Shown piece by piece: positions 1 to 64,000 of a stretch of 64,000 nt of DNA. Location: positions 149,621 through 213,620 of the forward strand of contig JAHBXS010000002.1 in NCBI GenBank assembly GCA_019636375.1, read 5' to 3'. Position numbers and translations under genes: made by a program. The stretch is from Pirellulaceae bacterium (GTDB lineage Bacteria > Planctomycetota > Planctomycetia > Pirellulales > Pirellulaceae). Under the pieces are notes generated by a model. The model saw nothing but the letters and a program-made list of their open reading frames with translations, searched no databases and had not been told where the DNA came from. Numbering within the stretch: the first letter of the stretch is position 1; each line of letters opens with the position of its first letter.

Positions 1-182
1 AGGAAAAACGCTTGCCGTCAGCGGGCTGTTGACGATGTTCCAAGAGAAACCGCAAATCCTCATCGGCTTGCCCCACCAACTCCCAATCATCGTCGGCAAA
101 TAGCCTCAGGACTCCTGATCTAGGCGGAAAATAAGTTGGCACATTCGTGGCCTCGTAGCACGTGCGCCAGAACGAGGAAAAT

Positions 183-347
183 GCAAAGTGCAAAATTCAT
201 AGTGCAAAATCAACGGCCAAGTTATCTTGACCGCAAGAACTAACGAGAACAAGGAAGCCACGCAACAAAAACCAAAGAAAACCTGCCAGCGCGTCACACA
301 CCCACCATACATTTTGCATTTTGCATTTTGCACTTTGCACTTTGCAC
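183..347. repeat. Inverted arrays of the heptamer GCAAA(A/G)T. Three copies lie at 183-210 in one orientation and five tandem copies (A(T/C)TTTGC) at 311-345 in the other, about 100 bp apart. Candidate protein-binding iteron or operator.
   Basis: Direct reading: gcaaagt gcaaaat ... gcaaaat at 183-210; attttgc x3 and actttgc x2 at 311-345. Confidence 0.6.
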
Positions 348-480
348 TAGCTCCGTAATACGTAATCATCGTCTCAGGTCAATTTCCGATCCCAGCAAAT
401 GATTGATGCAAAAGCACGCGAGTTCTCTACTCCAGATCAGGAGTTCCGAGCCTGTAACGGAAAAGACACCCCAATTCACG

Positions 481-512
481 AAAAAACCCCGTGAATCTTT
501 TCGACTCACGAG
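481..512 (-). terminator. Probable rho-independent terminator of tRNA-Asp: an 8-bp GC hairpin (ccccgtga / tcacgagg, one mismatch) followed on the minus strand by T6.
   Basis: The plus strand reads aaaaaa-ccccgtga-atcttttcgac-tcacgagg immediately 3' of the tRNA. Confidence 0.5.
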
Positions 513-536
513 GTTAATTTCAAACGTTCAATTGAG

Positions 537-610
537 CGAGGCGGACGGGGCTCGAACCCGCAACCTCCGGCGTGACAGGCCGGTGCTCTAACCAATTGAG
601 CTACCGCCCC
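537..610 (-). tRNA. tRNA-Asp (anticodon GTC)
   Basis: Reverse complement reads GGGGCGGTAGCTCAATTGGTTAGAGCACCGGCCTGTCACGCCGGAGGTTGCGGGTTCGAGCCCCGTCCGCCTCG. Cloverleaf with anticodon loop CTGTCAC, near-identical in arm sequences to E. coli tRNA-Asp. No encoded CCA. Confidence 0.88.
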
Positions 611-734
611 TCGCTTCTCCCTAAACGGGAATCCGAAGTTTACTCGAACTTCATCGGCTTGACAAGGGCCGGAGCTTAAAGGTTCACCCGTCGAACTTCA
701 AAAAATGCTGGTCCAAAATGGCCTATACGCGGGG

Positions 735-800
735 CTGAAATGGGGGCAGGTGCCGTTGTGCAAAGCACCCGAAGGGCCGTTCTGGCAAAGGTAACTGCTA
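735..800 (+). repeat. Degenerate copy of the roughly 77-bp palindromic repeat family also present at 55742-55818. Left arm and loop are conserved, right arm diverged.
   Basis: gaaatgggggcaggtgccgttgtgcaaagcacccgaagggccgttc matches the reverse complement of 55766-55815 at about 90 percent. Confidence 0.55.
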
Positions 801-979
801 CCAATTCTGCCCCAACATCTAAAACGCCACGATTCAGACGGCCTGCCAACAACAAAAAACGCCCTACATTCGCTACGAACGGCCCTTAATAACCGCAAAT
901 TTTTGCATCTGCAATCGTCCCAGCCTCTCGTCTCCTCTACCCTACCCTACGATTCCAAAACGACTTGGAGGTACCTTAA

Positions 980-1138
980 ATGAACTCTTATCAAATCATG
1001 TATCGACTCAAAGGGATGATGTCTCGTATCAACGACGTGATCCAGGGTCTATCGATTGAAGCCTGGGCGGCGATTGCCGTTGTCCTCGTGGTGGTCGGAT
1101 TTATGATGCTCAAAGGAAACAGCATCCGAGGCGGCTAA
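980..1138 (+). CDS. Small 52-aa hydrophobic protein (MNSYQIMYRLKGMMSRINDVIQGLSIEAWAAIAVVLVVVGFMMLKGNSIRGG), hypothetical.
   Basis: ATG at 980 preceded by GGAGG at 966-970 (9-nt spacing). Single predicted TM helix. Below the 60-aa cutoff of the ORF track. Stop overlaps the end of the 1135..2505 gene by 4 nt. Confidence 0.35.
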   Translation: MNSYQIMYRLKGMMSRINDVIQGLSIEAWAAIAVVLVVVGFMMLKGNSIRGG

Positions 1139-2505
1139 AAAAATCGCGGATCATCAACACGAAACCCAAGTTCCTCAATCGCTCGAGCATCTTCTTCCGC
1201 GGCCACTGTGTCTCCAGTCACGACAAAGATTTGATAGCGATGGCTCAACAACGTCCCTGTTTGACGCCGCCGCGACTCAAAATAATCTTTGATCGACTTC
1301 TGCGAGCGACCCATCAAAAAATCCCCTTGCTCGTAGCCCTGAGCGGCGATCCGATTGCTGATGATCGCCAAATCGATCAGATCAAATGCCTCGCTGAGCT
1401 GCTCGAGTTGAAACAACACCCAGCCATGTGTGTCTAGAAAAGCGGCCCCTTCTTCGATTAGATCAAGGCAACTAAAGAAGGGCGGCAGCACATCAATCAT
1501 CTCTTGGAGTTTCAAATCCAATTTACTCAACCTTTCTGCCGCATCTTCCACCGCCTTCTGGTCGCCAACCCTTTGGTCCAGCAGTGCTCTAACAGCCAAC
1601 AACACTGCCAATGAGCGTCGCTCAAGTTCGGCTTGAAATCGCAAACTTTCAAGCCGACTGTCCGTTCCGTCTTTCGTGATTGAACCATCATTGACGGCCA
1701 ACCATCCGAACTTTCGGAGACGACCATTTGCCTGCTGGTATTGGTCATCTAAGTTGCCAATCTTTTCATCAAGTAGCCTTTTCAGAGGCTCAATTTCGAC
1801 GGGGTCCTTAAGTTCAACGGCAACCAATGCCGTCGCCGCCAACACCTTAAGTTGATAAGGTAGAATCCACGTTATTCGGCCAAAGCCTCGGCCCGCACCC
1901 CGTGATTCAAACAGTGCTTTCATCCGTTGATCGGCCCCTTCCAAATCGTATTTCGCCAGCGCGCATTGATAGGCGTAGCCATTGGTCCACAAATCGGAGT
2001 TGTCATAATTGCGATCGCGGGCCTCGAACCAAAATCGCAGCAGATCACATGCATCCTGCGTCCGCCCGTTGCCAAGAAGTGCACGAAAATGGGCTTGAAG
2101 CACTTGCGAATGGGAGTCGCCGTCCGTTATCGTTAACTCGCGGGCGTCTGCAGGTAACTTATCGCGTAGACCCTCGGTCCAATTAATCGCCTCCTCGGCA
2201 CGCCCTGCATCCAGCAAGTAATTTGCGAGTTCCAATTTGGTAATATCCGATGCTCGCGGACCCTGGGCAATCGACACAAGTTTTGTAATCGCCAATTCCT
2301 TTTGGCCCGATTCATAAAGCAAATTTGCGGCCGCCACGTCCCAACGCTCCCGCTCAGCCCCCACCCAATTTTTCAATACGGGAACAACGACAAGTCCACA
2401 GACTAGTAGGGCGGCCAACCAACTCCAGCCTCCGCCTCGACCGACAATCGGTGTATTTCCCTCATCGATCGAAGCGTTGAGTTGGGGTTTGGCAGAGGCA
2501 CTCAT
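1135..2505 (-). CDS. Membrane-anchored hypothetical protein with TPR-like or helical-repeat content (456 aa).
   Basis: Long ORF with an N-terminal hydrophobic helix (WSWLAALLVCGLVVVPVL) and alpha-helical repeat-like composition. No recognisable catalytic motif. Confidence 0.6.
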   Translation of the reverse strand: MSASAKPQLNASIDEGNTPIVGRGGGWSWLAALLVCGLVVVPVLKNWVGAERERWDVAAANLLYESGQKELAITKLVSIAQGPRASDITKLELANYLLDAGRAEEAINWTEGLRDKLPADARELTITDGDSHSQVLQAHFRALLGNGRTQDACDLLRFWFEARDRNYDNSDLWTNGYAYQCALAKYDLEGADQRMKALFESRGAGRGFGRITWILPYQLKVLAATALVAVELKDPVEIEPLKRLLDEKIGNLDDQYQQANGRLRKFGWLAVNDGSITKDGTDSRLESLRFQAELERRSLAVLLAVRALLDQRVGDQKAVEDAAERLSKLDLKLQEMIDVLPPFFSCLDLIEEGAAFLDTHGWVLFQLEQLSEAFDLIDLAIISNRIAAQGYEQGDFLMGRSQKSIKDYFESRRRQTGTLLSHRYQIFVVTGDTVAAEEDARAIEELGFRVDDPRFF

Positions 2506-2511
2506 CGCGAG

Positions 2512-5166
2512 CTATCCTTCCGTGGTTTCTTCTAAAAAGTTCTTGATGACTTGTTCAATTTGCGAACGAATGGACACCAATTGACGACCATTTGTAATTT
2601 TTTGGCCGTGGCGATCAGTCACATAAAAAACGTCGAAAACTTGATGACCATAGGTCGATATTCTAGCGAACTGCACGTCCAGCCCTAATTCGAAGATTTT
2701 CTGCGTGATCGTGTAAAGCAGCCCGAGTTTATTGTACGCAAAAACGTCAATGATCGTGGCTGTTTCAACGGTTTGATTGTCTATTTTGACTTTGATCGCA
2801 GGGCGTGAAAGTTTAGCGGCCAAACTAACATCCATTTTCCAATGTTTCCGGAACCGCGGCGGTTCATTGTCAATTCCCATTGCAATTTGTTCGACACGAC
2901 TTCGCAGGTCCTGCAACCGCATTTCTGGGGTTTTAACGTGCTCTCGATCGTTAAACTGAAACCAATACCAGATCATCGAATTTCCCAACGGTTTGATGTC
3001 CGCCGATTGGGTTTCGAAGCCCATGCTGGCCAGCAGTCCTGTGACTTTGTAAAAAATCCCCGATCGTTTTCGCTCGCGTTTGGCAATCACCAGTTCGCAG
3101 GTTTGGTCTTTTGGAAGTTCTCTTACCCAACACAGAACTTCGTCACTTTTAGAATCACGCAATTGCAGGAGTTGGTTAGCGACTACTTCCGCCGAACGTT
3201 CGCGGCAATAATTCCATGGCAAGCGCTTTACGGACCGCGACAGCCATTCACGAGTCTCTTCATCCGCCCCTTTTTTGATCACGTCTTCGTAGACGTTTTG
3301 AAACCTCGGATCGTAACCCTCCGTACTCAGGTGTCCCGTGAGTTGCTCGCGAGCATGATAGAATAAAGTGGTCAACAAGTCTCTCTTCCACGGCGTCAGC
3401 ATACCTGGACCAACCGCATCAATGTCCGCCAAGGTCAACAGATAGAGATGCGCTAGCATTTCCGTCGTGCCAATATTTGCGGAAAATTCTGCGACCAAGG
3501 ATTCGTTCCCAATGTCGCGATGAAAAGCCAAATGGGACATCATCAGATGGTTGTGTACCAAAAACCGAACGGCTTCAACTTCCTCATTACTCAATAACAA
3601 ACGTTGACAAGTCTCACCTGCGATCCGGCGCCCCACCTCGCAATGTTCCTCTGGAAATCCCTTCCCCAGATCATGCAGAAGCAATGCCAAATGCAAAATC
3701 GACTTATCCGGCAACTTGCGATAGGTCTCACCGATGATCGTCAAATCGTTTTCAAATTCGGTGCAGATTTCAATCGCTTGCAGCGTGTGTTCATCGACGG
3801 TGAACTGGTGATACTCGTTAAACTGCAAGAGCCCCCGGGCGTGTTTGACCGCTGGAACAATCTTCTCCAAAACCTTCATTTCGTGGAGCAAACGCAAGAT
3901 TTTTGCGAGATTTTTAGGCTTTCCTAATAAACTCTTGAACTGCTGCGACATCTCCTCCGTCATCTCAAACTGCAGTCCCTCCATCGCCTCGCGAATCGTG
4001 ACCCAGGTCTGATGCTCAATATCCCGATTGAGGTCGACAGCGATTTCAATAAGCCGCAAAATTTGACTCAAATCCCGCTTCACTCGGTCCATCGCGGCTG
4101 GCAAGACTCCGACTGTGCGGTTGCGCACCTGATAGGTGTTGTCGATCTGTCTGGTAAATAGCGGTTGCAGAACGAGACCAGCGAATCCGCGATTGGGGCT
4201 TGAAAGAGACGAAAATTGATCGCAAACATGTTGAATCTGACTAGTGAAACGAAAATAGTCTTGCATCATCGCTTCGACCGGCAACACGCCTTCACTCCCC
4301 TGATAGCCAAACTTCTCCGCGATACGAACCTGTTCATTACGGCCTAGACCGTCTTGAGTCCGATTCGCTTGAAAGTGCAAATCGCAACGGACTCGCAACA
4401 AAAACTCCGTCGAAGCATGAATCTGCGTGGCGTCGGCTGCCGTGATTGCCCGCAGTCGACACAACTGGTCAATATCGTTCTCGCCAAAACGCACAAATCC
4501 CAACCAGCGAATCAGATGCGTATCCCGCAGTGCTCCCCGCGATCGCTTAATGTTCGGGCGGAGCAAATAGACCGTTTCGCCGTATTTGGTTCTTTCCTGA
4601 CCGCGAGCCGACAAAATGCCAGCGACCAAAGCGTCTTGGTTCCGTTGACTCACCCGTTTCAAACTATTGAGGTATTCTTCATACAACTTGAAGCTCCCCG
4701 CAAGATAACGAGATTCGGTCAGCGAAGAAAATGTTGGAGGATCCTTAACCGCAAACTGACAAACCTCGGCCGGCGTACGCATACCGAAGCCCAACGCCAA
4801 CCCAGTGTCGTTAATCCCCTGCGTTAGGCGCTTCGCATATTCCTTAATCGAATCGCTCATTTTCGGCGGGACAAGCATCAGCAAATCGACGTCGGAAAAA
4901 GGGGCGACTTCTCGACGCCCGCAACCGCCATGCAAAACAAGGGCCGTTTGTTCGTCGAGACTACTTCCCAAATCGGCCAAAATTGCCTGTTTCAGCCCGA
5001 TCAAAACGCTGTCCAGCAAGTCCGATAGCGATTGCACCGTCAGCCGTCCCGCCATCCCAGCATCGTGAGATTGCCGAATCAATTGCTTGCCGGAATTCCA
5101 ACGTTGCCGCGAGTCGACCACGTAACTCGGCAATCCAGAAGTGCCCGACATTGACGGCGATACCAC
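2512..5166 (-). CDS. glnD: [Protein-PII] uridylyltransferase / uridylyl-removing enzyme GlnD (884 aa). The GTG start at 5166 is less likely than the ATG at 5151.
   Basis: Nucleotidyltransferase motif GGCGRREVAPFSDVDLLMLVP, HD-domain motif HDLGKG, C-terminal ACT-like repeats. Lies immediately downstream of glnB. Confidence 0.9.
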   Translation of the reverse strand: MVSPSMSGTSGLPSYVVDSRQRWNSGKQLIRQSHDAGMAGRLTVQSLSDLLDSVLIGLKQAILADLGSSLDEQTALVLHGGCGRREVAPFSDVDLLMLVPPKMSDSIKEYAKRLTQGINDTGLALGFGMRTPAEVCQFAVKDPPTFSSLTESRYLAGSFKLYEEYLNSLKRVSQRNQDALVAGILSARGQERTKYGETVYLLRPNIKRSRGALRDTHLIRWLGFVRFGENDIDQLCRLRAITAADATQIHASTEFLLRVRCDLHFQANRTQDGLGRNEQVRIAEKFGYQGSEGVLPVEAMMQDYFRFTSQIQHVCDQFSSLSSPNRGFAGLVLQPLFTRQIDNTYQVRNRTVGVLPAAMDRVKRDLSQILRLIEIAVDLNRDIEHQTWVTIREAMEGLQFEMTEEMSQQFKSLLGKPKNLAKILRLLHEMKVLEKIVPAVKHARGLLQFNEYHQFTVDEHTLQAIEICTEFENDLTIIGETYRKLPDKSILHLALLLHDLGKGFPEEHCEVGRRIAGETCQRLLLSNEEVEAVRFLVHNHLMMSHLAFHRDIGNESLVAEFSANIGTTEMLAHLYLLTLADIDAVGPGMLTPWKRDLLTTLFYHAREQLTGHLSTEGYDPRFQNVYEDVIKKGADEETREWLSRSVKRLPWNYCRERSAEVVANQLLQLRDSKSDEVLCWVRELPKDQTCELVIAKRERKRSGIFYKVTGLLASMGFETQSADIKPLGNSMIWYWFQFNDREHVKTPEMRLQDLRSRVEQIAMGIDNEPPRFRKHWKMDVSLAAKLSRPAIKVKIDNQTVETATIIDVFAYNKLGLLYTITQKIFELGLDVQFARISTYGHQVFDVFYVTDRHGQKITNGRQLVSIRSQIEQVIKNFLEETTEG

Positions 5167-5215
5167 TTTCTGGCGATTTGATCAAAGCCCGAATCGCCCA
5201 ACAGGTCGGCTGTTT

Positions 5216-5554
<339 letters not shown>

Positions 5555-5621
5555 TCAAATTCCTCGCGGTAGATTCGCCCGATAGCAGAACGATTGTTTT
5601 TGTCTGATCAACAGCCCGTGA

Positions 5622-6209
5622 TTATAACGAATCGCCGTTTTTTTGGCAGGTGTCCTGCGGAGTGGGCAGCCACTTTTGCTCACGACCGCTCAAGCGAAAA
5701 TTCTCAAACCGAGCCAGCACAAATAAGAAATCACTCAGGCGATTCAAATAAACCAATTCATTTTCTAGTGCGTTTTCGGCTTTCAATTCGCGAACAAGCG
5801 TCACGATATTTCTTTCCGCGCGGCGAACGACCGTCCGAGCCCAATGAGCCAAGGCGGAAACTCGCCCCCCACCGGGCAGGATAAAGGCGTCCATTGGCGG
5901 CAACGACTCCTCCATGCGGTCAATGCCTTGTTCCAAATCGCTGATCCGTTTCGTTTCCAGCGGTACTCTGCGGCGGGATTGACCCACCTCTGCCGCCACG
6001 ACTGACCCCAACCCGAACAAATCCTGCTGGACCCGAATCAATTCTTCGCGATTTGCCTGCGAGACCCCCTCGGCCAACACGACACCAATCACCGAATTCG
6101 CTTCGTCCAAGTCACCACAAACGGTCACCGCTAAATGATCTTTGGGAACTCGCACCCCTCCCAACAAACCCGTTTCGCCACGGTCTCCAGTCTTTGTGTA
6201 AATCTTCAT
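5622..6209 (-). CDS. PduO-type ATP:cob(I)alamin adenosyltransferase (MMAB family). The ORF track extends to a TTG at 6221; the ATG at 6209 gives MKIYTKTGDRGETGL.
   Basis: The hallmark N-terminal motif MKIYTKTGDxGxT plus a conserved helical-bundle body. Confidence 0.85.
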   Translation of the reverse strand: MKIYTKTGDRGETGLLGGVRVPKDHLAVTVCGDLDEANSVIGVVLAEGVSQANREELIRVQQDLFGLGSVVAAEVGQSRRRVPLETKRISDLEQGIDRMEESLPPMDAFILPGGGRVSALAHWARTVVRRAERNIVTLVRELKAENALENELVYLNRLSDFLFVLARFENFRLSGREQKWLPTPQDTCQKNGDSL

Positions 6210-6525
6210 CGTTTTTTCCAAGGGTCTGAGCTAATTCGAAATTTCAACTGATCATAGTCGAATTTCTGAGTTAAGCAAAATGCGAGAAAGGCCCTTAGCA
6301 CAATTTTCGAGCAACTTGCCCGCAACCGGACATCGAGCTATTCTCATTTGGTGAAAAAAAGTAAAGGTACACGGAATTGTTGCACCAAGGAGGATGCAGG
6401 CTTGATTTAATGTTGAAGTTCAAACTTAAACTTAAACCTAAACCGTTCTTCAACAACGCCTAACTCCCTGAACCGTTACAAAAACAGCTCAATTCAAGAC
6501 TCCGATTGAACCACACCAACAACGT

Positions 6526-7002
6526 TTGCAATCCATGCCCAATCAAAACGCCCCCAATTCCCAACCTGAAATCGTCTCGGCGGGATTCTTGATCCTGCGG
6601 CAGTCCCCCGACCAATCGGTTTTGCTCCTCAAACATCCAGATCGTTGGGACATTCCCAAGGGGCATTGCGACCCCGGCGAGACGGAACTGGAAACCGCCT
6701 GGCGCGAGCTATTTGAGGAAACAGGTTTAAATTCGGAGCAAGTCACTTTGGTTCCTGAATTTCGTTGGGAGCATGACTACCATGTCCACTTGCGCGAATA
6801 CGATAACGAACCACGACTAAAACGCCTCGTCGTCTTTTTGGGGATCGTAAAAAGCGACCCGGAACTAACCCTCACCGAACACCAGGGGCACCGCTGGTTC
6901 CCCTGGCCCCCTCCCCTGCCGATCCAGGCTCAAACCATTGACCCTTTATTGTCTGCGGCCGTTGAATTCTGCGACGACCGCCCGACTTTATTCGAATTGT
7001 AA
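6526..7002 (+). CDS. NUDIX hydrolase (158 aa).
   Basis: Nudix box GHCDPGETELETAWRELFEETGL (GX5EX7REUXEEXGU). Confidence 0.85.
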   Translation: MQSMPNQNAPNSQPEIVSAGFLILRQSPDQSVLLLKHPDRWDIPKGHCDPGETELETAWRELFEETGLNSEQVTLVPEFRWEHDYHVHLREYDNEPRLKRLVVFLGIVKSDPELTLTEHQGHRWFPWPPPLPIQAQTIDPLLSAAVEFCDDRPTLFEL

Positions 7003-7007
7003 GAGAG

Positions 7008-7817
7008 TCATTCTGCGCGAAAGTATCGCGTCTCGCCGCAGGCGAACATTCCGCAGCGGCCATTGTATTGCCAACAGTCGTAACAATGCGGTGTCTTACA
7101 AGACACACAGACCACAACCAGACCCCGCGGTTGTTCCGCACAGACGGGACACCGGGCGTCTGCCGAAATCGCCGACTCCAGTTCACCGCAAAACTCAATT
7201 CCTTCGACTTGCGAAAATTGCATCAAGTCCACAAACTTGAGACAGTACCTCACGAAATCACTCAACTCCGTGTCATCCCGAATGAAACCCGAACGAACAA
7301 TTCGCAATCGTCGCGGTCCTAAGTCAAGAGCCACAAGTTCTTTCGGAAAACGGTACGTCATTTCCTGCAAATTCTCCAGCCATTGTCTGCTGAGCATCTC
7401 GCCAGCAACCGCAGGATCAGAACTTGCAAACTCGTAACTTTGCACCAGTTTTTCATCGAGCCCATCAACATTCTTGAGATGCTTTCGCGGCTTGGCAAAA
7501 TTCGGCCACCCTTTTGGAGTTACCGACAATTCCACGACCCCACGCGACTCGAAATCAAGTTGAAACAAAGTTCGCGGTTGCCGACCGGCAAACCACACTC
7601 CTTGATTCACCAACGTGACCTGCATTCCGCGATAGTCGAACAACAAACGGGGCCGCCAGCCAAATGAATCAATCCGCCCACCAAAGCGAACGGCCAGCTT
7701 GCGATACGTTGTCTTCCAACGCTCGGAACGAACGTGCCAAGTCAAAATGCCAAAAATCGCCATCGTAACGAAGATCGGGAAGGTCACAAAGAAAAATCTG
7801 ATCAACGTCCAGACCAT
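7008..7817 (-). CDS. Membrane protein with a C-terminal Cys-rich zinc-ribbon or treble-clef module (CPVC-x10-CVSC-x3-HC-x2-C-x6-C-x4-C). It is the last gene of the Ubl/E2/E1/JAB operon. The ORF track start at 7826 is TTG; the ATG at 7817 is more likely.
   Basis: N-terminal TM helix (FFFVTFPIFVTMAIFGILTW). An eight Cys/His cluster in the last 40 residues. A 35-nt gap to the upstream JAB gene on the same strand. Confidence 0.65.
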   Translation of the reverse strand: MVWTLIRFFFVTFPIFVTMAIFGILTWHVRSERWKTTYRKLAVRFGGRIDSFGWRPRLLFDYRGMQVTLVNQGVWFAGRQPRTLFQLDFESRGVVELSVTPKGWPNFAKPRKHLKNVDGLDEKLVQSYEFASSDPAVAGEMLSRQWLENLQEMTYRFPKELVALDLGPRRLRIVRSGFIRDDTELSDFVRYCLKFVDLMQFSQVEGIEFCGELESAISADARCPVCAEQPRGLVVVCVSCKTPHCYDCWQYNGRCGMFACGETRYFRAE

Positions 7818-7852
7818 TTGTTCCAACCCTTCGCGGAAGTCGATTAAAAGAA

Positions 7853-9148
7853 TTAGAGACTTTTCGATTTGGCGGATCGCGAAACGCCTTCTTCCATCAG
7901 GAGCATTTCATTGACCGCATTCATCCGCCTTGAAACCCACCACGCGGCACCAAACGCCGAGCCCAGTGCGATCACTAGTCCCGAGACTAAAAACCAAATC
8001 CCATACTGATTCACCCAAGCGGCCTCTCCCACCGAGCCTGGCCCCCCGCCGCGAGCCTCGATTTCAGCGATCCGGCTGTTTAGTGAAACCACTTCCCGCT
8101 CCGCCGCACCTCGCGCTTCCACACTCGCAGCCAAACCCTTCTCAAGTTCCCCAATGCGTACCAGATGTGATGCAATCGCGGCGTCGTTCCGGTCCTTCGC
8201 CAGACGAACCTCCCCCATCTGCTCGACCAACCGTTGTAAAGCATCGGGGTTTTGGACGATCTCCGCCAGGGCTTCGCGATAAGCCAACTTTTGAGCCTCC
8301 AACCGTTCGATGGTCGCGACGGCTTGCGACAACTCGTTGCCTGAAACGGACTCGGCACCAGTCGCCGGAAAAAACAGCTTCACTAACAAAGCGAGCATCA
8401 CCAAGAATTGCAGACCGAGCACCGCCACCACAGGCCAATCGGTTCTATGCTCCCGCTCAATGACTTGCACCGTCGTTCCTCCTCCGCTGGTCGCTCGACT
8501 CGTCGTTGTTCTCATTCCTGACTTCATGGTTTCCCTTTCGTTCAAGCCTTCGATATATTCCCGCAATTCTTCCTCACGATGACGATGAGCTATCAAAAAA
8601 AACGACTCGCACCGCCGTGTCGTTCCTTCCGTCGTCCACTGAAACCAGCCGCGATCGTTTTGACACGGATCAATCACCAGCGCCAAATCAAGGGGCTGAT
8701 TGAAAAAGTTCTGGCAGATAAAGTCATCCATCCCCGACAAAAACACGCCCCAACCTGGATGCGTGTGGTACCACCCGACCATCTTCATCGTCCCAGGCAA
8801 CCGCTGGCGATCCTCCGTAATCTGCCGCCAGGTGTCATGGGTGAACTTAAAACTCCCCCGCGTCGCCTCGTAATGCTGAGCCCGGATACTGTCCTCAACG
8901 ACGACAAACGGCACCCCTGCCCCGTCAACCAACTGCCGCCCCATCAACACGCCGCCTAACTCGACTTGGGTATTCGAAAAGGCATGATCCTCCAACTCCC
9001 GCATAACATCGAGGTCGACATAGATTCGCAAATCCTGCTCGTTCGCCTCGCCAACCGGCTCCACGGCATAGTAATGACTCTCGTCGGGCCGCAGACTTGT
9101 CTGTGGTTCGTTCGCTTGGAAATCGCCAAATTCAATGTCAGCGTCCAT
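7853..9148 (-). CDS. JAB/MPN(+) metalloprotease (deubiquitinase-like) with a C-terminal membrane and coiled-coil extension (431 aa).
   Basis: JAMM motif HTHPGWGVFLSGMD (H-x-H-x7-S-x2-D) with an upstream E (ELGGVLMG). The C-terminal 200 aa contain two hydrophobic helices (VVAVLGLQFLVMLALLVKLFF and IWFLVSGLVIALGSAFGAAWWV) flanking heptad-like coiled-coil sequence. The ATG overlaps the E1 stop by 11 nt. Confidence 0.85.
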   Translation of the reverse strand: MDADIEFGDFQANEPQTSLRPDESHYYAVEPVGEANEQDLRIYVDLDVMRELEDHAFSNTQVELGGVLMGRQLVDGAGVPFVVVEDSIRAQHYEATRGSFKFTHDTWRQITEDRQRLPGTMKMVGWYHTHPGWGVFLSGMDDFICQNFFNQPLDLALVIDPCQNDRGWFQWTTEGTTRRCESFFLIAHRHREEELREYIEGLNERETMKSGMRTTTSRATSGGGTTVQVIEREHRTDWPVVAVLGLQFLVMLALLVKLFFPATGAESVSGNELSQAVATIERLEAQKLAYREALAEIVQNPDALQRLVEQMGEVRLAKDRNDAAIASHLVRIGELEKGLAASVEARGAAEREVVSLNSRIAEIEARGGGPGSVGEAAWVNQYGIWFLVSGLVIALGSAFGAAWWVSRRMNAVNEMLLMEEGVSRSAKSKSL

Positions 9149-10385
9149 CGGTCGTCACTCCACCAGAACGCTTGCCGACACCACTGGCCCAGACTTTTGC
9201 CCGATCCCCTCCCAACTCGACCAAGACGCGACCGCTGGAAGATTTGACCTTTAAAATATCAAACGGGGGAACGCCAAGTTGCTCCAAACTTAACTTCGCC
9301 AACTCGCCCTCTCGGGAAACCTCACAAGTCGTCACCGGCAACCGCACCAAACCGCATCGGGAACAAGTCGCTTCGCGATGCGCGACACGCCCTGCCGCCT
9401 TATGAACGGTTTCGGATTCGCCACAAGTCTGACAGCGAAACTCCACCAAAAAATCGCGGTCAAGTTCCAACGCTTCAGCATTCAGCCCACAGTTGGCATC
9501 CACCCAATGAAATAACTGCTCCGCCGATGTATCCGCTGCCGAAAAATCGCTGGCAATGATCGGATCGTAAGTTTCGTGAGCCAGACAATCTTCTCGCCGA
9601 GGAAAATTCGTTTGGTAAAACTGGTTGGCATCGCCGTTGAAGACCATCCCCACTCCCGACCCCACATGGCGATCGTGCAGCAGCTTCAAAGCCTCTTGAC
9701 TCTGCAAAGCCCCGATCATTGACGCGATGGTCGGAGCCGTCGGGACCTTTCCCTCCTGCATATCCTCTCGTTTGAGCAATGGGCAACTGTATCGAAGATG
9801 CATCAAACGAAAATCGTTTTCGGTCATCGTGCATTCGTAACAGGCCCCGTGAGGTGGTCGATAAGTTTTTACTACTCCACTGATTTCTTGAATCCCACCA
9901 TCGATCCAAGGCGTGCCGACTTTCCAACACATCCGGTTGACCCACAGCCGGGCCTCCCGATTGTCCACGCAACCGATCACGACATCCATCTCGCGAATCA
10001 GCCCCAAACCAATGTCTTGAGTGACATCTGCTTCGTAACCGAAAATTTGGCAATCGCCGTTCAACTGGCGGGCCATTTCCGCGACGACTTCGGCCTTGGG
10101 CCTGCCACAATGCTCGGGGCGGAACAGCACGGCCCGCGAAAGATTGGATAACTCGATGCGATCAAAGTCCAGCACAAAAATCCGCCCCACGCCCACCAGA
10201 GCCAGATTCTTAATCACCTCATTCCCCAATGCCCCCGCTCCCACGACCAGCACCCGCGCTTTGTGCAGTCGTTCCTGGTCCCACCATCCGATCAGTTTCA
10301 GGCGGTCATAACGATCCTCCGAAATTTCGATGGGTGAATCCAATGCCGTTGTTGACGGCAAAGCTGACTCAGGGGGCTTCGGCAT
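9138..10385 (-). CDS. E1-like ubiquitin-activating enzyme (ThiF/MoeB/HesA superfamily) with C-terminal Cys clusters. The ORF track TTG at 10391 is less likely than the ATG at 10385.
   Basis: Rossmann/adenylation motif VLVVGAGALGNEVIKNLALVGVGRIFVLDFDRIELSNLSR. Zn-binding-like CYEC...C and CQTCG...CSRCG clusters. Lies between the E2 and JAB genes. Confidence 0.88.
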   Translation of the reverse strand: MPKPPESALPSTTALDSPIEISEDRYDRLKLIGWWDQERLHKARVLVVGAGALGNEVIKNLALVGVGRIFVLDFDRIELSNLSRAVLFRPEHCGRPKAEVVAEMARQLNGDCQIFGYEADVTQDIGLGLIREMDVVIGCVDNREARLWVNRMCWKVGTPWIDGGIQEISGVVKTYRPPHGACYECTMTENDFRLMHLRYSCPLLKREDMQEGKVPTAPTIASMIGALQSQEALKLLHDRHVGSGVGMVFNGDANQFYQTNFPRREDCLAHETYDPIIASDFSAADTSAEQLFHWVDANCGLNAEALELDRDFLVEFRCQTCGESETVHKAAGRVAHREATCSRCGLVRLPVTTCEVSREGELAKLSLEQLGVPPFDILKVKSSSGRVLVELGGDRAKVWASGVGKRSGGVTTDGR

Positions 10386-10397
10386 CAACAACCTTTT

Positions 10398-11081
10398 TTA
10401 ATCAATGAACAAGATTTCAGATTCTGGTTGGCGTGAGTCCCGCACGCGAACGACCTCAACTTCCGCTTCAACAATCATCACATCGTCACTCGTCGTCACA
10501 CTGGTAGCCGCGCCTAATGGAGCCCCGGCACTCGATTGAACCACTTCGGGTTCCGCACTGAGGAGATTCTTTAGGGGTCGCGAGTCAATCGGGAACGCCG
10601 ACGGTGTTTGTTCGGCAATCCATTTCGCCGCCTCGCGATGATAGGGGCTTGAGATATCGAAGTTCTTCATCCGAATCATGTCCCAGATCATGTTGCACAA
10701 TTCGTCCAACGTCAAACTCGGTACCCAATGCGTGCCATAGCCTCCCAAACAAACAATCCCGTTCACCGAAACGTTAGGATGAAAAATGGGAGTCTTCCAT
10801 TGCAAGTTCGGCATCATCCGGGGATAGGCCGCCCCTAATTCGATCCAGACTTCATGTTGTTTTTGAACGATCACGTTGCCGTATGGGTCCAAGGCGAGGC
10901 CGTTTCCAGAAAATCGAAAGCGATATTGACTGGGAGGGTTTCCCTTGGCGTCGGCGTGCAAGATCGAACTCGCTGCGACTAATTCCGAAATCGCGCGCGC
11001 ATCCGCCGCCAGCCGCCGATCTCGCGGCGACATGATCGAAGGTTCACGAGAATGTCCCAGCCATTCGGAAAGCCAACCCAT
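10398..11081 (-). CDS. E2-like ubiquitin-conjugating enzyme (UBC fold), 227 aa.
   Basis: Canonical UBC active-site signature FHPNVSVNGIVCLGG (HPN...G.ICL with the catalytic Cys). Upstream PPSQYRFRF segment is typical of UBC N-lobes. A 6-nt gap to the Ubl gene stop. Confidence 0.82.
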   Translation of the reverse strand: MGWLSEWLGHSREPSIMSPRDRRLAADARAISELVAASSILHADAKGNPPSQYRFRFSGNGLALDPYGNVIVQKQHEVWIELGAAYPRMMPNLQWKTPIFHPNVSVNGIVCLGGYGTHWVPSLTLDELCNMIWDMIRMKNFDISSPYHREAAKWIAEQTPSAFPIDSRPLKNLLSAEPEVVQSSAGAPLGAATSVTTSDDVMIVEAEVEVVRVRDSRQPESEILFID

Positions 11082-11087
11082 GACAAC

Positions 11088-11504
11088 TTAACCTGCCACA
11101 ATTTCTGGATAAATGATCAAGTGATGCCCTTCCTTGACGTCCGCCGCCACCAGTGTTTCATCTTCCAACAGGCGCCGGCCACCTTCCTTGTGGTCCAAAC
11201 TGTAACTCATCGGCTGACCGTCGGGACCAATCATTGGCAAGTTCATTTTGGTGATAATACTGGGAAGGATTTTTTTGACCGTCACCGTATGCGACACGAC
11301 CGCCTCGACACTCTTGGCTCCGGTTTGGTCTAGGAAAGTAACTCGTGTCCCCTGGCGTTGGCTGACAGATGAATCTTGGCTCATGGTGTAATCCTGTAAT
11401 TTGACGTGATGCGCGCGGCCTCTGTCGGACGGGTTTCTGGCACTGCAAAATCCTGACAACGAGGCTTGTGCCGCTATTCGCTCAAGGCCGGGAATTCTTT
11501 TCAA
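11088..11504 (-). CDS. Ubiquitin-like beta-grasp protein ending in a C-terminal Gly (...IIYPEIVAG). The start is probably the internal ATG at 11384, giving a 98-aa product; the track start at 11504 is TTG.
   Basis: Small protein immediately upstream of E2/E1/JAB. The C-terminal portion (LLEDETLVAADVKEGHHLIIYPEIVAG) resembles the last beta-strands of ubiquitin and ThiS-like folds. A terminal glycine is available for adenylation. Confidence 0.65.
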   Translation of the reverse strand: MKRIPGLERIAAQASLSGFCSARNPSDRGRAHHVKLQDYTMSQDSSVSQRQGTRVTFLDQTGAKSVEAVVSHTVTVKKILPSIITKMNLPMIGPDGQPMSYSLDHKEGGRRLLEDETLVAADVKEGHHLIIYPEIVAG

Positions 11505-11547
11505 GGTTTTTGCCGAATTGGTCCGAAAATCGCGTCACGCTTCTATA

Positions 11548-12105
11548 TTATCGCAGGTTTCGCTGATTTTCCCAGTCTTGCGCCAACAAACCATAAATTG
11601 CCACGTCGTAAAATTCGCCCCATTTTCGCGCATGTTTCCGTAACAAACCCTCTCGCAGCATCCCCAGCTTTTCGAGGACCCTGCCCGAAGCCGGATTACG
11701 GGTCATGTGGTGAGCCGTAATTCGATTGAGCCCCAGGTTTTCAAAGCCGAATTCGACGACCTTGGCCGCTGCCTCTGTCGCGACCCCGCTCCCCCAGTGG
11801 CTTTTGGCCACCCAGTAGCCCAATTCCGCACAATGGTCGAGCTCGCAAATCTCAAGTCCAATCGCACCGACCAGTTCGCTCGTTTCCCTCAAGCGGATCG
11901 CGAAAATGACGGATTTTCCCTCTTGCCACAAATCGTCATGCGTGGCGATCCAAGCGCTGGCCATTTCGACCGTGTAAGGGTACTCGATGCTCCGCGTCAT
12001 CGCGGCAATATCCCGGTCGTTAATCGCGACCTGAAGTTCCGCCGCATCTGCCGGCCAAAAAGGGTTCAATTCGAGTCGCGAAGTCTGCAAGGAATGCCGT
12101 TCCAT
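11548..12105 (-). CDS. GNAT-family N-acetyltransferase (RimJ/RimL-like), 185 aa.
   Basis: Acetyl-CoA binding motif region ...VGAIGLEICELDHCAELGYWVAKSHWGSGVATEAAAKVVEFGFENLGLNRI... Confidence 0.85.
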   Translation of the reverse strand: MERHSLQTSRLELNPFWPADAAELQVAINDRDIAAMTRSIEYPYTVEMASAWIATHDDLWQEGKSVIFAIRLRETSELVGAIGLEICELDHCAELGYWVAKSHWGSGVATEAAAKVVEFGFENLGLNRITAHHMTRNPASGRVLEKLGMLREGLLRKHARKWGEFYDVAIYGLLAQDWENQRNLR

Positions 12106-12312
12106 TTACTTTCCAATTGAATTGTCCAAACAGGAGCCCACAACGACACGCAAGTTGGTTCCGATTATGTCAATTGTAACCGCCATTCAAGCGAGCTTGG
12201 ATTCAAATCGCAGTTTTTTTTGGCACATCTTCGCGACTTTACCTAACCCGCACTTGGCTGTGACCTACGTTTTGGCAGACCTTCATTGATTCACCGCAAT
12301 TGACGTGAACTT

Positions 12313-13005
12313 ATGGACTACCTAAACAAATTTTTCGAAACTGTATTTCAACCCGCGACACCGACCCCTGAAAACCGGGCTTTGAGCGACCTGTCAAAGC
12401 ACTTGGAGCAGCGTTTCTATGATGACTTCGAATTGACCGACGCGGTTCGCCCAGGCCTCGACCTTTCGATCAAACCGACCCAGGGCTATCGGCACGACGT
12501 TTATATCGATCCCGATAGCAAATGCCGCGTCCCCGTGATCATGGCTTCTGCTTCCAAGGAAATCTTGTTCTCGGTTTTCATGCAACTCATCCAACGCCTT
12601 GGTCAAACCGTTGACATCGTTTTAGAAACTAGTCACCAACACCAAACCAACGGCCATATCGATCTTTATCGAGAACAAATGGATATGCCGGTTTTGTCGA
12701 GCGTTTTGTGGGAGTACGAAGACCTCCTGCTCAACGATGGTTGCACCGGCATCGCCGTCCTCAACCCACGCACGCCCCAGGAAGTCCAATTCGACGAGCA
12801 CAAACTCCTGATCATGTACGGCAGTCCGCTGGAACCGTTTGAACACGTCCTAGAAAAGAACGGCATCTATTGCAACGAAGACATTCGCTTCATCACCGAG
12901 GCCGAACATGTCCATTCCTCCAGCGATCAACTTTACCGCCACTTCCAAAACCTCCAAACTGAACTCGGCCTCGACCGCCCCGAAAAAGACCGAGCCGCGT
13001 ATTAA
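12313..13005 (+). CDS. Hypothetical protein (230 aa).
   Basis: Long ORF with coding-like composition and no recognisable motif. Confidence 0.5.
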   Translation: MDYLNKFFETVFQPATPTPENRALSDLSKHLEQRFYDDFELTDAVRPGLDLSIKPTQGYRHDVYIDPDSKCRVPVIMASASKEILFSVFMQLIQRLGQTVDIVLETSHQHQTNGHIDLYREQMDMPVLSSVLWEYEDLLLNDGCTGIAVLNPRTPQEVQFDEHKLLIMYGSPLEPFEHVLEKNGIYCNEDIRFITEAEHVHSSSDQLYRHFQNLQTELGLDRPEKDRAAY

Positions 13006-13267
13006 GTCTGGCAACTTGGCGAGCGATCGAAACCGCAGAAAAAAAGAAATCCCTACTTCCTTGGTTGTGGCAAGCATTTTGAACTGCTTCTAGGGACTTT
13101 CGTTTTTTCTAAAAAAAGCGTAACCGCACCACGCAGGTCGGCGACTAACAATGGTTCCCTCTGGAATTTTTTCTATGACTAGCGCATTACAGCCAGGCTA
13201 TCTCCAATAACTAAATGGCGGCAGTCAAATATAATCGAGGGTTCGTTACATCCCCTTCGAGCAAAAA

Positions 13268-13582
13268 ATGACTCCCGATATGCTCCCCAGCTTAATTGTG
13301 CGACTCGCCGATCCGCGTTATGGGGATGCCTGGAGTGAGTTCACAACCATCTACCGGCCCGTTGTCTATTGGCAGGCCCGCGAGCAGGGACTGCAAGACG
13401 CCAATGCCGAGGACTTCGTCCAACAAGTCCTAACTTCGATCTCAAATACCCAAACACAACGCCGCCACAACCACGCTACGATGAATTTAGGCCGCTTTTG
13501 CGCAGTAAGTTTTGGGCATTTTTTGCAGGGTAAGAAATTTCGCACTCCTTTCGCTAGCCAATGCTTAGGCCGTATATGCTGA
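13268..13582 (+). pseudogene. Truncated remnant of an ECF sigma factor (sigma-70 region 2.1/2.2 only), followed by an AT-rich non-coding stretch.
   Basis: LIVRLADPRYGDAWSEFTTIYRPVVYWQAREQGLQDANAEDFVQQV resembles the ECF region 2 N-terminus. Similarity is lost after about 60 aa and there is no region 4. The AT-rich segment spans 13440-13800. Confidence 0.5.
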
Positions 13583-13803
13583 TAGTTTTTACCGGTACCC
13601 GAATTTTGGAAATGTGGTCAAAGTCCCGCAAACTTTGATTTGGGTGAACACTCTGATAAACTGTTTGGTTGTCAAAAATCAAGTCAAAAATTTTTAAATG
13701 CACGAAGTGTGTGCCTGAATGTTTTGCTGTGCGCCATTGCGTTGACAATGAAACGGTGTTGAAGTTTTTCGCTATCTGGAACCTGCTATTTTGAGGAAAG
13801 AAA

Positions 13804-15039
13804 ATGAATTGGTATAAATGGTCAATGATTTGTCGTCGGTCAGTTGTTAAGGTTGTCGGTTCAGGTATTGCGAAAGCATGGTTGTGGTGCGTTCTGGGTT
13901 CTTCAATTGCCTGTTGCCAAAATCAAAATGGCGCCGAATTAGACGAGGAGGCCAAAGCGGCTGAAGCACGCATGCGACAGATTTTCGCGCCAGAATCAGA
14001 GGCGGCCGCGATGCTCGAAGCGATCGTCGAGGGACGCTCGATGACTCGAAACGACGGTTGGTTCACAATGGCAAAACCCCAGTCCGCTTACGCCTGGAGC
14101 CAAATGCTACAGAAGTATGACGACAACAAGGATGGTCAACTTTCGGCCGATGAGTTTCCTGGTTCGAGCCAATGGTTCGAACGGCTGGATCGAAATCGTG
14201 ACGGTGTTTTGTCGATTGAGGACCATCGTTGGAACGTCGAGCCATCGTCAACTCCAATTCTTCGGATTCTGAGACGTCTAGACTCAGACGATAACGGTCG
14301 TGTCACGCGAGAAGAACTCAGGAATTTCATTGACGCACTTTTGCCAGAAGGTCAAAACGATCGCTCGCTGGACGATCTTCGATTGGCGTTGGACCCGCCC
14401 CCACGAGTTATCGGGCAATCATTCGAGCGACCAACCGCTAGCCAACTTATGATCGGCCTGGAAAAGCAAGAGATCGGATCACATTTGCCCGGCCCCGCAG
14501 TGGGTGAAGTCGGAATGGACTTCACTTTAAAAACAGTCACTGGCAAAGCGATTACGCTTTCTGAATATTGTCATGAAAAGCCCGTTGTTTTAATTTTTGG
14601 CAACTTTACATGCGGACCATTTCGGTCGGAGGCCGGGAACCTAGAACAGCTTTACGAACGGTATCAAAATGACTTCCACTTCTTGATGGTTTACGTACGC
14701 GAGGCCCATCCAAGCGACGGTTGGGCGATGCGGCGTAACGAGGCCGCCGAAATAGTCTTGCGGCAACCAACAAAATACGAAGAGCGTGAAAAAGTTGCTC
14801 GACAATGCCAACAGTTCATGGGAGGCAGAATCCCCTTGGTAGTCGACGAGATGAACGATCCAGTCGGACGAGAATACAGCGGAATGCCAAGTCGCCTTTA
14901 TCTGCTCAACAGTCAGCGACAAGTTATGTTCAAGTCCGGACGCGGGCCACATTATTTTGTGCCAACTGAATTGGAAGAGGCAATGCTGTGGCATTTGAAC
15001 GAAACAGCTACCACTTCCGCAAAATCGCCGAATGAATAA
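13804..15039 (+). CDS. Secreted EF-hand calcium-binding protein fused to a thioredoxin-fold domain of the iodothyronine-deiodinase-like family (Cys-containing form), 411 aa.
   Basis: Three EF-hand loops (DDNKDGQLSADEF, DRNRDGVLSIED, DSDDNGRVTREEL) and the deiodinase-like active-site segment VLIFGNFTCGPFR. Confidence 0.7.
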   Translation: MNWYKWSMICRRSVVKVVGSGIAKAWLWCVLGSSIACCQNQNGAELDEEAKAAEARMRQIFAPESEAAAMLEAIVEGRSMTRNDGWFTMAKPQSAYAWSQMLQKYDDNKDGQLSADEFPGSSQWFERLDRNRDGVLSIEDHRWNVEPSSTPILRILRRLDSDDNGRVTREELRNFIDALLPEGQNDRSLDDLRLALDPPPRVIGQSFERPTASQLMIGLEKQEIGSHLPGPAVGEVGMDFTLKTVTGKAITLSEYCHEKPVVLIFGNFTCGPFRSEAGNLEQLYERYQNDFHFLMVYVREAHPSDGWAMRRNEAAEIVLRQPTKYEEREKVARQCQQFMGGRIPLVVDEMNDPVGREYSGMPSRLYLLNSQRQVMFKSGRGPHYFVPTELEEAMLWHLNETATTSAKSPNE

Positions 15040-15128
15040 CCTGATGGAAATGAGTCGTTGTCCGAAACGAAAGGCAACTTCAGCTTTTGCCACTATTTCA
15101 TCGAGAACCTCAACTAGCCTTTTCGCGT

Positions 15129-16436
15129 TTAACTCTTGCCGGATGTTGTGAGAAGAGCCCCGTCGGAAATATCTTTGCGGCACCAGGCACCATCCCAGCG
15201 AATTTCTTTGACCGCTGTGTAAGCGTTGAGTTTGGCATTGGCGACCGAACTCCCCAAGGCCGTTACTCCCAACACGCGCCCCCCTGACGTGACGACTTGG
15301 CCATCCACCAATTTCGTACCCGCGTGAAAAACCTTGCTGTCGGCAAGTTCCGCCGCTGACTCCAGGCCGCGTATCACTTGCCCCTTGCGATAGTCGTTCG
15401 GGTAGCCTTCCGCTGCCATCACCACACAAACCGCAGGTCGCGGGTCCCAAGTCACGTTTTCAATTTCAGCCAACCGCCCGTCGATCACGAGTTCCATGAT
15501 CTCCACCAGGTCACTTTGCAACCGCATCAACAGCGGTTGACACTCTGGGTCGCCGAACCGCACGTTGTACTCCAGCACCTTGGGGCCTTGCGGCGTCAGC
15601 ATCAACCCGGCATATAGGATTCCTCGAAACGGCATCCGCCCGCGCTTCATCGCATGAATCGTCTGCACAAACACATGCTCCTCGACCCAAGCCAATGTCT
15701 CTTCGTCGATCACCGGAGCCGGGCAATAAGCCCCCATCCCGCCGGTGTTTGGCCCCCGGTCGCCATCGTATGCCCGCTTGTGATCTTGAGCGGGCGGCAG
15801 CGTGAGAATTGTATTTCCGTCGGTGATGGCCAGGACACTGACCTCTGGCCCCGAGAGCCGCATTTCTAAAATAAATTTGTTACCCGCATCGCCGAACTCA
15901 CGTTCGATTGCAACGCGGCGGATCGCTTGTTTGACTTCATCCATCGTGAAGCACACAATCGCCCCTTTGCCGGCGGCCAGCCCGTCGGTTTTGACAACCA
16001 GCGGCACATCAAACGGCGTTTTGCCAAACCGCTCTTCCACGAATTCAAAAGCCGCTGCCGCTTTGTAAAAGACCCAAAAGTCTGCTGTCGGCACATCAGC
16101 CGTCCGCAACATTTGTTTGCAGAAGACTTTGCTCCCTTCGAGCTGAGCCGCTGCGCGACTGGGGCCGAAAATCCGCAAGCCCGCTTGTTGAAAATGATCG
16201 ACAATCCCGGCACACAGCGGGACCTCTGGGCCGACGACGGTCAAGCCGACTTGATTGGCCTGAGCGAACTCGACCAGTTTGGGGAAATCGAGTGGATCGA
16301 TATCGACATTCTCGGCATCGATCGCCGTTCCCGCATTCCCCGGTGCAACGAACACGCGGTCTACTCGCGGACTTTGTTTAATCTTCCAAGCCAACGCATG
16401 TTCGCGCCCGCCGCCACCAATCACCAAAACATTCAT
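15129..16436 (-). CDS. purD: Phosphoribosylamine--glycine ligase
   Basis: MNVLVIGGGGREHALAWKIKQSPRVDRVFVAPGNAGTA is a canonical PurD N-terminus. Full-length ATP-grasp protein. Confidence 0.92.
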   Translation of the reverse strand: MNVLVIGGGGREHALAWKIKQSPRVDRVFVAPGNAGTAIDAENVDIDPLDFPKLVEFAQANQVGLTVVGPEVPLCAGIVDHFQQAGLRIFGPSRAAAQLEGSKVFCKQMLRTADVPTADFWVFYKAAAAFEFVEERFGKTPFDVPLVVKTDGLAAGKGAIVCFTMDEVKQAIRRVAIEREFGDAGNKFILEMRLSGPEVSVLAITDGNTILTLPPAQDHKRAYDGDRGPNTGGMGAYCPAPVIDEETLAWVEEHVFVQTIHAMKRGRMPFRGILYAGLMLTPQGPKVLEYNVRFGDPECQPLLMRLQSDLVEIMELVIDGRLAEIENVTWDPRPAVCVVMAAEGYPNDYRKGQVIRGLESAAELADSKVFHAGTKLVDGQVVTSGGRVLGVTALGSSVANAKLNAYTAVKEIRWDGAWCRKDISDGALLTTSGKS

Positions 16437-16884
16437 ACTGCAGTTATCTCAATTACTAGGTTAATTCTCAAAGGCCCATTTTGATAACTTCCTCCCCTTT
16501 TGCCAACCGTCCCATCAATTCGCCGCAGCCCTTTCTTGAACAAAAGACAATTCCGGTTGTGAAAAAGGTACGCTTTAGTAGGTCCATGAACGGTGAGGCG
16601 TAATCTGGCGTATTTTGGGGCTGGATCGCGACGGTTTTAGAAGTTGCTGAGAATTTCTGTCGTAAAACAGGCCTGCCGAAATTTTTGTCGTAGTCTGGGC
16701 CATATCAACTCAAATTTGCAGGTCCCCTGACCAAAGTACCGACAAACCAATGGCACTAACCTGCACCAAGTGTGAAACAAAACATCTTTGGGAACTTGAC
16801 GCGTAGTGTATGACTTTCGAGACTTACGTTCCTGCCGTGATGGTTCGCATCTTTCGACCTCTGACATGAACTGAGATCTAAGAC

Positions 16885-18117
16885 CTAGCTCGTACGGTCG
16901 AGAGTTGTCGCCTCGTTAGGCTCGTTGAGTTTGGTAGGAAAGTATTTTTTTAGCCGCAAACAGGGAGCTTCTATTGCATGCCAACTGATCGCCCCGGCTA
17001 TCCAGCACAAACCGCAAATAACCATGTAGCACAAGGCATGGTTCGAGGTGGAAATTTTCTCCACATAGGTCGAGATTCCAGCAGCAACACCGGCAATGAT
17101 CGGCTTGTTAAAAACGTAAATCGCATAACTGAATTTCCCGAACGACCGCAACCATCGGGCGGCAAACAAGCGACAGAGCCAAGACCGAGAAGGTTGCGTC
17201 ACCAGATACCAGACCAGTGCTCCACTGCAAGATACCGACGCCGAATACAACACCATCTTCCCATACAGACTATTTCGGCCCCCACCCACGTGCCCCAATC
17301 CCATCGGAATAAAAAACGCCAAAGCTCCAACAACAAAAACCGCCAGAGCTAGCACTCCACAACGCCGCAAATACTCCAAATGAAAACAATGGAACCACGC
17401 AATCACCCCACCAACTAATAGACCGTCCACGCGCGTAAAAGTGTTGTTATAGATCATGGATTCCGGCCAGTCATAAAGAGCGATTCCAATCCGCAAAACG
17501 ACAACTCCAAAAATTCCAAGCAGAGCTACGAGTCCCATTCGTCGCGGAGCAGCAAATGCCATCATGAGAGGCCAACCGAGATAGAAATGCTCTTCAATCG
17601 ACAACGACCAATAGGTTGAAAACCAACCAACTGCCGGAGCAGCGGGCATCAGATCCCCGGCAATTTTTCGAAAATTGGCCAAATGTAACCAGTACCACCA
17701 TTGTTCTTTGGACAAGTCTCGAAGCCAATCAAGCCCGGAGTGCGGGATTAATGTGATCAAATTGAAGCAAGTGAAAACAACTACAAAATAAAGTGGCAAA
17801 ACACGGAGACCGCGACGAATGATAAAATTTCGTATCCACTGATGCTGGCCATAACTTCTAATCAAAATCGAAGTGATCAAAAAACCAGACAGGACAAAAA
17901 ACAAGTCGACACCCACCCACCCCATCATGGATAGATTCGACCAAAGCCAACTCCCGGCAGTGGTCGAATCTCTTCCTACCGAACCCGAATGATGCATCAC
18001 AACCCACAATATGGCCAAGCCTCTTAATCCGTCCAAACTCGGATTGTGCTGCAATGACGTGACCAACGGCGACGGGTTGTCGGACTCTTCGCTTTTTGCC
18101 ATGATAGCCTGGTTCAA
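16885..18117 (-). CDS. Acyltransferase family 3 (OafA-like) integral membrane protein, 410 aa.
   Basis: LDGLRGLAILWVVMHHSG motif and about 10 predicted TM helices. Confidence 0.85.
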   Translation of the reverse strand: MNQAIMAKSEESDNPSPLVTSLQHNPSLDGLRGLAILWVVMHHSGSVGRDSTTAGSWLWSNLSMMGWVGVDLFFVLSGFLITSILIRSYGQHQWIRNFIIRRGLRVLPLYFVVVFTCFNLITLIPHSGLDWLRDLSKEQWWYWLHLANFRKIAGDLMPAAPAVGWFSTYWSLSIEEHFYLGWPLMMAFAAPRRMGLVALLGIFGVVVLRIGIALYDWPESMIYNNTFTRVDGLLVGGVIAWFHCFHLEYLRRCGVLALAVFVVGALAFFIPMGLGHVGGGRNSLYGKMVLYSASVSCSGALVWYLVTQPSRSWLCRLFAARWLRSFGKFSYAIYVFNKPIIAGVAAGISTYVEKISTSNHALCYMVICGLCWIAGAISWHAIEAPCLRLKKYFPTKLNEPNEATTLDRTS

Positions 18118-18173
18118 ATTTAGCCTAGTTTATCAGACCTTGTTTTTTTTGGCACCCGACTCAACCTCAAGGA

Positions 18174-19943
18174 GTGCAGGAGTTGGCCGAATTAATGGAA
18201 AGCACCACGATGGTTTACAAAAAAATCGCTCTTGCCGCCATTCTGCTTTTCCTGTCGGTAGGTTGCGAACAGTTGCTATACGGCCAAGCAATTTACTCGC
18301 CTGGAGAGAGGATCATCATCGTCGCAGAAGGCGTCAATAGCCCTGATGGTAAATCTGACCATCCCTTTTGGGTCGGTCTCGCGTTGGAGGTTCTACAAAC
18401 CCGCGATAGTGGTTCAGGTCAGGAACTGTTGTTAAGCCATTTCGACCGTCAAGGCTGGGTGGACGCCAAATTTGTCCGCAAACCAGATGATGCTCTGAAG
18501 CTCTTTGAGAAGGCCCTTGAGCAGTCGCCGGAGCAGGAGAACCTGTTATTTGCCAAATCTCTTGCATTGTGGGAACTCAATAGACTGCCGGAAGCCCTCC
18601 AGACATTTGATCGATTATTGGAACGGTTTCCTGAAAACAATGCCTATCGAAATGAAAGAGCCGGTTGCCTAATGTCCGCCGGAGAATTCAGCAAAGCACT
18701 GGCTGATTTTGATGAACTGATTGCCAAAGTTGACAAAGCAGAGTCTCGAATCAATCGCGGGCTATGTCGTCAAGCTATGGGGAACATCACTGGCGCGCGA
18801 GAGGATTTCCGCACCGCGATTCGATTACAGCCCGATCAACCGCAGTGCTATTTGAGGCTGGCGGAGCTTGAAGCTGCCCAACAGAATCCAGACGGAGTCA
18901 TTCAAGTCCTCGGCGAGATGATTTCCACCTTTCCCCAAGATTCACAATGGCGAAAGGTTCGTGCCGACTATTGGGTACGATTGGGGAGGCTTGATCAGGC
19001 CGAAGTCGACCTAGAAAAAATAATTGAATTAGCGCCCCATGAGCCTCAGACTCACCTCGACCTAGCAACATTTCTGAGAGATTCAGGACAAATTGACAAG
19101 TCGATTGAAAAATTTTCGGAGATGACTACTCTATTTCCGGATTTCTGGCCAGCGTTTCTTAACCGAGGAGTCTTGCTTCAAAACCAGGGTAACTACGATC
19201 GAGCCCTGGACGACCTTGGTCGAGCCATAGATATCTCCGAAGAGTATCGGCATTTTTTGCGCTATCATCGGGGATGCATCTACCTCGATATGGGAAATCC
19301 CAGCGAGGCAATTCTCGATCTTGACGCATGCATTGCAGTCGAACCCGTGCCAGATGCCATTGTCCGACGCGGCGACGCCTACCAAAGACTGGGTGAGCAT
19401 AATGCCGCTTTGCAAGACTTCAATAGAGTGCTGGAGTATGACGCAAATCGCCACTTCGCGCGATATCTTCGGGCTTCAGTCTATCGGCAAACGGGGGATG
19501 CAAAATCCGCCCTGACGGACTACGACTTTCTCATTCAACAAGGCATTCAGTCAGACGATGTCTATTACAACCGGGGCCATGCACGCAAAACGCTAAAGGA
19601 TTGGCAAGGTGCGATCGAAGATCTCACCCAGGCACTGACTAACAATCCAGAAAATCTTCTTTACCTGAACGATCTAGCTTGGCTATTGGCATCCGTACCT
19701 GACCCCAACTTGCGAGAGCCACAAACCGCAATTAGTCATGCGCAAAAGGCGTGCGAAATTTCAAAATGGGAGCGTGGAGAGATCATTGATACACTGGCCG
19801 TCGCGCACGCCGCAGCAGGCGATTTCAAAACGGCGGTGAAACTTGCCGATCAAGCACTCGAAAACGTCGGAGAAAAATACACTCAGGAGATCATGGCTAG
19901 GCGCCAACTTTTCTCTCAAGATAAACCGTTTGTGCTTGACTGA
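18174..19943 (+). CDS. TPR-repeat lipoprotein or secreted protein. The likely start is the ATG at 18210 (MVYKKIALAAILLFLSVGC).
   Basis: Lipoprotein-like signal peptide followed by many 34-residue TPR-like repeats (A/L/Y/N pattern). Confidence 0.8.
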   Translation: MQELAELMESTTMVYKKIALAAILLFLSVGCEQLLYGQAIYSPGERIIIVAEGVNSPDGKSDHPFWVGLALEVLQTRDSGSGQELLLSHFDRQGWVDAKFVRKPDDALKLFEKALEQSPEQENLLFAKSLALWELNRLPEALQTFDRLLERFPENNAYRNERAGCLMSAGEFSKALADFDELIAKVDKAESRINRGLCRQAMGNITGAREDFRTAIRLQPDQPQCYLRLAELEAAQQNPDGVIQVLGEMISTFPQDSQWRKVRADYWVRLGRLDQAEVDLEKIIELAPHEPQTHLDLATFLRDSGQIDKSIEKFSEMTTLFPDFWPAFLNRGVLLQNQGNYDRALDDLGRAIDISEEYRHFLRYHRGCIYLDMGNPSEAILDLDACIAVEPVPDAIVRRGDAYQRLGEHNAALQDFNRVLEYDANRHFARYLRASVYRQTGDAKSALTDYDFLIQQGIQSDDVYYNRGHARKTLKDWQGAIEDLTQALTNNPENLLYLNDLAWLLASVPDPNLREPQTAISHAQKACEISKWERGEIIDTLAVAHAAAGDFKTAVKLADQALENVGEKYTQEIMARRQLFSQDKPFVLD

Positions 19944-20249
19944 AACTCAAACGCATACCACGGCACCCAACTTGGCTATTCGCTAGAAATCAAGTGACTC
20001 CTTCTTGATTGCGTGGCCGTTCACTCCTTAAATAAAGGCAAGGAGTTCGGGGACCAGGAGCAAGCAACCCTAAAATGGGCAAGTTCGGCCAGCCAACCGA
20101 TTGAGGCGCCTTCCCGCATGGAAATCACTCATTCGAAAACCCAGCGTATGCACCAGCAGCACGTAAAATAGCTGCCCTCCCAAAAAAATCAACATCCCAA
20201 ATCGGTTTCGTCAAACACTTACAGAGTTTCTCTGCTCACCAGGACTTTA

Positions 20250-20696
20250 TCAGTGCAAAGCCCCTGGTTGCCAACTTTCTTCATGTTTTTTTTTCCACAA
20301 TCCAAAAAGATCCAAAGAAAACAGCAGAAACAGGAATCCGGCACACATACTTGGAATCCAAAGTGAGAGAAAACGATTCGCGCGCACTAAGCCAGGATTC
20401 ATCGGATCAAAAAGCACTTCGATTTGGCCACCTTTTTTTAGACCGGCAAAAGAAGCATCCACTGTTGTCTCATAAGTCTTTCCTGACGATGCCTGAAAGG
20501 TAACATGCCATATCGGCGATCCATACATTTCAGTTCCAAACTGCCGATACTCGATGTTTGTGCAGGTTGCTGCCGTTTTTTCACCCCTTCTCAGTAATGT
20601 CCAAGATTTCAGTGAATAGTCAATTGCGTAGCCCCCTGCAAGAACCGACACGATGGCTCCAATAACGACCCGGTAGCCTACCAAAGTTTCTCGCAT
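20250..20696 (-). CDS. DUF3592-like small membrane protein (148 aa).
   Basis: N-terminal and C-terminal TM helices flanking a beta-rich middle. Hypothetical. Confidence 0.5.
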   Translation of the reverse strand: MRETLVGYRVVIGAIVSVLAGGYAIDYSLKSWTLLRRGEKTAATCTNIEYRQFGTEMYGSPIWHVTFQASSGKTYETTVDASFAGLKKGGQIEVLFDPMNPGLVRANRFLSLWIPSMCAGFLFLLFSLDLFGLWKKKHEESWQPGALH

Positions 20697-21248
20697 TCGT
20701 ATTCCTGTTCTTGCGTTAGTGTTCCTTTAGAAAGTGGGCTTAGGATAGGCTTCTCACTTTACGCTCGTTTCATTTTTGATCTTCAACAAGAGCGAAAGGT
20801 AAGTTTCATGGCAGCCTAATTGCCACTCAATGGAACTTGGCTTTGGCCCCACAAGGCTGACCCCTACGACGTTACCCCAAACAACACACCACTGATTGGA
20901 TTGCGGTTCGACAACATATTACCCACTCGGACGGTGCAGTGGAATCTGCCATGCTGCCAAAGTTCCAACTCGCCGAAAAAGCGAAAGAAGTAACTAAGAA
21001 ACTACGTCATCCCTCTGCATTTGGTGTCGTCAGATTTTTGCCCCACAAATTTTGCCAACAAGCATTTCTAATACCTTCCCGATCCCCGAAGTCGATCGTG
21101 CAAAAACACACTCGGCAAAAGTTGTACTCAAAAATTGAAGGTAGCAAATTCGGCTTTGCAAAATGAGCGATGGGGAGAACGATTGTTTTGGGTAAAAAAT
21201 GTCAGCCCCGCACTATTCAACATGATTGACTCGCCGTTTTTTGCCAAC

Positions 21249-21839
21249 TCAATCCGCTTCCCACTCCGGCGGTGGGAACGTGACATTGGTGTAAACTTCG
21301 CCCAGACTTAACTCGCAATCAACTTCGGGCAATGGAATGACGGCATCGAGACCCTCATAGAATTCTCGCTCAAAACCGTATTCACCACGGCGGTGCAGAA
21401 CCGTCGCAGGAATGTCTTGTTCCAGCAACAGATAGCAACTCAACGAGTTGATGGTCAAATAGGCTTCGCGTTTTTCGAATTCATCCACTCGCCGGGTGGA
21501 CTCAGACAGCACTTCCACGATCACTACGGGTTGATCTTGGAACAGATCGCCGTCAGGGTTTGGTTGGCAAACGACCAACAAGTCAGGATAGTTGAACCTC
21601 ACGCTATGGCTCAGCCGGACCCGAATTTTCATATCCGAATTGAACGCTTCGCAGGATTTTCCGCGAAGCTGTGCTCCAATCGAGAGCGTTACGCTCATCG
21701 TGATTCGATTGTGGCGAGCCGAGGCCACCGCCAAGGCATACACCGTCCCATCGACGAACTCATGTTTGCGGTCCGAGATCAGTTCCCCTTGTAGATATTC
21801 CTGAACCGAAATCGGCAGTCTTTTAGGTGCGATCCTCAT
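21249..21839 (-). CDS. Uma2-family (DUF820) putative restriction-endonuclease-like protein, 196 aa.
   Basis: ...EFVDGTVYALAVASARHNRITMSV...DMKIRV...PDLLVV... matches the PD-(D/E)xK-like Uma2 pattern. Confidence 0.7.
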   Translation of the reverse strand: MRIAPKRLPISVQEYLQGELISDRKHEFVDGTVYALAVASARHNRITMSVTLSIGAQLRGKSCEAFNSDMKIRVRLSHSVRFNYPDLLVVCQPNPDGDLFQDQPVVIVEVLSESTRRVDEFEKREAYLTINSLSCYLLLEQDIPATVLHRRGEYGFEREFYEGLDAVIPLPEVDCELSLGEVYTNVTFPPPEWEAD

Positions 21840-22136
21840 TCAAGTAATTTACCACAACCGACGAAAATCGTGCAGCAGGAACCCGAATTTTAGCACTTCG
21901 GGAGAGGGTGAGTCATCAGGATTTGATATCGACATCACGACTAACGAGATGCAGCAGGCGAAATGTGTGAGAACCGAATGGATCGCTGATTGCCACTCCA
22001 AATTGCAAGTTTTTCTCCAAACACGGAAAAGGGATTGAATTGAAAAATCATCCGTTGCCGCTACACCACACCATGTCTCGGCTATAATCAGGTTAGTCGT
22101 TTGGTGCGGCCTTAAACGGTTTCAGGACTTTAGCTT

Positions 22137-22964
22137 TTGGTTTTCTTCGAAAGGAAATTTTTCTCGATGTTGGTTTTAGTGCGATTGGTTGTGGTGGTTG
22201 GATTGGTGGCTTCGATGCCGCTCGCGGTCAGTGCTCAAGACAGTTGGGGACATTTGTCGGGACGATTTGTCGTCAAGGGCGAACTTCCCCCGGCTGCTCA
22301 AAAGAAAATCGACAACGATGCGGCTTACTGCACGCGAAGCGGAAAACCGATTCTAGATGAAACCGTTGTCGTCGATGAAAATGGCGGTCTGCGGGATGTG
22401 TTCGTCATGCTGCTGCTTGAACGAGACGCGGCCCCACCAACGATTCACCCTTCCTACGAAGAAAAAAAGAACGAACCGGTGGTCTTAGACAACGTTGAAT
22501 GTCGTTTCGAGCCTTACGCCGTCTTCGTGCGGGCCGGGCAAAAATTGTCCCTTAAAAATAGCGATGAGATCGGGCACAACTGCCACATTATCACCTTCGG
22601 AAATGAAGAGAACGTCAACTTAGTCGCCGGAGGAACAGTCGAAGTCGCTCTGCAAAAGGCCGACCGCGTTCCCGGCAACGTCGTGTGCGATATCCACAAA
22701 TGGATGGAGGGAGTGATCTTAGTCCGCGACGAACCCTACGCGGCGATCACGGCGGCAGATGGAACGTTTCGGATCGATAACCTACCGGCCGGAACTTTGA
22801 AGTTCCAGTTCTGGCACAAGAAAGTCGGCTTTTTGCGTGAGATCACCGTTGGCAATCAAGTCACCGGTCGGCGGGGCGAGGCCGAGTTGACGATCGTCGA
22901 CGGCGAAACACTCGATTTGGGCACGATCGAAATCGACGCTAAAGCGTTGACTGGCGACAAGTAA
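22137..22964 (+). CDS. Secreted protein with a C-terminal carboxypeptidase-regulatory-like beta-sandwich domain (275 aa).
   Basis: Signal peptide (LVLVRLVVVVGLVASMPLAVSAQD) and the motif AADGTFRIDNLPAGTLKFQFW. Confidence 0.6.
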   Translation: MVFFERKFFSMLVLVRLVVVVGLVASMPLAVSAQDSWGHLSGRFVVKGELPPAAQKKIDNDAAYCTRSGKPILDETVVVDENGGLRDVFVMLLLERDAAPPTIHPSYEEKKNEPVVLDNVECRFEPYAVFVRAGQKLSLKNSDEIGHNCHIITFGNEENVNLVAGGTVEVALQKADRVPGNVVCDIHKWMEGVILVRDEPYAAITAADGTFRIDNLPAGTLKFQFWHKKVGFLREITVGNQVTGRRGEAELTIVDGETLDLGTIEIDAKALTGDK

Positions 22965-23102
22965 ACTCGATTTTTATCCACTTTAAAAATCGTTCGCGAC
23001 AATTTGTCGTCTCGCTGTGGGCAATGAAGTCGCGACAATGATGGTTAGTCACGGATCGGTAGTTTGAGTAACGAAAAACTACTTCCTCGTGATTGAAATT
23101 CA

Positions 23103-24494
23103 GTGTTTGTAGAGAGCTTAAAATGCGGGTTCAACGTAGCGGAAGTCGTCAAGACTTTCGGCATTTTTGTGATTGACTCGAAACTCTTGACGAGTTCCGC
23201 TACAGGAAAATTAAGCCACGACAAAGCACTAGCCATGCAGTCAACCAAAACGATGACGTTCAAAAAAAAATTAATAAGAAAATTTTGTGCCGGCTTGGGA
23301 ATGCTTTCCCTGTTGATCGCCGCAGGCTGTCGGCCGAGTACGGGTTTAGAATTTCCAGCAAACGAAGTTGAACTTCTCAAACTGCAACGGCATAAGTATG
23401 GCCCCAACGAGGAATTGGATTCCAAATACAAGGATCAGGTCGCCGGAGTCATGGCCGCTTTGTTCGGCACGCCAGACGAGCCAGCATTTCCCTTCCCGGC
23501 CAACGATGCGTCTCCGTTTCGTGCGTTGGTTTCGTTGGGCAACTTGAATGCATCCGCCGGACCTGTTGCGAGTGTTAAAGACGGCAAGGAAAATCTGGGG
23601 CTTTATCGCAAACACTGTGCGAATTGTCATGGCCTAGCTGGAGACGGTGCCGGTCCGGTAGCCTTGACCCTCAATCCCTACCCCCGCGATTTTCGCCTGG
23701 GAAAATTCAAATTCAAATCGACGCCACTGCGTGTCCCTCCCACCGACGAAGATTTGGTACGAGTTATCAGACACGGGATTCCGGGGACCGGTATGCCAGC
23801 CTTTCCGAACATGCCTCCAGACGAAATGGAAGCGATCGTCGACTATGTGAAGTATCTTGCGATTCGCGGAGAGGTCGAACGACGCCTGTGGGATGAAGTC
23901 ACTAGTTTGGCGGGAGAGCCCTTGGCCGGAATTCCAGGTTCGCTTGATACTGCCCAAACTCGCGAGGCGTTTCGCAAAGTTCTCGTGAGTGACCCGACGA
24001 GTCCGATCAGCGACATTTTATTCGACGATGTTTTGCCCCGTTGGGTCGAAAGGGACGCTCGCGTCTCGGCGGTTCCAACCGCTCCGGCGGGTGTCGAACC
24101 GAATGATGCGGAGTTCAATAGTCTGGCTGGCGTCGGTAAGGAGTTATTTCTTGGCAAGGCGAACTGTATTCAGTGCCACGAATTGCCTGGACACTCGGCG
24201 ACCCAAGCAGTGAACTATGACGATTGGACCAATGACTGGGTAAAGACACCGGGGATCGATGTTGAAGACAAGCGGACGTTTCGCGAGTTTTTAAAAGCGG
24301 GTGCTTTGCCCCCACGCTTGTTGCGTCCACGAAACTTGACCCTTCCGGTATATCGCGGCGGCGATGAGTCCCGCGACTTATATTTGCGGATCAAAAACGG
24401 AATCGAGGGAACACCGATGCCTTCATCAGTTTCGTTGAATGACGAAGAAATCTGGGCCCTGGTAGCGTTCGTGCGGTCCATGCCCCTTAAATAG
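23103..24494 (+). CDS. Diheme c-type cytochrome lipoprotein. The likely start is at 23235 (MQSTKTMTFKKK...LIAAGC).
   Basis: Two CxxCH heme-binding motifs (CANCHG and CIQCHE). Lipoprotein signal. Confidence 0.85.
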   Translation: MFVESLKCGFNVAEVVKTFGIFVIDSKLLTSSATGKLSHDKALAMQSTKTMTFKKKLIRKFCAGLGMLSLLIAAGCRPSTGLEFPANEVELLKLQRHKYGPNEELDSKYKDQVAGVMAALFGTPDEPAFPFPANDASPFRALVSLGNLNASAGPVASVKDGKENLGLYRKHCANCHGLAGDGAGPVALTLNPYPRDFRLGKFKFKSTPLRVPPTDEDLVRVIRHGIPGTGMPAFPNMPPDEMEAIVDYVKYLAIRGEVERRLWDEVTSLAGEPLAGIPGSLDTAQTREAFRKVLVSDPTSPISDILFDDVLPRWVERDARVSAVPTAPAGVEPNDAEFNSLAGVGKELFLGKANCIQCHELPGHSATQAVNYDDWTNDWVKTPGIDVEDKRTFREFLKAGALPPRLLRPRNLTLPVYRGGDESRDLYLRIKNGIEGTPMPSSVSLNDEEIWALVAFVRSMPLK

Positions 24495-24503
24495 ACAATC
24501 AAG

Positions 24504-25487
24504 ATGAACCAACCCAACTCGTTATCGTTCTGCCGTTGGCCCAACCGCATCGCGCGTTGGTTGGCGGTGGTCTCATACGTCTTGATTTTCGCTGGGGGAC
24601 TGGTAACGACGACAGCGGCAGGAATGGCGGTCCCCGATTGGCCAAACACCTACGGCTACAACATGTTTTTGTATCCGTTCTATGATTGGTTTTTTGGTCC
24701 GTGGGACTTGTTCGTCGAGCATGGCCATCGGCTGTTGGGAACGTTGGCCGGGATTTTTGCGATCTTGTTGGTGATCGTGACGTTTCGAAAATTTCCGGGG
24801 ACGCGAATGCCCGCGTTTGCGATTGTGCTGTTGGCCTTGGTGATTTTCCAAGGGACCCTCGGAGGCGTGCGAGTCCTCCGCGACGATCGCACGATTGCGA
24901 ATCTGCATGGAGTCGTCGGCCCGGCATTTTTTGCTCTGGTTGTGGCGTTTTGCGTGATCAGTTCCCGCTGGTATCGCCGGAACGTGGTCGAAGGATCAGG
25001 GGCTGGGGCAGAGCAAGTCGGGACGGGGAATTTGACTTGGGCTCAAACCCTGCTCGGCCTGAGTTTTGTGCAGTTGGTGCTCGGTTCGCTTTTGCGGCAC
25101 ATTGATGTGATGACCTCGCCGCGAGGCTTCCCGCATTTGGTTTACACGCATATTGCTGTGGCGGTATTGTTGATGCTGGCGACTTGGTGGTATTGGTGGC
25201 GTACACGCCGTATGTCGGGGACTGGATTAAGGTGGCCGGTAAATCTTTTGTCAATTGTGATCTTCGTGCAAGTCGCGCTCGGTTTGATCACGTGGGTGAT
25301 GAAGTATGGTTTCCCTTGGTGGTTGGACCATTATTTGGTTGCGGCAAGTTTCGTGATTCCCGACAAAACGATGCAGCAGACATTGCTGGTCACGGCTCAC
25401 ATGGCGATGGGATCTGCCATTTTATGTTTCTGGACCGTACACGTTGTGCGAATGCGGGGTTTGCTCAAGGGCCCGGCGCTTCAATGA
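24504..25487 (+). CDS. ctaA: Heme A synthase (COX15/CtaA family).
   Basis: Multi-TM protein with conserved His in TM helices (EHGHRLLGT, HMAMG). Lies directly after a cytochrome c gene. Confidence 0.8.
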   Translation: MNQPNSLSFCRWPNRIARWLAVVSYVLIFAGGLVTTTAAGMAVPDWPNTYGYNMFLYPFYDWFFGPWDLFVEHGHRLLGTLAGIFAILLVIVTFRKFPGTRMPAFAIVLLALVIFQGTLGGVRVLRDDRTIANLHGVVGPAFFALVVAFCVISSRWYRRNVVEGSGAGAEQVGTGNLTWAQTLLGLSFVQLVLGSLLRHIDVMTSPRGFPHLVYTHIAVAVLLMLATWWYWWRTRRMSGTGLRWPVNLLSIVIFVQVALGLITWVMKYGFPWWLDHYLVAASFVIPDKTMQQTLLVTAHMAMGSAILCFWTVHVVRMRGLLKGPALQ

Positions 25488-25564
25488 TGGGTGACGGGGT
25501 TTAAACGGGAATCGATCGGTTGGCTCGTTGAGCAAATAATCGAATTTTTTCCCAAACGAGTTCC

Positions 25565-28500
25565 TCAATCGTTGTCTTGGGGGTCGTCGATTTCTAGGAC
25601 TTCGCTGGGGTCGTCGGAGATGCGCTCGGCGAGTTGGTCGACGATTTGAGCGTAGGTCTCGCGAGTGATCTTGGCGCTGCGAGCAAGTTCATTCGCAGCA
25701 GGCCAAATGTCGGCGAGCTTTTGCAACGGTTCGATCCATCGCTCCAAAACATCGAACTGGTGTTTGACGACATCCAAAAACGCTCGCGGGACACGGTTGA
25801 CAATATGGATCGGTTGGCGGCGTCCAGAGGCGGCTTCGTCTTGTGCCGTGCGAGCACTCTGGGCTGACGACTCGGCGATTCCTCGAAGTTGCTCCAAAGT
25901 CTCGTTGAGTTTCGCAAGCTCCGAAACCGATTGACCGACTTGTGCGAGCAACAATTGTTGCAACGGTTGCGTTTCGTTTTCTGGAGTGGCCAGTGCCCTT
26001 GTCCCTTGTTGCACCGCCCGTTCGATGGCGCCCAGACCTTCGGAAAACAGAGCCATTTGCCCGATGATCTGACCTGTTGCATCGTCACGATCCACCGAGC
26101 CGAGGACTTGATTGCGCTGAAAGGTCCGCTTGATGTCGTTCCAGCGCTGGAGATCGTCGCCATGTAGGGTTCCGGTCAGCTCGCGGAACTTGAGCAAGTT
26201 CGCTTCGGCTCCGGTCGTCAATGTTTGGGCTTGGTTTTCATAATGCGAGCGAACGAGGACTTCGATCTCTTCGTCGTTCATCAAGGCGACGATCCGCTCG
26301 GCAAGTTTGTTCATGTCGCGGTAGGAACCTTGCAACTGAAATCGCGGCTCGGTGCGGAAGGCGTCGGCTTGAGCGGCTGAATCGATGTACTGGCGATTGA
26401 TCCGTAGGAGTTGATCGCGGATTTGCAACAAACGACGCATGACGGTGACAAACTCGTTGATTTCGTCGATCGCATAGTTACCTTGAAGCGATACTTCCTG
26501 GCCGCCGGTCCCCTGGGCCATGCTGAGAATCGCATAGACATCATCCCAGCCATGAGTCACCAGGCGGCTGAGCGATGGGCTGGATGTGATGGCGTTTTCG
26601 ATATAGCTCAACTCGAAAAGGTGCTGATTGCCGCCGATCACATCCCCCAGATTGTAGGTGTCGGCGCGGTTGGCCAACATGTCGGGAATCTGGAATTTCT
26701 CGCCACTTTCCGTGTACGGGTTCCCGGCCATGACGACGCAAACCTTGCGTCCCCGCAAGTCGTAAGTTTTCGGTCGCCCTTGATAGACCCCTTCGATACG
26801 CCGCGTGGCGTCGCAAAGGGAAATGAATTTTTGCAAAAACTCCGGGTTCGTATGCTGGATGTCGTCGACGTAGATCATCACGTTGTCACCCATTTCCAGG
26901 GCGAGGTTCAACCGTAAAACCTCTTCGCGAGCACTCGCATTGGGGGCTTCGTCGGGGTCGAGGGACGTGACATGATGCCCAAGCGCGGGGCCGTTGATTT
27001 TGACGAAGGTCAAACCGAGCCGATTGGCGACGTATTCCATCAGGGTCGTCTTTCCGTAACCCGGCGGCGAAATGACTAACAGCAAACCGTTACGGTCGGT
27101 CCGCTTTTGTTCTCCAGCGGCGCCTAACTGTTTGGCCAAGTTGTTACCGATAAGCGGCAAGTAAACATCGTTGATCAGTTTGTTGCGAACGAAGGAGGTC
27201 AGCACCCGAGGCTTGAACTCTTGAAGGCGAAGTTCCTCACGACGCGCGGCAAGGGCTTGGCTCTTGACCTCTTGAAAATGTTCAAAGGCCGGAACTTCTT
27301 CAATGGTGAACCGGTCCAGACGAGCGGTAAACTCATAAAAATCGACAACGAAAGGCTTCGCTTGCAATCGAGTGTGATCACCGAGCAAACCGGTCAACTC
27401 CCGCTGCGGTTGTGCCGATACGGTCTGACGCGGCGTGGTGTCGGAATCGAGCAACACGGCGACGGCCTCCCACAATTCGCCACGTTTGGCCTCAATGGAT
27501 TGAGCCGACACGAGGGCAGAGAGCCAGTCCATGGCGTCTTCCATTTGGTTCAAAAACGGGAGCTTGCGAAAAGCGTCACTGATCAGGCTACCTGAGTCTT
27601 TTGCCTCCGTGCGCTGTTGAAACTTCTTCACGATGGTGGCTGCGGTTTGACTGAGCGGTCGTTGCTGGTCGGCCAGTTGCACATACAGGAATTCGGCAGC
27701 AGCTTGTGCATGACCGATTGCGATCGGGCATTCGCCGAGAAACGCCTCGACTTGCCGCCGCAGGGCTGCAACGAGGGTGCTTCGACCAATTTCTTGATTC
27801 AGTAAACTTCGCGCGGTCCGTTGCGACTCGATTCGCGTGACAAGTCGCTCCCGTTCGGCGGCTCGGTTTGGGGATGTCCGCAACCACGACCAAGTCAAAT
27901 TAGCCAGCGCACGGCAACCCGGTTCGTACCGCAACCAACCGAGCGATTGATGCAGCGAGAGTAACGTCTTCAGGATCAACGCGGCGTCGTGATCATGGAC
28001 CCCCTTGAGGTATCCGTCAGCATAGCGCGGCGCCATGAACCGCTGGACTTCGGCGAGCAATTCCGCATCATCGAGTTGAGCCAGTTGGTCGATGGTCAGT
28101 TGATTTGCCGCTGTGGGGGCTTCTCCCTTTTCGCTCCCCTGCCCTGCTTGGAATATCAGCCAAGCCAAATACTCGCCCCGATAGACTTGGCGATTTTCCG
28201 AAACGACCGCTTGATCCCACAGCCGCTGAAGTCCATCAAGTTCGGCGGAGTTGATCGGCTCGATGAAATTGGTGCCGGAAAGATGAAAGCAAAGACGATT
28301 ATCCTGAGCGACAATCGCCAGATCGAGGGGTTGAACGTTGACCGTAAATTTGTGTTGACCGAACTGGATCAGGTTTTGCCCATCGACAAACAGCTCTTGA
28401 CGGTCCCGCAGTTGACGCGCGGCGTCTTCGCGAATCGTCTTCAGGCGACTTTGCAACTCATCGACCTTGACGGTTTCGTCCAACTCCAACAACTGCCGCA

Positions 28501-30943
28501 CGATATCGCGGACTTTGTCGACCATCAGGTCGGCGGCAAAGTAGCTGTTGATGGCGTCGAGGGTGTCGAAGCCGCTGACGCGAGTTTGAATGCTGTTGAG
28601 AATCCGGTCGGCGGCGGTGGCCAGCGACATAGCGCGGCGATTGCGAGCCTCGACGAGTTGCAGTTTTCTAGCATCGAAAGCTGAGTAGATTTCGTCTCGC
28701 TTTTCCGCCAACTGAATCACGAAGTCGTCGAATTCGGCAAATCGGCCTTCGATTTCTTCGACTTGGACCATCATCTTGGTCAGGTATTCGTCGCAGCGTT
28801 GCGGCGTGTCGCACACGTCGAGGTAACTGGTGACGGCCTGGCTGAGCAGTTTTAACTGGGCTGCGAACTCCGCCGCACCTTCGACACTTGACAACTCACG
28901 CAACTGCAGCCGCAGGGTCGCGCGGGTTTGATTCAACGAGGCGTAGATGGTCGAGATCGAATCGGTAATCGCCGTACGCTGCGTGGCGTCGTCGATTTTG
29001 AGATTGCTGACGATATCGATCAGCAACTCCAGTTTTCCACTGAGTTCGACGAGCCTCCCATCAAGTTCTCGTCCTGTCACTGCGGTCTGGATTTTTTCAA
29101 TTGCCGCATGTTCTTGTTCGATTTGATCGGCATAAGTCTTAAGTGCCGCCGGTTCGGCCAAGAAATCGACACAACGACGAGCGATTTTTTCGGAGCCTTC
29201 GATGACCCTGGCTTCCCATTCATCGACGGCGGGAAGGTCAACGTATTTAAGGTCCTTGAGAGAGATCAGTTGCCCACGAACGTTTCGTAACTGAGCCAGC
29301 GAATCGACGTATTCTTCCACCGTTTGGTAGCGGCGACGCTCGGCGTGCAGAAGCGTTTCGCGGGCCGTGCGGGTGACGCTGTCAAATTGTTTCTGCGTCG
29401 AGGCGCGGATACTTTGGACTTTGTCGAATTCCGAAATGGCGGCGTTCGCGGTTTGTTTGATCTGTTCGCAGATTTCGGCGATGTTGTAGGCGACAGGTTC
29501 CTTGAGCCAAAAGAAACCGTCCAGGATTTGCTGGGACTTGTTCGTCAAATCGATGTACAGGTCGCCGTAGGTGTCCTCTTTGTCGAGCAGGCCGAGGATT
29601 TCGCTCCCTTCGGCGATGGCCCGCACGATGTCGCGGTTGCCGATTTTGAAGAGTTCAGAATCGGTGCGAGCGTCGAGTCGAAAATTCTGGCCGGTGAAGG
29701 GGGTTTGCCAAATCTGAATCGCATGGTGTTTGCGGGCCGATTCCTCAGAACGGAACACGAGGAGATGCCCGTTGTCGAACAGCGAATAACCTTGGCAACG
29801 TACCGGGGCTTCCATCCGCTGCTCGATCACATTGTACGACGCCAGCAGGTAATCGCCCGACCCCGACTGGTGAAAAACGAACAGGTGATCTTCGCCGTTG
29901 GATGACGTGATTCGCTTTTCGAAATGAAAATCACTCGCGTCGGAATCAAACGTGCGGTAAGTGCCGAACTGCGTGTAGAACCCGGTGGGAAAAATGATAC
30001 CGTGGTCTTCGGGGAGGAGAACACAGGCTTGCTCAATGGAGTCTTGCCGCAGGATATGGTGGTTCTTGCGGTTGTAGATGAAATAGCGGAACTTCGGCTC
30101 GCGAAAGGGGCGGATCTTGAGCAGCACCAAGTTGCCGACAATCGCATAGAAGATTTCTGCATCGTCCAGCGTTTGATCGAGATCGTCGACCGGTTCGGCG
30201 TAAATCCCCTGCCCTTCGTCGGTGTTGTCTTCGATCTTGATCGTCAAGTCGCCACCGATCGTCTCTACAAACAAGATGTCTTCCACCGAGATGTGGGGGT
30301 GTTTGCCTTGCCGATGCAAGTCGCGATGGGTTCGCTTCCAAGTAAACTCGTGTTGCGGCGGTGAGCGGACCTCGTGTTCGCTGCGGTTATCGATGTACTG
30401 CAACCGCCCGTCGGTGATCACCCATTTGAAGACCTTGATGTCTCCGGCCGATTTCCCAACCTGAAAGATCATGTACAGGTTGGGATAAGCCAAATGGAAT
30501 TTGATGAACTGGGTGGCCGAGTAGTATTTGTAAAGTTGCTGGAACTCCAAAAGAAACCTGGAATCATCGAGCAAACTCAAATCCGCTTCGTGAAACGTCT
30601 CGTCGGCGAAACGAAAGACGCTGAAGACATCGGCGACGTTGGTTTCTGTTTTTAGGCCGAGATGGACATTGAAGCCGAAAAGAAAATGTTCTCCGACCGG
30701 GACCAGATCGCGAGCGACGCAATTGTGCTCGGTGGAGACTTGCTCGGTTGCCAGCAGCCTTGTCGGGATCGCTCCGAAGACATCGCGGCGGGCCTGGTTG
30801 AGCTGGTCCAGCCGACGACGCAGTTCCCCACCGGCCTGCTGCAATCGGTTGCGAATGATTTCGTAAGTCGATTGCTCAAGGCCAATGGCCGGTTCGGGGG
30901 GGGCTGCGGGAGCCGTCGTTTTGTTGCGTCCGGATTTCGCCAT
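25565..30943 (-). CDS. Giant 1792-aa protein with a C-terminal MoxR/AAA_5-type AAA+ ATPase module. The N-terminal 1250 aa have unknown function.
   Basis: Walker A LLLVISPPGYGKTTLMEYV, Walker B MIYVDDIQ, and sensor-1-like VVMAGNPY typical of the AAA_5/MoxR subfamily. Lies 27 nt downstream of the flotillin gene. Confidence 0.8.
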   Translation of the reverse strand: MAKSGRNKTTAPAAPPEPAIGLEQSTYEIIRNRLQQAGGELRRRLDQLNQARRDVFGAIPTRLLATEQVSTEHNCVARDLVPVGEHFLFGFNVHLGLKTETNVADVFSVFRFADETFHEADLSLLDDSRFLLEFQQLYKYYSATQFIKFHLAYPNLYMIFQVGKSAGDIKVFKWVITDGRLQYIDNRSEHEVRSPPQHEFTWKRTHRDLHRQGKHPHISVEDILFVETIGGDLTIKIEDNTDEGQGIYAEPVDDLDQTLDDAEIFYAIVGNLVLLKIRPFREPKFRYFIYNRKNHHILRQDSIEQACVLLPEDHGIIFPTGFYTQFGTYRTFDSDASDFHFEKRITSSNGEDHLFVFHQSGSGDYLLASYNVIEQRMEAPVRCQGYSLFDNGHLLVFRSEESARKHHAIQIWQTPFTGQNFRLDARTDSELFKIGNRDIVRAIAEGSEILGLLDKEDTYGDLYIDLTNKSQQILDGFFWLKEPVAYNIAEICEQIKQTANAAISEFDKVQSIRASTQKQFDSVTRTARETLLHAERRRYQTVEEYVDSLAQLRNVRGQLISLKDLKYVDLPAVDEWEARVIEGSEKIARRCVDFLAEPAALKTYADQIEQEHAAIEKIQTAVTGRELDGRLVELSGKLELLIDIVSNLKIDDATQRTAITDSISTIYASLNQTRATLRLQLRELSSVEGAAEFAAQLKLLSQAVTSYLDVCDTPQRCDEYLTKMMVQVEEIEGRFAEFDDFVIQLAEKRDEIYSAFDARKLQLVEARNRRAMSLATAADRILNSIQTRVSGFDTLDAINSYFAADLMVDKVRDIVRQLLELDETVKVDELQSRLKTIREDAARQLRDRQELFVDGQNLIQFGQHKFTVNVQPLDLAIVAQDNRLCFHLSGTNFIEPINSAELDGLQRLWDQAVVSENRQVYRGEYLAWLIFQAGQGSEKGEAPTAANQLTIDQLAQLDDAELLAEVQRFMAPRYADGYLKGVHDHDAALILKTLLSLHQSLGWLRYEPGCRALANLTWSWLRTSPNRAAERERLVTRIESQRTARSLLNQEIGRSTLVAALRRQVEAFLGECPIAIGHAQAAAEFLYVQLADQQRPLSQTAATIVKKFQQRTEAKDSGSLISDAFRKLPFLNQMEDAMDWLSALVSAQSIEAKRGELWEAVAVLLDSDTTPRQTVSAQPQRELTGLLGDHTRLQAKPFVVDFYEFTARLDRFTIEEVPAFEHFQEVKSQALAARREELRLQEFKPRVLTSFVRNKLINDVYLPLIGNNLAKQLGAAGEQKRTDRNGLLLVISPPGYGKTTLMEYVANRLGLTFVKINGPALGHHVTSLDPDEAPNASAREEVLRLNLALEMGDNVMIYVDDIQHTNPEFLQKFISLCDATRRIEGVYQGRPKTYDLRGRKVCVVMAGNPYTESGEKFQIPDMLANRADTYNLGDVIGGNQHLFELSYIENAITSSPSLSRLVTHGWDDVYAILSMAQGTGGQEVSLQGNYAIDEINEFVTVMRRLLQIRDQLLRINRQYIDSAAQADAFRTEPRFQLQGSYRDMNKLAERIVALMNDEEIEVLVRSHYENQAQTLTTGAEANLLKFRELTGTLHGDDLQRWNDIKRTFQRNQVLGSVDRDDATGQIIGQMALFSEGLGAIERAVQQGTRALATPENETQPLQQLLLAQVGQSVSELAKLNETLEQLRGIAESSAQSARTAQDEAASGRRQPIHIVNRVPRAFLDVVKHQFDVLERWIEPLQKLADIWPAANELARSAKITRETYAQIVDQLAERISDDPSEVLEIDDPQDND

Positions 30944-30970
30944 CGGAGGGGGTACCTAGCGTCAAGCGAA

Positions 30971-33031
30971 TTATGGTTTTGCGTGTGGTTTGGCACCTGT
31001 CAATCGCAGACTGGACGCCTTTTGATCGGCCAGCCCCAATTGACGAACGCCATCGAGCAGTCGCTGGAGTTGGCTGCGTCCCGATTCATCGGCTCCTTGC
31101 ATGAGTTGCAGGATCAGGGTTGCGATGGAAAGGTTTTTCAAGTCCGCTGAGGAAATCCCCACCATATCGACGTACTCTTGGAGTCGGCCTTTGATTTGCG
31201 AGAAGTCGCCGGTGAACAACGAGTCTTTGACATCGCTGAGGACCTGGCTCCCCTCGACCAGGCGATCAACCTGTTTACCGGCAGTAATCGAGCGAACCAG
31301 ACTGTCGAAGAACTGGTTGTCGCCGCCGACGATATCGATTTTGGCGGTGCGAAGCGCCTCGCCCAACATGCGGGCTTGGGCCTCGGCAATCGCCTTTTGG
31401 ATATTGATCGCTTCGAGTTCGACTTCTTTGTCTTTGTTGAGTCGCAATTTGAATTCTTCATGCTCGCGACCAACGCCGTCGAAGAGTTTCATCGCTTCGG
31501 CCTTGTCGGTGATCCCCTTGGCCTCGGCGGCAAACTTAAGTTCGGCAACGTGAGCCTCGGCTTGGCCTTCTTTCTCGATAGCCTGAGCCAGGGCTTGTTT
31601 TCCGGTCGCTTCGGCTTCGAGTTTTCGTTGGAGGACTTCCGCTTCGGCCAGTCCTGTGGCAGCGGATTCCACGCGAACGGCATCGGCCAACATTTTCTTG
31701 GCCTCCATCTCTCGTTCGGCGGCAGTCTTTTGCGCCTCGGCCCGGATGATGATCGTCTCGGCCTGGAAATTGGCGGCTTGTTTTTCAGCCTCGGCAGCTT
31801 TGATTTCTTGCACGAGGGCCTGTTGAGCTCGTTCTTCGGCCTCGGTGATTGCGACCCGTTTTTTACGGTCGGCGGTCGCGTACTCTTGCGTGTCTTTGAT
31901 CCGTTCTTCTTCCTCCACCACCGCTCGTTCGACGATGACTCGTTCGCGGATCACGTCTTGGATGTGCTTCTTCTCGACTTCGACCGCCTTGTCTTTTTCG
32001 ATTTGGGCGAGGGTCACGATACGTTCGCGTTCGGTGACTTCCAAGTCGCGGTCCTTGGTAACACGTTCTGTCTCAACGGCATCGGTACGTTCTTTGTTCT
32101 TTGCCGCGACGATGATGGTGCGCAGGCGATTTTCGTCGGCCACTGAGATTTCTTCGTCGGCAGCGATGCGAGCAAGTTCGGCTCGTTGACGCTCTTGGTT
32201 CTCGACGACTTGAGCCTCAGCCCGTTGACGCGCTTTGATTTCGGCGATTTCGCGGGCTTGTTTTTCTTCCGCCTCGGCCTGTTGGCGTTGCAGGGCCAGG
32301 ATCGCCTCGCGAGCTTCGACGTCTTGTTTCTCAACAGTCTTTTCCCGCTCGCGGCGGATGAAGTTCGTGCGAATTTGCTCCTGGGCGGTCAGGTCGGTAA
32401 TTTTCTTGATCCCTTCCGCGTCGAGGACGTTGTCGGCGATCAGGAACTCGAGCGGCGTTTGCTCCAAGCCATCAATAGCCACGTCATCCAGGACGTAACC
32501 GTTGAGGTCAGTGCCGATGATCTTAATGATCTCTTCGCGGAACTTTTCGCGGGCGGTATAAAGTTCAACAAAGTCGAACTTTTTGCCAACCGTTTTCAAA
32601 GCTTCAGAAAACTTTGGCTCGAAGAGAGCGATCAAGGCTTTTTCCTCCGAAGCCCGACGGCAACCGAGGAATTGAGCAACCTTTTGCACGTCTTCCGGGG
32701 TCTTGTTCACGCGGACAAAGAAGGCGACTTTGATGTCGGCCCGAATGTTGTCTTGGCAAATCAAGCCATCCGACCCGCGGCGGTCGATCTCGATCCGCTT
32801 GACCGAAATGTCCATCAACTCCGTGCGATGAATCAGCGGAATATCGAACAACCAAGTGAATTTTACTACGGTGCCGCCGACACCGTTGCGGACGAGGGCG
32901 GTCCCCTGTTCGACCTTTTTCATGCAGCGGACGGCCAGGGCGGCAAGCCCCACCAGGATGATGACAACAAAAATGGCGGTCATCACCAGTGTGTTTTGTA
33001 GATTACCTTCGGCGAGAATTGACTCGTACAT
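30971..33031 (-). CDS. Flotillin-like SPFH/band-7 domain protein with a long Ala/Glu-rich coiled coil (686 aa).
   Basis: N-terminal TM helix. SPFH core (ALVRNGVGGTVVKFTWLFDIPLIHRTELMDISVKRIEI...). Extended EA-rich heptad region typical of flotillins. Confidence 0.85.
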   Translation of the reverse strand: MYESILAEGNLQNTLVMTAIFVVIILVGLAALAVRCMKKVEQGTALVRNGVGGTVVKFTWLFDIPLIHRTELMDISVKRIEIDRRGSDGLICQDNIRADIKVAFFVRVNKTPEDVQKVAQFLGCRRASEEKALIALFEPKFSEALKTVGKKFDFVELYTAREKFREEIIKIIGTDLNGYVLDDVAIDGLEQTPLEFLIADNVLDAEGIKKITDLTAQEQIRTNFIRREREKTVEKQDVEAREAILALQRQQAEAEEKQAREIAEIKARQRAEAQVVENQERQRAELARIAADEEISVADENRLRTIIVAAKNKERTDAVETERVTKDRDLEVTERERIVTLAQIEKDKAVEVEKKHIQDVIRERVIVERAVVEEEERIKDTQEYATADRKKRVAITEAEERAQQALVQEIKAAEAEKQAANFQAETIIIRAEAQKTAAEREMEAKKMLADAVRVESAATGLAEAEVLQRKLEAEATGKQALAQAIEKEGQAEAHVAELKFAAEAKGITDKAEAMKLFDGVGREHEEFKLRLNKDKEVELEAINIQKAIAEAQARMLGEALRTAKIDIVGGDNQFFDSLVRSITAGKQVDRLVEGSQVLSDVKDSLFTGDFSQIKGRLQEYVDMVGISSADLKNLSIATLILQLMQGADESGRSQLQRLLDGVRQLGLADQKASSLRLTGAKPHAKP

Positions 33032-33037
33032 GGCTAG

Positions 33038-33652
33038 TTATCCTACAGGTTTAGGAATGCGTACAACAAACAAATCTTTCACGGGTTCATATTCGGTGAT
33101 CTCAACAACTTCCCCTTTAATGGGGCGGTGCCCGTAGCTCCGTGCATTGAACACGAGCGGCGGGCCGTCTTGCTGGATCGAAATTTGACCAAATTCATCG
33201 GTGATTTCACTGGTCTGCACCACCGCCAACCGTCCGACAAAATGTGCTTTGTCGTGAGACTGCGCCGGTGATAGTTTTTTGAAAATCGTCACGGTGGGAA
33301 ACAAGATCAACTTGGTCACCAACAGGCTTGCGATCAGGTTCGGAATCAAAAAGTAAACCACCACCCAACCGCTCAGATTCGGGTTGAAGTAGTGATTGCT
33401 CATGATCGTTGTGGCCCAAAAAAAGAGCACAAACAACGACACGACCAACATGATTGGAACGTCACCCAAGTGGAGAAATTTAAATCCTGCCACCCAACCG
33501 TCGCCAGCATCAGACCCATCAAGATCGATATCGAACAAGTCACCTCCCAGCACCCCGATGATCGCCAACAGCCAATAGGCCAAGACGACCAACAGCAACA
33601 TGGTCGGCACCAGATTGACTGGTTGAAACATTTCGAAAATCAAATTGATCAT
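33038..33652 (-). CDS. NfeD-like membrane protein (short form, YuaF/YqiJ-like), C-terminal OB-fold (204 aa).
   Basis: Three to four TM helices then a beta-barrel-like C-terminus (GRLAVVQTSEITDEFGQISIQQDGPPLVFNARSYGHRPIKGEVVEITEYEP). A 6-nt gap to the flotillin gene, the classic NfeD-flotillin pairing. Confidence 0.7.
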   Translation of the reverse strand: MINLIFEMFQPVNLVPTMLLLVVLAYWLLAIIGVLGGDLFDIDLDGSDAGDGWVAGFKFLHLGDVPIMLVVSLFVLFFWATTIMSNHYFNPNLSGWVVVYFLIPNLIASLLVTKLILFPTVTIFKKLSPAQSHDKAHFVGRLAVVQTSEITDEFGQISIQQDGPPLVFNARSYGHRPIKGEVVEITEYEPVKDLFVVRIPKPVG

Positions 33653-33795
33653 CTCGTTTCCAACTCCCGCTGCTTCAGATTAGGACGAAATTCAAGACAT
33701 GGGCCATAATTTGCAACCTATTCGGTGAATGTCGCAAAATATTGCGGTCTTATGAGAAACAATTGTAACGATTTCGCCGCTAAAATGCCTTGTAT

Positions 33796-33952
33796 CCGTT
33801 CACGGAGTGAACGGCCACGTAGCTTTTCACTCCGTGAAAAGGCGGAAACACCGAAGGAGCATACCAAAACAAACTCGCGGACATTAGATTCGTCAACGCG
33901 GGAACTGGTTGTGTTCGAATGTCGATTCCGTGAACGGTTGCAATGCCTTTTT
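33796..33952 (+). promoter_or_regulatory. Structured leader of thiD. Overlapping, mutually exclusive hairpins are built from copies of CCGTGAACGG/TTCACGGAG, followed by a T-tract. Candidate attenuator or uncharacterised riboswitch-like element.
   Basis: ccgttcac[gga]gtgaacgg at 33796-33814; cggagtgaa...ttcactccg at 33804-33834; ttcac[tcc]gtgaa at 33826-33838; tccgtgaacgg at 33927-33937; cctttttt at 33945-33952. Confidence 0.4.
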
Positions 33953-33972
33953 TCGATTTCCGGAGTTCGTAA

Positions 33973-34809
33973 ATGTCTTTGCCGATACACCGCGACACCC
34001 CCATTCCCAACGTTTTGACGATTGCCGGCTCAGACCCATCGGGTGGAGCAGGAATTCAAGCGGACTTAAAAACCTTCGCCGCCTATCGAGTTTATGGGGG
34101 TGCCGTGTTGACAGCCCTTACTGCTCAGAATACTTGCACCGTTTCGGCTGTCCACCTGCCGCCCCCAGATTTTGTTCGACAACAACTCGAAACCCTGTTC
34201 AGCGACGTGGCGATTTCGGCGATCAAGGTCGGCATGGTCGCGACTTCTGACATCGCAGCCGTCGTCGCCGAGAGTCTAAAACGATGGCGCGCCGAGCATC
34301 CGTTGGGCGTGATCGTCGTCGATCCGGTGATGGTTTCCAAAGGAGGCGACTCACTGGTCGATGAGCAAGCGGTAGCCACCATTCGCGAGCAGTTGATTCC
34401 TCTCGCAGACTTGATCACCCCGAACTTGCATGAAGCCGGAGTGTTGCTGAGTAGAAAGCTCGATGGCAATCAAGGAGAACTCCGTCAAGTCGCCGAGCAA
34501 CTTTTGGGACTTGGTAGCAAAGCGGTCTTGGTCAAGGGTGGCGGCGGTCACGGCCCCGAGTCCATCGACATATTCAGTGATGGCGACCACACGGAATCTC
34601 TCATCTCAGAACGAATTCCAACACGTCACACGCACGGCACTGGTTGCACCCTTTCCGCCGCCATCACTGCCGGAGCCGCATTGGGCAACCCACTCCTTGA
34701 GTCGTCTCGCCAAGCCAAGCACTACCTCACCGCCGCGATCCACTCCGCCCCCACCCACCTCCGCGTCGGCCACGGCAACTTACCACTCGATCATCAGGTT
34801 AAACCGTAA
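33973..34809 (+). CDS. thiD: Hydroxymethylpyrimidine/phosphomethylpyrimidine kinase
   Basis: LTIAGSDPSGGAGIQADLKTF...VKGGGGH...HGTGCTLSAAI are canonical ThiD/PdxK ribokinase-fold motifs. Confidence 0.9.
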   Translation: MSLPIHRDTPIPNVLTIAGSDPSGGAGIQADLKTFAAYRVYGGAVLTALTAQNTCTVSAVHLPPPDFVRQQLETLFSDVAISAIKVGMVATSDIAAVVAESLKRWRAEHPLGVIVVDPVMVSKGGDSLVDEQAVATIREQLIPLADLITPNLHEAGVLLSRKLDGNQGELRQVAEQLLGLGSKAVLVKGGGGHGPESIDIFSDGDHTESLISERIPTRHTHGTGCTLSAAITAGAALGNPLLESSRQAKHYLTAAIHSAPTHLRVGHGNLPLDHQVKP

Positions 34810-35196
34810 CTTCTGAATTTTTATGCCACTAACAAGTCTAAACCCCGTGGTTGTTTTGCTGCTGCAATGCTCTTCAAAATTTAGCGGTGAGGCAGACCGT
34901 CGAAGAACCACAGATCGTATCAATCGTCGCTCACTACAAGTCGATATTTCTAACAAACCCTCAAACCCTGCTCAACAATCTTTCTGTGTCGTTGGCAATC
35001 AACAAAAGCAAGAATTCATAATCGGATTTGATCGCCAGATTGACACGGGGCTTGAAGCGGAGACAATTTGGGGTAGTGAATATCGCTGGGAGGCGTTGGG
35101 GAGACAGACCTGCGGACACGCTAGCGCTGGCAGTGGACGACACTGTTTTTTACACAACCAAAATTTAACTCTACAACCAAAATCCGGGAGCATGAT

Positions 35197-36243
35197 ATGT
35201 TTCGCTGCATGTTGATTTTTTCGAGTCTGTTCTGCTCGCTGCTTGTTTCGACTCCGCCGGTTCCCTGCTCGCGGATATTGTGGAATGACAACGGGCGGGC
35301 AGTGATTGTTGGCCGGAATATGGATTGGTTTGAAGACATCCGCAGCAACATGTGGATTCTCCCGCGCGGGATGGAACGAGACGGTTTGGCGAACGTCAAT
35401 CCGCTCCGCTGGACGAGCAAGTACGGGAGTGTCGTGATCACGACTTACGATGTCGGGACGGCCGACGGTATCAACGAGAAAGGACTTGCCGGGCATTTGC
35501 TTTATTTGCCGGAGACTTCTGTGGGGGCACGGGATGAATCAGTGCCCGGCCTGAGCATGTCGATGTGGGTACAATATTATTTGGATCAATTCGCCACGGT
35601 TGAGGAAGCGGTGAAGTCGTTTGAGACCAATCCGTTTCAGCTGCGGATGGCCGTCGAACCGTCGAGTATGAAAGCGGCCACGGTGCATATCGCCTTGAAT
35701 GATGCAACCGGCGACTCAGCGATCATCGAGTGCATTGATGGACAAGTCAAAATCTATCACGACCGAAGTTATGTTGTGATGACCAACCAACCGACCTTTG
35801 ACAAGCAGCTTGAGAACCTTCGTCAGTATCGGGGCTTCGGTGGCGACAAGCGACTTCCGGGGACGCATGAAGCGGCCGACCGGTTTGTTCGAGGGGCCTA
35901 TTATGTTAAGAACTTGCCCAAGCCCAATTCAGATCGAGAAGCGATCGCGGCGATGATGAGTGTGATGCGGAATGTTTCGGCACCGTTTGGCATTGCCGAT
36001 CCCGAACGTCCGAACATTTCCACCACCATTTGGCGAACCGTCACCGACTTGACGAACGGAGTCTTGTACTACGATTCCGTCATGAGTCCGCAAATTTTTT
36101 GGGTTGACATTAAAAAGATCAACTTCGCCGCCGATCAACCGGTTCGCAAATTGACCCTGGTGGACAATTTCGACCACTCTGGCGAAGTCTCTGGAAATTT
36201 CGAAGCCACCCAAATGTTCCATTTCCTGGCGCCAGAAGAGTGA
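35197..36243 (+). CDS. Secreted Ntn-hydrolase of the choloylglycine hydrolase / penicillin V acylase (linear amide C-N hydrolase) family, 348 aa.
   Basis: Signal peptide ending ...PPVPC with the nucleophile Cys directly followed by SRILWNDNGRAVIVGRNMDW, the family signature. Confidence 0.8.
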   Translation: MFRCMLIFSSLFCSLLVSTPPVPCSRILWNDNGRAVIVGRNMDWFEDIRSNMWILPRGMERDGLANVNPLRWTSKYGSVVITTYDVGTADGINEKGLAGHLLYLPETSVGARDESVPGLSMSMWVQYYLDQFATVEEAVKSFETNPFQLRMAVEPSSMKAATVHIALNDATGDSAIIECIDGQVKIYHDRSYVVMTNQPTFDKQLENLRQYRGFGGDKRLPGTHEAADRFVRGAYYVKNLPKPNSDREAIAAMMSVMRNVSAPFGIADPERPNISTTIWRTVTDLTNGVLYYDSVMSPQIFWVDIKKINFAADQPVRKLTLVDNFDHSGEVSGNFEATQMFHFLAPEE

Positions 36244-36292
36244 CACTCAGTCGTTTGATTGGCTTTTTTCAAGTGCTTGTTCGTAGGTAGCC

Positions 36293-36637
36293 CTAATTCT
36301 CCGTTTTGCGGAGTTCAATCAAAATCGCCGATAAGTTTTTTATGAGATCGATCAGTCCTTCGTAGTCGTCGGGTTCGACACCCATCGATTTGGCAAACGC
36401 AGCGAATGACCCATTGGTCTCGGCGGCTACTTCTTGCATGTGCAGGGCCTGGGAACGGCCTACGGTCTCAACAAGAGCCTTGCCGACCACCCACTGGTAT
36501 TGCTCTTCATCCGTCGCGACTTTGGGGGGTGAAACGCCTCGAATCGCGCGAACTTCCGGGGCTTCACTACTGGGAACCACGCTGACAATAAAGTCATCAC
36601 TAAATCGATCCCTGTTCCTCGGCTTCTTGTCTGTCAT
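36293..36637 (-). CDS. Hypothetical protein (114 aa).
   Basis: ORF with coding-like composition only. Confidence 0.4.
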   Translation of the reverse strand: MTDKKPRNRDRFSDDFIVSVVPSSEAPEVRAIRGVSPPKVATDEEQYQWVVGKALVETVGRSQALHMQEVAAETNGSFAAFAKSMGVEPDDYEGLIDLIKNLSAILIELRKTEN

Positions 36638-37029
36638 CTAATTATCCAGCGGAAACGAGTCGTCTTGAAGGATATTAGTATAACATAAATCATTGGAAAA
36701 TTCAACCGTCTAGCCTTCTGAGACTTTGGTCATCAAGTCGTTTCGTTGGCTCATTCTGTAGGGCGAATTGCTATTCCGCTTTTTGTCTTCGCCATAGGCA
36801 CCGGTTCTCCAAGTGAAGTCTCGACTTTGGACTGCAAGACTGTTTTGGTAGAAGTGAAACTGGATTAGACAAAACAAAAGCAGTCTTTTATTGCGTCCCT
36901 CACCCAACCCTTTTTCTCAACAATCGTAAGCGCGTGAGGACGAGTCAAAAGCCTGTACAAACGCGCTGGCATTTTGTGGAGAGAGAGGGCTCTTCGATAC
37001 GCCGCATTTTTGTTAGGTCAGGTGAAAGG

Positions 37030-37330
37030 TGAAGCTCCCCCGGATGAAATCCGGGGGCATCGGGAGTTTCGGGGTTCCGGTCGTTGGTGCGTCTGCTGTT
37101 TAGGTGGGTGGTAACGATCCCCCGGTTAAAAAACCTGGGGCATTCTCTTAACCCGCTAGCTCTCGCAGAATCTTGGACATCCGTTGAACCGAGGGCGTTC
37201 GCGGAACGGGCTAGGTGGAGAGCGGGAAGCCCCCGGATTTTATCCGGGGGAGGGTCACTTTCAGCTTAATGAGAGGCGATAACGAACGCGCTAGGAATGC
37301 CCCTGGGTTTTTAACCGGGGGTTTTTTACC
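37030..37330. repeat. Cluster of four GC-rich hairpins. Two are near-identical (cccccggat-NNN-atccggggg at 37037-37057 and 37230-37250). Two are mutually inverted (cccccggttaaaaaacctgggg at 37119-37140 and cccctgggtttttaaccggggg at 37300-37321). Candidate structured ncRNA or REP/MITE-like element directly 3' of tRNA-Leu.
   Basis: Direct reading of both strands. The roughly 500-bp gap 36910-37415 has no plausible ORF. Confidence 0.55.
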
Positions 37331-37414
37331 TCTAAGCCTTGCTCGCACCCATTTCAATGCGTCTTCCGGTTTGTTGCTCGATAGGTAGGGAGGGGCATGG
37401 CAAAGAGCCCCAAA

Positions 37415-37497
37415 TAGCGGTGAGAGGAGTCGAACCTCCACGTCCATTGGACACTTGATTTTGAATCAAGCGCGTCTGCCATTCCGCCACACCGCCG
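37415..37497 (-). tRNA. tRNA-Leu (anticodon CAA), type II with a long variable arm.
   Basis: Reverse complement GGCGGTGTGGCGGAATGGCAGACGCGCTTGATTCAAAATCAAGTGTCCAATGGACGTGGAGGTTCGACTCCTCTCACCGCTA. D-arm, anticodon loop TTCAAAA, long variable stem-loop, T-arm GGAGG-TTCGACT-CCTCT. Closely resembles E. coli tRNA-Leu. Confidence 0.82.
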
Positions 37498-37778
37498 TCG
37501 GAAAATTTTTGTTAGTTGAATATTGTAATCGATTGATACCTCATCTTTCAAGGGCTCTCGGACTGGTTTGAGCAGTTGAGACCGAAATTTGGGATCGGCT
37601 GCTAGGGGGCATTTCAAGGGATGGTCAGACTGCAAAAATCTGACCTTGCCTGGAAATCTTGACGATAGCTCCGAGGTTGAGGTTCACGGAATCGGACGAA
37701 ATCGCCTGATTTGCTCTACGACAGAAGAAGATTGGGGCCATTATTTGCTATCCCCGAACAATTGGGACAATCGTTCTA

Positions 37779-40700
37779 CTAACCGGCTTTTAATGTTGGG
37801 CCGACGGGGAGGCGGAGGACGGTGCGGGCGGAAAGGAGGGCCGAAACGAGTCCACAGATGACGACGCCGCCAAGGATCAATGCAAGATGCAGCCAAGGCA
37901 ATGAAGCTTGACCGACCAACCAATGCGGGACCGTTGCGGCTAGGGCGGCAAGTACCCCGACGACCAATCCAACTAACAACAGGAACAACTGCTCACCAAA
38001 CAACAGCGCCAACAAACGTCGCGGGCCAAAACCGACGGCTCGCATCAACGCCAACTCCTTGCGTCGCTCGACGATGTTCCGCAACTGAACGGCCCCGAGC
38101 CCCAACGTGCCCAACAACAATCCCAAGCCGCCCAGCGATTGAAAGGCACTCAAGTAAGTATTCTGCACGGCAGCAAAACCGCTGAGGACGTCCCGACTGC
38201 GACGAGCGTCCAACCCGTAATCACCGAGCCGTTCTTCCAAACGTTCTATCAGGGCTTCATGCTCGGCGGTCACTTCTCCAGTAATCAACAGCGTTTGATA
38301 ACCGCTAATATTCGGGAACGCACGGAGAAAATGATTTTCGCCAATCAACAGGCTCCCTTGAAATAAACTGTTCTCCAAAAAACCGACGATCAAAAACGTG
38401 ACTTGTTCCCCCGAATCGTAGTCAACGGTGTAGGTCCCTCCGGTGCCGTAAATTTTTAGACTGTACATGGCCGTGTTCTTGTCGAGAATCGCGGGGATCG
38501 GCGAAGTCATCGTTCCTGTCGCCGCCGGGTTTCGATCGAGCATCCGCCAAGGATTATCGGCTTCGGTGTCTGATTGGCTTTGCACTCCCGACCAAAGGAA
38601 TTTTTTTGGGGCTGGTGGATCAAACCTTTCGATCCAAGCGCCCGAGACTCCCAACACGCGGGGCTGCGTCGCTTGGTAAAGGTTGTTGCAACTGGCGTCT
38701 TGGCCAGGCTTGAGCCGCCAAGCATAAACGTCGAGAGTCGGAGGAAAAAACGGAGCGTCTCCCAACAAGTCCGCCCGTCCGTTTGCCGAGCCAAGATCGG
38801 AGACGATCGGCACACTGCTTTCGGCGATCCAGTTCGCGCCACCCGTTGATTGCGAAGTTGGTTGCAGACGAAACGAACTGATCGCGATGATTAGAAACGT
38901 TGCGACACTGACCAAGCCGATCATCAACGTGCTGCGTAAAGGATTTCGCCGCAGATTCTCCCAAGACAGACTTCCTACTGAGCGAATCGCAAGATGCCCC
39001 TGTTTTCGATTGCGGGCTTTGAGTTGGCGAAAAACAACGAGCCACAAGGCGGCGAGGAACATAAATCCGCCACCCATAAACGCTCCGGCTTGGCTTTCTC
39101 CTCCCAAACCTGTCGCGACAACCACCAACACGACGGCCCCCAGCAGCAACCCGACAACTGTCAGCGAGAGCCATCCGATACGTGAACCGCCAGCGGCTAC
39201 TTGTTCGTTTCCGCTGTGAATTCCTCGCAATAGCTCTCGCGCGGGCAAACGGACCATCCCGCGAATTCCCCAGGCGACGGTCAACAGGCTAATGGCCATC
39301 CCGATCAAGAACCCCACCGCGAGAACCGTTGGCTCGACATGCAGCCTCAAAAACGGCGTCGCAATCGCTCCTACCCACCAAGTCTTCAGGGCCTCAATCA
39401 TTAACGCTCCGTAGGCCACGCCTCCCGCCAGCCCAACCGCTCCACCGAGCAAGCAAACCAGAAAAATCTCTTTTAGCCAAACCCTGCTGATCAGACCTTG
39501 CGGCCAACCGAGTGCCGACAACAACCCGACTTGATCGACGCGTTGCTCGAGCCCGAGTCGGAATAACAGGCTGACCAAAATCAACGCCGAGGCGATGATG
39601 AACATACTCAAGCCTAAGAACAGAGCATCGAACGGAGCCGTTCCGGCGGATGCCGCCAACCCCTCACGCTTCACGCGAACGATGTCTAGCCCAAACCGCC
39701 CCGGCGATTCGCGCCATAAACTTACAAGTTCTCGTTCGACATCCGCTTCGGGGACTGAACTTGGAAGGCGAAAATTGGTGATCGCTCCAAAGCGGCTGTT
39801 CCACAAACTCAGCCCGGTGTTCAACGACACGAAACCTTTGGGGGTTGTGCGATGCAGATTCCAATACTCGTCGTCTTGGCTGCGAATTCGATAGGTCAAG
39901 GCAAACGGCACGTCCCAACTTTCCATCGTCACGGCATCGGTGAGACCAGGGACTTCGGGAGTCAGCCAAGGGTCGTTGACGAGCGTCGGAGGATCGACGA
40001 ATTCGGCTGTGAGGACTTCGTTGCCGCGAATCGCGAACGGGCGATCAGGTTCGGTGAGTGCGGCGATGGCCGCGACTCGCAACGTCACTGAGTCTTCGCG
40101 TTGGACACCGTGTGCCGATTCGGGCTCAAAAAACAGCAATTCGATTTCATCTCCGACTTGGACCCCCAAATCTTCTGCCGCCCATTGGCTCAAGACGACT
40201 TGATCATCCGCCAGTGCGGTAATGCGGTCAGCGGGCTGAATTCCCATCGGTTGAAATTCGTCGTCGAAATCAATGGCAGTGAACATCGAATAAGGAATCG
40301 CCATTGCGGCGTCGGGTTCACCGGACTTGCGTATCAAATTGATCAAATAGGTCGATGCAGGTTTTAATGACGGCAAGCCCTCTTGCAGAGCGGCGACTTG
40401 AGGGTCGGAAAAAACGAGTCGGCTGGTGGTAAGGCTCAAGTATTCATGAATCACCCGCCGCTGGTCGCCAGTTCCCTGCGCCAATTCAATTCGTTTTAGC
40501 TTAAGGGCAAGGTCTTCGGGTCGGGGTGTTAGTTCAGCAAACAAATCGTTGGCAGCTTTTTCGGAGGGAGGATTGGTCCCCGCTGGCCCAGAAAGAAAGG
40601 TTGCATTGATGAGACGTGGGTTTTCACGAAAAACCGAATTATCGCGTCGGAGGAATTCTTGCAACGTCTCCAGCGATAGGAACAAATTGAGCGGAAGTTG

Positions 40701-41354
40701 TTGTGAGGGTTGCAGTGAGAATCGGCCGAATTGCACGTTTTCGATGATTTGGGCCACGGGCATATCAACAAGGCTCGAGACCAGCTCCTTTTTTTCTCCC
40801 AAGGCACTATCGCCGGGCATCCAAGTCGGTTTGGGAATTCGCAGGGTGACCACAGCCCGACCTGCCGAGACCTGATCGTCACTGATTCCCAGTTCGTTGG
40901 CCAGAGCCCGATTAATGACGACTTGATCGCCGGTCGTCAGGTCTCGGAGCACCTCCATTGGAACGGCGGATTGTAATTGCCAAAACGTTGGCTCGATTCC
41001 CAAGACGTTGACTTGGTTGGTTCGTCGGCGCTGCCCGTCTGGAGTAGATTCGACCGTGCCATTTGGGAAGACGATCGCAGGTTCCGCGCGGCGATAGGAT
41101 GTTTGAAAAGCCGGCAATTCGCGCAGTTCATCACACAGGGCTTGGCGGTAAAAATGGGAACCGATCAAAATTTCGTCGATGTCGGCGAGCCGTTCGAGCG
41201 TCAAACTCCGAAGACTTCCGCGCATACTGCTGCCGACCACCAGAGCTCCCACCAGGACCGCCGTTGCAGCGACCACCGCGAGAGCGAGTGCCAAGTGTGG
41301 GCGGAGATAAAACCGGAACCCTTGCCAGGCGATTCGAGAGGTGGTGACGCTCAT
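37779..41354 (-). CDS. ABC transporter permease of the MacB/FtsX family with two FtsX modules, about 1190 aa. The ATG at 41354 overlaps the upstream ATPase stop in an ATGA arrangement.
   Basis: Multiple TM bundles (four helices at the N-terminal module, four at the C-terminus), large periplasmic domains, and operon context with an ABC ATPase. Confidence 0.8.
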   Translation of the reverse strand: MSVTTSRIAWQGFRFYLRPHLALALAVVAATAVLVGALVVGSSMRGSLRSLTLERLADIDEILIGSHFYRQALCDELRELPAFQTSYRRAEPAIVFPNGTVESTPDGQRRRTNQVNVLGIEPTFWQLQSAVPMEVLRDLTTGDQVVINRALANELGISDDQVSAGRAVVTLRIPKPTWMPGDSALGEKKELVSSLVDMPVAQIIENVQFGRFSLQPSQQLPLNLFLSLETLQEFLRRDNSVFRENPRLINATFLSGPAGTNPPSEKAANDLFAELTPRPEDLALKLKRIELAQGTGDQRRVIHEYLSLTTSRLVFSDPQVAALQEGLPSLKPASTYLINLIRKSGEPDAAMAIPYSMFTAIDFDDEFQPMGIQPADRITALADDQVVLSQWAAEDLGVQVGDEIELLFFEPESAHGVQREDSVTLRVAAIAALTEPDRPFAIRGNEVLTAEFVDPPTLVNDPWLTPEVPGLTDAVTMESWDVPFALTYRIRSQDDEYWNLHRTTPKGFVSLNTGLSLWNSRFGAITNFRLPSSVPEADVERELVSLWRESPGRFGLDIVRVKREGLAASAGTAPFDALFLGLSMFIIASALILVSLLFRLGLEQRVDQVGLLSALGWPQGLISRVWLKEIFLVCLLGGAVGLAGGVAYGALMIEALKTWWVGAIATPFLRLHVEPTVLAVGFLIGMAISLLTVAWGIRGMVRLPARELLRGIHSGNEQVAAGGSRIGWLSLTVVGLLLGAVVLVVVATGLGGESQAGAFMGGGFMFLAALWLVVFRQLKARNRKQGHLAIRSVGSLSWENLRRNPLRSTLMIGLVSVATFLIIAISSFRLQPTSQSTGGANWIAESSVPIVSDLGSANGRADLLGDAPFFPPTLDVYAWRLKPGQDASCNNLYQATQPRVLGVSGAWIERFDPPAPKKFLWSGVQSQSDTEADNPWRMLDRNPAATGTMTSPIPAILDKNTAMYSLKIYGTGGTYTVDYDSGEQVTFLIVGFLENSLFQGSLLIGENHFLRAFPNISGYQTLLITGEVTAEHEALIERLEERLGDYGLDARRSRDVLSGFAAVQNTYLSAFQSLGGLGLLLGTLGLGAVQLRNIVERRKELALMRAVGFGPRRLLALLFGEQLFLLLVGLVVGVLAALAATVPHWLVGQASLPWLHLALILGGVVICGLVSALLSARTVLRLPVGPTLKAG

Positions 41355-42028
41355 GCGACGAATTCCAAGCGGCCTTGATTGAGTCGGGCGGTCTGCTCGA
41401 AAACGGAAGCCAACGCCGACGAGTGGGTGACGCAAATTAAAATGGCTCCAACCACTTGCTGGACGTCGAGCAGCAGCTTGCCGATGGTCTCCGCGTTCGC
41501 TTGGTCCAAGCTACCGGTGGGTTCGTCGGCAAGTAACAGCGCTGGTCGCGAGATCAACGACCGTGCGACGGCGACTCGTTGTTTTTCTCCGCCGGACAAT
41601 TCCGAAGGGAGATGTCCGCTGCGATCTGAAAGGCCCACTCGGTTCAAGAGTTCCCGTCCCCAGGTAACATCTTCGTCGGTCGCGGTTCCCGTTGCCAGTC
41701 GCGGGAGCAAAACGTTTTCGAGTGCCGAAAGCTGTGGCAGGAGATGATGTTCCTGAAAGACAAAACCAACTTGCTCGTTGCGGAATTTCGAAAGGGCTTG
41801 GGGATTCAACCCTGCGGGATCGATGCCAGCGAGTTGAATGCTCCCGCTGGTCGCCGTGTCGAGAGCACCGATGATTTGCAGCAACGTGCTTTTACCGCTC
41901 CCACTGGGCCCGACGATCGCCAGATTTTTTCCTGACTCCAACGAGAAATTGACTCCGTCCAAAATCAGCAACGGTCCGTTTGGTGTGGGAAATTCCTTTC
42001 GCAAATCGGTAACAACGAGCTGGCTCAT
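41351..42028 (-). CDS. ABC transporter ATP-binding protein (LolD/MacB-type).
   Basis: Walker A GPSGSGKST, signature LSGGEKQRVAVARSL, Walker B LLLADEPTGSLD. Confidence 0.9.
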   Translation of the reverse strand: MSQLVVTDLRKEFPTPNGPLLILDGVNFSLESGKNLAIVGPSGSGKSTLLQIIGALDTATSGSIQLAGIDPAGLNPQALSKFRNEQVGFVFQEHHLLPQLSALENVLLPRLATGTATDEDVTWGRELLNRVGLSDRSGHLPSELSGGEKQRVAVARSLISRPALLLADEPTGSLDQANAETIGKLLLDVQQVVGAILICVTHSSALASVFEQTARLNQGRLEFVA

Positions 42029-42041
42029 TGGCGGTTGGGGC

Positions 42042-42470
42042 TCACATTTGGGAGACAACGAATGGGCTCAACAAATCCCGCACACCGCTGGGAATCGCGA
42101 TCGACTGGGGACTTGATCCATGCTCAAACTGGCAGCAGACGGTGGTGACTTCTCCGTCGGCGACAATTTCATTCCCGTTTTTGAATTTGAAGTGATAGGT
42201 CACACTTTTTTCACCGATGCGTCCGATCGTCAGTTCCAAGTCGATAAGTTCTTCAAAGCGGATTGCGCGGCGGTAGTTACATTTTGCAGCGACACGAGGC
42301 CAACTCAGTTTCTGTCCCTCGAAAACGGAAACCACGCTCAGGCCGAGACTGCGAAGGAATTCGTGCTCGGCTTCTTCCATATAGGTGAAGAAGACGGAGA
42401 AATGAACGATACCCGCCATATCGGTGTCGCGAAATTCGACACGGCGGTTATAAATAAAGGATTGATTCAT
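42042..42470 (-). CDS. Acyl-CoA thioesterase, hotdog fold (YbgC/4HBT family).
   Basis: VEFRDTDMAGIVHFSVFFTYMEEAEHEFL is the 4HBT motif. Confidence 0.8.
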   Translation of the reverse strand: MNQSFIYNRRVEFRDTDMAGIVHFSVFFTYMEEAEHEFLRSLGLSVVSVFEGQKLSWPRVAAKCNYRRAIRFEELIDLELTIGRIGEKSVTYHFKFKNGNEIVADGEVTTVCCQFEHGSSPQSIAIPSGVRDLLSPFVVSQM

Positions 42471-42523
42471 TCGGCACTCTCGATGGGCTGGCCGACGAAA
42501 TTAGAGGCTGGACCGAATTTGGT

Positions 42524-42823
42524 CTACTCTCCGACGTAAGGCATCAGGGCCATGAAACGAGCACGCTTGACGGCTTTCGACACAGCGTGTTGGCTGACGG
42601 CGGTGCAACCGGTCTTGCGACGGCTGACGATCTTGCCGTGACGGTTTACCAACTTCTTGAGCAACTCGACATTTTTGTAGTCGACATACATTGGACGTGG
42701 ACGTTCGCCATCGACGAACAAGGGGTCCTTGCGGACGGTCTTTACCTTCGTCTTTGGCTTACGACGATTTCGCTGTTGAGTGTTGTTGTTGCGTTGGTTA
42801 GGGTTTCGTGGAGTAAAGGCCAT
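42524..42823 (-). CDS. rpsR: 30S ribosomal protein S18. The ORF track extends to 43027; the ATG at 42823 fits the S18 length.
   Basis: VDYKNVELLKKLVNRHGKIVSRRKTGCTAVSQHAVSKAVKRARFMALMPY aligns to the E. coli S18 core [50 protein letters not shown]. Confidence 0.85.
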   Translation of the reverse strand: MAFTPRNPNQRNNNTQQRNRRKPKTKVKTVRKDPLFVDGERPRPMYVDYKNVELLKKLVNRHGKIVSRRKTGCTAVSQHAVSKAVKRARFMALMPYVGE

Positions 42824-43135
42824 GGAGATTCCAAGAATTTCAAGCTTTGTACGGAAATTTGTTGAGTCGCGTATTATCCACAATTGTCGGTTTTTCGCAA
42901 GCGCAGCACTCAAAAAACGTTGAAATTGAGCCATTTTGTCCAAATCGAGCATTTGAAAAGGTCGCTCAAAATGCCGAAACCCTGCGGAAATTCGCAAGTT
43001 TAAAAGGAACGGCGACAAGGTGTTCACTCGCGAGATCGGATAAAATCGGGGTTAAATCCGGGGACGGGTGGGGCTCGAAAGTCGGTAAATTTCGCAGCGG
43101 TTTTCTCAAATTCAGACAAACAGCAGGTTAGACAA

Positions 43136-44566
43136 ATGACTCAAACATTCTTGGGCAGATTTTTGTTGGCAGGTTCTCTTTTGATGGCTTGGGCTTGTCA
43201 AGTGGTTGCCTTTGACGGCCCTGACGATAACTGGCCGAATTGGCGAGGACCGAATGATAACGGTGTCGCTGCCAATTCTGCCAAACCGCCGGTTGAGTGG
43301 TCTCCGACGACGAATGTCAAATGGAAGGTCCCAGTTGCAGGAAAGGGGATTTCTACTCCCATCGTTTGGGAAAATCAAATCATTCTGACAACTGCGGTTG
43401 CGGATTCATCGGCTGGTAACAATGGACAGGCCGATGTTCCTGCTGAAGGAAGGCAGGACGCTCAGGACCAATCTCGTCAGCGACGTGAAGGTCAGGGAGA
43501 AGGGCAAGGACGTGGAGGTCAACGCCAACGTGGCGGAGGGGGAGGTGGCGGTCGTGGCGGCGGTGCTCCCGTGACGGCGATGAAGTTTTTGGTCGTCTCG
43601 CTGGACCGAACTACCGGCAATAAAATCTGGGAAACCATCGTTCACGAAGGAACTCCACATGAAGGGGTTCATGGAACCAACACGTTCGCTTCGGCCTCGC
43701 CGATTACAGATGGCGAACGGATTTACGCTTCGTTCGGTTCCAACGGGATTTATTGCCTTGACATGCAAGGGAAGGTGATCTGGAAAAAAGACTTGGGCAA
43801 TATGACGATGCGGGGGACGTTTGGCGAGGGCGCCTCCCCTGCCCTGCATGGCGATACGCTGGTGGTACCTTGGGATCATGAAGGGGCTAGTTTTTTAGTC
43901 GCCTTGGACGCCACAAGCGGAGCCGAAAAATGGAAAGTCGATCGTGATGAACGCTCGACGTGGTCCACTCCCTTGATCACTGAATACAACGGCACCACGC
44001 AAGTCATTACGAACGGTTCGACTCGAGTCCGCAGTTACAATCTGGCCGACGGCAGCTTGATCTGGGAATGCACGGGCCAAGTGATGAACCCGGTCCCGAC
44101 ACCAATTCGCGATGGCGACTATGTTGTGGTCATGACCGGTTATCAGGGCTTTGCGATTCAATCGATCGCCTTAGACTCGAAAGGCGATGTTTCGGGTACT
44201 GACAAAATTCGTTGGAGTCGTCGGGACTCGGCGCCGTATGTACCTACCGGAGTGTTGTATGGTGATCGCCTGTACATAACGAAATCAAGGGACGCGATTA
44301 TCTCGATTCTGAATGCCGAAACCGGCGAAGAATACGTGGACCAAGAACGTCTTCCAGGTTTGGACGGTTTGTACGCCTCGCTGGGGGCAGCCAACGGTCA
44401 TATTTACGTCTTTGGACGAAACGGGAATGCCGTGGTGCTGAAGCACGGTGACAAGTTGGAGATCGTCGCTCAAAATCGATTGGATGAAGGTGTCGATGCC
44501 TCGCCTGTGATGCTAGGTAACCAACTATTTGTCAGAACGCATGGCCACATGTACTGCTTCGAGTAG
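43136..44566 (+). CDS. Secreted PQQ-like beta-propeller repeat protein with a Gly/Arg/Gln-rich low-complexity insert (476 aa).
   Basis: Signal peptide. Repeated W..DLG...SP-like blades (IWETIVHEG, VIWKKDLGN, KWKVDRDE, LIWECTGQ). Insert QRQRGGGGGGRGGGAP. Confidence 0.75.
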   Translation: MTQTFLGRFLLAGSLLMAWACQVVAFDGPDDNWPNWRGPNDNGVAANSAKPPVEWSPTTNVKWKVPVAGKGISTPIVWENQIILTTAVADSSAGNNGQADVPAEGRQDAQDQSRQRREGQGEGQGRGGQRQRGGGGGGGRGGGAPVTAMKFLVVSLDRTTGNKIWETIVHEGTPHEGVHGTNTFASASPITDGERIYASFGSNGIYCLDMQGKVIWKKDLGNMTMRGTFGEGASPALHGDTLVVPWDHEGASFLVALDATSGAEKWKVDRDERSTWSTPLITEYNGTTQVITNGSTRVRSYNLADGSLIWECTGQVMNPVPTPIRDGDYVVVMTGYQGFAIQSIALDSKGDVSGTDKIRWSRRDSAPYVPTGVLYGDRLYITKSRDAIISILNAETGEEYVDQERLPGLDGLYASLGAANGHIYVFGRNGNAVVLKHGDKLEIVAQNRLDEGVDASPVMLGNQLFVRTHGHMYCFE

Positions 44567-44584
44567 TGCGCAATGTGAATCACA

Positions 44585-45172
44585 TTACTGACCTTTAGAA
44601 GAATCGGCCACGATTTCGAGCAACTCGACGGCAGGAGTGCCATCGCAGAGGATGTGCGCGGTGCGGCCGTAAACGGGTTGCCCGATCGGCAAATTCATGA
44701 GCGAGCTAAGTTGGAAACTCGGCTCGATCTTGAACAATCGCTCTAGGCGAACGGTTCTTAGGACGTTGTGTTCGATGAGAACCCGACCGAGCGGTTTAGC
44801 CCCCGCCTCGATTTCGCGAATAACTTCGTCGTTGAGCAAATCAAAATTCAATCGAACGATCCCAAATTGAACGACATGGTTGTCTGTATGACGTCGCAAT
44901 AAGATTTCGCGCGCATACAAGTTCCCCTGTCTCATTTGTCGGAGGACCTCAACGTTGACGGGCGTTGCGTGGTGGTTCTCCACGGTTTCGGTCATGTGCG
45001 ATTCGTGAGCCAGCAATTTTCTTGGCAAAAAGGGCAAATCGGCCTCGGCCAGTTCATGGAAATCGCCGAGTTCCGATGGAATTGCATAAAACTGCGAAAT
45101 TAGCGAATTCAGGTCGACGAAAAACTTTTGAGAAGTCGTGTCCACTTGTGAGCGGCCTTGGGGCTTGGGCAA
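44585..45172 (-). CDS. Chorismate pyruvate-lyase-like (UbiC/DUF98 fold) protein, 195 aa.
   Basis: LYAREILLRRH...GIVRL...PLGRVLIEHNVLRTVRLERL...VYGRTAHIL resembles the UbiC-like pattern. Neighbouring polyprenyl synthase supports a quinone-biosynthesis context. Confidence 0.45.
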   Translation of the reverse strand: MPKPQGRSQVDTTSQKFFVDLNSLISQFYAIPSELGDFHELAEADLPFLPRKLLAHESHMTETVENHHATPVNVEVLRQMRQGNLYAREILLRRHTDNHVVQFGIVRLNFDLLNDEVIREIEAGAKPLGRVLIEHNVLRTVRLERLFKIEPSFQLSSLMNLPIGQPVYGRTAHILCDGTPAVELLEIVADSSKGQ

Positions 45173-45298
45173 TTTGTTTGAACAACAGTTTCAAGCCGCG
45201 ACGACCAATTGACGGCCAGGGACAGCCAATTTTAACGGAGTCCCTTGGATTGACCCGATAATGATGATCACTCGGTACAAGAACCTCTTTGCAAAATT

Positions 45299-47089
45299 CT
45301 AAGCCTTCACGTCATCATGGCGGCATGGCATCGTCGAAGCGCGAGCTAAAACGCTCCCTACAATATATCGGAGAAGATGCCGCAAGTCAGCAGATTCAAA
45401 ACTCTCGGCGATGCGTTCCGCTTGAGCTTGGTGTTCTCGCACCAATTTCTCGGCCTTGGAAAAAACATCCGCCTTTAAAAAATACTCCCGAGCACGACTA
45501 AGACGTTCGCAATCTGGCAGGTTTGCCGAGTGGGATAAAGAGACAAGTTCTGCTGCCTCTGTCGGCGGGAGATGCCTGGTCGCCAACGCCCACAGGACCG
45601 TTGGGCGACCATTTAACAAATCGCCTCCTACATTTTTCTTGTTGGCAGGATCGGTGATCCAGTCTTGGAGGTCATTGAGAATTTGAAACGCGACTCCCAG
45701 GTGGTGGGCGTAGGAGCGGAACGCCGCAACATAGGTTTCCGATTGTCCCGCAAGGCACGCTCCGCAAACCATTGCGACTTCAAAAGCGGGGGCCGTTTTT
45801 AAGGAGTATATTTCAAGTGCGGATTCTGGCGTGATTCTTTTCTCGGCACAATCTCGCCATGCTAACTCAGCCCCTTGACCAGCACAGAGCCGTTGGTGAG
45901 CGTCGGCTAAGTGGTCCAAAATTTCGGCTGCCGTATCGCCGCCTAGAGCATGGCGATCACGACTTACCAATCGGTACCCTAGCCCAATCAGATAGTCGCC
46001 GATGTTAATGCCCAGCGGAATGCCATATTGTTTGTGTATCGAGGGCTGACCGTAGCGAAAATCGTCTTCGTCTTGGATGTCGTCGTGCACCAAGGAGGCT
46101 TTGTGAAACGTCTCGATCGACATCGCTGTTCGTTTGACGCTGTCCGGAATCGAGGTTGCCGCAGCCGAATTATTTGGTTTCGTGGCCTTGCCTCCGGTGA
46201 GGGCATCGTAAACTGCGAGCAGCATAAAGGGCCGCGATTGTTTTCCACCTCGTCGCAAGAACTCCAACGACACGAACTCTGTCGCCGCGATTGGGTCTGA
46301 TTCAAAAAGACTTCCCGTCACATTCGAAGTCGAAAGTGTCGATTCGTAACTTGCCGGACAAAGTCGTGAGAATTCCTCACCAAACATTCGTGCGGCTGCT
46401 CGCATCAAGTGAACATAAGTGCGCGGGCAATCGTGCGATGGGCCATCGTGCGGGAGGTTTACCAACTCATGCAGCCATTCAGCATCTAATTCCCAATCAT
46501 CGTGATCAGCCAAGAGGGGCACCGCCAAAAACGGGATTCCCGCCAATTGGCTGTGACGTAAAATTGGCTCCAGTTCTGCTGGGGTACCAACACCGATCAA
46601 GGCGTCAGTGCCGTTATGGACAATGTGCCGAAGAACATTACTTGAAGAGGAAAGGGACTCGACCAATATTCCCTTTTCGAGGGCGACACGTTGCGCTTGC
46701 TCGAAGTGTTTGTCAATTTCATGGTCATTCCCCGCCTGCGAATTAGGACAACCGTTTTTTAATCCTGAGTTTGCAATCAAGAGCATTCGGCGCGGATAGG
46801 GAACGCTCGCAACGTGCCTTTCCCAAAAACAACTCACAAGCAGAATCTCCAACCACGACGTGAGTGAATCGGGAATATCAAACTGACCGATTACTTGACG
46901 ACGGAGTTCGGCGAAGGCCTCATCGTCCCGTGTTGTTGTCCCCAAATGGTCAGCCACAAAATCGCGGCAAAAGTTGCGGATGTGATTACGAAGAGCTTTG
47001 GTAAACTGAGCCCCCGGTTGAATGGCCACATGACCTGGAAGGACAGCGCGGGGAAACGTTGGCGTTTCTTTGTTCAAGGCTATCCTCAC
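45299..47089 (-). CDS. Polyprenyl diphosphate synthase (trans-IPPS family) fused to a roughly 290-aa N-terminal domain of unknown function, 596 aa.
   Basis: First and second Asp-rich motifs LVHDDIQDEDDFRYG and ILNDLQDW in the C-terminal half. The N-terminal half has no recognisable catalytic motif. Confidence 0.75.
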   Translation of the reverse strand: MRIALNKETPTFPRAVLPGHVAIQPGAQFTKALRNHIRNFCRDFVADHLGTTTRDDEAFAELRRQVIGQFDIPDSLTSWLEILLVSCFWERHVASVPYPRRMLLIANSGLKNGCPNSQAGNDHEIDKHFEQAQRVALEKGILVESLSSSSNVLRHIVHNGTDALIGVGTPAELEPILRHSQLAGIPFLAVPLLADHDDWELDAEWLHELVNLPHDGPSHDCPRTYVHLMRAAARMFGEEFSRLCPASYESTLSTSNVTGSLFESDPIAATEFVSLEFLRRGGKQSRPFMLLAVYDALTGGKATKPNNSAAATSIPDSVKRTAMSIETFHKASLVHDDIQDEDDFRYGQPSIHKQYGIPLGINIGDYLIGLGYRLVSRDRHALGGDTAAEILDHLADAHQRLCAGQGAELAWRDCAEKRITPESALEIYSLKTAPAFEVAMVCGACLAGQSETYVAAFRSYAHHLGVAFQILNDLQDWITDPANKKNVGGDLLNGRPTVLWALATRHLPPTEAAELVSLSHSANLPDCERLSRAREYFLKADVFSKAEKLVREHQAQAERIAESFESADLRHLLRYIVGSVLARASTMPCRHDDVKA

Positions 47090-47554
47090 GAGTTTACGTT
47101 TTTGTCACAAGTTAGGTAAATTTTGGCAAATGCTTGCCTATGATTAAAACCGCTGTCCCGATCTAAAGTTAATCGCCCAACCGAGTCCTCTCATACGAAA
47201 AACATTGCGACATGCAATTTTGGCACTGCCAAGCGAAGCAAAATTGGAGCTTTTCGAATCAGTGAATATCCGCCGTTTGGGGCTTTTGACCTTAAGGGAC
47301 AACCTCTAAAAAATAGCCCCTAAACGCTTGAATGAACATAGGGGTTACGGTCGATCCTCCAAAAGCTGACCAGAAACTTTTTAGCCCGTTCTCCCGGATG
47401 GTCTTTTTTGTCGCGATTGTTGAAAATCGGAGTTCGTTGAAAGGTGCCAAAAAGTCGAGTAGGACTTTCGGCAAGACGTAATCTAAGGGTGCCTCACTGA
47501 TCTCACCGATCAATTGCGGCGACACCCCTAATTTCGATCTGATGGAACATGTAG

Positions 47555-48745
47555 GTGATCCCAAGAGAACAAAAGAATACTGTGAACATTAACGCAGAAC
47601 AGATTTTCGAAACGCTTGAAAAGGGAGACTCCGAATCGTCATTGGATTTGGCTGCCGAGCTGTTTATCCACTCAGGTGATTTTCACCGCCTCTTTGAAGT
47701 CCGCAAACTTCAGGGCCGCCGACGACTTGGGCTACCAGCGATTGCGTGGGGGAAGCGGGAAGTCTTGGAACCTGAGCTACGCGAGCAGCTTGACCGAGAG
47801 CTACTTACTGCATGTCGTGAAACGGCCGAACTTTGGCTTGCCAAAGGAAACTTGCCCGCTGCATGGCCCTATCTGGAACCGCTTGATGATCGTGCCTGGG
47901 TTCAGGCGGCAATTGAATCGCTGACGGTCGACTCTGACAATATTGAAACGTTGATCGAACATGCCTTTCATCGTGGAGGACATCCGCTCCACGGATTCCG
48001 ACTGATCTTAAAACATTCGGGGACCTGCAATGCAATCACTTTACTGGATTCCGCAAGCCCCTACTTGGCCCGCGAACTTCGGACCTCATTGGCGAGCGAG
48101 CTGGCCGACCATTTTTATGGCGAACTGTTGAAAAATTTGACGGCAGCCGGGAACACCAATCCCCCAACCGAAAGAGATCAGTCGTGGCGAGACGTGGCTA
48201 AATTTATTCAGGCCGTTGAAAACCGCGACCCACGATTGTCCAACCGCCCCCATATCGATGCCACGCATCTGCATAGTGTGACTCGGATTGGTCAAGTGGT
48301 AAGTGACATCAAGATTGTGGAGCAATTGTATGCGTTGTCATTGTACGGCGAACAGCTTGCACCAATGTTTCATTTTCCGGGGCAACCTCCTTTCGAAAGC
48401 CACTTTTTCGATAGCGTGTGGTTTTATCGTGGCCTACTGGGAATCCAAGTGGAAGAGGCGATTTCTCACTTTGAAAAGAAACTCGCATCATCTCGCGGAA
48501 CCGAACTTGAGCTTGTTGTTTGCGAGACGGTCGTGGATTGGTTGATTAGATTAGGCAGACTAGAGCAGGCCGTGGAAACAGCTCTGACTTATTCGGGGAA
48601 CAACTTTGGAGAGTTAGGAATCTCGCCAAACTTGATTGAGGCCGTGCAAAAGGACTCCGAAGTCGCCGCCCGATTGGCCAGCCATTTTCGCAAGCAAGGT
48701 GATGTCCTGAGTCACCTACTCGTGGTTCTCGTGGGCAGAAAATGA
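47555..48745 (+). CDS. Hypothetical helical protein (396 aa).
   Basis: Long ORF with coding-like composition. Confidence 0.5.
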   Translation: MIPREQKNTVNINAEQIFETLEKGDSESSLDLAAELFIHSGDFHRLFEVRKLQGRRRLGLPAIAWGKREVLEPELREQLDRELLTACRETAELWLAKGNLPAAWPYLEPLDDRAWVQAAIESLTVDSDNIETLIEHAFHRGGHPLHGFRLILKHSGTCNAITLLDSASPYLARELRTSLASELADHFYGELLKNLTAAGNTNPPTERDQSWRDVAKFIQAVENRDPRLSNRPHIDATHLHSVTRIGQVVSDIKIVEQLYALSLYGEQLAPMFHFPGQPPFESHFFDSVWFYRGLLGIQVEEAISHFEKKLASSRGTELELVVCETVVDWLIRLGRLEQAVETALTYSGNNFGELGISPNLIEAVQKDSEVAARLASHFRKQGDVLSHLLVVLVGRK

Positions 48746-48768
48746 CTTCGGAAGGTAAAACAAAAAAA

Positions 48769-48795
48769 GCGGGCTGAAGATGATCTTCAGCCCGC
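48769..48795. terminator. Bidirectional rho-independent terminator: perfect 12-bp hairpin gcgggctgaaga[tga]tcttcagcccgc with an A7 run upstream, which is a T-run on the minus strand.
   Basis: Direct reading. Sits between the convergent genes 47555..48745 (+) and 48836..49753 (-). Confidence 0.8.
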
Positions 48796-48835
48796 TTGGA
48801 TTTCTATTCAGCGAATCGTTGAGCGACTCGTCAAA

Positions 48836-49753
48836 CTAGTTGTTGATGTGCTTTGCACCACGGATGATGAAAGCGTTTGGATCAACGTTTGGAGTTTGGT
48901 ATCGTTTTGCACTGTCGCCAGATTGAGCTTCAGGCTCGTTTCCAGCAGGTGAGGCTTGGATTGCGCCACCGTTGCAACCACAGTTGTTACCAACTGCTGC
49001 ACAACCCGAGTCGCAAGTGCTCACGCCGCAGCAAGCACGACGAGCACGGAATCGGTCGAGCAAGCCAACGCGGCATCGTCGTGCACATGGATCGCAGCAA
49101 GCGTCAGCTGCTTGGTTGCATCCACAGTTGTTTCCAACTGCTGCGCCACCGTTGCATCCGCAACCATTGCCAACGAGTCCGCCACCGTTGCAACCGCATC
49201 CATTTCCAACAACTCCACCGCCGTTGCAACCATTGTTGCAGCCACAGTTGTTACCAACGACCGCGCCACCGTTGCAGCCACAGCCGCGACCGATCAAGCC
49301 ACCAGCCAAACCGCCACCGTTGCATCCGCAACCGTTGCCAACAACTCCGCCTCCGTTGCCACCATTGCAGCCACAGTTGTTACCAACTGCACTGCCACAA
49401 CCGTTATCGCAGCCAGAGTCGCAACCGCAACCTCGGCTGCCCAAACGTCCTCGCAGTCCGCCAAATCGCGAACGCAGACCGCCTGCACATGGATCACATC
49501 CTGAATCGCAAGCCGATACAGCACTGGTGCATCCAGTGTCACATCCGCCGCAACCGCCCCGTCGCAGACTGGGCAAACTCAAGCAGCGTCGAGCGCTGAC
49601 CGAACTGCCACAGCAGCTCGAACCGGTGTCGCAGCACGTCGAAGCGACGCAACAATCTCCGCCGCCCGTCATCCGGGTCAGCAGGCCCTGTCCGTTTACA
49701 TCGCTACAAGCGAAACCGAACAGGAGCATCATCGCAAAAATCTTTGTTTTCAT
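48836..49753 (-). CDS. Secreted Cys/Gly/Asn-rich repeat protein with about 12 copies of G-N-(N/G)-C-G-C-N-G-G-like units (305 aa).
   Basis: Signal peptide MKTKIFAMMLLFGFA. About 20 percent Cys and 25 percent Gly. Repeats VVGNGCGCNGGG and VGNNCGCNGGA. The terminator lies immediately downstream. All other frames also read open because of the DNA repeats. Confidence 0.7.
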   Translation of the reverse strand: MKTKIFAMMLLFGFACSDVNGQGLLTRMTGGGDCCVASTCCDTGSSCCGSSVSARRCLSLPSLRRGGCGGCDTGCTSAVSACDSGCDPCAGGLRSRFGGLRGRLGSRGCGCDSGCDNGCGSAVGNNCGCNGGNGGGVVGNGCGCNGGGLAGGLIGRGCGCNGGAVVGNNCGCNNGCNGGGVVGNGCGCNGGGLVGNGCGCNGGAAVGNNCGCNQAADACCDPCARRCRVGLLDRFRARRACCGVSTCDSGCAAVGNNCGCNGGAIQASPAGNEPEAQSGDSAKRYQTPNVDPNAFIIRGAKHINN

Positions 49754-50246
49754 CGAGACACGTCTCCTAAATTGTTTGAAAAAATCGCCGCTCTACTGTG
49801 TGAACCCTTGAACGGTGTCAATGTATTCGGCCGAGCCACTAACCTCGTTAGGAAGTTGAAGATGGCCGAGTCACGTCTGAGATCGCTCTTGGCCACCAAA
49901 CTTCAAATGTCAATGGGCTCAACAGCGTGCACAGGCAACGATTTTCTCTTCGATGAGTATCGGCGTCGCGAACCCTTCCGCTGGGTTCAGTAGGTTCGAC
50001 TCCGATCTTATTTCCTGGGCCGAGTTTCGGAGTTACCCGAAACAGCTACCCAGATCATCGGAGTAAACCAATCGACTTTTGACTCTAGCACTTGAAGTTC
50101 CGCGAATTCCCAATGCTCCGATCATTTCGGCTGGTCCGATCAATCCGACAAGTAAAACTTTGCCAGCAAACCGAAAAGGGAGCTGGCCCTTTACAGGTAA
50201 TTTTTGGTAAAATAGCCGGATTCTTTCGTTTGTAAGAGGAGCTTCA

Positions 50247-50537
50247 TTGAAACGTTTTTTCTGCCTCATGGGACTTGTGTCGTTGTTGTGCGCCGGTACG
50301 GGCTGCGAGCAGCGTTACAAACCTGCAACTCCACGGCCCAGCCCTGACGCCACTAGAAATGCGACGACACTACCGCATGGAACCACGCTGCCACACGGCA
50401 CTACGTTGCCGCATGGAACGACTTTGCCGCACGGCACCACGCTCCCTAATTTCGAGTCTGCTGGACACGGAACGACATTGCCGACCAGGGGCTCGAGACT
50501 TCAACCTCAAACACCCGTTCCCAACCGAGGAAAGTAA
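50247..50537 (+). CDS. Small lipoprotein with five tandem HGTTLP hexapeptide repeats (96 aa).
   Basis: Lipobox LLCAGTGC. An 18-bp DNA repeats five times across about 50374-50460 encoding TTLPHG. Confidence 0.6.
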   Translation: MKRFFCLMGLVSLLCAGTGCEQRYKPATPRPSPDATRNATTLPHGTTLPHGTTLPHGTTLPHGTTLPNFESAGHGTTLPTRGSRLQPQTPVPNRGK

Positions 50538-50542
50538 ACAAC

Positions 50543-50926
50543 ATGAAGGTTTTGATCGCTGGACACTGCAGTTATGACACGACGAACCTTAGTAATTTGC
50601 TGAGCCAGATCTTCGAAGTCGAGACAGTTGTGACCCGTTCTCCGCAAGAGACGCTGGCCGAGTTGGCTCGTACCCCATTTCGCCTTGTCTTGCTAAATCG
50701 TGTTTTTGAGGAAGGACGAGAAAACGGTTTGGAGATGATCCCGCAATTAAAAAAAATCAGCCCAGCGACGGACATTATGCTGATTTCGAACTTTCAAGAT
50801 GCTCAGACGGCTGCGGTAGAAGCAGGTGCGATTCCAGGATTCGGGAAACGTGCGTTGGCCGCTGCCGAGACCCGTGAAATGCTCCAACGCAGCCTAATGG
50901 TTGACGCATCCGGCATACCAGATTAG
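50543..50926 (+). CDS. CheY-like receiver-fold protein lacking the canonical phospho-acceptor Asp (LVLLN instead of LVLLD), 127 aa.
   Basis: MKVLIAGH...RLVLLNRVF...MLISN pattern resembles a degenerate receiver domain. Starts 6 nt after the lipoprotein gene. Confidence 0.45.
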   Translation: MKVLIAGHCSYDTTNLSNLLSQIFEVETVVTRSPQETLAELARTPFRLVLLNRVFEEGRENGLEMIPQLKKISPATDIMLISNFQDAQTAAVEAGAIPGFGKRALAAAETREMLQRSLMVDASGIPD

Positions 50927-51016
50927 GAATTCGTCTGGCTTGAATTGACAGTCTCGCGCACGCTCTGGCTTCTTGCTTCTCGCAAGACCCTTGGCAATCG
51001 GCAAGAACTTTCGTTA

Positions 51017-51358
51017 TTATTCCTCAACGGGAACTTCAGCGGCAATGACTTCTTTGACCTTTTGAACAAAGTGTGGTGGCTTTCCCCCTTCACTTAGCTC
51101 TTGAGCTCGTTTCTCAGCAGCCTTGCGTTGGTTGAACTCGAATTTGGAAATGAGTTTCAAGGAATGGTTATAGACTCCCCAGAAAAGTCTCATTCGATCA
51201 GGTACGTCAACCTTTTTGGACTTTGTCTTCCGTTTCGCTTTTGGGGCTTTTTCGGCTGTCGGGTCTTTTTTTACGCTGGCTTTCTTGGCCTTCTTCTTAG
51301 TTTCCTTGGCTTCGGCAGCATCACCGGTTTTGGCTTTGGTCTTTTTTTTCGTGGCCAT
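51017..51358 (-). CDS. Lys/Ala-rich (histone H1-like tail) small protein, 113 aa.
   Basis: N-terminal KKxK/AKKA low-complexity region followed by a short globular C-terminus. Confidence 0.45.
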   Translation of the reverse strand: MATKKKTKAKTGDAAEAKETKKKAKKASVKKDPTAEKAPKAKRKTKSKKVDVPDRMRLFWGVYNHSLKLISKFEFNQRKAAEKRAQELSEGGKPPHFVQKVKEVIAAEVPVEE

Positions 51359-51537
51359 GACGTTGGATTGTCCCTTGATCTGATCGATTGTGAAAACGAG
51401 AGTCTTATCGCTCTCTCTGGTTCTGGAAATTCGGAGCCCGGTTGTCTCAGCGACGGGCCGCTAATGGGCTTGGCTTCTAGACACCTAAAAGATAGCGTTT
51501 TTTGGTCATTTGTACCAGTGACCGACTTTTTGACCGA

Positions 51538-51858
51538 TCAGGATGATTTTTCCAAAGAGTTTTCTCCAGGCCCCGTTTCGCGGCGTTTTTCACGAAGGTA
51601 GTCCTGCCGCTGACTGCGGTAGTTTTCTGAGTCAGGGATTTCAGGCAATGAAACGGCCTCGTCTTGGGCCGCCAAAAACAGCTTTTCCAAGTAACTCCGA
51701 CACCAGCCACACCCAGTTCCCGCTCCAAAACAATCGCTCAACTGGGCCGCTCGTTGCGGGCGTTCGATTCGAATCCAATTGACCAACTTTCGTCGATGGA
51801 CGTGAAAACAAAGGCAAATTTCAGGGTCATCGACCACTTCGTTCATCATCCTCGCCAA
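51538..51858 (-). CDS. BFD-like [2Fe-2S]-binding domain protein (106 aa).
   Basis: Cys pattern C-x-C ... C-x4-C-x-W-C (ICLCFHV...CFGAGTGCGWC). Confidence 0.6.
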   Translation of the reverse strand: MARMMNEVVDDPEICLCFHVHRRKLVNWIRIERPQRAAQLSDCFGAGTGCGWCRSYLEKLFLAAQDEAVSLPEIPDSENYRSQRQDYLREKRRETGPGENSLEKSS

Positions 51859-52378
51859 AAAATGTAACGTTCAAGAACTCTTTGAGACGCAAGTTGCACG
51901 AGGGCCAAAGCCCGCCCTATTCATATTACACGATCATCTTGAATGGTAAATCCGAGTCATCCGCTCCCAAGAAACTTAGTTCCCTCTCAAACCACTTCAA
52001 GCATGTCCCCATTCGCATTCCACCCATCCCGCGAACCCACTTCGCAAGTCCCAACTCGCTCGCCACCCACTCGCTTGCCACGTTGAGTTTTGGGAAAGGC
52101 CGCTGCGAACTCAGACCTACGTTTGTTTCCCGATTTCCTTGCCTAGTTCTGGCAGCGCCAGAGCCATCCGCCGGAGCGAATAGAACACGGTAATTCAGAC
52201 AAGGGAATGAACGCGCAAATCGTGTGGCAGGCGAATGAGGAGGTGTAACAACAGCACGGCCAATAATGCCTTGCCATTCTTCTTGATTTCTTCGAACCGA
52301 TGGCTTACATGCCACCACCGCAAGTTTTCAGAACTTCAAAAATGGACTAAACTGTAACCATTGTTGAACATTTAAAAA

Positions 52379-53485
52379 TTGGGTTTGCCCCTGCCCCTTC
52401 GTCGAAAAAAAGTTGCTTTAATGACGGCCATTCTTAATCAACTTGACAAACTCCCTGATTGGCTGGCCGCTCAGGGGCAACCGAAATTTCGCGCGGGGCA
52501 GATTCTCAAATGGTTGTTCGAAACGCGCATCGAGTCTTTTGAGGCCATGAGTGACTTGCCCAAAGGACTTCGTGAGGCACTCGCCCGCGATTTTTCGTTT
52601 TGGTCGTCTGACGTCATTGCTCACGAGCGTTCTTCTGACGGGACTGAGAAACTCCTGCTGCGACTGAACGGAGGTGGGGAGATTGAGTGTGTTCTGCTTC
52701 GCGATGGAATACGGCGTACGATCTGTGTCAGCAGCCAAGTGGGCTGTGCGATGGGTTGTGTTTTTTGTGCCAGCGGACTAAACGGTGTCGAGCGGAGTTT
52801 GACGTCCGGAGAAATTATTGAACAGATGTTGCGATTGTCCCGATTGTTGCCAGATGACGAACGTCTGAGTCATATCGTGATGATGGGGATGGGAGACCCA
52901 TTGGCGAATTTGCCAGGCGTTTTGGGGGCTTTGGAGTTGGCGAACTCTCCTAAGGGTTTGGGGATCAGCGCGCGGCGGATCACGATTTCGACCGTGGGAA
53001 TTCCGCAAGCGATTCGCAAGCTGGCCGATTTGGATTGTCGGTATCACCTCGCGATTAGTTTGCACGCTCCCAACGACGAGTTGCGAACGAAACTTGTTCC
53101 CGTCAATGCGAAAATTGGCATGGCGGCGATTTTGGAAGCGTCTGAGTACTTTTTTGAAAAAACAGGGCGGCGATTGACTTTTGAGTACGTGTTGTTGGCC
53201 GGATTGAATGACCAACCGGAACATGCTCAGGAGTTGGCTGATGTTCTGGCGGGACGCGGAGCGTTGTTGAATGTAATTCCCTACAATCCTGTCGAGGGTT
53301 TGCCTTACCGCACGCCGAATTCAGACGCTATCAACCGGTTTCGGCGAATTCTGGAAGAGCAAGGAATCGTGATCAAATTCCGTCAGCGAAAAGGGGACGA
53401 TATCAATGCCGCTTGCGGTCAACTACGCCGTCAAGTCGCCTCAGCCGTGCCAGCGGTTGTCCCGTTGAATCTCCCCAAAACTTAG
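52379..53485 (+). CDS. rlmN: 23S rRNA (adenine2503-C2)/tRNA methyltransferase RlmN (radical SAM).
   Basis: CVSSQVGCAMGCVFCASG (CxxxCxxC) and the conserved downstream Cys. Full-length Cfr/RlmN architecture. Confidence 0.9.
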   Translation: MGLPLPLRRKKVALMTAILNQLDKLPDWLAAQGQPKFRAGQILKWLFETRIESFEAMSDLPKGLREALARDFSFWSSDVIAHERSSDGTEKLLLRLNGGGEIECVLLRDGIRRTICVSSQVGCAMGCVFCASGLNGVERSLTSGEIIEQMLRLSRLLPDDERLSHIVMMGMGDPLANLPGVLGALELANSPKGLGISARRITISTVGIPQAIRKLADLDCRYHLAISLHAPNDELRTKLVPVNAKIGMAAILEASEYFFEKTGRRLTFEYVLLAGLNDQPEHAQELADVLAGRGALLNVIPYNPVEGLPYRTPNSDAINRFRRILEEQGIVIKFRQRKGDDINAACGQLRRQVASAVPAVVPLNLPKT

Positions 53486-53700
53486 GGACTTGGCGTCATT
53501 TCTTTAGAAAAAACGAATCTTTACCGAAGTTCTGGGGTTAAACGAAAGGGGGAAAATTTTGTGGTTGGTATACGGTAGACAAGACGGAGTTCACGATGAT
53601 GTCGAGACGAGGCCCACCTCCCCTGCCCTGACATAACCTCCCCCAGACATTGTAGGATGAAGAGATTGAATTTGTCGTTCCGTAAAAAGGACTAGCCAAC

Positions 53701-54387
53701 TTGTCTGTCTCCGATTCCTCGGCCAATCGAATTCCGAACTATGAGCTGCTGGACCCCGACGTGCGCCTGATGTTGCAGGTGCGGCAGGGTAACGCTGCCG
53801 CCTATGAGGAGCTTGTCAAAAAACATGAACGACGGGTGATCGGATTTTTAGAGCATATGGTCTCGCCAGATCAAGCAGAAGACCTAGCCCAAGAAGTTTT
53901 CCTACGGGTTTTTCGGGCTCGAGAAAACTATGAGCCGGGCGCTCGATTTGCGACGTGGTTGTTCACCATCATGCACAATGTTGCCAGCAACTCGCTTCGC
54001 AAAAAATCTCGGAATATGGAGGTGCAGTTGCATGGAGACGCTCAAACAAGCGGCGCGATGAGCATTGAGCAATTGGCCCTTTCTGCTTCAGGGCAAATGC
54101 CGACTCGGCAGTTGGATCGCCGCGAGTTACAAGACATTGTGCGATTTGCCATTCAATCGCTCAATGAGCGGCAACGAATGGTGGTGCTGATGAGTAAGTT
54201 TGAGGGGATGAGTTACCAAGAAATTGGTGAGGCCCTGGATTTGACGCCCCAAGCCGTAAAGTCCTTGGTATCGCGAGCGAGGAATAACCTTAAAGACATT
54301 TTGGCTCCCTACGTCAAAGCCGGGATTCTCCCGGGAGTATCCCTGATTGAAGACAACGACGAAATCAAAGGTCAAAACGATGAGTGA
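53701..54387 (+). CDS. ECF-type RNA polymerase sigma factor (sigma-70 regions 2 and 4).
   Basis: Region 2 DLAQEVFLRVFRARENYEPGARFATWLFTIMHNVASN. Region 4 HTH MSYQEIGEALDLTPQAVKSLVSRAR. Confidence 0.9.
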   Translation: MSVSDSSANRIPNYELLDPDVRLMLQVRQGNAAAYEELVKKHERRVIGFLEHMVSPDQAEDLAQEVFLRVFRARENYEPGARFATWLFTIMHNVASNSLRKKSRNMEVQLHGDAQTSGAMSIEQLALSASGQMPTRQLDRRELQDIVRFAIQSLNERQRMVVLMSKFEGMSYQEIGEALDLTPQAVKSLVSRARNNLKDILAPYVKAGILPGVSLIEDNDEIKGQNDE

Positions 54388-55681
54388 CAAGTCTGCTGGC
54401 GATACAGATTTTCAACTGGAAGAATTAACGGCCTATTTGGACGGCGAATTGAGTCCCGAAGCCAGCGAGGTGGTCGAGCGTCGCCTCGCGTCCGATTCGG
54501 CCTACCGAAGTCAATTGCGTGCGCTGGAGCAAACTTGGGAGTTATTGGAAATCCTGCCACCTACAGAACCGAACCCATCGTTCACGAAGACCACGATGGA
54601 ACTCGCGGTTTCGTCTGCTGCTAAATCGGCTCCATCTGCCAAAAAAAAACTCCCTTGGCTACCCGTCCTTTTATTCGGACTGCTGCCGCTGACCACGCTC
54701 GTCGCTAGTTATTTTGGAGCAAGATACGAACGACTGCAGCCGTTTCGTGAGTTGGTTTACGACTTACACGTGATTGAGAACTACGATTTATATCGTAAAG
54801 TCGATTTGAATTTGGACTTCGTGCGCCGGATTGCCGGTGAATTGGAACCGGACTTTGAGGGGGCCGCCAATCCAGTGGGATTTGCGCTCAACGAAAGTCC
54901 TGTGACCAATGAAAACGTATTGCGAAGTATGCCGGCAGAACGATTGCGCGACGTTCAAGCAAAACAAGCCCACTATCGGGAACTAAACCTAGAGGAAAAA
55001 AGTCGTTTGCGGGCCTTTCACGAAAGCTTGATGGAACAGGGGGACTCGCAGCAATTGATGTCCGCCATCAGGCGGTTCTACGATTGGCTCAAGACAATCC
55101 CTTACGAACAACAGGTCAATTTATTGGTCGAGTTGGAAACCGAAAAAAAGTTTGAAATTTTTCTGCGGTTGCGACGTGATCTTTCGAGCCAAGTGGATCG
55201 ACTTCCTGACAGTGACATCAAGGCATTCAATGATTGGCTCACCCAAGTTGGAGTCTCGCATGGCGAGCAAGTCAGAGCGATAGTGACCGAACTGGTTGGG
55301 CCGATGCGTGACGAAGAAACACGCGAACGTATCCTGAAGTCGATCAACGAGGACCCAGAAATTGCTGTCAGGACCTACCTGCGAACGGTTCGAGCCGATC
55401 GCCCCCACGTCCTTGTGGACCAGTACGCGGACCTCAAAGGGCGTTTGTCCCCAAAGGGCCAAGAAATGATGGGGGACACCCGTTCAGACCAAGATGGCTT
55501 TGTGCGGCAAATGCTGATGCGTCCCCAAATACCGCAGGAAAAATTGGAAAATTTTTATTTTCAGGAGCTCACACCCAAGGAACGGGAGGAGTTTGATCGA
55601 TTATCCCCTGAGGTGATGCGAAATCGGGTGCGGGAATTGTACATGCGGCGAAAACTCCTGATTCAGCCTCAAAGGCGATAA
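54380..55681 (+). CDS. Anti-sigma factor (N-terminal anti-sigma domain, single TM, large C-terminal domain). The start overlaps the sigma stop by 8 nt.
   Basis: ELTAYLDGELSPEASEVVERRLASD is the ChrR/RsrA-like anti-sigma N-terminus. TM helix LPVLLFGLLPLTTLVASYF. Immediately follows an ECF sigma. Confidence 0.75.
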   Translation: MSDKSAGDTDFQLEELTAYLDGELSPEASEVVERRLASDSAYRSQLRALEQTWELLEILPPTEPNPSFTKTTMELAVSSAAKSAPSAKKKLPWLPVLLFGLLPLTTLVASYFGARYERLQPFRELVYDLHVIENYDLYRKVDLNLDFVRRIAGELEPDFEGAANPVGFALNESPVTNENVLRSMPAERLRDVQAKQAHYRELNLEEKSRLRAFHESLMEQGDSQQLMSAIRRFYDWLKTIPYEQQVNLLVELETEKKFEIFLRLRRDLSSQVDRLPDSDIKAFNDWLTQVGVSHGEQVRAIVTELVGPMRDEETRERILKSINEDPEIAVRTYLRTVRADRPHVLVDQYADLKGRLSPKGQEMMGDTRSDQDGFVRQMLMRPQIPQEKLENFYFQELTPKEREEFDRLSPEVMRNRVRELYMRRKLLIQPQRR

Positions 55682-55741
55682 AAACACTAGTTTTCCAGAG
55701 TCTTTGGTCTGTACTGCTTTTTTCCGGTAAATAAGTGTCGG

Positions 55742-55818
55742 GCAGAAATGGGGTCAGGTACCGTTGCTCGAACGGCCCTTTGGGTGCTTTGCACAACGGT
55801 ACCTGACCCCATTTCTGC
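55742..55818. repeat. Perfect 25-bp inverted repeat with a 27-nt loop (gcagaaatggggtcaggtaccgttg ... caacggtacctgaccccatttctgc). It is the founding copy of a palindromic repeat family.
   Basis: Direct reading. A related degenerate copy lies at 735-800. Confidence 0.8.
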
Positions 55819-55892
55819 CCACCTGCCGTATAATCACAGAAGTGATGCGGCATACCTTGGAACGTTAATCGACTTTTTTCGTCGAAGGGTAT

Positions 55893-55994
55893 GAGCCTAT
55901 CCCAAAAGGGGTCAGACCCTTTGGAGGCTAGGCGACGTTTAACGTTGTTTTGCTGCCTAGCTGGAGAGGGTCTGACCCCTTTTGGGATAGGCTC
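55893..55994. repeat. Second long imperfect inverted repeat (roughly 41-bp arms, gagcctatcccaaaaggggtcagaccctttggaggctaggc / gcctagctggagagggtctgaccccttttgggataggctc) sharing the GGGGTCAG core with the first.
   Basis: Direct reading. About 35 of 41 arm positions are complementary. Confidence 0.7.
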
Positions 55995-56077
55995 TTAGTA
56001 GCCTGGGACACGTTGGCAACTTGTCTTACGCTCCAACCGATTATTGCATTCAAAAGTTTCATTCTGAAATAGATTGA

Positions 56078-59000
56078 TTGATGTCGACCCAAGCCCCAAC
56101 ACTTCCGACCTCCTCAACCGGCCAAACCAAGACCAAAAGCCAGGCGCAGCAATACGTCGAAGGACAATTGGCCCAAACAGGACGACAGGTCGTCACCAAC
56201 GATCTGGTGACGGCTCTGGTCGGGGCCTTGAGTTGGGTCATGGGCTGCCTAGTATCCGCGATCATCGTTGACGCTTGGATACTTCCTCTCACCGTTGCAT
56301 TGCGATGGACCGTGTTGATTGTTTTGGTTGGTGGGCTCGTTTTTTGGCTCGTGTGGCGCTTGTATCCAATCTTCTTTCGCCGAGTGAATCCAACTTACTC
56401 GGCACAGATGATCGAACGTTCTAAGGAACAGTTCCACAATAGCCTTTTGAACTACACTCTGCTCAACGACGAAGAGGCAGTCGTCAATCAACACGTACTG
56501 CAAGTCGTGACTCACAAGGCGGCGCAAGACCTCTCGCAAGTTGCCGGAATCGAACGAATCGACCGTTCAGGATTGATTCGGCTGGGAATTGCGTTCGTTT
56601 GTTTGGTGGCATTATTCGTCGCCTACACGATTCTATCGCCGAAAAGTCCCTGGCCTTCGATCATGCGGGTCTTGGCTCCCAACGCCGATGTCAATCGCCC
56701 CTCGGCAGTGGCCATCACAAATGTGCTGCCAGGAGACACCGATGTGTTTTTTGGGAGGCGTTTGTTGGTGTCATGCCAAGTCAAGGGCAAACATGACCCA
56801 GATTCTGTTCTGGTAATTCTTTCGACAGATGATGGGCGGATGTCTCAAGTGCGTCAGTTCATGCGACTTGCAGACGATGAGACGTCGACCTACCAAATTG
56901 AACTTACGACGTCCCCAAAAGGAATAGACTCCTCGTTCGTCTATCGAATCGAAGCGGGGGACGGTCAGACGCGAGACTATCGCGTCAAGGTCAACATGAA
57001 TCCTACCATCACTGTCGATTCGGTGACAATCAAATTTCCCGCCTACACCAAAATTCCAGAGCGAACATTTTCATCTACCGCCAATTTGTCCGGCGTTGAA
57101 GGCGCACGGGTCAAGGTTTCCGCGATTGCCAACCTACCGATCGGGTCCGCGAATATCGAACTCCTCAACATTCCTGCTGATGCCCCTGCTCAATCGGGAA
57201 CAATCGTCTCAACGATCAAAATGGTGGCTCTCGAAAATCAGGCGGAGGGAGAGTTTTCATTGACTTTTAACCGACGGGCAAACGTACCAGACTTCACTCA
57301 TTTTCAACTTCGGTTCACTTCCACTTCTGGTGATCGCAACGAGAACACAAACGTATATTCCATTCGGATCATTCCTGACTTGGGACCCGAGATCCGCTTC
57401 GTTAAGCCAGTGGAAAAAGAGATCCGCGTACCTGTCAATCAACTGGCAAACTTGGAGATCGCAGCAAATGACTTGGATTACGAGTTGGAATCGGTGCGGT
57501 TGTTTGTCGAACATCGAGGGACAACGTTGCTCAACGAGTCGCTTCCATTCCCGAGTGCCGAAAACCGCCGCATCTTTGAAGGCCGTTATCCGCTCAGTCC
57601 CGATCGCTTGCAACTAAAGCCCGGCGATGAGGTTTTGATTTACGCCAAGGCTGCCGACAATCGTCATGCCCCAATCAACGACATTCCGGAGCCAAACGAA
57701 GCCCGCACGGAAAATTATCGTTTGATCGTCGAACCACCTGCGGAGCAACCCCAGGAGTCACAAGATAAAAAATCAGACGAAAACGACAGTGCTGGGGGGG
57801 AGAATTCTCCTCCCGACAACCAACAATCAGAAGACCAGCAGGACAGTGCTCAAGGAGACAAAGAATCGAATTCAGAAGAAGAAAAATCCGAAGGTGATTC
57901 TGAATCCAAAGGCGAAAAAGAATCGGCTGGGGATGGGTCTGAAATAGACCAAGAAATGAACGAGGGAAACGACGATAGTAAGGGAGAAAAAGGAGACCAA
58001 GGAGAGGCAAAAGAAGGGGACTCTAGTGATGGGGAAAACGAAAGTTCCGACGGCACTGGCGGCGGTACAGATTCTAAGCCGAAGGGTGACTCCAGCGAGG
58101 GAACTGCTGACCAAAACGACACCAACGATTCTAGCGATCCCTCACAGTCTCAATCCTCAAACGATGCCAATTCTGGAAATGGCAATCAGCCTGATTCTGA
58201 TTCCGATACCGGCCAACGCGACCGAAATTTGCAAGACGGAGAGCAAAGCCCGCTCGACGAAGACGCCACCGATTCGGAACGGTTTGAAAGGATTCGACAA
58301 ATGATGGAGAGGGAGCAACAGAACAAACAAAATTCTGGTTCCGACTCTGACGACCCCAATCCTCAACAACAAGATCAACAAGATCAACAAGATCGCCAAC
58401 CACCGAATTCCGACGATGCAAAGTCTGGGAATCAAAACAAACCTCCTCAAGACAAACAGGACGAGGGAAACCCACCTAAAAATGACGGAAATTCGGGGAC
58501 CGAAAATCGTCCGCCCGAAGGGAAAGAGCCTCCTCAACAGCAGCCTCCCGATAATGGCAGGGGCGATTCCGGTGACAAACCACCTTCCGATCAAGAACAA
58601 ACCAAGGATGAGGAAGGGGCGGGCAAAGGGGACTCTGAAACAACGGAAAAACCTAAACAGGACTCTGAAGGAGACTCTAAAGGCGAACAATCGGACCCTC
58701 AATCCACTGACCCAAATCAATCGAAGGATCAGACCCAAGAAGGGGACTCTTCGCAACAAACCGGCGATAATTCGACCGGACAAGATGGTCCTGAAAAACA
58801 GGGGGACGCAAGCCAAGGTACCGAGAAGTCCAGTCAACCATCCCAAGGCGACCCGTCCGACTCAAAAACGTCAGAGCCTGGCAACGAGCAGTCACCCGCC
58901 GATCAATCCGGTAATCCAAGTGCGAACAACCAAACTGGTGGTGGCTCCGGCGGAGGCAATTCGCCAGGAGGGGGTAGCGAAAACGTGGACTCAAAACCAA

Positions 59001-59431
59001 AGGCCAGCGATTCGCCTCCGCCCAAGCTCGGCGAAAACCTTCCTATCGAGGAAAGAGAAGAACTAAAATTCAAAAAAGATGCAACTGACTTAGCACTCAA
59101 ATACCTCAAAGATCAACCAGAAGGTCCGGAGCGTGATGAACTATTGCGGCAACTAAATATGACCGAGGATCAATTGGCCGACTTTATGAAACGTTGGCAA
59201 GAGATGGCTGACAAAGCCAAAGCCGGCGATGCCAAAGCTCAACAATTTTACGAACGGGCATTGCGATCTCTTGGGCTCAAAACTCCACAGTCACAAATCA
59301 AAGGGCAGACGCAACGCATGGAAAACTTGAGCGAAGGAGGAGCGGTAAGTCGCCCACCTGCAGAAGTCCAAGATAGCTTTCAAGACTTTTTGCGAAACCT
59401 AAACCGACAAAGCCCTCGCCGAGACGATTAA
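56078..59431 (+). CDS. Large membrane protein (1117 aa): N-terminal TM helices, a beta-rich extracytoplasmic region, then a roughly 480-aa acidic low-complexity disordered segment and an alpha-helical C-terminus.
   Basis: TM helices at about residues 45-110 and 165-185. Region 560-1030 is dominated by D/E/S/G/Q/K/P/N. Overlapping alternative-frame ORFs there are low-complexity artefacts. Confidence 0.7.
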   Translation: MMSTQAPTLPTSSTGQTKTKSQAQQYVEGQLAQTGRQVVTNDLVTALVGALSWVMGCLVSAIIVDAWILPLTVALRWTVLIVLVGGLVFWLVWRLYPIFFRRVNPTYSAQMIERSKEQFHNSLLNYTLLNDEEAVVNQHVLQVVTHKAAQDLSQVAGIERIDRSGLIRLGIAFVCLVALFVAYTILSPKSPWPSIMRVLAPNADVNRPSAVAITNVLPGDTDVFFGRRLLVSCQVKGKHDPDSVLVILSTDDGRMSQVRQFMRLADDETSTYQIELTTSPKGIDSSFVYRIEAGDGQTRDYRVKVNMNPTITVDSVTIKFPAYTKIPERTFSSTANLSGVEGARVKVSAIANLPIGSANIELLNIPADAPAQSGTIVSTIKMVALENQAEGEFSLTFNRRANVPDFTHFQLRFTSTSGDRNENTNVYSIRIIPDLGPEIRFVKPVEKEIRVPVNQLANLEIAANDLDYELESVRLFVEHRGTTLLNESLPFPSAENRRIFEGRYPLSPDRLQLKPGDEVLIYAKAADNRHAPINDIPEPNEARTENYRLIVEPPAEQPQESQDKKSDENDSAGGENSPPDNQQSEDQQDSAQGDKESNSEEEKSEGDSESKGEKESAGDGSEIDQEMNEGNDDSKGEKGDQGEAKEGDSSDGENESSDGTGGGTDSKPKGDSSEGTADQNDTNDSSDPSQSQSSNDANSGNGNQPDSDSDTGQRDRNLQDGEQSPLDEDATDSERFERIRQMMEREQQNKQNSGSDSDDPNPQQQDQQDQQDRQPPNSDDAKSGNQNKPPQDKQDEGNPPKNDGNSGTENRPPEGKEPPQQQPPDNGRGDSGDKPPSDQEQTKDEEGAGKGDSETTEKPKQDSEGDSKGEQSDPQSTDPNQSKDQTQEGDSSQQTGDNSTGQDGPEKQGDASQGTEKSSQPSQGDPSDSKTSEPGNEQSPADQSGNPSANNQTGGGSGGGNSPGGGSENVDSKPKASDSPPPKLGENLPIEEREELKFKKDATDLALKYLKDQPEGPERDELLRQLNMTEDQLADFMKRWQEMADKAKAGDAKAQQFYERALRSLGLKTPQSQIKGQTQRMENLSEGGAVSRPPAEVQDSFQDFLRNLNRQSPRRDD

Positions 59432-59517
59432 GTGCTTGTAAACATCCGTTCGGCAATTTCGCGTTAGGGCTTTCGATCCGCCCGCCGCTACATTATTGAT
59501 CAAACAGGAGTTTTCTA

Positions 59518-61164
59518 TTGGACTTGATTCCGCGATATCTAGTGTCGTTTCGAGGAAGGCGCGTGTTGCATCGGTTCACCGATGTTTTGGTGCTGGGTGG
59601 AGGGTTGGCTGGCCTGCGCGCTGCCCTCGAATGTGACCCAAGTTTGGAGGTCACCGTCGCCACCAAGGCCCTGCTGCGTCAATCGAACAGCAATGCGGCT
59701 CAAGGCGGAATTGCCAGCGTGATTGACCCGTTAGATCGCTTGGAATGGCACATCCAAGACACACTGACTGCCGGAGCGGAATTGTGCGATCAAGCAATCG
59801 TACGTATGGTCGTCGAACAAGGACCTGCCTGTATCCACGAACTGATTCAAATTGGCGCGAATTTCGATCAAGCCGAAGGGGACCTCGTGCTGGGGCGTGA
59901 GGGAGGACATTCGCACAACCGTATCATCCATGCATTGGGAGACGCCACTGGCCAAGAAATCATGCGAGCTGTCATCACCCGCGCCAGACAAGCTTCAAAT
60001 ATTTCTATCTTTGAAAACATGTTCACAATCGACTTGCTCACGCATGAAGGTCGCTGTTGCGGCGCGATTGTGTTTTATCAAGATCGAATCGAATTGATTT
60101 GGGCTCAACAAACGATATTGGCCACGGGAGGAGCGGGACAAATCTTTCGCGAAACCACCAACCCTTTGGTTGCGACTGCCGACGGTCACGCCTTGGCGAT
60201 TCGTGCGGGAGTGGTGATGCGCGACATGGAGTTCATGCAGTTCCATCCGACGGTGCTGTACATCGCCGGCAGTTCGCGCAGTTTGATTACTGAAGCGGTC
60301 CGCGGCGAGGGTGCCTATCTCGTTGATCGCGACGGGCATCGCTTTATGTTGGACTACGATTCAAGAGCCGAACTAGCCCCTCGGGATGTCGTATCGCAGG
60401 CAATCGTTGCCCAAATGGAAAAAACCCAACACCCCAACGTTTACCTCGACTTGAGTCATCTCGATAGTCGTCATGTTCGGCAACGGTTTCCCGGAATCAT
60501 GCAGGCCTGTGCTGGGTTTGGTTTGGATATCACACAAGACCGCATTCCCGTTCGCCCGGGAGCTCACTATATGATTGGCGGTGTTGCAATTGATCCTCAA
60601 GGCCGGACTTCCTTGCCAGGCTTGTGGGCCGCCGGCGAAGTAACCAGTAGTGGATTGCATGGCGCCAATCGATTGGCATCGAACAGCTTGCTCGAAGGGC
60701 TCGTTTTTGGCACGTTCGTTGGTCGAGGTGCCAGTGAAGAAATTTTGGGGCGATCTTTTTCTGATTTCGAAACCAAACTTGAGCATCAAATCAACGCTCC
60801 CTATGTCGCCGAGTTGGATCTTGCCGATATCCGCAATTCGCTCAAGAGCCTAATGTGGCGGGTGGCGGGGGTTCGCCGCGAGGCCGAAGAGCTTCGCGAA
60901 GCTGCCGAGACGATTCACAGCTGGCGTCAGTTGTTCGCCATTCAGCCGCAAACGACTCCTCAGGGCTGGGAACTACAAAACATGTTGCTTGTGAGTCAAA
61001 TGTTGATCCACGCGGCGCAGATTCGCGAAGAATCCCGAGGAGTACATTTCCGGACAGACTTTCCGGAACCGCGACCAGAATGGCGTCGCTCGATCTGTTT
61101 TCGCGGTTTGGAGTACGAATTGTCGCCAAAACTGGACGAACAAACTTCGTTGTCCGCAACGTAG
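59518..61164 (+). CDS. nadB: L-aspartate oxidase
   Basis: FAD-binding DVLVLGGGLAGLRAAL, GGHSHNRIIHALGDATG, and the C-terminal RGVHFRTDFPE motif. Confidence 0.9.
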   Translation: MDLIPRYLVSFRGRRVLHRFTDVLVLGGGLAGLRAALECDPSLEVTVATKALLRQSNSNAAQGGIASVIDPLDRLEWHIQDTLTAGAELCDQAIVRMVVEQGPACIHELIQIGANFDQAEGDLVLGREGGHSHNRIIHALGDATGQEIMRAVITRARQASNISIFENMFTIDLLTHEGRCCGAIVFYQDRIELIWAQQTILATGGAGQIFRETTNPLVATADGHALAIRAGVVMRDMEFMQFHPTVLYIAGSSRSLITEAVRGEGAYLVDRDGHRFMLDYDSRAELAPRDVVSQAIVAQMEKTQHPNVYLDLSHLDSRHVRQRFPGIMQACAGFGLDITQDRIPVRPGAHYMIGGVAIDPQGRTSLPGLWAAGEVTSSGLHGANRLASNSLLEGLVFGTFVGRGASEEILGRSFSDFETKLEHQINAPYVAELDLADIRNSLKSLMWRVAGVRREAEELREAAETIHSWRQLFAIQPQTTPQGWELQNMLLVSQMLIHAAQIREESRGVHFRTDFPEPRPEWRRSICFRGLEYELSPKLDEQTSLSAT

Positions 61165-61451
61165 AAAGTCTGGGTACCCTGCGGCAACAAATCGTTTTCG
61201 GACTTCTACTAATGAAGTCGAAAACACTACTCTGACGGCTCGACAAAACCGGTTTTTCCAAGGAAAATCGATGTTTGTCGATTTGCGTTTATTTTTCTAA
61301 CGAGACTGCAAGGGTTGTTGATTCGCAGCCTCCCCTATCTGGTTGCCAACATGGCCTTTTCATCGGCCAACTTGAAACCATGCGTCGTTTTGAAAACAAT
61401 CTTTTGCAAACGCCGACAATTTTCCCGAATATTTTCCAATCTAAATTTCAC

Positions 61452-62264
61452 ATGAGCAATTCTGCAACTCAGGCCGCCACGGAAACCATCGATCCCCGCG
61501 CTAATGAAACGCCAATGATCGAAGCCGAGCACCTTTCAAAGTTCTACGGCATTTTCGCTGCGACTCGCGATGTGTCTTTCAAAGTCTACAAGGGCGAAAT
61601 CGTGGCCTTCCTGGGACCTAACGGTGCCGGCAAGAGCACGACGATGAAAATCCTCACCGGTTATTTATCGGCCAGCGAGGGACGCGCCCGAATCGCGGGG
61701 TTTGATATGGCAACCGAGCGACTAGCCGGTTCACAGCGATTGGGTTATCTTCCGGAAACAGGGCCGCTATACCCCGACATGACTCCCTTCAGCCTACTCG
61801 ATTTTTTTGCTGAAGCTCGCGGGCTTAATAAGAAAACCAAGTTGGACCGGATCGAAAAAGTCATCGATCTATGCAGCTTGAGCAGCGTGATTTACAAACC
61901 AATTAGCAAGCTGTCGAAGGGTTTTCGACAACGGGTCGGAATGGCTCAAGCTCTCTTACATGAACCCGAAGTTTTGATTTTGGACGAACCTACTTCGGGC
62001 CTTGACCCCAACCAAATCCGAGGTGTTCGCCAAGCGATTCGCCGACTTGGCGAAGAAAAAACGATCTTGTTGTCTACCCATATCTTGCAAGAGGTACAGG
62101 CGATGGCCAGTCGAGTAATTATGATCAACGAAGGTCGCAAGGTCTACGACGGCTTGCTAGGTGATATCGATCCCGCGCAAAAAGGCTTGGACCATGTATT
62201 CGCTGATTTGACCGGCCACGATCCAGAAACTGGAACTCGCCTCAAAGAAGAATATGACGATTAA
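61452..62264 (+). CDS. ABC transporter ATP-binding protein (ABC-2 or gliding-motility GldA-like type). The ORF track starts at 61275; the ATG at 61452 is more plausible.
   Basis: Walker A GPNGAGKST, signature LSKGFRQRVGMAQAL, Walker B ILDEPTSGLD. Confidence 0.85.
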   Translation: MSNSATQAATETIDPRANETPMIEAEHLSKFYGIFAATRDVSFKVYKGEIVAFLGPNGAGKSTTMKILTGYLSASEGRARIAGFDMATERLAGSQRLGYLPETGPLYPDMTPFSLLDFFAEARGLNKKTKLDRIEKVIDLCSLSSVIYKPISKLSKGFRQRVGMAQALLHEPEVLILDEPTSGLDPNQIRGVRQAIRRLGEEKTILLSTHILQEVQAMASRVIMINEGRKVYDGLLGDIDPAQKGLDHVFADLTGHDPETGTRLKEEYDD

Positions 62265-62355
62265 CTCCCTGAAGATTGGCCCGTTTTAGGCCAATGGCTG
62301 CACCCCAGACTTCATTCGAATTATTTAGCATTAACAAAAATATACTTAAAGCGTT

Positions 62356-64000
62356 ATGGACCTAAACATCATCGTCGAATTTGTGTACATGTTGGTCATT
62401 GACTTGGCCTTCATTGCCTGCCTTCTTTTAATCATGTTGCCGATGGGTCTTTACCGGCAAGCGGCATTTGCCGTGATGAAACGAAATTTCTCGGGATATT
62501 TCAGCAATCCTACCGGCTATGTCTTTTTATGTTTGTTTGTGCTGCTCACCAGTTTCGCGGCATTTTGGCCTCACGAATTTTTCACAACGAATCTGGCCAA
62601 TTTCGATCAACTCAACAAATTTTTGCCTTACATCATGCTCGTGTTTATCCCCGCCATCACGATGAGCATTTGGGCCGAAGAGCGGCGTCAGGGAACCGAT
62701 GAACTTTTGCTGACCTTGCCGGCCCGAGACTTTGACATCGTCATCGGCAAGTATTTTGCAGCGGTATTGGTGTTTACGGTGTCTCTGCTGTTTTCACAAT
62801 TGTCAAATTATGGCGTTTTGTTAGCACTCACGGGAGGAGAATTGGATACGCCGCTTTTGTTCTCAACTTATGTTGGGTATTGGTTCATGGGTGTCGCGAT
62901 GCTGGCCGTTGGGATGGTGGCATCGTTTCTCACGAACAATTTAACGGTCGGTTTTATTTTTGGTGCTGCGTTCAATGCGCCACTGGCCTTCTTCTCGAAC
63001 AGCGACGTAATTTTGTCGAATTCGGTATGGATCGAGCGGCTTTTCAATTGGTCGTTGTTGCAACGGTTTGAGCCGTTTGGACGGGGGCTGATAAGTCCTT
63101 CGTCGATCTTTTACTTCTTTGGCCTGATTGTTTTGGGACTTTACCTTTGTTTGATTCTGATTGGGCGGCGGCATTGGCTGGGAGGGCGTGACGGCACATC
63201 GATGCTTTGGCACTATCTAGCCCGCGCAATGTTTTTGGCAGTCGCCATGATTGCGTTGGTCTTGGTCGTTCAACACAGCCCTATCAATCGCGCTCGATTC
63301 GATGTCTCACAGTCAAAGATCAGCACCCTTTCGCAAACCACAAACCAAATCCTGCGAGATTTGCAGACTCAAGAAGTCGATACGGATGGTCGGGCCGTTG
63401 ACCCGATCAAAATCGACGCCTATGTCAGTGCTACCGTTCCAACAGAATACGTGCAAACTAAATACGACCTCGTCAATTTACTCCGCGAGTATGATGTTCT
63501 GGGAGGAAACCGAATTCAGGTCAGTTTGAATCAAGGAATGCAACCGTTCAGTGCAGAAGCAATTTTGGCGGAAAAGCGTTACGGGATTCGACCAATCAAA
63601 GTTCAAAGCCAGTCGCGAGGCGCATTAAGGCAAGAAGAACTCATTTTAGGCGTCGCGATTTCAAGTGGCCGAAGTCGCGTTGTGATTCCGTTTTTCCCGT
63701 ACGGTTCGGCTGTTGAATACGAACTGACGCGCGCGATCGCTGCAGTGGCCAATCCGATCAAAAAGACCATTGGCGTTGTGGAAACCGACGCGATGGCTTT
63801 GGGTGGGGTCGTCTATCGTCGGACTCCAGAAGGACAAATGCAACCGATGCCCCAACCGATGCTGCGGGTGCTTGGGGAAATGCAACGTCAATACAATATC
63901 GAACGAGTCAATGCGGCCACGCCGATACCACTTTTTGTGGAAGATGAAGCGGGCGTTGAACCGCGACGACGCTACGATGTTCTGGTTGTGGTTCAGCCTT
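62356..64000 (+). CDS. ABC-2 family permease fused or co-linear with a GldG-like periplasmic domain. 3'-partial, runs off the window.
   Basis: Open frame from the ATG at 62356 to the window end. Six TM helices then a soluble domain. Lies downstream of the ABC ATPase. Confidence 0.7.
   Translation, partial: MDLNIIVEFVYMLVIDLAFIACLLLIMLPMGLYRQAAFAVMKRNFSGYFSNPTGYVFLCLFVLLTSFAAFWPHEFFTTNLANFDQLNKFLPYIMLVFIPAITMSIWAEERRQGTDELLLTLPARDFDIVIGKYFAAVLVFTVSLLFSQLSNYGVLLALTGGELDTPLLFSTYVGYWFMGVAMLAVGMVASFLTNNLTVGFIFGAAFNAPLAFFSNSDVILSNSVWIERLFNWSLLQRFEPFGRGLISPSSIFYFFGLIVLGLYLCLILIGRRHWLGGRDGTSMLWHYLARAMFLAVAMIALVLVVQHSPINRARFDVSQSKISTLSQTTNQILRDLQTQEVDTDGRAVDPIKIDAYVSATVPTEYVQTKYDLVNLLREYDVLGGNRIQVSLNQGMQPFSAEAILAEKRYGIRPIKVQSQSRGALRQEELILGVAISSGRSRVVIPFFPYGSAVEYELTRAIAAVANPIKKTIGVVETDAMALGGVVYRRTPEGQMQPMPQPMLRVLGEMQRQYNIERVNAATPIPLFVEDEAGVEPRRRYDVLVVVQP

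Follow-up and report, generated by a model that had tools for sequence, protein, structure and literature searches.

The only eukaryote-like ubiquitylation cascade of a prokaryote to have been reconstituted biochemically is encoded by an operon of Caldiarchaeum subterraneum, which comprises ubiquitin, E1, E2, a small-RING E3 and an Rpn11-like protease (PMC5654768, PMC6043591). A related class is on record in Bacteria: according to the part of PMC4197634 that cites Burroughs, Iyer & Aravind 2011 (Mol Biosyst 7:2261), operons combining a YukD-like ubiquitin-like protein (Ubl) with E1, E2, JAB and Prok-RING_1 occur in Actinobacteria, Planctomycetes and Acidobacteria. The Ubl conjugation systems so far characterised in Bacteria are soluble and act against phages. 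In Bil (BilABCD), CBASS Cap2/Cap3 and Bub/6E, Ubl-conjugating E1 and E2 enzymes are accompanied by a JAB/JAMM peptidase, which matures the Ubl or reverses its conjugation (PMC11601596, PMC10557695). For BubE, a peripheral membrane association has been no more than proposed (PMC11601596).

The window analysed here, a stretch of 64,000 nucleotides from a Pirellulaceae genome, contains a tightly packed five-gene operon coding for a YukD-like Ubl, a UBC-type E2, a ThiF-type E1, a JAB protease with two predicted transmembrane (TM) helices (JAB-2TM) and a TM-anchored RING E3 (Table 1). All the components of the class catalogued in 2011 are present (YukD-like Ubl, UQ_con, ThiF, JAB and Prok-RING_1). 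The operon shares with the anti-phage systems the Ubl-conjugating E1 and E2 and the JAB/JAMM peptidase. Unlike it, those systems have no RING E3 and use E2–E1 or JAB–E1 fusions or IAD-AAD-CYS E1s; moreover, their JAB proteins are soluble and their genes lie in defence islands or mobile elements.

The resemblance to Caldiarchaeum extends to the same five functions in one operon, with a RING E3 in both, and the planctomycete JAB comes nearest to Caldiarchaeum Rpn11 (CsRpn11), Rpn11 and CSN5, both by sequence and by predicted fold. CsRpn11 is soluble, however, and its PDB chains of 148–228 residues give no sign of a membrane module, whereas the planctomycete JAB carries two TM helices and a probably periplasmic helical module. 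The RING protein also differs, having an N-terminal TM helix and a TtfA/CCDC47-like domain. Furthermore, the planctomycete Ubl is YukD-like and already mature, ending in ...VAG, while CsRpn11 processes a CsUb precursor (PMC6043591). Finally, the planctomycete system belongs to Bacteria, and its chromosomal setting is syntenic within Pirellulales.

The operon type has been on record since a comparative-genomics study of 2011, and its membrane-tethered form has had no prior experimental study. In the accessible literature other than the Burroughs 2011 paper, neither the JAB-2TM-coiled-coil fusion with its probable periplasmic topology nor the TtfA/CCDC47-like domain of the E3 and the housekeeping synteny is described. 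Literature searches on a TtfA–CCDC47 link, DUF3137, YukD conjugation and planctomycete ubiquitin systems returned nothing specific.

Membrane-confined tagging is central to endoplasmic reticulum-associated degradation (ERAD) and receptor down-regulation in eukaryotes, where the machinery includes the ERAD RING ligases Hrd1 and Doa10/MARCH6 and the TM-anchored deubiquitinases (DUBs) USP19 and USP30. By analogy only, the planctomycete operon shows the same division of labour, with a RING E3 and a DUB fixed in the membrane by proteins whose catalytic domains are cytosolic, working with an E1, an E2 and a Ubl that are all soluble. The DUBs anchored in eukaryotic membranes, however, are USP-type cysteine proteases and not JAMM enzymes. 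The ERAD ligases, in turn, are polytopic; the planctomycete operon shows no sign of a retrotranslocation or unfoldase partner.

Operon partners and genomic setting

Table 1. Features of the operon and its upstream neighbour, in window coordinates (KD, Kyte–Doolittle; AF2, AlphaFold2)
Feature	Position	Strand	Basis or remark
GNAT (Acetyltransf_3), directly upstream of operon	11548..12105	-	Pfam
YukD-like Ubl, 98 aa from internal Met	11088..11384	-	listed ORF runs to 11504
E2, UBC fold, 227 aa, soluble	10398..11081	-	HPN...C active site
E1, ThiF-type adenylating enzyme, 417 aa, soluble	9138..10391	-	Pfam ThiF
JAB/MPN+ protease, predicted membrane-anchored, whole gene	7853..9148	-	431-aa ORF
JAB (MPN+) catalytic domain, probably cytoplasmic, aa 1-188	8585..9148	-	E63 + JAMM motif
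Conserved helix after JAB domain, aa 189-213	8510..8584	-	AF2 helix; R191 invariant
Flexible Ser/Thr/Gly-rich linker, catalytic part to membrane, aa 214-237	8438..8509	-	AF2 disorder
TM1, aa 238-260	8369..8437	-	KD, Hessa, AF2; Gln247 (nt 8408-8410) mid-helix
All-helical Ala/Glu/Leu-rich coiled-coil-like segment, probably periplasmic, aa 261-380	8009..8368	-	AF2 helices
TM2, aa 381-405	7934..8008	-	KD, Hessa, AF2; Trp residues on flanks
Short basic/acidic C-terminal tail, probably cytoplasmic, aa 406-431 + stop	7853..7933	-	SRRMNAVNEML...SKSL
RING E3, predicted membrane-anchored, 272 aa	7008..7826	-	Prok-RING_1
RING E3 N-terminal TM, aa 5-30	7737-7814	-	
RING E3 TtfA/CCDC47-like alpha/beta domain, probably cytoplasmic, aa ~49-206	7209-7682	-	predicted model
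RING E3 C-terminal RING, aa 224-265	7032-7157	-	

The conjugation enzymes of the operon are readily assigned. The E1 matches Pfam ThiF at 1.6e-57 (194.8 bits) and is 51–65% identical in related loci. The E2 matches UQ_con at 5.6e-13 (49.1 bits), carries the motif FHPNVSVNGIVCLGG and finds its best PDB relatives among eukaryotic UBCs. The Ubl, a YukD match at 1e-13 (52 bits), is 72–91% identical across loci, and its starts in related loci align with the internal Met used here. These features make the operon an instance of the eukaryote-like prokaryotic Ubl-E1-E2-RING-JAB class, with conjugation itself a predicted activity.

The C-terminus of the Ubl reads ...YPEIVAG-stop, and VAG-stop is found in 9 of 10 related loci. 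As the Ubl is made ending in Gly, it needs no maturation, and the JAB protease would therefore most likely act on conjugates at the membrane, stripping off the tag, and not in Ubl maturation.

The last gene of the operon encodes a RING-type E3 with eight zinc ligands, and every RING partner across the related loci has an N-terminal TM helix. The Pfam text on Prok-RING_1 states that bacterial versions contain TM helices, in agreement with this arrangement. The sequence-only reading had described the product as a zinc-ribbon membrane protein; its membrane character stands, while the zinc-binding part is corrected to a Prok-RING_1 E3. Between the anchor and the RING lies a domain whose predicted fold resembles TtfA and CCDC47 at 9–12% sequence identity, on a single N-terminal TM anchor, the model depending on a shallow, 16-sequence alignment. 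CCDC47 is a subunit of the multipass-translocon PAT complex of the endoplasmic reticulum (PDB 7TUT). TtfA is an accessory factor of mycobacterial MmpL3 (PDB 6T84; PMC6593404). Both proteins resemble the E3 and not the JAB, neither has a RING, and a shared function is conjectural.

It had also been suggested that the conjugation machinery might be tethered to the membrane. This would apply to the RING E3 and the DUB, but no hydrophobic TM segment is present in E1, E2 or Ubl.

The related loci were obtained from a genome-contig scan with one protein, which gave five close loci, and from six further contig look-ups. The same operon is found in 9 of these 11 loci. L010 does not contain it, having, besides JAB-2TM, only a UEV-like E2b; in L001 the RING gene alone is missing, at a contig end, and L005 is likewise cut by a contig end. 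The gene order GNAT-Ubl-E2-E1-JAB2TM-RING-NUDIX-CobAT-PII-GlnD is syntenic across divergent genomes and across genera, and this synteny with housekeeping genes is kept although the JAB proteins are only ~40% identical. The GC content of the locus is unremarkable. A promoter and terminator scan of positions 6400–12400 gave counts no higher than in shuffled sequences, and the conserved neighbour orf230 had no Pfam, NCBIfam or PDB-sequence match.

The JAB protease and its C-terminal module

The JAB gene overlaps the E1 stop by 11 nt. Its product is 100% identical to a database protein (P0001) annotated as 'Mov34/MPN/PAD-1 family protein [Pirellulaceae bacterium]', and it matches Pfam JAB (PF01398) at 3.9e-08, with 33.6 bits against a cutoff of 22.5, and Prok-JAB with 28.7 bits against a cutoff of 25. 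The JAMM motif is intact (E63, H128-T-H130-PGWGVFL-S138-GM-D141). HxHx7SxxD occurs in all 120 best homologs, and E63, H128, H130, S138 and D141 are invariant in the alignment of 97 sequences. The AlphaFold2 model built from that alignment has a mean pLDDT of 83, rising to ~90–98 in the JAB domain. Foldseek ranks CSN5, Rpn11 and the Caldiarchaeum Rpn11 homolog as its best matches (E ~1e-11 to 1e-12), and phmmer against the PDB returns the same three proteins at ~1e-08. Motif, predicted fold and family score all place the protein among the JAB/MPN+ (JAMM) metalloisopeptidases, and it is predicted to be an Rpn11/CSN5-like zinc isopeptidase that would cleave, in a zinc-dependent manner, after the C-terminal Gly of the Ubl. 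The helix that follows the catalytic domain has a mean column conservation of 0.56, and in the linker after it pLDDT falls below 50 (aa 213–232).

The remainder of the protein (aa ~231–431, encoded by 7853..8460 on the minus strand) had been read as a membrane anchor composed of two hydrophobic helices around a coiled coil. Both of the hydrophobic strings then quoted are present, at aa 240–260 and 384–405, 123 aa apart. In a Kyte–Doolittle scan (window 19 residues, TM threshold 1.6) TM1 reaches a maximum of 2.53 and TM2 one of 1.99; AlphaFold2 places TM1 in a helix at 238–259 and TM2 within a helix at 377–420. Hessa-scale sums are +0.19 kcal/mol for TM1 and +0.53 kcal/mol for TM2; the lowest sums in the operon's soluble proteins, E1, E2 and Ubl, are at least 8 kcal/mol. 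Together with the recurrence of the layout in homologs, these predictions support the reading of the JAB protease as an integral membrane protein held by a pair of C-terminal TM helices. Gln247, in the middle of TM1, is invariant in the 97 aligned sequences and in 27 module-only sequences.

The protein has no N-terminal signal sequence. Since this is so and its ATP-dependent partners are cytoplasmic, the JAB domain should be cytoplasmic and the inter-TM segment periplasmic, giving a probable N-in, C-in topology. Across the family, K+R counts are higher after TM2 than before it (2.31 vs 0.95) and show no bias around TM1 (1.47 vs 1.40), a positive-inside signal that is modest overall. As the helical segment lies between the TM helices, and would hence be periplasmic, it could not serve as a scaffold for the cytoplasmic conjugation enzymes.

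In the AlphaFold2 model, the inter-TM segment forms helices at 271–299 and 301–366 (pLDDT 76–95). These are unequal (29 vs 66 aa), and in the monomer they make no simple hairpin back to the membrane. The heptad-rich Ala/Glu/Leu/Arg spacer of the sequence-only reading is borne out in its composition (A 18%, E 13%, L 9%, R 8%) and its all-helical character; for this protein the 3.5-residue periodicity is only suggestive (p ~0.08 vs shuffles), but across 116 family loops p is at most 0.05 in 28% (5% expected) and at most 0.2 in 66%. A profile of the module matches classical coiled coils, namely P22 gp26, VAMP2, GCN4, Lpp and the coiled coil plus TM in 8QOX_B. Conservation of the segment is 0.30, compared with 0.74 in the JAB domain; its length ranges from 121 to 171 aa in homologs, and only a few Leu positions are kept. 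The C-terminal tail is 12–84 aa long in homologs, with a conservation of 0.23.

The JAB-TM-(121–171 aa helical)-TM layout recurs in 116 of the 120 best homologs, with TM1 at about aa 240, which speaks against a chance feature. These homologs, of 425–530 aa, come from Pirellulaceae/Mariniblastus; they represent independent clusters drawn from metagenomes and isolates, among them Mariniblastus fucicola with its complete genome, and, the identical database copy apart, they are 36–58% identical to the query. The fusion had been judged unusual for a bacterial JAB, and the comparison agrees: PADLOC JAB models are 154–168 positions long and the soluble JAB paralogs of the related loci are 173–183 aa. 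A further possibility raised at the outset, that homologs might show a common arrangement with an unrelated domain, is answered in two parts. The arrangement is general in its clade, but a module shared with other families is rejected: phmmer with aa 200–431 against 1.84 billion representatives gave five matches, all of them C-termini of JAB fusions and one a fragment. The JAB-2TM fusion is the rule within the Pirellulaceae/Mariniblastus clade, and it is a specific and conserved fusion, as far as the compared sequences indicate.

No recurrent Pfam domain was found in the TM and inter-TM module, with no family in more than 5 of 27 members, and none of the 27 module sequences matched 4HB_MCP or LemA at E ≤ 1. 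A match of the TM1 region to the pinholin family Phage_holin_2_1 was confined to the query and scored 22.4 bits, below the cutoff of 26; the domains precomputed for the 120 listed homologs do not include this family. Identification of the module as a LemA partner of DUF3137, a 4HB_MCP sensor or a holin was rejected, there being no supporting matches.

Probable tag removal at the inner membrane and competing explanations

With a probability of roughly 60%, the protein is an integral inner-membrane JAB isopeptidase encoded by the fourth gene of a vertically inherited, ubiquitin-type conjugation operon of Pirellulales. Because the tag-removing protease and the RING ligase are both predicted to be membrane-anchored, the inner membrane is probably the site of tagging. 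The Ubl, synthesised with its C-terminal Gly already free, would be charged by soluble E1 and E2. The RING E3, held at the cytoplasmic face by its N-terminal TM helix, would present the TtfA/CCDC47-like domain and steer conjugation to membrane or membrane-proximal substrates, and JAB-2TM on the same surface would take the Ubl off again, for editing or recycling.

The protease itself may be laid out as a cytoplasmic catalytic domain, a flexible tether of ~25 aa, TM1, periplasmic helices, TM2 and a short cytoplasmic tail, with the periplasmic part (~120 aa) forming a coiled-coil-like hairpin or stalk. The two TM helices and the periplasmic helical module would serve mainly as an anchor and as an oligomerisation or spacing element, the invariant Gln of TM1 possibly making an intramembrane contact. 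If this mechanism is true, it would amount to spatially confined, reversible ubiquitin-type tagging at a bacterial membrane. Since the operon is carried by cultured relatives, M. fucicola among them, it would also offer a model accessible to experiment. The planctomycete operon is a five-component eukaryote-like set, stable on the chromosome across the whole order, with ligase and deconjugase predicted to lie in the membrane. Its importance is limited by the cataloguing of the class in 2011, and everything past architecture, conservation and predicted folds is inferred.

The same architecture can be read as that of a transmembrane sensor, in which the TM-helical-TM module would perceive an envelope or periplasmic signal and switch the cytoplasmic JAB domain, much as four-helix-bundle sensors do in chemoreceptors and histidine kinases. 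Two TM helices flanking an all-helical extracytoplasmic segment of this size are the layout of many bacterial sensors, the module is kept in nearly all of the best homologs, and a polar invariant residue in TM1 could serve signalling or helix packing. However, only the C-terminal tail is less conserved than this segment, whose length also varies; only a few Leu are conserved in it, and it contains no ligand-binding-like motif. Neither 4HB_MCP nor any other sensor family in Pfam is matched, and the disordered linker between JAB and TM1, with no HAMP-like transmitter, offers a poor route for conformational signalling. A sensor is consequently an unlikely description of the protein.

No better placed is the notion of a passive anchor, in which the two TM helices simply hold the protease in place while the helical stretch between them drifts freely as a spacer without function. 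The weak conservation and variable length of segment and tail, and the want of a recognisable domain family, are what such drift would produce. Nevertheless, a single TM helix would suffice for anchoring, yet those 116 homologs, for all their sequence divergence, retain two TM helices with 121 aa or more of helical sequence between them. The helical, coiled-coil character and the few Leu positions that are kept also speak against a mere spacer, as does the invariance of Gln247, and the idea is considered improbable.

The inner-membrane isopeptidase reading can also be extended to a housekeeping ubiquitin-type system dedicated to the Pirellulales inner membrane. Such a system would exert ERAD-like or MARCH-like control, the E3 reading polytopic clients through its TtfA/CCDC47-like domain and the DUB coupling the state of the envelope to tag removal through the periplasmic coiled coil. 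This extension is speculative and doubtful in its full form. If true, the DUB would be the first JAMM deubiquitinase that spans a membrane, and the pathway the first in Bacteria to direct ubiquitination to the membrane outside of defence.

An anti-phage or conflict system comparable to Bil, CBASS Cap2/Cap3 or Bub/6E, with the two TM helices acting as a membrane sensor or a membrane-disrupting effector, is very unlikely. The sequence-only reading had pointed to a likeness with defence-system sensors and effectors, and most bacterial Ubl/E1/E2/JAB operons of known function are indeed anti-phage (PMC11601596, PMC10557695). Weak matches to generic PADLOC JAB and E1–E2 models, and the sub-threshold pinholin match in TM1, point the same way; that match, however, is unrecorded in the listed homologs. 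No defence-system-specific PADLOC or NCBIfam model is matched: PADLOC returns nothing for Ubl, E2 or RING, its best BilD match (31 bits) covers the E1 core only, and NCBIfam 6A-MBL cap2_3, with a cutoff of 320 bits, gives scores of 22 and 44 bits. In addition, eukaryote-like E1 and E2 are separate proteins and are joined by a RING E3, unlike Bil, CBASS and Bub (PMC11601596). The flanking GNAT, NUDIX, CobAT, P-II and GlnD genes are housekeeping genes syntenic across genera, and neither the strong conservation of the Ubl nor the ordinary base composition fits a defence island. Among the phage and plasmid records searched, there was no phage match and one plasmid match, to the JAB domain only, the JAB-2TM fusion being absent. 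On synteny, model searches and absence from these collections, the defence-island reading was rejected, and the likeness has no support.

An ORF fused by sequencing or assembly error, or hydrophobic segments that are buried helices of a soluble protein, would have only the unusual length of the protein in its favour and can practically be dismissed, as this layout is found in uninterrupted ORFs from 120 independent clusters, the hydrophobicity is TM-grade and quite unlike that of the soluble operon partners, and AlphaFold2 leaves the TM helices unpacked against the JAB domain with a disordered linker between; a gene-fusion artefact is refuted as far as sequence data can do so.

Finally, the GNAT gene upstream of the operon is a conserved neighbour whose functional link to it is conjectural; it occupies the same position in L001, L002, L004, L006, L008 and L011.

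Architecture of the JAB-2TM protein

The region 7853–8460, which the sequence-only reading had described as a JAB protease with two hydrophobic C-terminal helices, lies at the 3' end of an ORF of 431 aa, JAB-2TM, the fourth gene of a tightly packed minus-strand operon (see table). This observation was confirmed, as both quoted hydrophobic strings are present (aa 240–260 and 384–405, 123 aa apart). Their Kyte–Doolittle 19-residue peaks reach 2.53 and 1.99, and position-independent sums on the Hessa scale are +0.19 and +0.53 kcal/mol; the lowest such sums anywhere in the E1, E2 and Ubl of the operon are at least 8.

The N-terminal 190 aa form a JAB/MPN+ domain, above the cutoffs of Pfam JAB (33.6 bits) and Prok-JAB (28.7 bits), with an intact JAMM motif (E63; H128-x-H130-x7-S138-x2-D141). 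The protein was modelled by AlphaFold2 from a 97-sequence alignment (mean pLDDT 83). The Foldseek neighbours of the JAB domain in the PDB are CSN5, Rpn11 and the Caldiarchaeum Rpn11 homolog (E 1e-11 to 1e-12), and a sequence search of PDB chains recovered the same proteins (~1e-08), with no bacterial defence JABs among its matches. Since these are the closest PDB folds and sequences, the enzyme is placed, as judged from its sequence and model, in the Rpn11-like, "eukaryote-type" clade. A sub-threshold Pfam match to the pinholin family Phage_holin_2_1 (22.4 bits vs cutoff 26) covers the linker and TM1 (aa 213–260); as it is absent from the precomputed domains of the 120 best homologs of 693, it is probably compositional.

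Coordinates of the operon genes, JAB-2TM segments and other features (window positions unless marked aa)
Feature	Position	Strand	Remark
YukD-like Ubl	11088..11384	(-)	C-terminus ...YPEIVAG-stop
N-terminal extension of listed Ubl ORF	11385-11504	(-)	40 aa
UBC-type E2 with FHPNVSVNGIVCLGG	10398..11081	(-)	
E2 C-terminal motif	10398-10421	(-)	SEILFID
ThiF-type E1	9138..10391	(-)	overlaps JAB start by 11 nt
JAB-2TM	7853..9148	(-)	
Prok-RING_1 protein	7008..7826	(-)	272 aa, N-terminal TM
Phage_holin_2_1 match	8369-8509	(-)	sub-threshold
Gln247 of TM1	8408-8410	(-)	
JAB domain	aa 1-188		AlphaFold2, confident
Helix after JAB domain	aa 189-213		AlphaFold2
Disordered linker	aa 213-237		AlphaFold2
TM1 helix	aa 238-259		AlphaFold2
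Inter-TM helices	aa 271-299 and 301-366		AlphaFold2, Gly-rich break after
TM2 helix plus tail	aa 377-420		AlphaFold2
NUDIX to GlnD flank	2512-7002		
GNAT	11548-12105	(-)	Acetyltransf_3
230-aa ORF	12313-13005	(+)	divergent from operon
411-aa protein	13804-15039	(+)	
1792-aa protein	25565-30943	(-)	
686-aa ORF	30971-33031	(-)	

A search of 5.8 billion proteins yielded 693 relatives, the best 120 of which were analysed. These come from Pirellulaceae, Mariniblastus and other Planctomycetota, include a 100% identical MAG protein, whose sole annotation is "Mov34/MPN/PAD-1 family protein"; their length is 425–530 aa, with one exception (P0072, 370 aa). The JAMM motif is found in all 120. The fusion itself, for which a homolog search had been proposed as a check, is kept in 116 of them, with TM1 around aa 240, TM2 121–171 aa further on and a tail of 12–84 aa. 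Column conservation, 0.74 for the JAB domain, declines to 0.48 for TM1, 0.30 between the TMs, 0.33 for TM2 and 0.23 for the tail. The one exception to this drift of the module is Gln247, midway along TM1, which does not vary across 97 full-length and 27 module-only sequences. Searched alone, aa 200–431 gave five significant matches among 1.84 billion representatives, all of them C-termini of JAB fusions (one a gene fragment). Because the module alone matches only JAB fusions and conservation drops across it, it is fast-evolving and specific to the JAB-2TM family, not borrowed from another domain family.

The inter-TM segment is rich in Ala, Glu, Leu and Arg and fully helical in the model. Its own 3.5-residue hydrophobic periodicity is suggestive only (p ~0.08); periodicity is enriched among the 116 inter-TM loops of the family (p≤0.05 in 28%, p≤0.2 in 66%). 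A profile of 27 modules matches the coiled coils of P22 gp26, VAMP2 with its TM, GCN4, Lpp, ZapB and 8QOX_B (coiled coil plus TM). In Pfam, these 27 modules share no recurrent family (any one in at most five members) and match neither 4HB_MCP nor LemA. The coiled coil was accepted as a coiled-coil-like helical segment. In the monomer model its helices are unequal (29 and 66 aa) and alone form no membrane-returning hairpin.

JAB-2TM begins with an acidic stretch and lacks a signal sequence. We infer that the JAB domain is cytoplasmic, because it has to encounter what the ATP-dependent enzymes of the cytoplasm produce; as the chain crosses the membrane twice, the helical segment would therefore be periplasmic and the tail cytoplasmic. 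Family K+R counts around TM2 agree with this topology (0.95 before, 2.31 after), those around TM1 being neutral (1.47 vs 1.40). A periplasmic coiled coil could not serve as a scaffold of the cytoplasmic conjugation machinery.

Operon components and related loci

The downstream product, previously called a zinc-ribbon membrane protein, does have an N-terminal TM; its zinc ribbon is a Prok-RING_1 domain. The window's own protein scores 27.9 bits, below the cutoff of 29.1, but all 16 members of its family match and the eight zinc ligands are invariant. A hydrophobicity scan found no hydrophobic segment in E1, E2 or Ubl. The membrane-tethered components are exactly two, the E3 and the deubiquitinase (DUB), and the idea that the conjugation machinery is tethered holds for the RING E3 and fails for E1, E2 and Ubl.

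The Ubl ORF was mechanically listed with 138 aa and a TTG start. The real product has about 98 aa, since in six of seven related loci the tblastn match starts within six residues after an internal Met and the genes called in five related loci encode 94–96 aa. At the C-terminus of the E2, a variable acidic linker is followed by a conserved hydrophobic motif; E2 and E2b (a second, UEV-like E2) of L007, L009 and L010 have D[IVD][ILVM][LMFTY][FIVY][IL]..E at the same position, and a partner may dock onto this peptide.

Eleven loci (L001–L011) from Pirellulaceae MAGs, Mariniblastus (including the complete M. fucicola genome) and other planctomycetes were compared. The YukD, E2, E1, JAB-2TM and RING operon is present in nine; L001 has the first four genes on a contig that stops short of the expected RING position, and L010 has only JAB-2TM and E2b, adjoining an ammonium transporter gene. 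Among the operon products, the Ubl is closest to its counterpart in the window (72–91% identity) and the RING protein most distant (25–41%), with an N-terminal TM in every RING partner. The mature Ubl terminus is Gly-stop in nine of ten loci, the exception being L007 (...VAGS). In L005, L007 and L009 the operon is expanded, with an extra soluble 173–183-aa JAB between E2 and E1 and with E2b after JAB-2TM. E2b (also in L010) keeps HPN, its catalytic Cys being replaced by Lys, Ser or Ala. Two TM-RING genes occur in L007 and L009; the L005 contig stops just past E2b.

The flanks are often shared, even at ~40% JAB identity, with GNAT and then the divergent 230-aa ORF upstream, and NUDIX, cobalamin adenosyltransferase, P-II and GlnD downstream. 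The downstream synteny, seen here and in L002, L004, L008, L009, L010 and L011 (an ammonium transporter gene also adjoins in L009), may reflect nothing more than vertical inheritance of gene order, or may hint at a membrane-level connection to nitrogen regulation. In the window and in six related loci, the Ubl gene is immediately preceded by the RimJ/RimL-type GNAT; N-acetylation might conceivably be connected with tagging. The 230-aa ORF is syntenic in six of seven tested loci (55–87% identity), being missing from L003 and present also in loci lacking GNAT. Its conservation exceeds that of E1, E2, JAB and RING, and searches of Pfam, NCBIfam and PDB sequences gave no match; its product is a possible functional partner.

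Proposed mechanism and alternatives

The operon class of YukD-like Ubl, E1, E2, JAB and prokaryotic RING reportedly goes back to a 2011 definition by Burroughs, Iyer and Aravind. Their work is cited by PMC4197634 with regard to operons of this type in Planctomycetes, and is cited by PMC3417536 as well. On the defining sequence features tested, all of which were found, JAB-2TM is filed in the JAMM family and the operon in the eukaryote-like prokaryotic Ubl-operon class, of which it is a membrane-tethered variant. Reconstitution has been achieved for the related cascade of Caldiarchaeum and its Rpn11 (PMC5654768, PMC6043591); that Rpn11 has no evident membrane module (solved chains of 148–228 residues), in contrast to the JAB described here. 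In the accessible literature, which does not include the 2011 Burroughs paper, neither the JAB-2TM-coiled-coil fusion and its periplasmic topology nor the TtfA/CCDC47-like E3 domain and the housekeeping synteny are described.

The favoured mechanism, to which a probability of about 0.6 is given as a whole, comprises four steps. Soluble E1 and E2 would activate a Ubl that requires no processing. The TM-anchored RING E3 would then draw E2~Ubl to the inner membrane, on its cytoplasmic side, and tag membrane or membrane-proximal proteins, recognized through a predicted TtfA/CCDC47-like domain. At this surface too, JAB-2TM would take the tag off, its catalytic domain held by a flexible tether of ~25 aa. 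Finally, the two TMs and periplasmic helical module would anchor the enzyme and probably oligomerise or space it, the invariant polar Gln of TM1 suggesting a specific intramembrane contact. Of all this, the architectures, motifs, conservation, predicted folds and mature Ubl end are observations, while topology, deconjugation, the kind of substrate and the part played by the periplasmic segment belong to the proposal. It is unlikely that the periplasmic part is instead a sensor regulating the DUB, and equally unlikely that the two TMs are a purely passive anchor.

That the operon is a defence system, a likeness also raised by the sequence-only reading, is quite improbable, and nothing was found in its favour. 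PADLOC matches are generic and weak for JAB and E1-E2, with none for Ubl, E2 or RING; NCBIfam has no family for any component except sub-threshold ThiF/MoeB-type models. Membership of Bil, CBASS or Bub was rejected, as the architecture differs from these systems (PMC11601596) in its separate E1 and E2, its RING E3 and the lack of BubE. GC content is unremarkable, and tblastn found no match in phage records and one, to the JAB domain only, in plasmid records. The preserved gene order, together with a tag that shows ubiquitin-like conservation, rather points to a vertically inherited cellular function. An artefact is scarcely credible. The sequence-only interpretation of JAB-2TM was thus partly supported, and the operon emerges as a well-conserved, uncharacterised, membrane-confined ubiquitin-type system with an inferential mechanism, although its kind will not surprise specialists.

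Other genes in the window

The 1792-aa protein contains DUF3686 ('ATPase involved in DNA repair', E 1e-180), DUF7902 and an AAA domain. The 686-aa ORF, with no Pfam match, lies 27 nt upstream on the same strand. Moreover, the 411-aa protein shows an unusual pairing of several EF-hand motifs with an iodothyronine-deiodinase/AhpC-like thioredoxin-fold domain.

Follow-up and report, generated by a model that had tools for sequence, protein, structure and literature searches.

What is a giant ATPase gene doing next to a flotillin gene in a planctomycete, and do the two belong together? The question arises in a 64,000-nt stretch of a Pirellulaceae genome (hereafter the window), where the original prediction placed NfeD-like, flotillin and 1792-aa AAA+ genes in one operon. 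All three open reading frames are found there, tightly packed on the minus strand. They encode a 204-aa YqiJ/YuaF-like protein (33652-33038), a 686-aa YqiK-type flotillin (33031-30971) and a 1792-aa AAA+ ATPase (30943-25565). The first two genes are separated by 6 nt, and the predicted spacer of 27 nt between the flotillin and ATPase genes is confirmed. These are real genes and not chance open reading frames, because the ATPase has more than 4643 homologues (E ≤ 1e-10) and exact copies of all three proteins are present in NCBI (MBX3417303.1-305.1, from a Pirellulaceae MAG). The evidence supports treating the YqiJ-like, flotillin and ATPase genes as one unit.

The unit is bounded on one side by a divergent thiD-like gene (33973-34809, plus strand) and on the other by a convergent CtaA-like gene (24504-25487, plus strand). 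The 320 nt that separate the operon from the thiD-like gene (33653-33972) are presumed from their position to be the promoter region; a scan for promoter and terminator consensus sequences gave nothing above the chance or shuffled expectation, and Rfam and tRNA scans had no match inside the operon. The window also has a gene for a Uma2-family nuclease, at a distance of 3.7 kb.

Strong conservation of the arrangement extends over at least seven phyla. We examined the 80 best-scoring of at least 588 loci, a sample that leaves the most divergent family members outside. For 63 related loci the upstream DNA was long enough to be informative, and in 61 of these an orthologous flotillin is encoded upstream on the same strand. 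Of these 61 flotillin-bearing loci, 55 also carry the YqiJ-like gene. The informative loci belong to the Planctomycetota, Bacteroidota, Verrucomicrobiota, Desulfobacterota, Clostridia, Lentisphaerota and Fibrobacterota. At two loci (L016 and L052) the 7.6-9.9 kb upstream of the ATPase gene contain no flotillin. The flanking genes are of housekeeping type and vary from locus to locus. Overall, the flotillin-linked ATPase occurs in at least 588 species genomes. Loss of the three-gene arrangement in relatives had been named in advance as a possible refutation, and the arrangement proved to be kept.

The first gene encodes a YqiJ/YuaF-like inner-membrane protein. Three transmembrane (TM) segments are predicted (residues 13-31, 65-83, and 98-116), followed by a soluble beta-rich C-terminal tail. 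The protein shares 25% identity with E. coli YqiJ (BLASTP, E 4e-5) and has a weak match to Pfam YqiJ_N (E 0.16), and a profile of the orthologues from 53 related loci, PspA-linked Bacteroidota operons included, matches it with an E-value of 3e-52. The NfeD C-terminal domain (PF01957) gave no match in this protein even at E ≤ 10. The protein is of the YqiJ/DUF1449 type, and the predicted label of NfeD-like holds in a loose sense, for a three-TM YqiJ-like protein, and not as membership of the PF01957 family.

By its sequence, the middle gene encodes a true SPFH/flotillin of the YqiK type, as had been called. NCBI labels the protein (MBX3417304.1) a flotillin family protein. A TM segment at its N-terminus (residues 16-34) is followed by the SPFH domain, then by a long coiled coil rich in Glu and Ala, and last by the C-terminal region. 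The SPFH/Band_7 domain (residues 39-221; 32369-32917, minus strand) matches Pfam PF01145 with an E-value of 3e-12, and the flotillin N-terminus scanned by itself scores 47.4 bits against a cut-off of 23.6. The similarity to E. coli YqiK amounts to 30% identity over residues 14-456, through the coiled coil (E 4e-41); the C-terminal region aligns partially and poorly, and the window protein is 133 residues longer. The operon-linked flotillins are a subfamily of their own, in which full-length column identity across phyla is about 70%.

The giant ATPase is soluble, with no TM segment predicted. The original prediction held that the AAA module is its sole recognisable part, which is not the case. 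Pfam DUF3686 matches residues 40-478 (E 1.3e-180) and DUF7902 matches residues 600-682 (window positions 28898-29146, E 1.7e-23). In the modelled structure, the order from the N-terminus is a beta-propeller, a helical rod of spectrin-like type, a further helical domain and a single AAA+ module. The predicted propeller (residues ~62-413; 29705-30760, minus strand) lies within DUF3686 and is preceded by a long helix (residues 22-56). The AlphaFold2 model of this region has a pLDDT of 83.5 and about 27 strands, and Foldseek relates it to the beta-propellers of Elp1, CyRPA, WDR91, the clathrin terminal domain and DDB1, with probabilities up to 1.0. The helical rod (residues ~430-850; 28394-29656, minus strand) contains DUF7902 and is composed of long three-helix-bundle, spectrin-repeat-like units. 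As modelled, a propeller joined to a spectrin-like rod is an interaction and spacer architecture.

Other searches of the protein returned little. PDB sequence searches with three queries (the protein itself, a profile of its full length and a profile of the AAA module) gave no match to the N-terminal 1250 residues; the matches obtained, to classical AAA and RuvB proteins, cover only about 40 residues near Walker A and strand 2. Domain searches of the ATPase detected no MIT-like or other known ESCRT-III/SPFH-binding domain, and no protease, nuclease, toxin, DNA-binding or helicase-specific domain. Residues 1-1200 of the ATPase served as the query of the representative search. The C-terminal helical tail (residues ~1650-1792; 25568-25996, minus strand) is lineage-specific; it is found in only about one quarter of the family representatives (alignment occupancy 0.24-0.29), and the homologues from Bacteroidota and Verrucomicrobiota align only up to residue ~1645-1660.

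The AAA+ module (residues ~1251-1600; 26144-27193, minus strand) is the most conserved part of the ATPase, and its motifs are invariant throughout the family. Two of the three predicted motifs, DDIQ (within DDIQH) and MAGNPY, read as given; Walker A is SPPGYGKTT and not GPPGYGKTT. The conserved residues are G1295, K1298 and T1299 of Walker A, D1360-D1361 of Walker B (DDIQH) and N1408 of sensor-1, and R1426 is a candidate arginine finger. Walker B carries DD instead of DE, and the rate of hydrolysis is therefore uncertain. A beta-hairpin between helix 3 and strand 4 precedes sensor-1. By structure comparison, the fold is closest to remodellers and disaggregases, namely NorQ, CbbQ, CLPB/Skd3 and ClpB-D2. 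For the MoxR/AAA_5 label assigned earlier, the evidence is mixed: MoxR-family proteins (NorQ and CbbQ) are among the best structural matches, alongside CLPB/Skd3 and ClpB-D2, whereas the sequence models stay below threshold. AAA_5 matches with an E-value of 0.0012 and 19.3 bits, under its cut-off of 22, and AAA_22 and AAA score above it. NCBIfam has no MoxR match for the protein and returns only sub-threshold P-loop matches to RuvB, CDC48 and RFC. A VWA-domain partner gene, for which a MoxR/AAA_5 assignment would call, is neither conserved beside the 80 loci nor present in the window flanks.

The combination of these genes had been considered not to be a described system, but it has been published. 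In a comparative genomics study of the phage-shock response, Ravi et al. (2024, mSystems, PMC11237479) described a PspA-linked architecture together with an 'abbreviated' three-gene form, proposed ATP-dependent sub-membrane dynamics for such operons and suggested that the abbreviated ones act with PspA encoded elsewhere. An architecture string in the supplement of that study is the same as that of the window ATPase. The PspA-linked operon (for example, Dokdonia donghaensis ANH61663.1) has the same three core architectures in the same order. In our sample, the core is preceded by PspA (PF04012, E 2e-44) in 18 of 24 Bacteroidota loci and by a CesT/Tir-like chaperone (CesT_Tir_1, E 8e-54) in 16 of 24, and the extended operon is accompanied by a divergent HTH repressor. 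The window ATPase is 42-50% identical to the ATPases of the CesT-PspA-YqiJ-flotillin loci over residues ~20-1645; the planctomycete protein continues beyond them with a C-terminal tail of about 140 residues.

In contrast to the PspA-linked operon, the window and all Planctomycetota loci examined lack PspA, the CesT/Tir-like chaperone and the HTH repressor. Profiles of the Bacteroidota PspA and CesT-like genes have no match in the 64-kb window, both genes are absent from the operon in 12 of 12 informative Planctomycetota loci, and none of the non-Bacteroidota loci examined has PspA in its operon. With its TM-anchored flotillin, a three-TM YqiJ/YuaF-type protein just upstream and a propeller-rod AAA+ ATPase, the window operon does not have the full PspA-linked form; it is well supported as the abbreviated form of a widespread operon of YqiJ/YuaF, YqiK-type flotillin and DUF3686 ATPase. 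Our literature searches found no paper testing the function of this operon, and such an ATPase is mentioned neither in a study of SPFH evolution (PMC2636767) nor in one of P. aeruginosa SPFH proteins (PMC13086221).

Several known systems share parts of this arrangement. E. coli yqiJ-yqiK and B. subtilis yuaF-floT are homologous pairs of a membrane protein gene followed by a flotillin gene (a flotillin with a short NfeD-like partner). In E. coli, yqiK is followed by sibD/ibsD and not, as in the window, by an ATPase gene. In S. aureus, FloA-NfeD holds unfolded proteins (PMC11222466). The pairing of an SPFH scaffold with an AAA+ machine at the membrane is known from the literature for HflK/C with FtsH and for prohibitin with the m-AAA protease, and offers an analogy. 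Unlike FtsH and m-AAA, the window ATPase is soluble, has no protease domain or TM segment and comes from another AAA+ lineage; its large N-terminal region of beta-propeller and spectrin-like rod also sets it apart from both systems. Nor is it of the Vps4 type, defined by an N-terminal MIT domain and a classical meiotic-clade AAA module. Unlike Vps4 and CdvC, it has no MIT domain and is about four times larger, and its best structural matches are of the MoxR and ClpB-D2 types and not of the meiotic clade. In addition, the ESCRT-III setting of Vps4/CdvC differs from that of the present operon, in which PspA is not encoded outside the Bacteroidota.

We tentatively propose, as a possibility and not as the established function, that the ATPase uses ATP to remodel the flotillin/YqiJ scaffold as part of maintaining the membrane under stress. 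The flotillin, anchored by its single N-terminal TM helix, would join the three-TM YqiJ-like protein, and the two would build an SPFH-type scaffold at the inner membrane, on its cytoplasmic side. The soluble ATPase would dock onto this scaffold via its beta-propeller and spectrin-like rod and, probably as a ring oligomer, would spend ATP on taking the flotillin assembly apart, opening it or recycling it. Associated PspA polymers, where present, may likewise be substrates. The outcome would be control of microdomain turnover and of client release under envelope stress, a role analogous to that of Vps4 on ESCRT-III. A membrane-remodelling or stress role had been among the original suggestions, and the addition of PspA and CesT/Tir genes to the Bacteroidota operons is in keeping with it. 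A more specific version would make the DUF3686 ATPase the hitherto missing disassembly machine for bacterial flotillin cages and, in some lineages, for PspA/ESCRT-III-like polymers, that is, a bacterial functional counterpart of Vps4 whose propeller and spectrin-like arm grip the scaffold; in this full form we regard the proposal as rather unlikely.

Other substrates have to be weighed against the scaffold. The flotillin/YqiJ scaffold might itself not be remodelled and instead recruit or corral damaged membrane proteins, which the AAA+ protein would thread or extract, like HflK/C with FtsH minus the protease domain. Nothing observed points to clients over the scaffold as the substrate, the loop of the ATPase is without an aromatic-hydrophobic-Gly pore motif and the protein has no protease or other downstream processing domain, and such an unfoldase or extractase seems to us rather unlikely. 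PspA, encoded in the operon or elsewhere, could also be the true substrate of a dedicated ESCRT-III-like disassembly motor, with the flotillin and YqiJ-like proteins merely localising it. The frequency of PspA and the CesT/Tir-like chaperone in the Bacteroidota operons points in this direction, as do the suggestion of PspA acting from elsewhere (PMC11237479) and a gap in the field, since a 2025 review (PMC7619361) describes a Vps4-like ATPase as apparently absent in bacteria and the roles of PspA's Band-7 partners as undetermined. However, the near-universal partner is flotillin and not PspA, which is found neither in the window nor in the non-Bacteroidota operons examined, and with no MIT domain detected we consider a dedicated PspA motor improbable.

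The two remaining readings have still less in their favour. The pairing of a large NTPase with membrane proteins is a common theme in defence, and the operon could be an anti-phage or abortive-infection module in which the ATPase senses infection and the membrane proteins are effectors. A weak PADLOC match to mad8 (P-loop region only, E 0.0012, 16.4 bits) and the Uma2-family nuclease gene mentioned above can be counted for this idea. Yet PADLOC-DB 2.0 has no significant match for any of the three proteins, and none at all for the flotillin and YqiJ-like proteins. The flanks are housekeeping genes that differ among genomes, no conserved defence neighbours occur among the 80 loci, no nuclease, protease or toxin domain was found, and the conservation of the flotillin across phyla is unusually high for defence genes. 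A defence role, also raised in the original prediction, is accordingly very improbable. Finally, NCBI labels the ATPase (MBX3417303.1) a 'DNA repair ATPase', in line with the Pfam description of DUF3686, which would make the flotillin linkage incidental. Besides the database name, this reading has weak RuvB_N/RuvB matches confined to the P-loop; they extend over about 45 residues on either side of and including Walker A, and their scores of 19-22 bits (21.6 bits for a model with a cut-off of 282) are far under the RuvB cut-offs of 282-299. The protein has no detected DNA-binding, nuclease or helicase-specific domain, its conserved partners are membrane proteins, and literature searches for DUF3686, PF12458, and 'flotillin' with 'DNA repair ATPase' found no paper. 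A function in DNA repair is scarcely credible, and 'DNA repair ATPase' is probably a misnomer.

The linkage of flotillin and ATPase is already published, and the window brings no new discovery in this respect. What is added here is a planctomycete example, quantified synteny (61 of 63 loci), evidence against the 'DNA repair ATPase' name and a domain map of the ATPase, comprising the propeller, the spectrin-like rod, the helical domain, the AAA+ module with its pre-sensor-1 hairpin and DD Walker B, and the lineage-specific tail. Bacterial flotillins have been widely studied, although the way in which their assemblies form, open and are recycled is not clear. The flotillins of this operon are a specific subfamily of high conservation, and the operon links them to an AAA+ protein of their own, which is a testable candidate for the missing energy-consuming step. 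If the Vps4-like reading is true, such a disassembly machine would be present in hundreds of species from at least seven phyla.

Three consecutive genes lie on the minus strand of the window, exactly where the original prediction had placed them: a YqiJ-like gene (33652..33038, 204 aa), a flotillin gene (33031..30971, 686 aa) and the gene of a giant ATPase (30943..25565, 1792 aa). The stop-to-start spacers are 6 nt (YqiJ-like/flotillin) and 27 nt (flotillin/ATPase), and the unit is flanked by a divergent thiD-like kinase gene on one side and by a convergent CtaA-like gene and cytochrome c genes on the other. Given the short spacers and these bracketing genes, the three genes form a self-contained operon by position. 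NCBI holds identical proteins from a Pirellulaceae MAG for all three genes, named 'hypothetical protein' (MBX3417305.1, the YqiJ-like protein), 'flotillin family protein' (MBX3417304.1) and 'DNA repair ATPase' (MBX3417303.1). Nothing stands behind the last name except P-loop similarity to RuvB. Elsewhere in the window, a gene for a 196-aa Uma2-family putative restriction endonuclease (21249-21839, minus strand; PF05685, E 2e-20) is found 3.7 kb past the operon 3' end, amid the cytochrome c and CtaA genes. A 1218-aa protein with FtsX-like permease domains at its C-terminus and no Pfam match over most of its length (37779-41435, minus strand) is encoded beside a tRNA-Leu(CAA) (37415-37496, minus strand).

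The full-length flotillin has no Pfam match, probably due to its long Glu/Ala-rich coiled coil. Scanned alone, its N-terminal 237 residues match SPFH/Band_7 (47.4 bits, threshold 23.6), and E. coli YqiK aligns across residues 14-456 with 30% identity (E 4e-41). A single transmembrane helix is predicted, at the N-terminus. The YqiJ-like protein has three predicted transmembrane helices and matches Pfam YqiJ_N weakly (E 0.16); E. coli YqiJ aligns with it at 25% identity (E 4e-5). It had been labelled NfeD-like, but as Pfam finds no NfeD domain (PF01957) in it, it is of the YqiJ/YuaF type and not a canonical NfeD.

No transmembrane segments are predicted in the ATPase. Pfam detects DUF3686 (residues 40-478, E 1.3e-180), DUF7902 (residues 600-682, E 1.7e-23) and, above threshold at residues ~1284-1384, AAA_22 and AAA. 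AAA_5 scores under threshold. Two tested features of the MoxR/AAA_5 assignment made earlier, the sequence threshold and a VWA partner, are lacking. Two AlphaFold2 models, each built on a 42-sequence alignment and covering residues 1-900 (pLDDT 83.5) and 881-1792 (pLDDT 76.7), predict that a long helix (residues 22-56) precedes a beta domain with ~27 strands (62-413). Long helices then form a rod (430-850). After a short beta linker come a helical domain (~920-1170) and a single AAA+ core, in which a pre-sensor-1 beta-hairpin lies between the third helix and the fourth strand, and the protein ends in a helical lid and tail. The AAA+ module is the best-conserved region; Walker A G1295/K1298/T1299, Walker B D1360-D1361 (DDIQH), sensor-1 N1408 and R1426 are invariant in 28 family members (30-48% identity). 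The last ~140 residues are found in only about a quarter of family representatives. The motifs of the original prediction are present, with Walker A reading SPPGYGKTT rather than GPPGYGKTT. The Walker B motif, YVDDIQH (window 26861-26875, residues 1357-1361), has two invariant Asp where Asp-Glu is usual, and its DDIQ string resembles the DnaA Walker B motif. Judging from its motifs, the ATPase is likely active despite DD in place of DE.

Over 4643 proteins are homologous to the ATPase at E<=1e-10, and residues 1-1200 used as query recover 1349 clusters at 50% identity, mostly 1600-1900 aa long. When one genome per species was scanned, at least 588 species were found to encode a relative. Synteny was analyzed in the best 80 of these at least 588 loci by score, so that distant family members are under-sampled; the 80 derive from Planctomycetota, Bacteroidota, Verrucomicrobiota, Desulfobacterota, Clostridia, Lentisphaerota and Chitinispirillaceae. 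ORFs were called in the 80 loci and searched with the window's proteins, and the count of upstream genes rests on the 63 loci whose upstream sequence spans at least 3.5 kb. Upstream on the same strand, 61 of the 63 encode a closely related orthologue of the flotillin (E 1e-90 to 1e-260), and in 55 of these 61 a YqiJ-like gene precedes it. The operon-linked flotillins share ~70% column identity over their full length, and a separate look-up of a 54%-identical ATPase homologue on a 7.8-Mb planctomycete contig revealed the same three genes in wholly different flanks. That the arrangement might not be conserved in relatives, the outcome that would have counted against the original prediction, is clearly contradicted by this synteny, the different flanks and the conserved flotillins. 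No further gene family is kept around the core across phyla in the best 80 loci.

The two exceptions, L016 (1-9886) and L052 (1-7659), one of them in a MAG of Desulfobacteraceae and the other in one of Bacteroidia, have no flotillin or YqiJ-like gene within 7.6-9.9 kb upstream of the ATPase, and may be ATPase-only variants or have partners encoded elsewhere in the genome. No YqiJ-like gene was detected upstream of flotillin in loci L035, L056, L060, L063, L070 and L076, mostly from Verrucomicrobiota/Lentisphaerota; the flotillins of L035, L056, L060 and L070 are more divergent (E 1e-99 to 1e-133, versus ~1e-200 elsewhere). The flotillin-ATPase gap is 9-120 nt in Planctomycetota and Clostridia. 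At this junction, many Bacteroidota and some Verrucomicrobiota loci carry 0.5-2.4 kb of variable small ORFs (for example, L007 8490-9958, L041 7620-9979, L044 8310-9976 and L026 6834-8239) that are not conserved from locus to locus, and it looks like an insertion hot spot. Locus L001, which lies on the 7.8-Mb planctomycete contig mentioned above, encodes in addition a long NfeD of 766 aa with NfeD1b_N, NfeD_membrane and NfeD domains (21629-23929), ~6 kb downstream of the ATPase and distinct from the operon's YqiJ-like gene.

In Bacteroidota, three extra genes are found ahead of the core: a divergent HTH_3 gene, a CesT-like gene (131 aa; CesT_Tir_1 PF22550, E 8e-54) and a PspA/IM30 gene (239 aa; E 2e-44). 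Of 24 informative Bacteroidota loci, by phylum labels assigned by hand, 18 carry PspA and 16 carry the CesT-like gene. The divergent gene is conserved on the opposite strand ~1.5 kb upstream of PspA and encodes ~255 aa with an N-terminal HTH_3 (loci L006, L018, L021, L025, L031, L040, L041, L044, L046, L048, L049, L054, L061, L062, L074 and L079). Ravi et al. (PMC11237479) label it cHTH+protease, a LexA-like make-up, which suggests that the Bacteroidota operon is controlled by a self-cleaving repressor, the protease part being putative here. Exactly this extended PspA/CesT context was published by Ravi et al. in 2024, with a Dokdonia donghaensis neighbourhood of identical gene order in the supplement, and it was incorrect to consider the system undescribed; our literature search found no other papers on the giant ATPase.

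No PspA or CesT-like gene is present in the 64-kb window, which lacks the tested features of the full PspA-linked form. Every defining feature tested for Ravi et al.'s abbreviated class is present in the operon, which belongs to that form. The tested features of canonical NfeD and of PADLOC defence systems are absent from the locus, as are those of RuvB-type repair ATPases and of Vps4 from the ATPase. Since the features of the abbreviated class are present and those of the other tested classes are not, the locus is a Planctomycetota example of an operon kind known so far from computational description.

With the gene linkage, domain identities, membrane topology and conserved ATPase motifs observed here, we propose that the flotillin and YqiJ-like protein would form an SPFH-type scaffold at the inner face of the membrane, to which the soluble ATPase would be brought via its predicted beta-propeller and spectrin-like rod. 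There it may spend ATP to disassemble, open or recycle the scaffold and, in Bacteroidota, may also act on associated PspA polymers. The overall role would be part of envelope-stress maintenance, and the membrane-stress reading in the original prediction is reasonable. The system would work like HflK/C-FtsH, in which an SPFH scaffold is paired with an AAA+ machine; however, the window ATPase has neither a protease domain nor a transmembrane segment, which places the system outside that family.

The chief alternative is that the ATPase works on client proteins held by flotillin, a reading that fits the ClpB/Skd3-like structural neighbours of the AAA+ module and the reported stabilisation of unfolded proteins by FloA-NfeD in S. 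aureus (PMC11222466). As a third possibility, it could have a PspA-specific, Vps4-like role. The scaffold is favoured as the primary target because the near-universal partner is flotillin (61/63 loci) and not PspA (18/63). A defence module, also raised in the original prediction, is unlikely: the operon proteins have no significant PADLOC match, the flanks are variable housekeeping genes, effector domains are absent and sequence conservation is very high. According to a 2025 review (PMC7619361), the roles of PspA's Band-7 partners are still undetermined and bacteria appear to lack a Vps4-like ATPase. At stake in this widespread system is whether bacteria possess an ATP-driven remodeller of flotillin or PspA.
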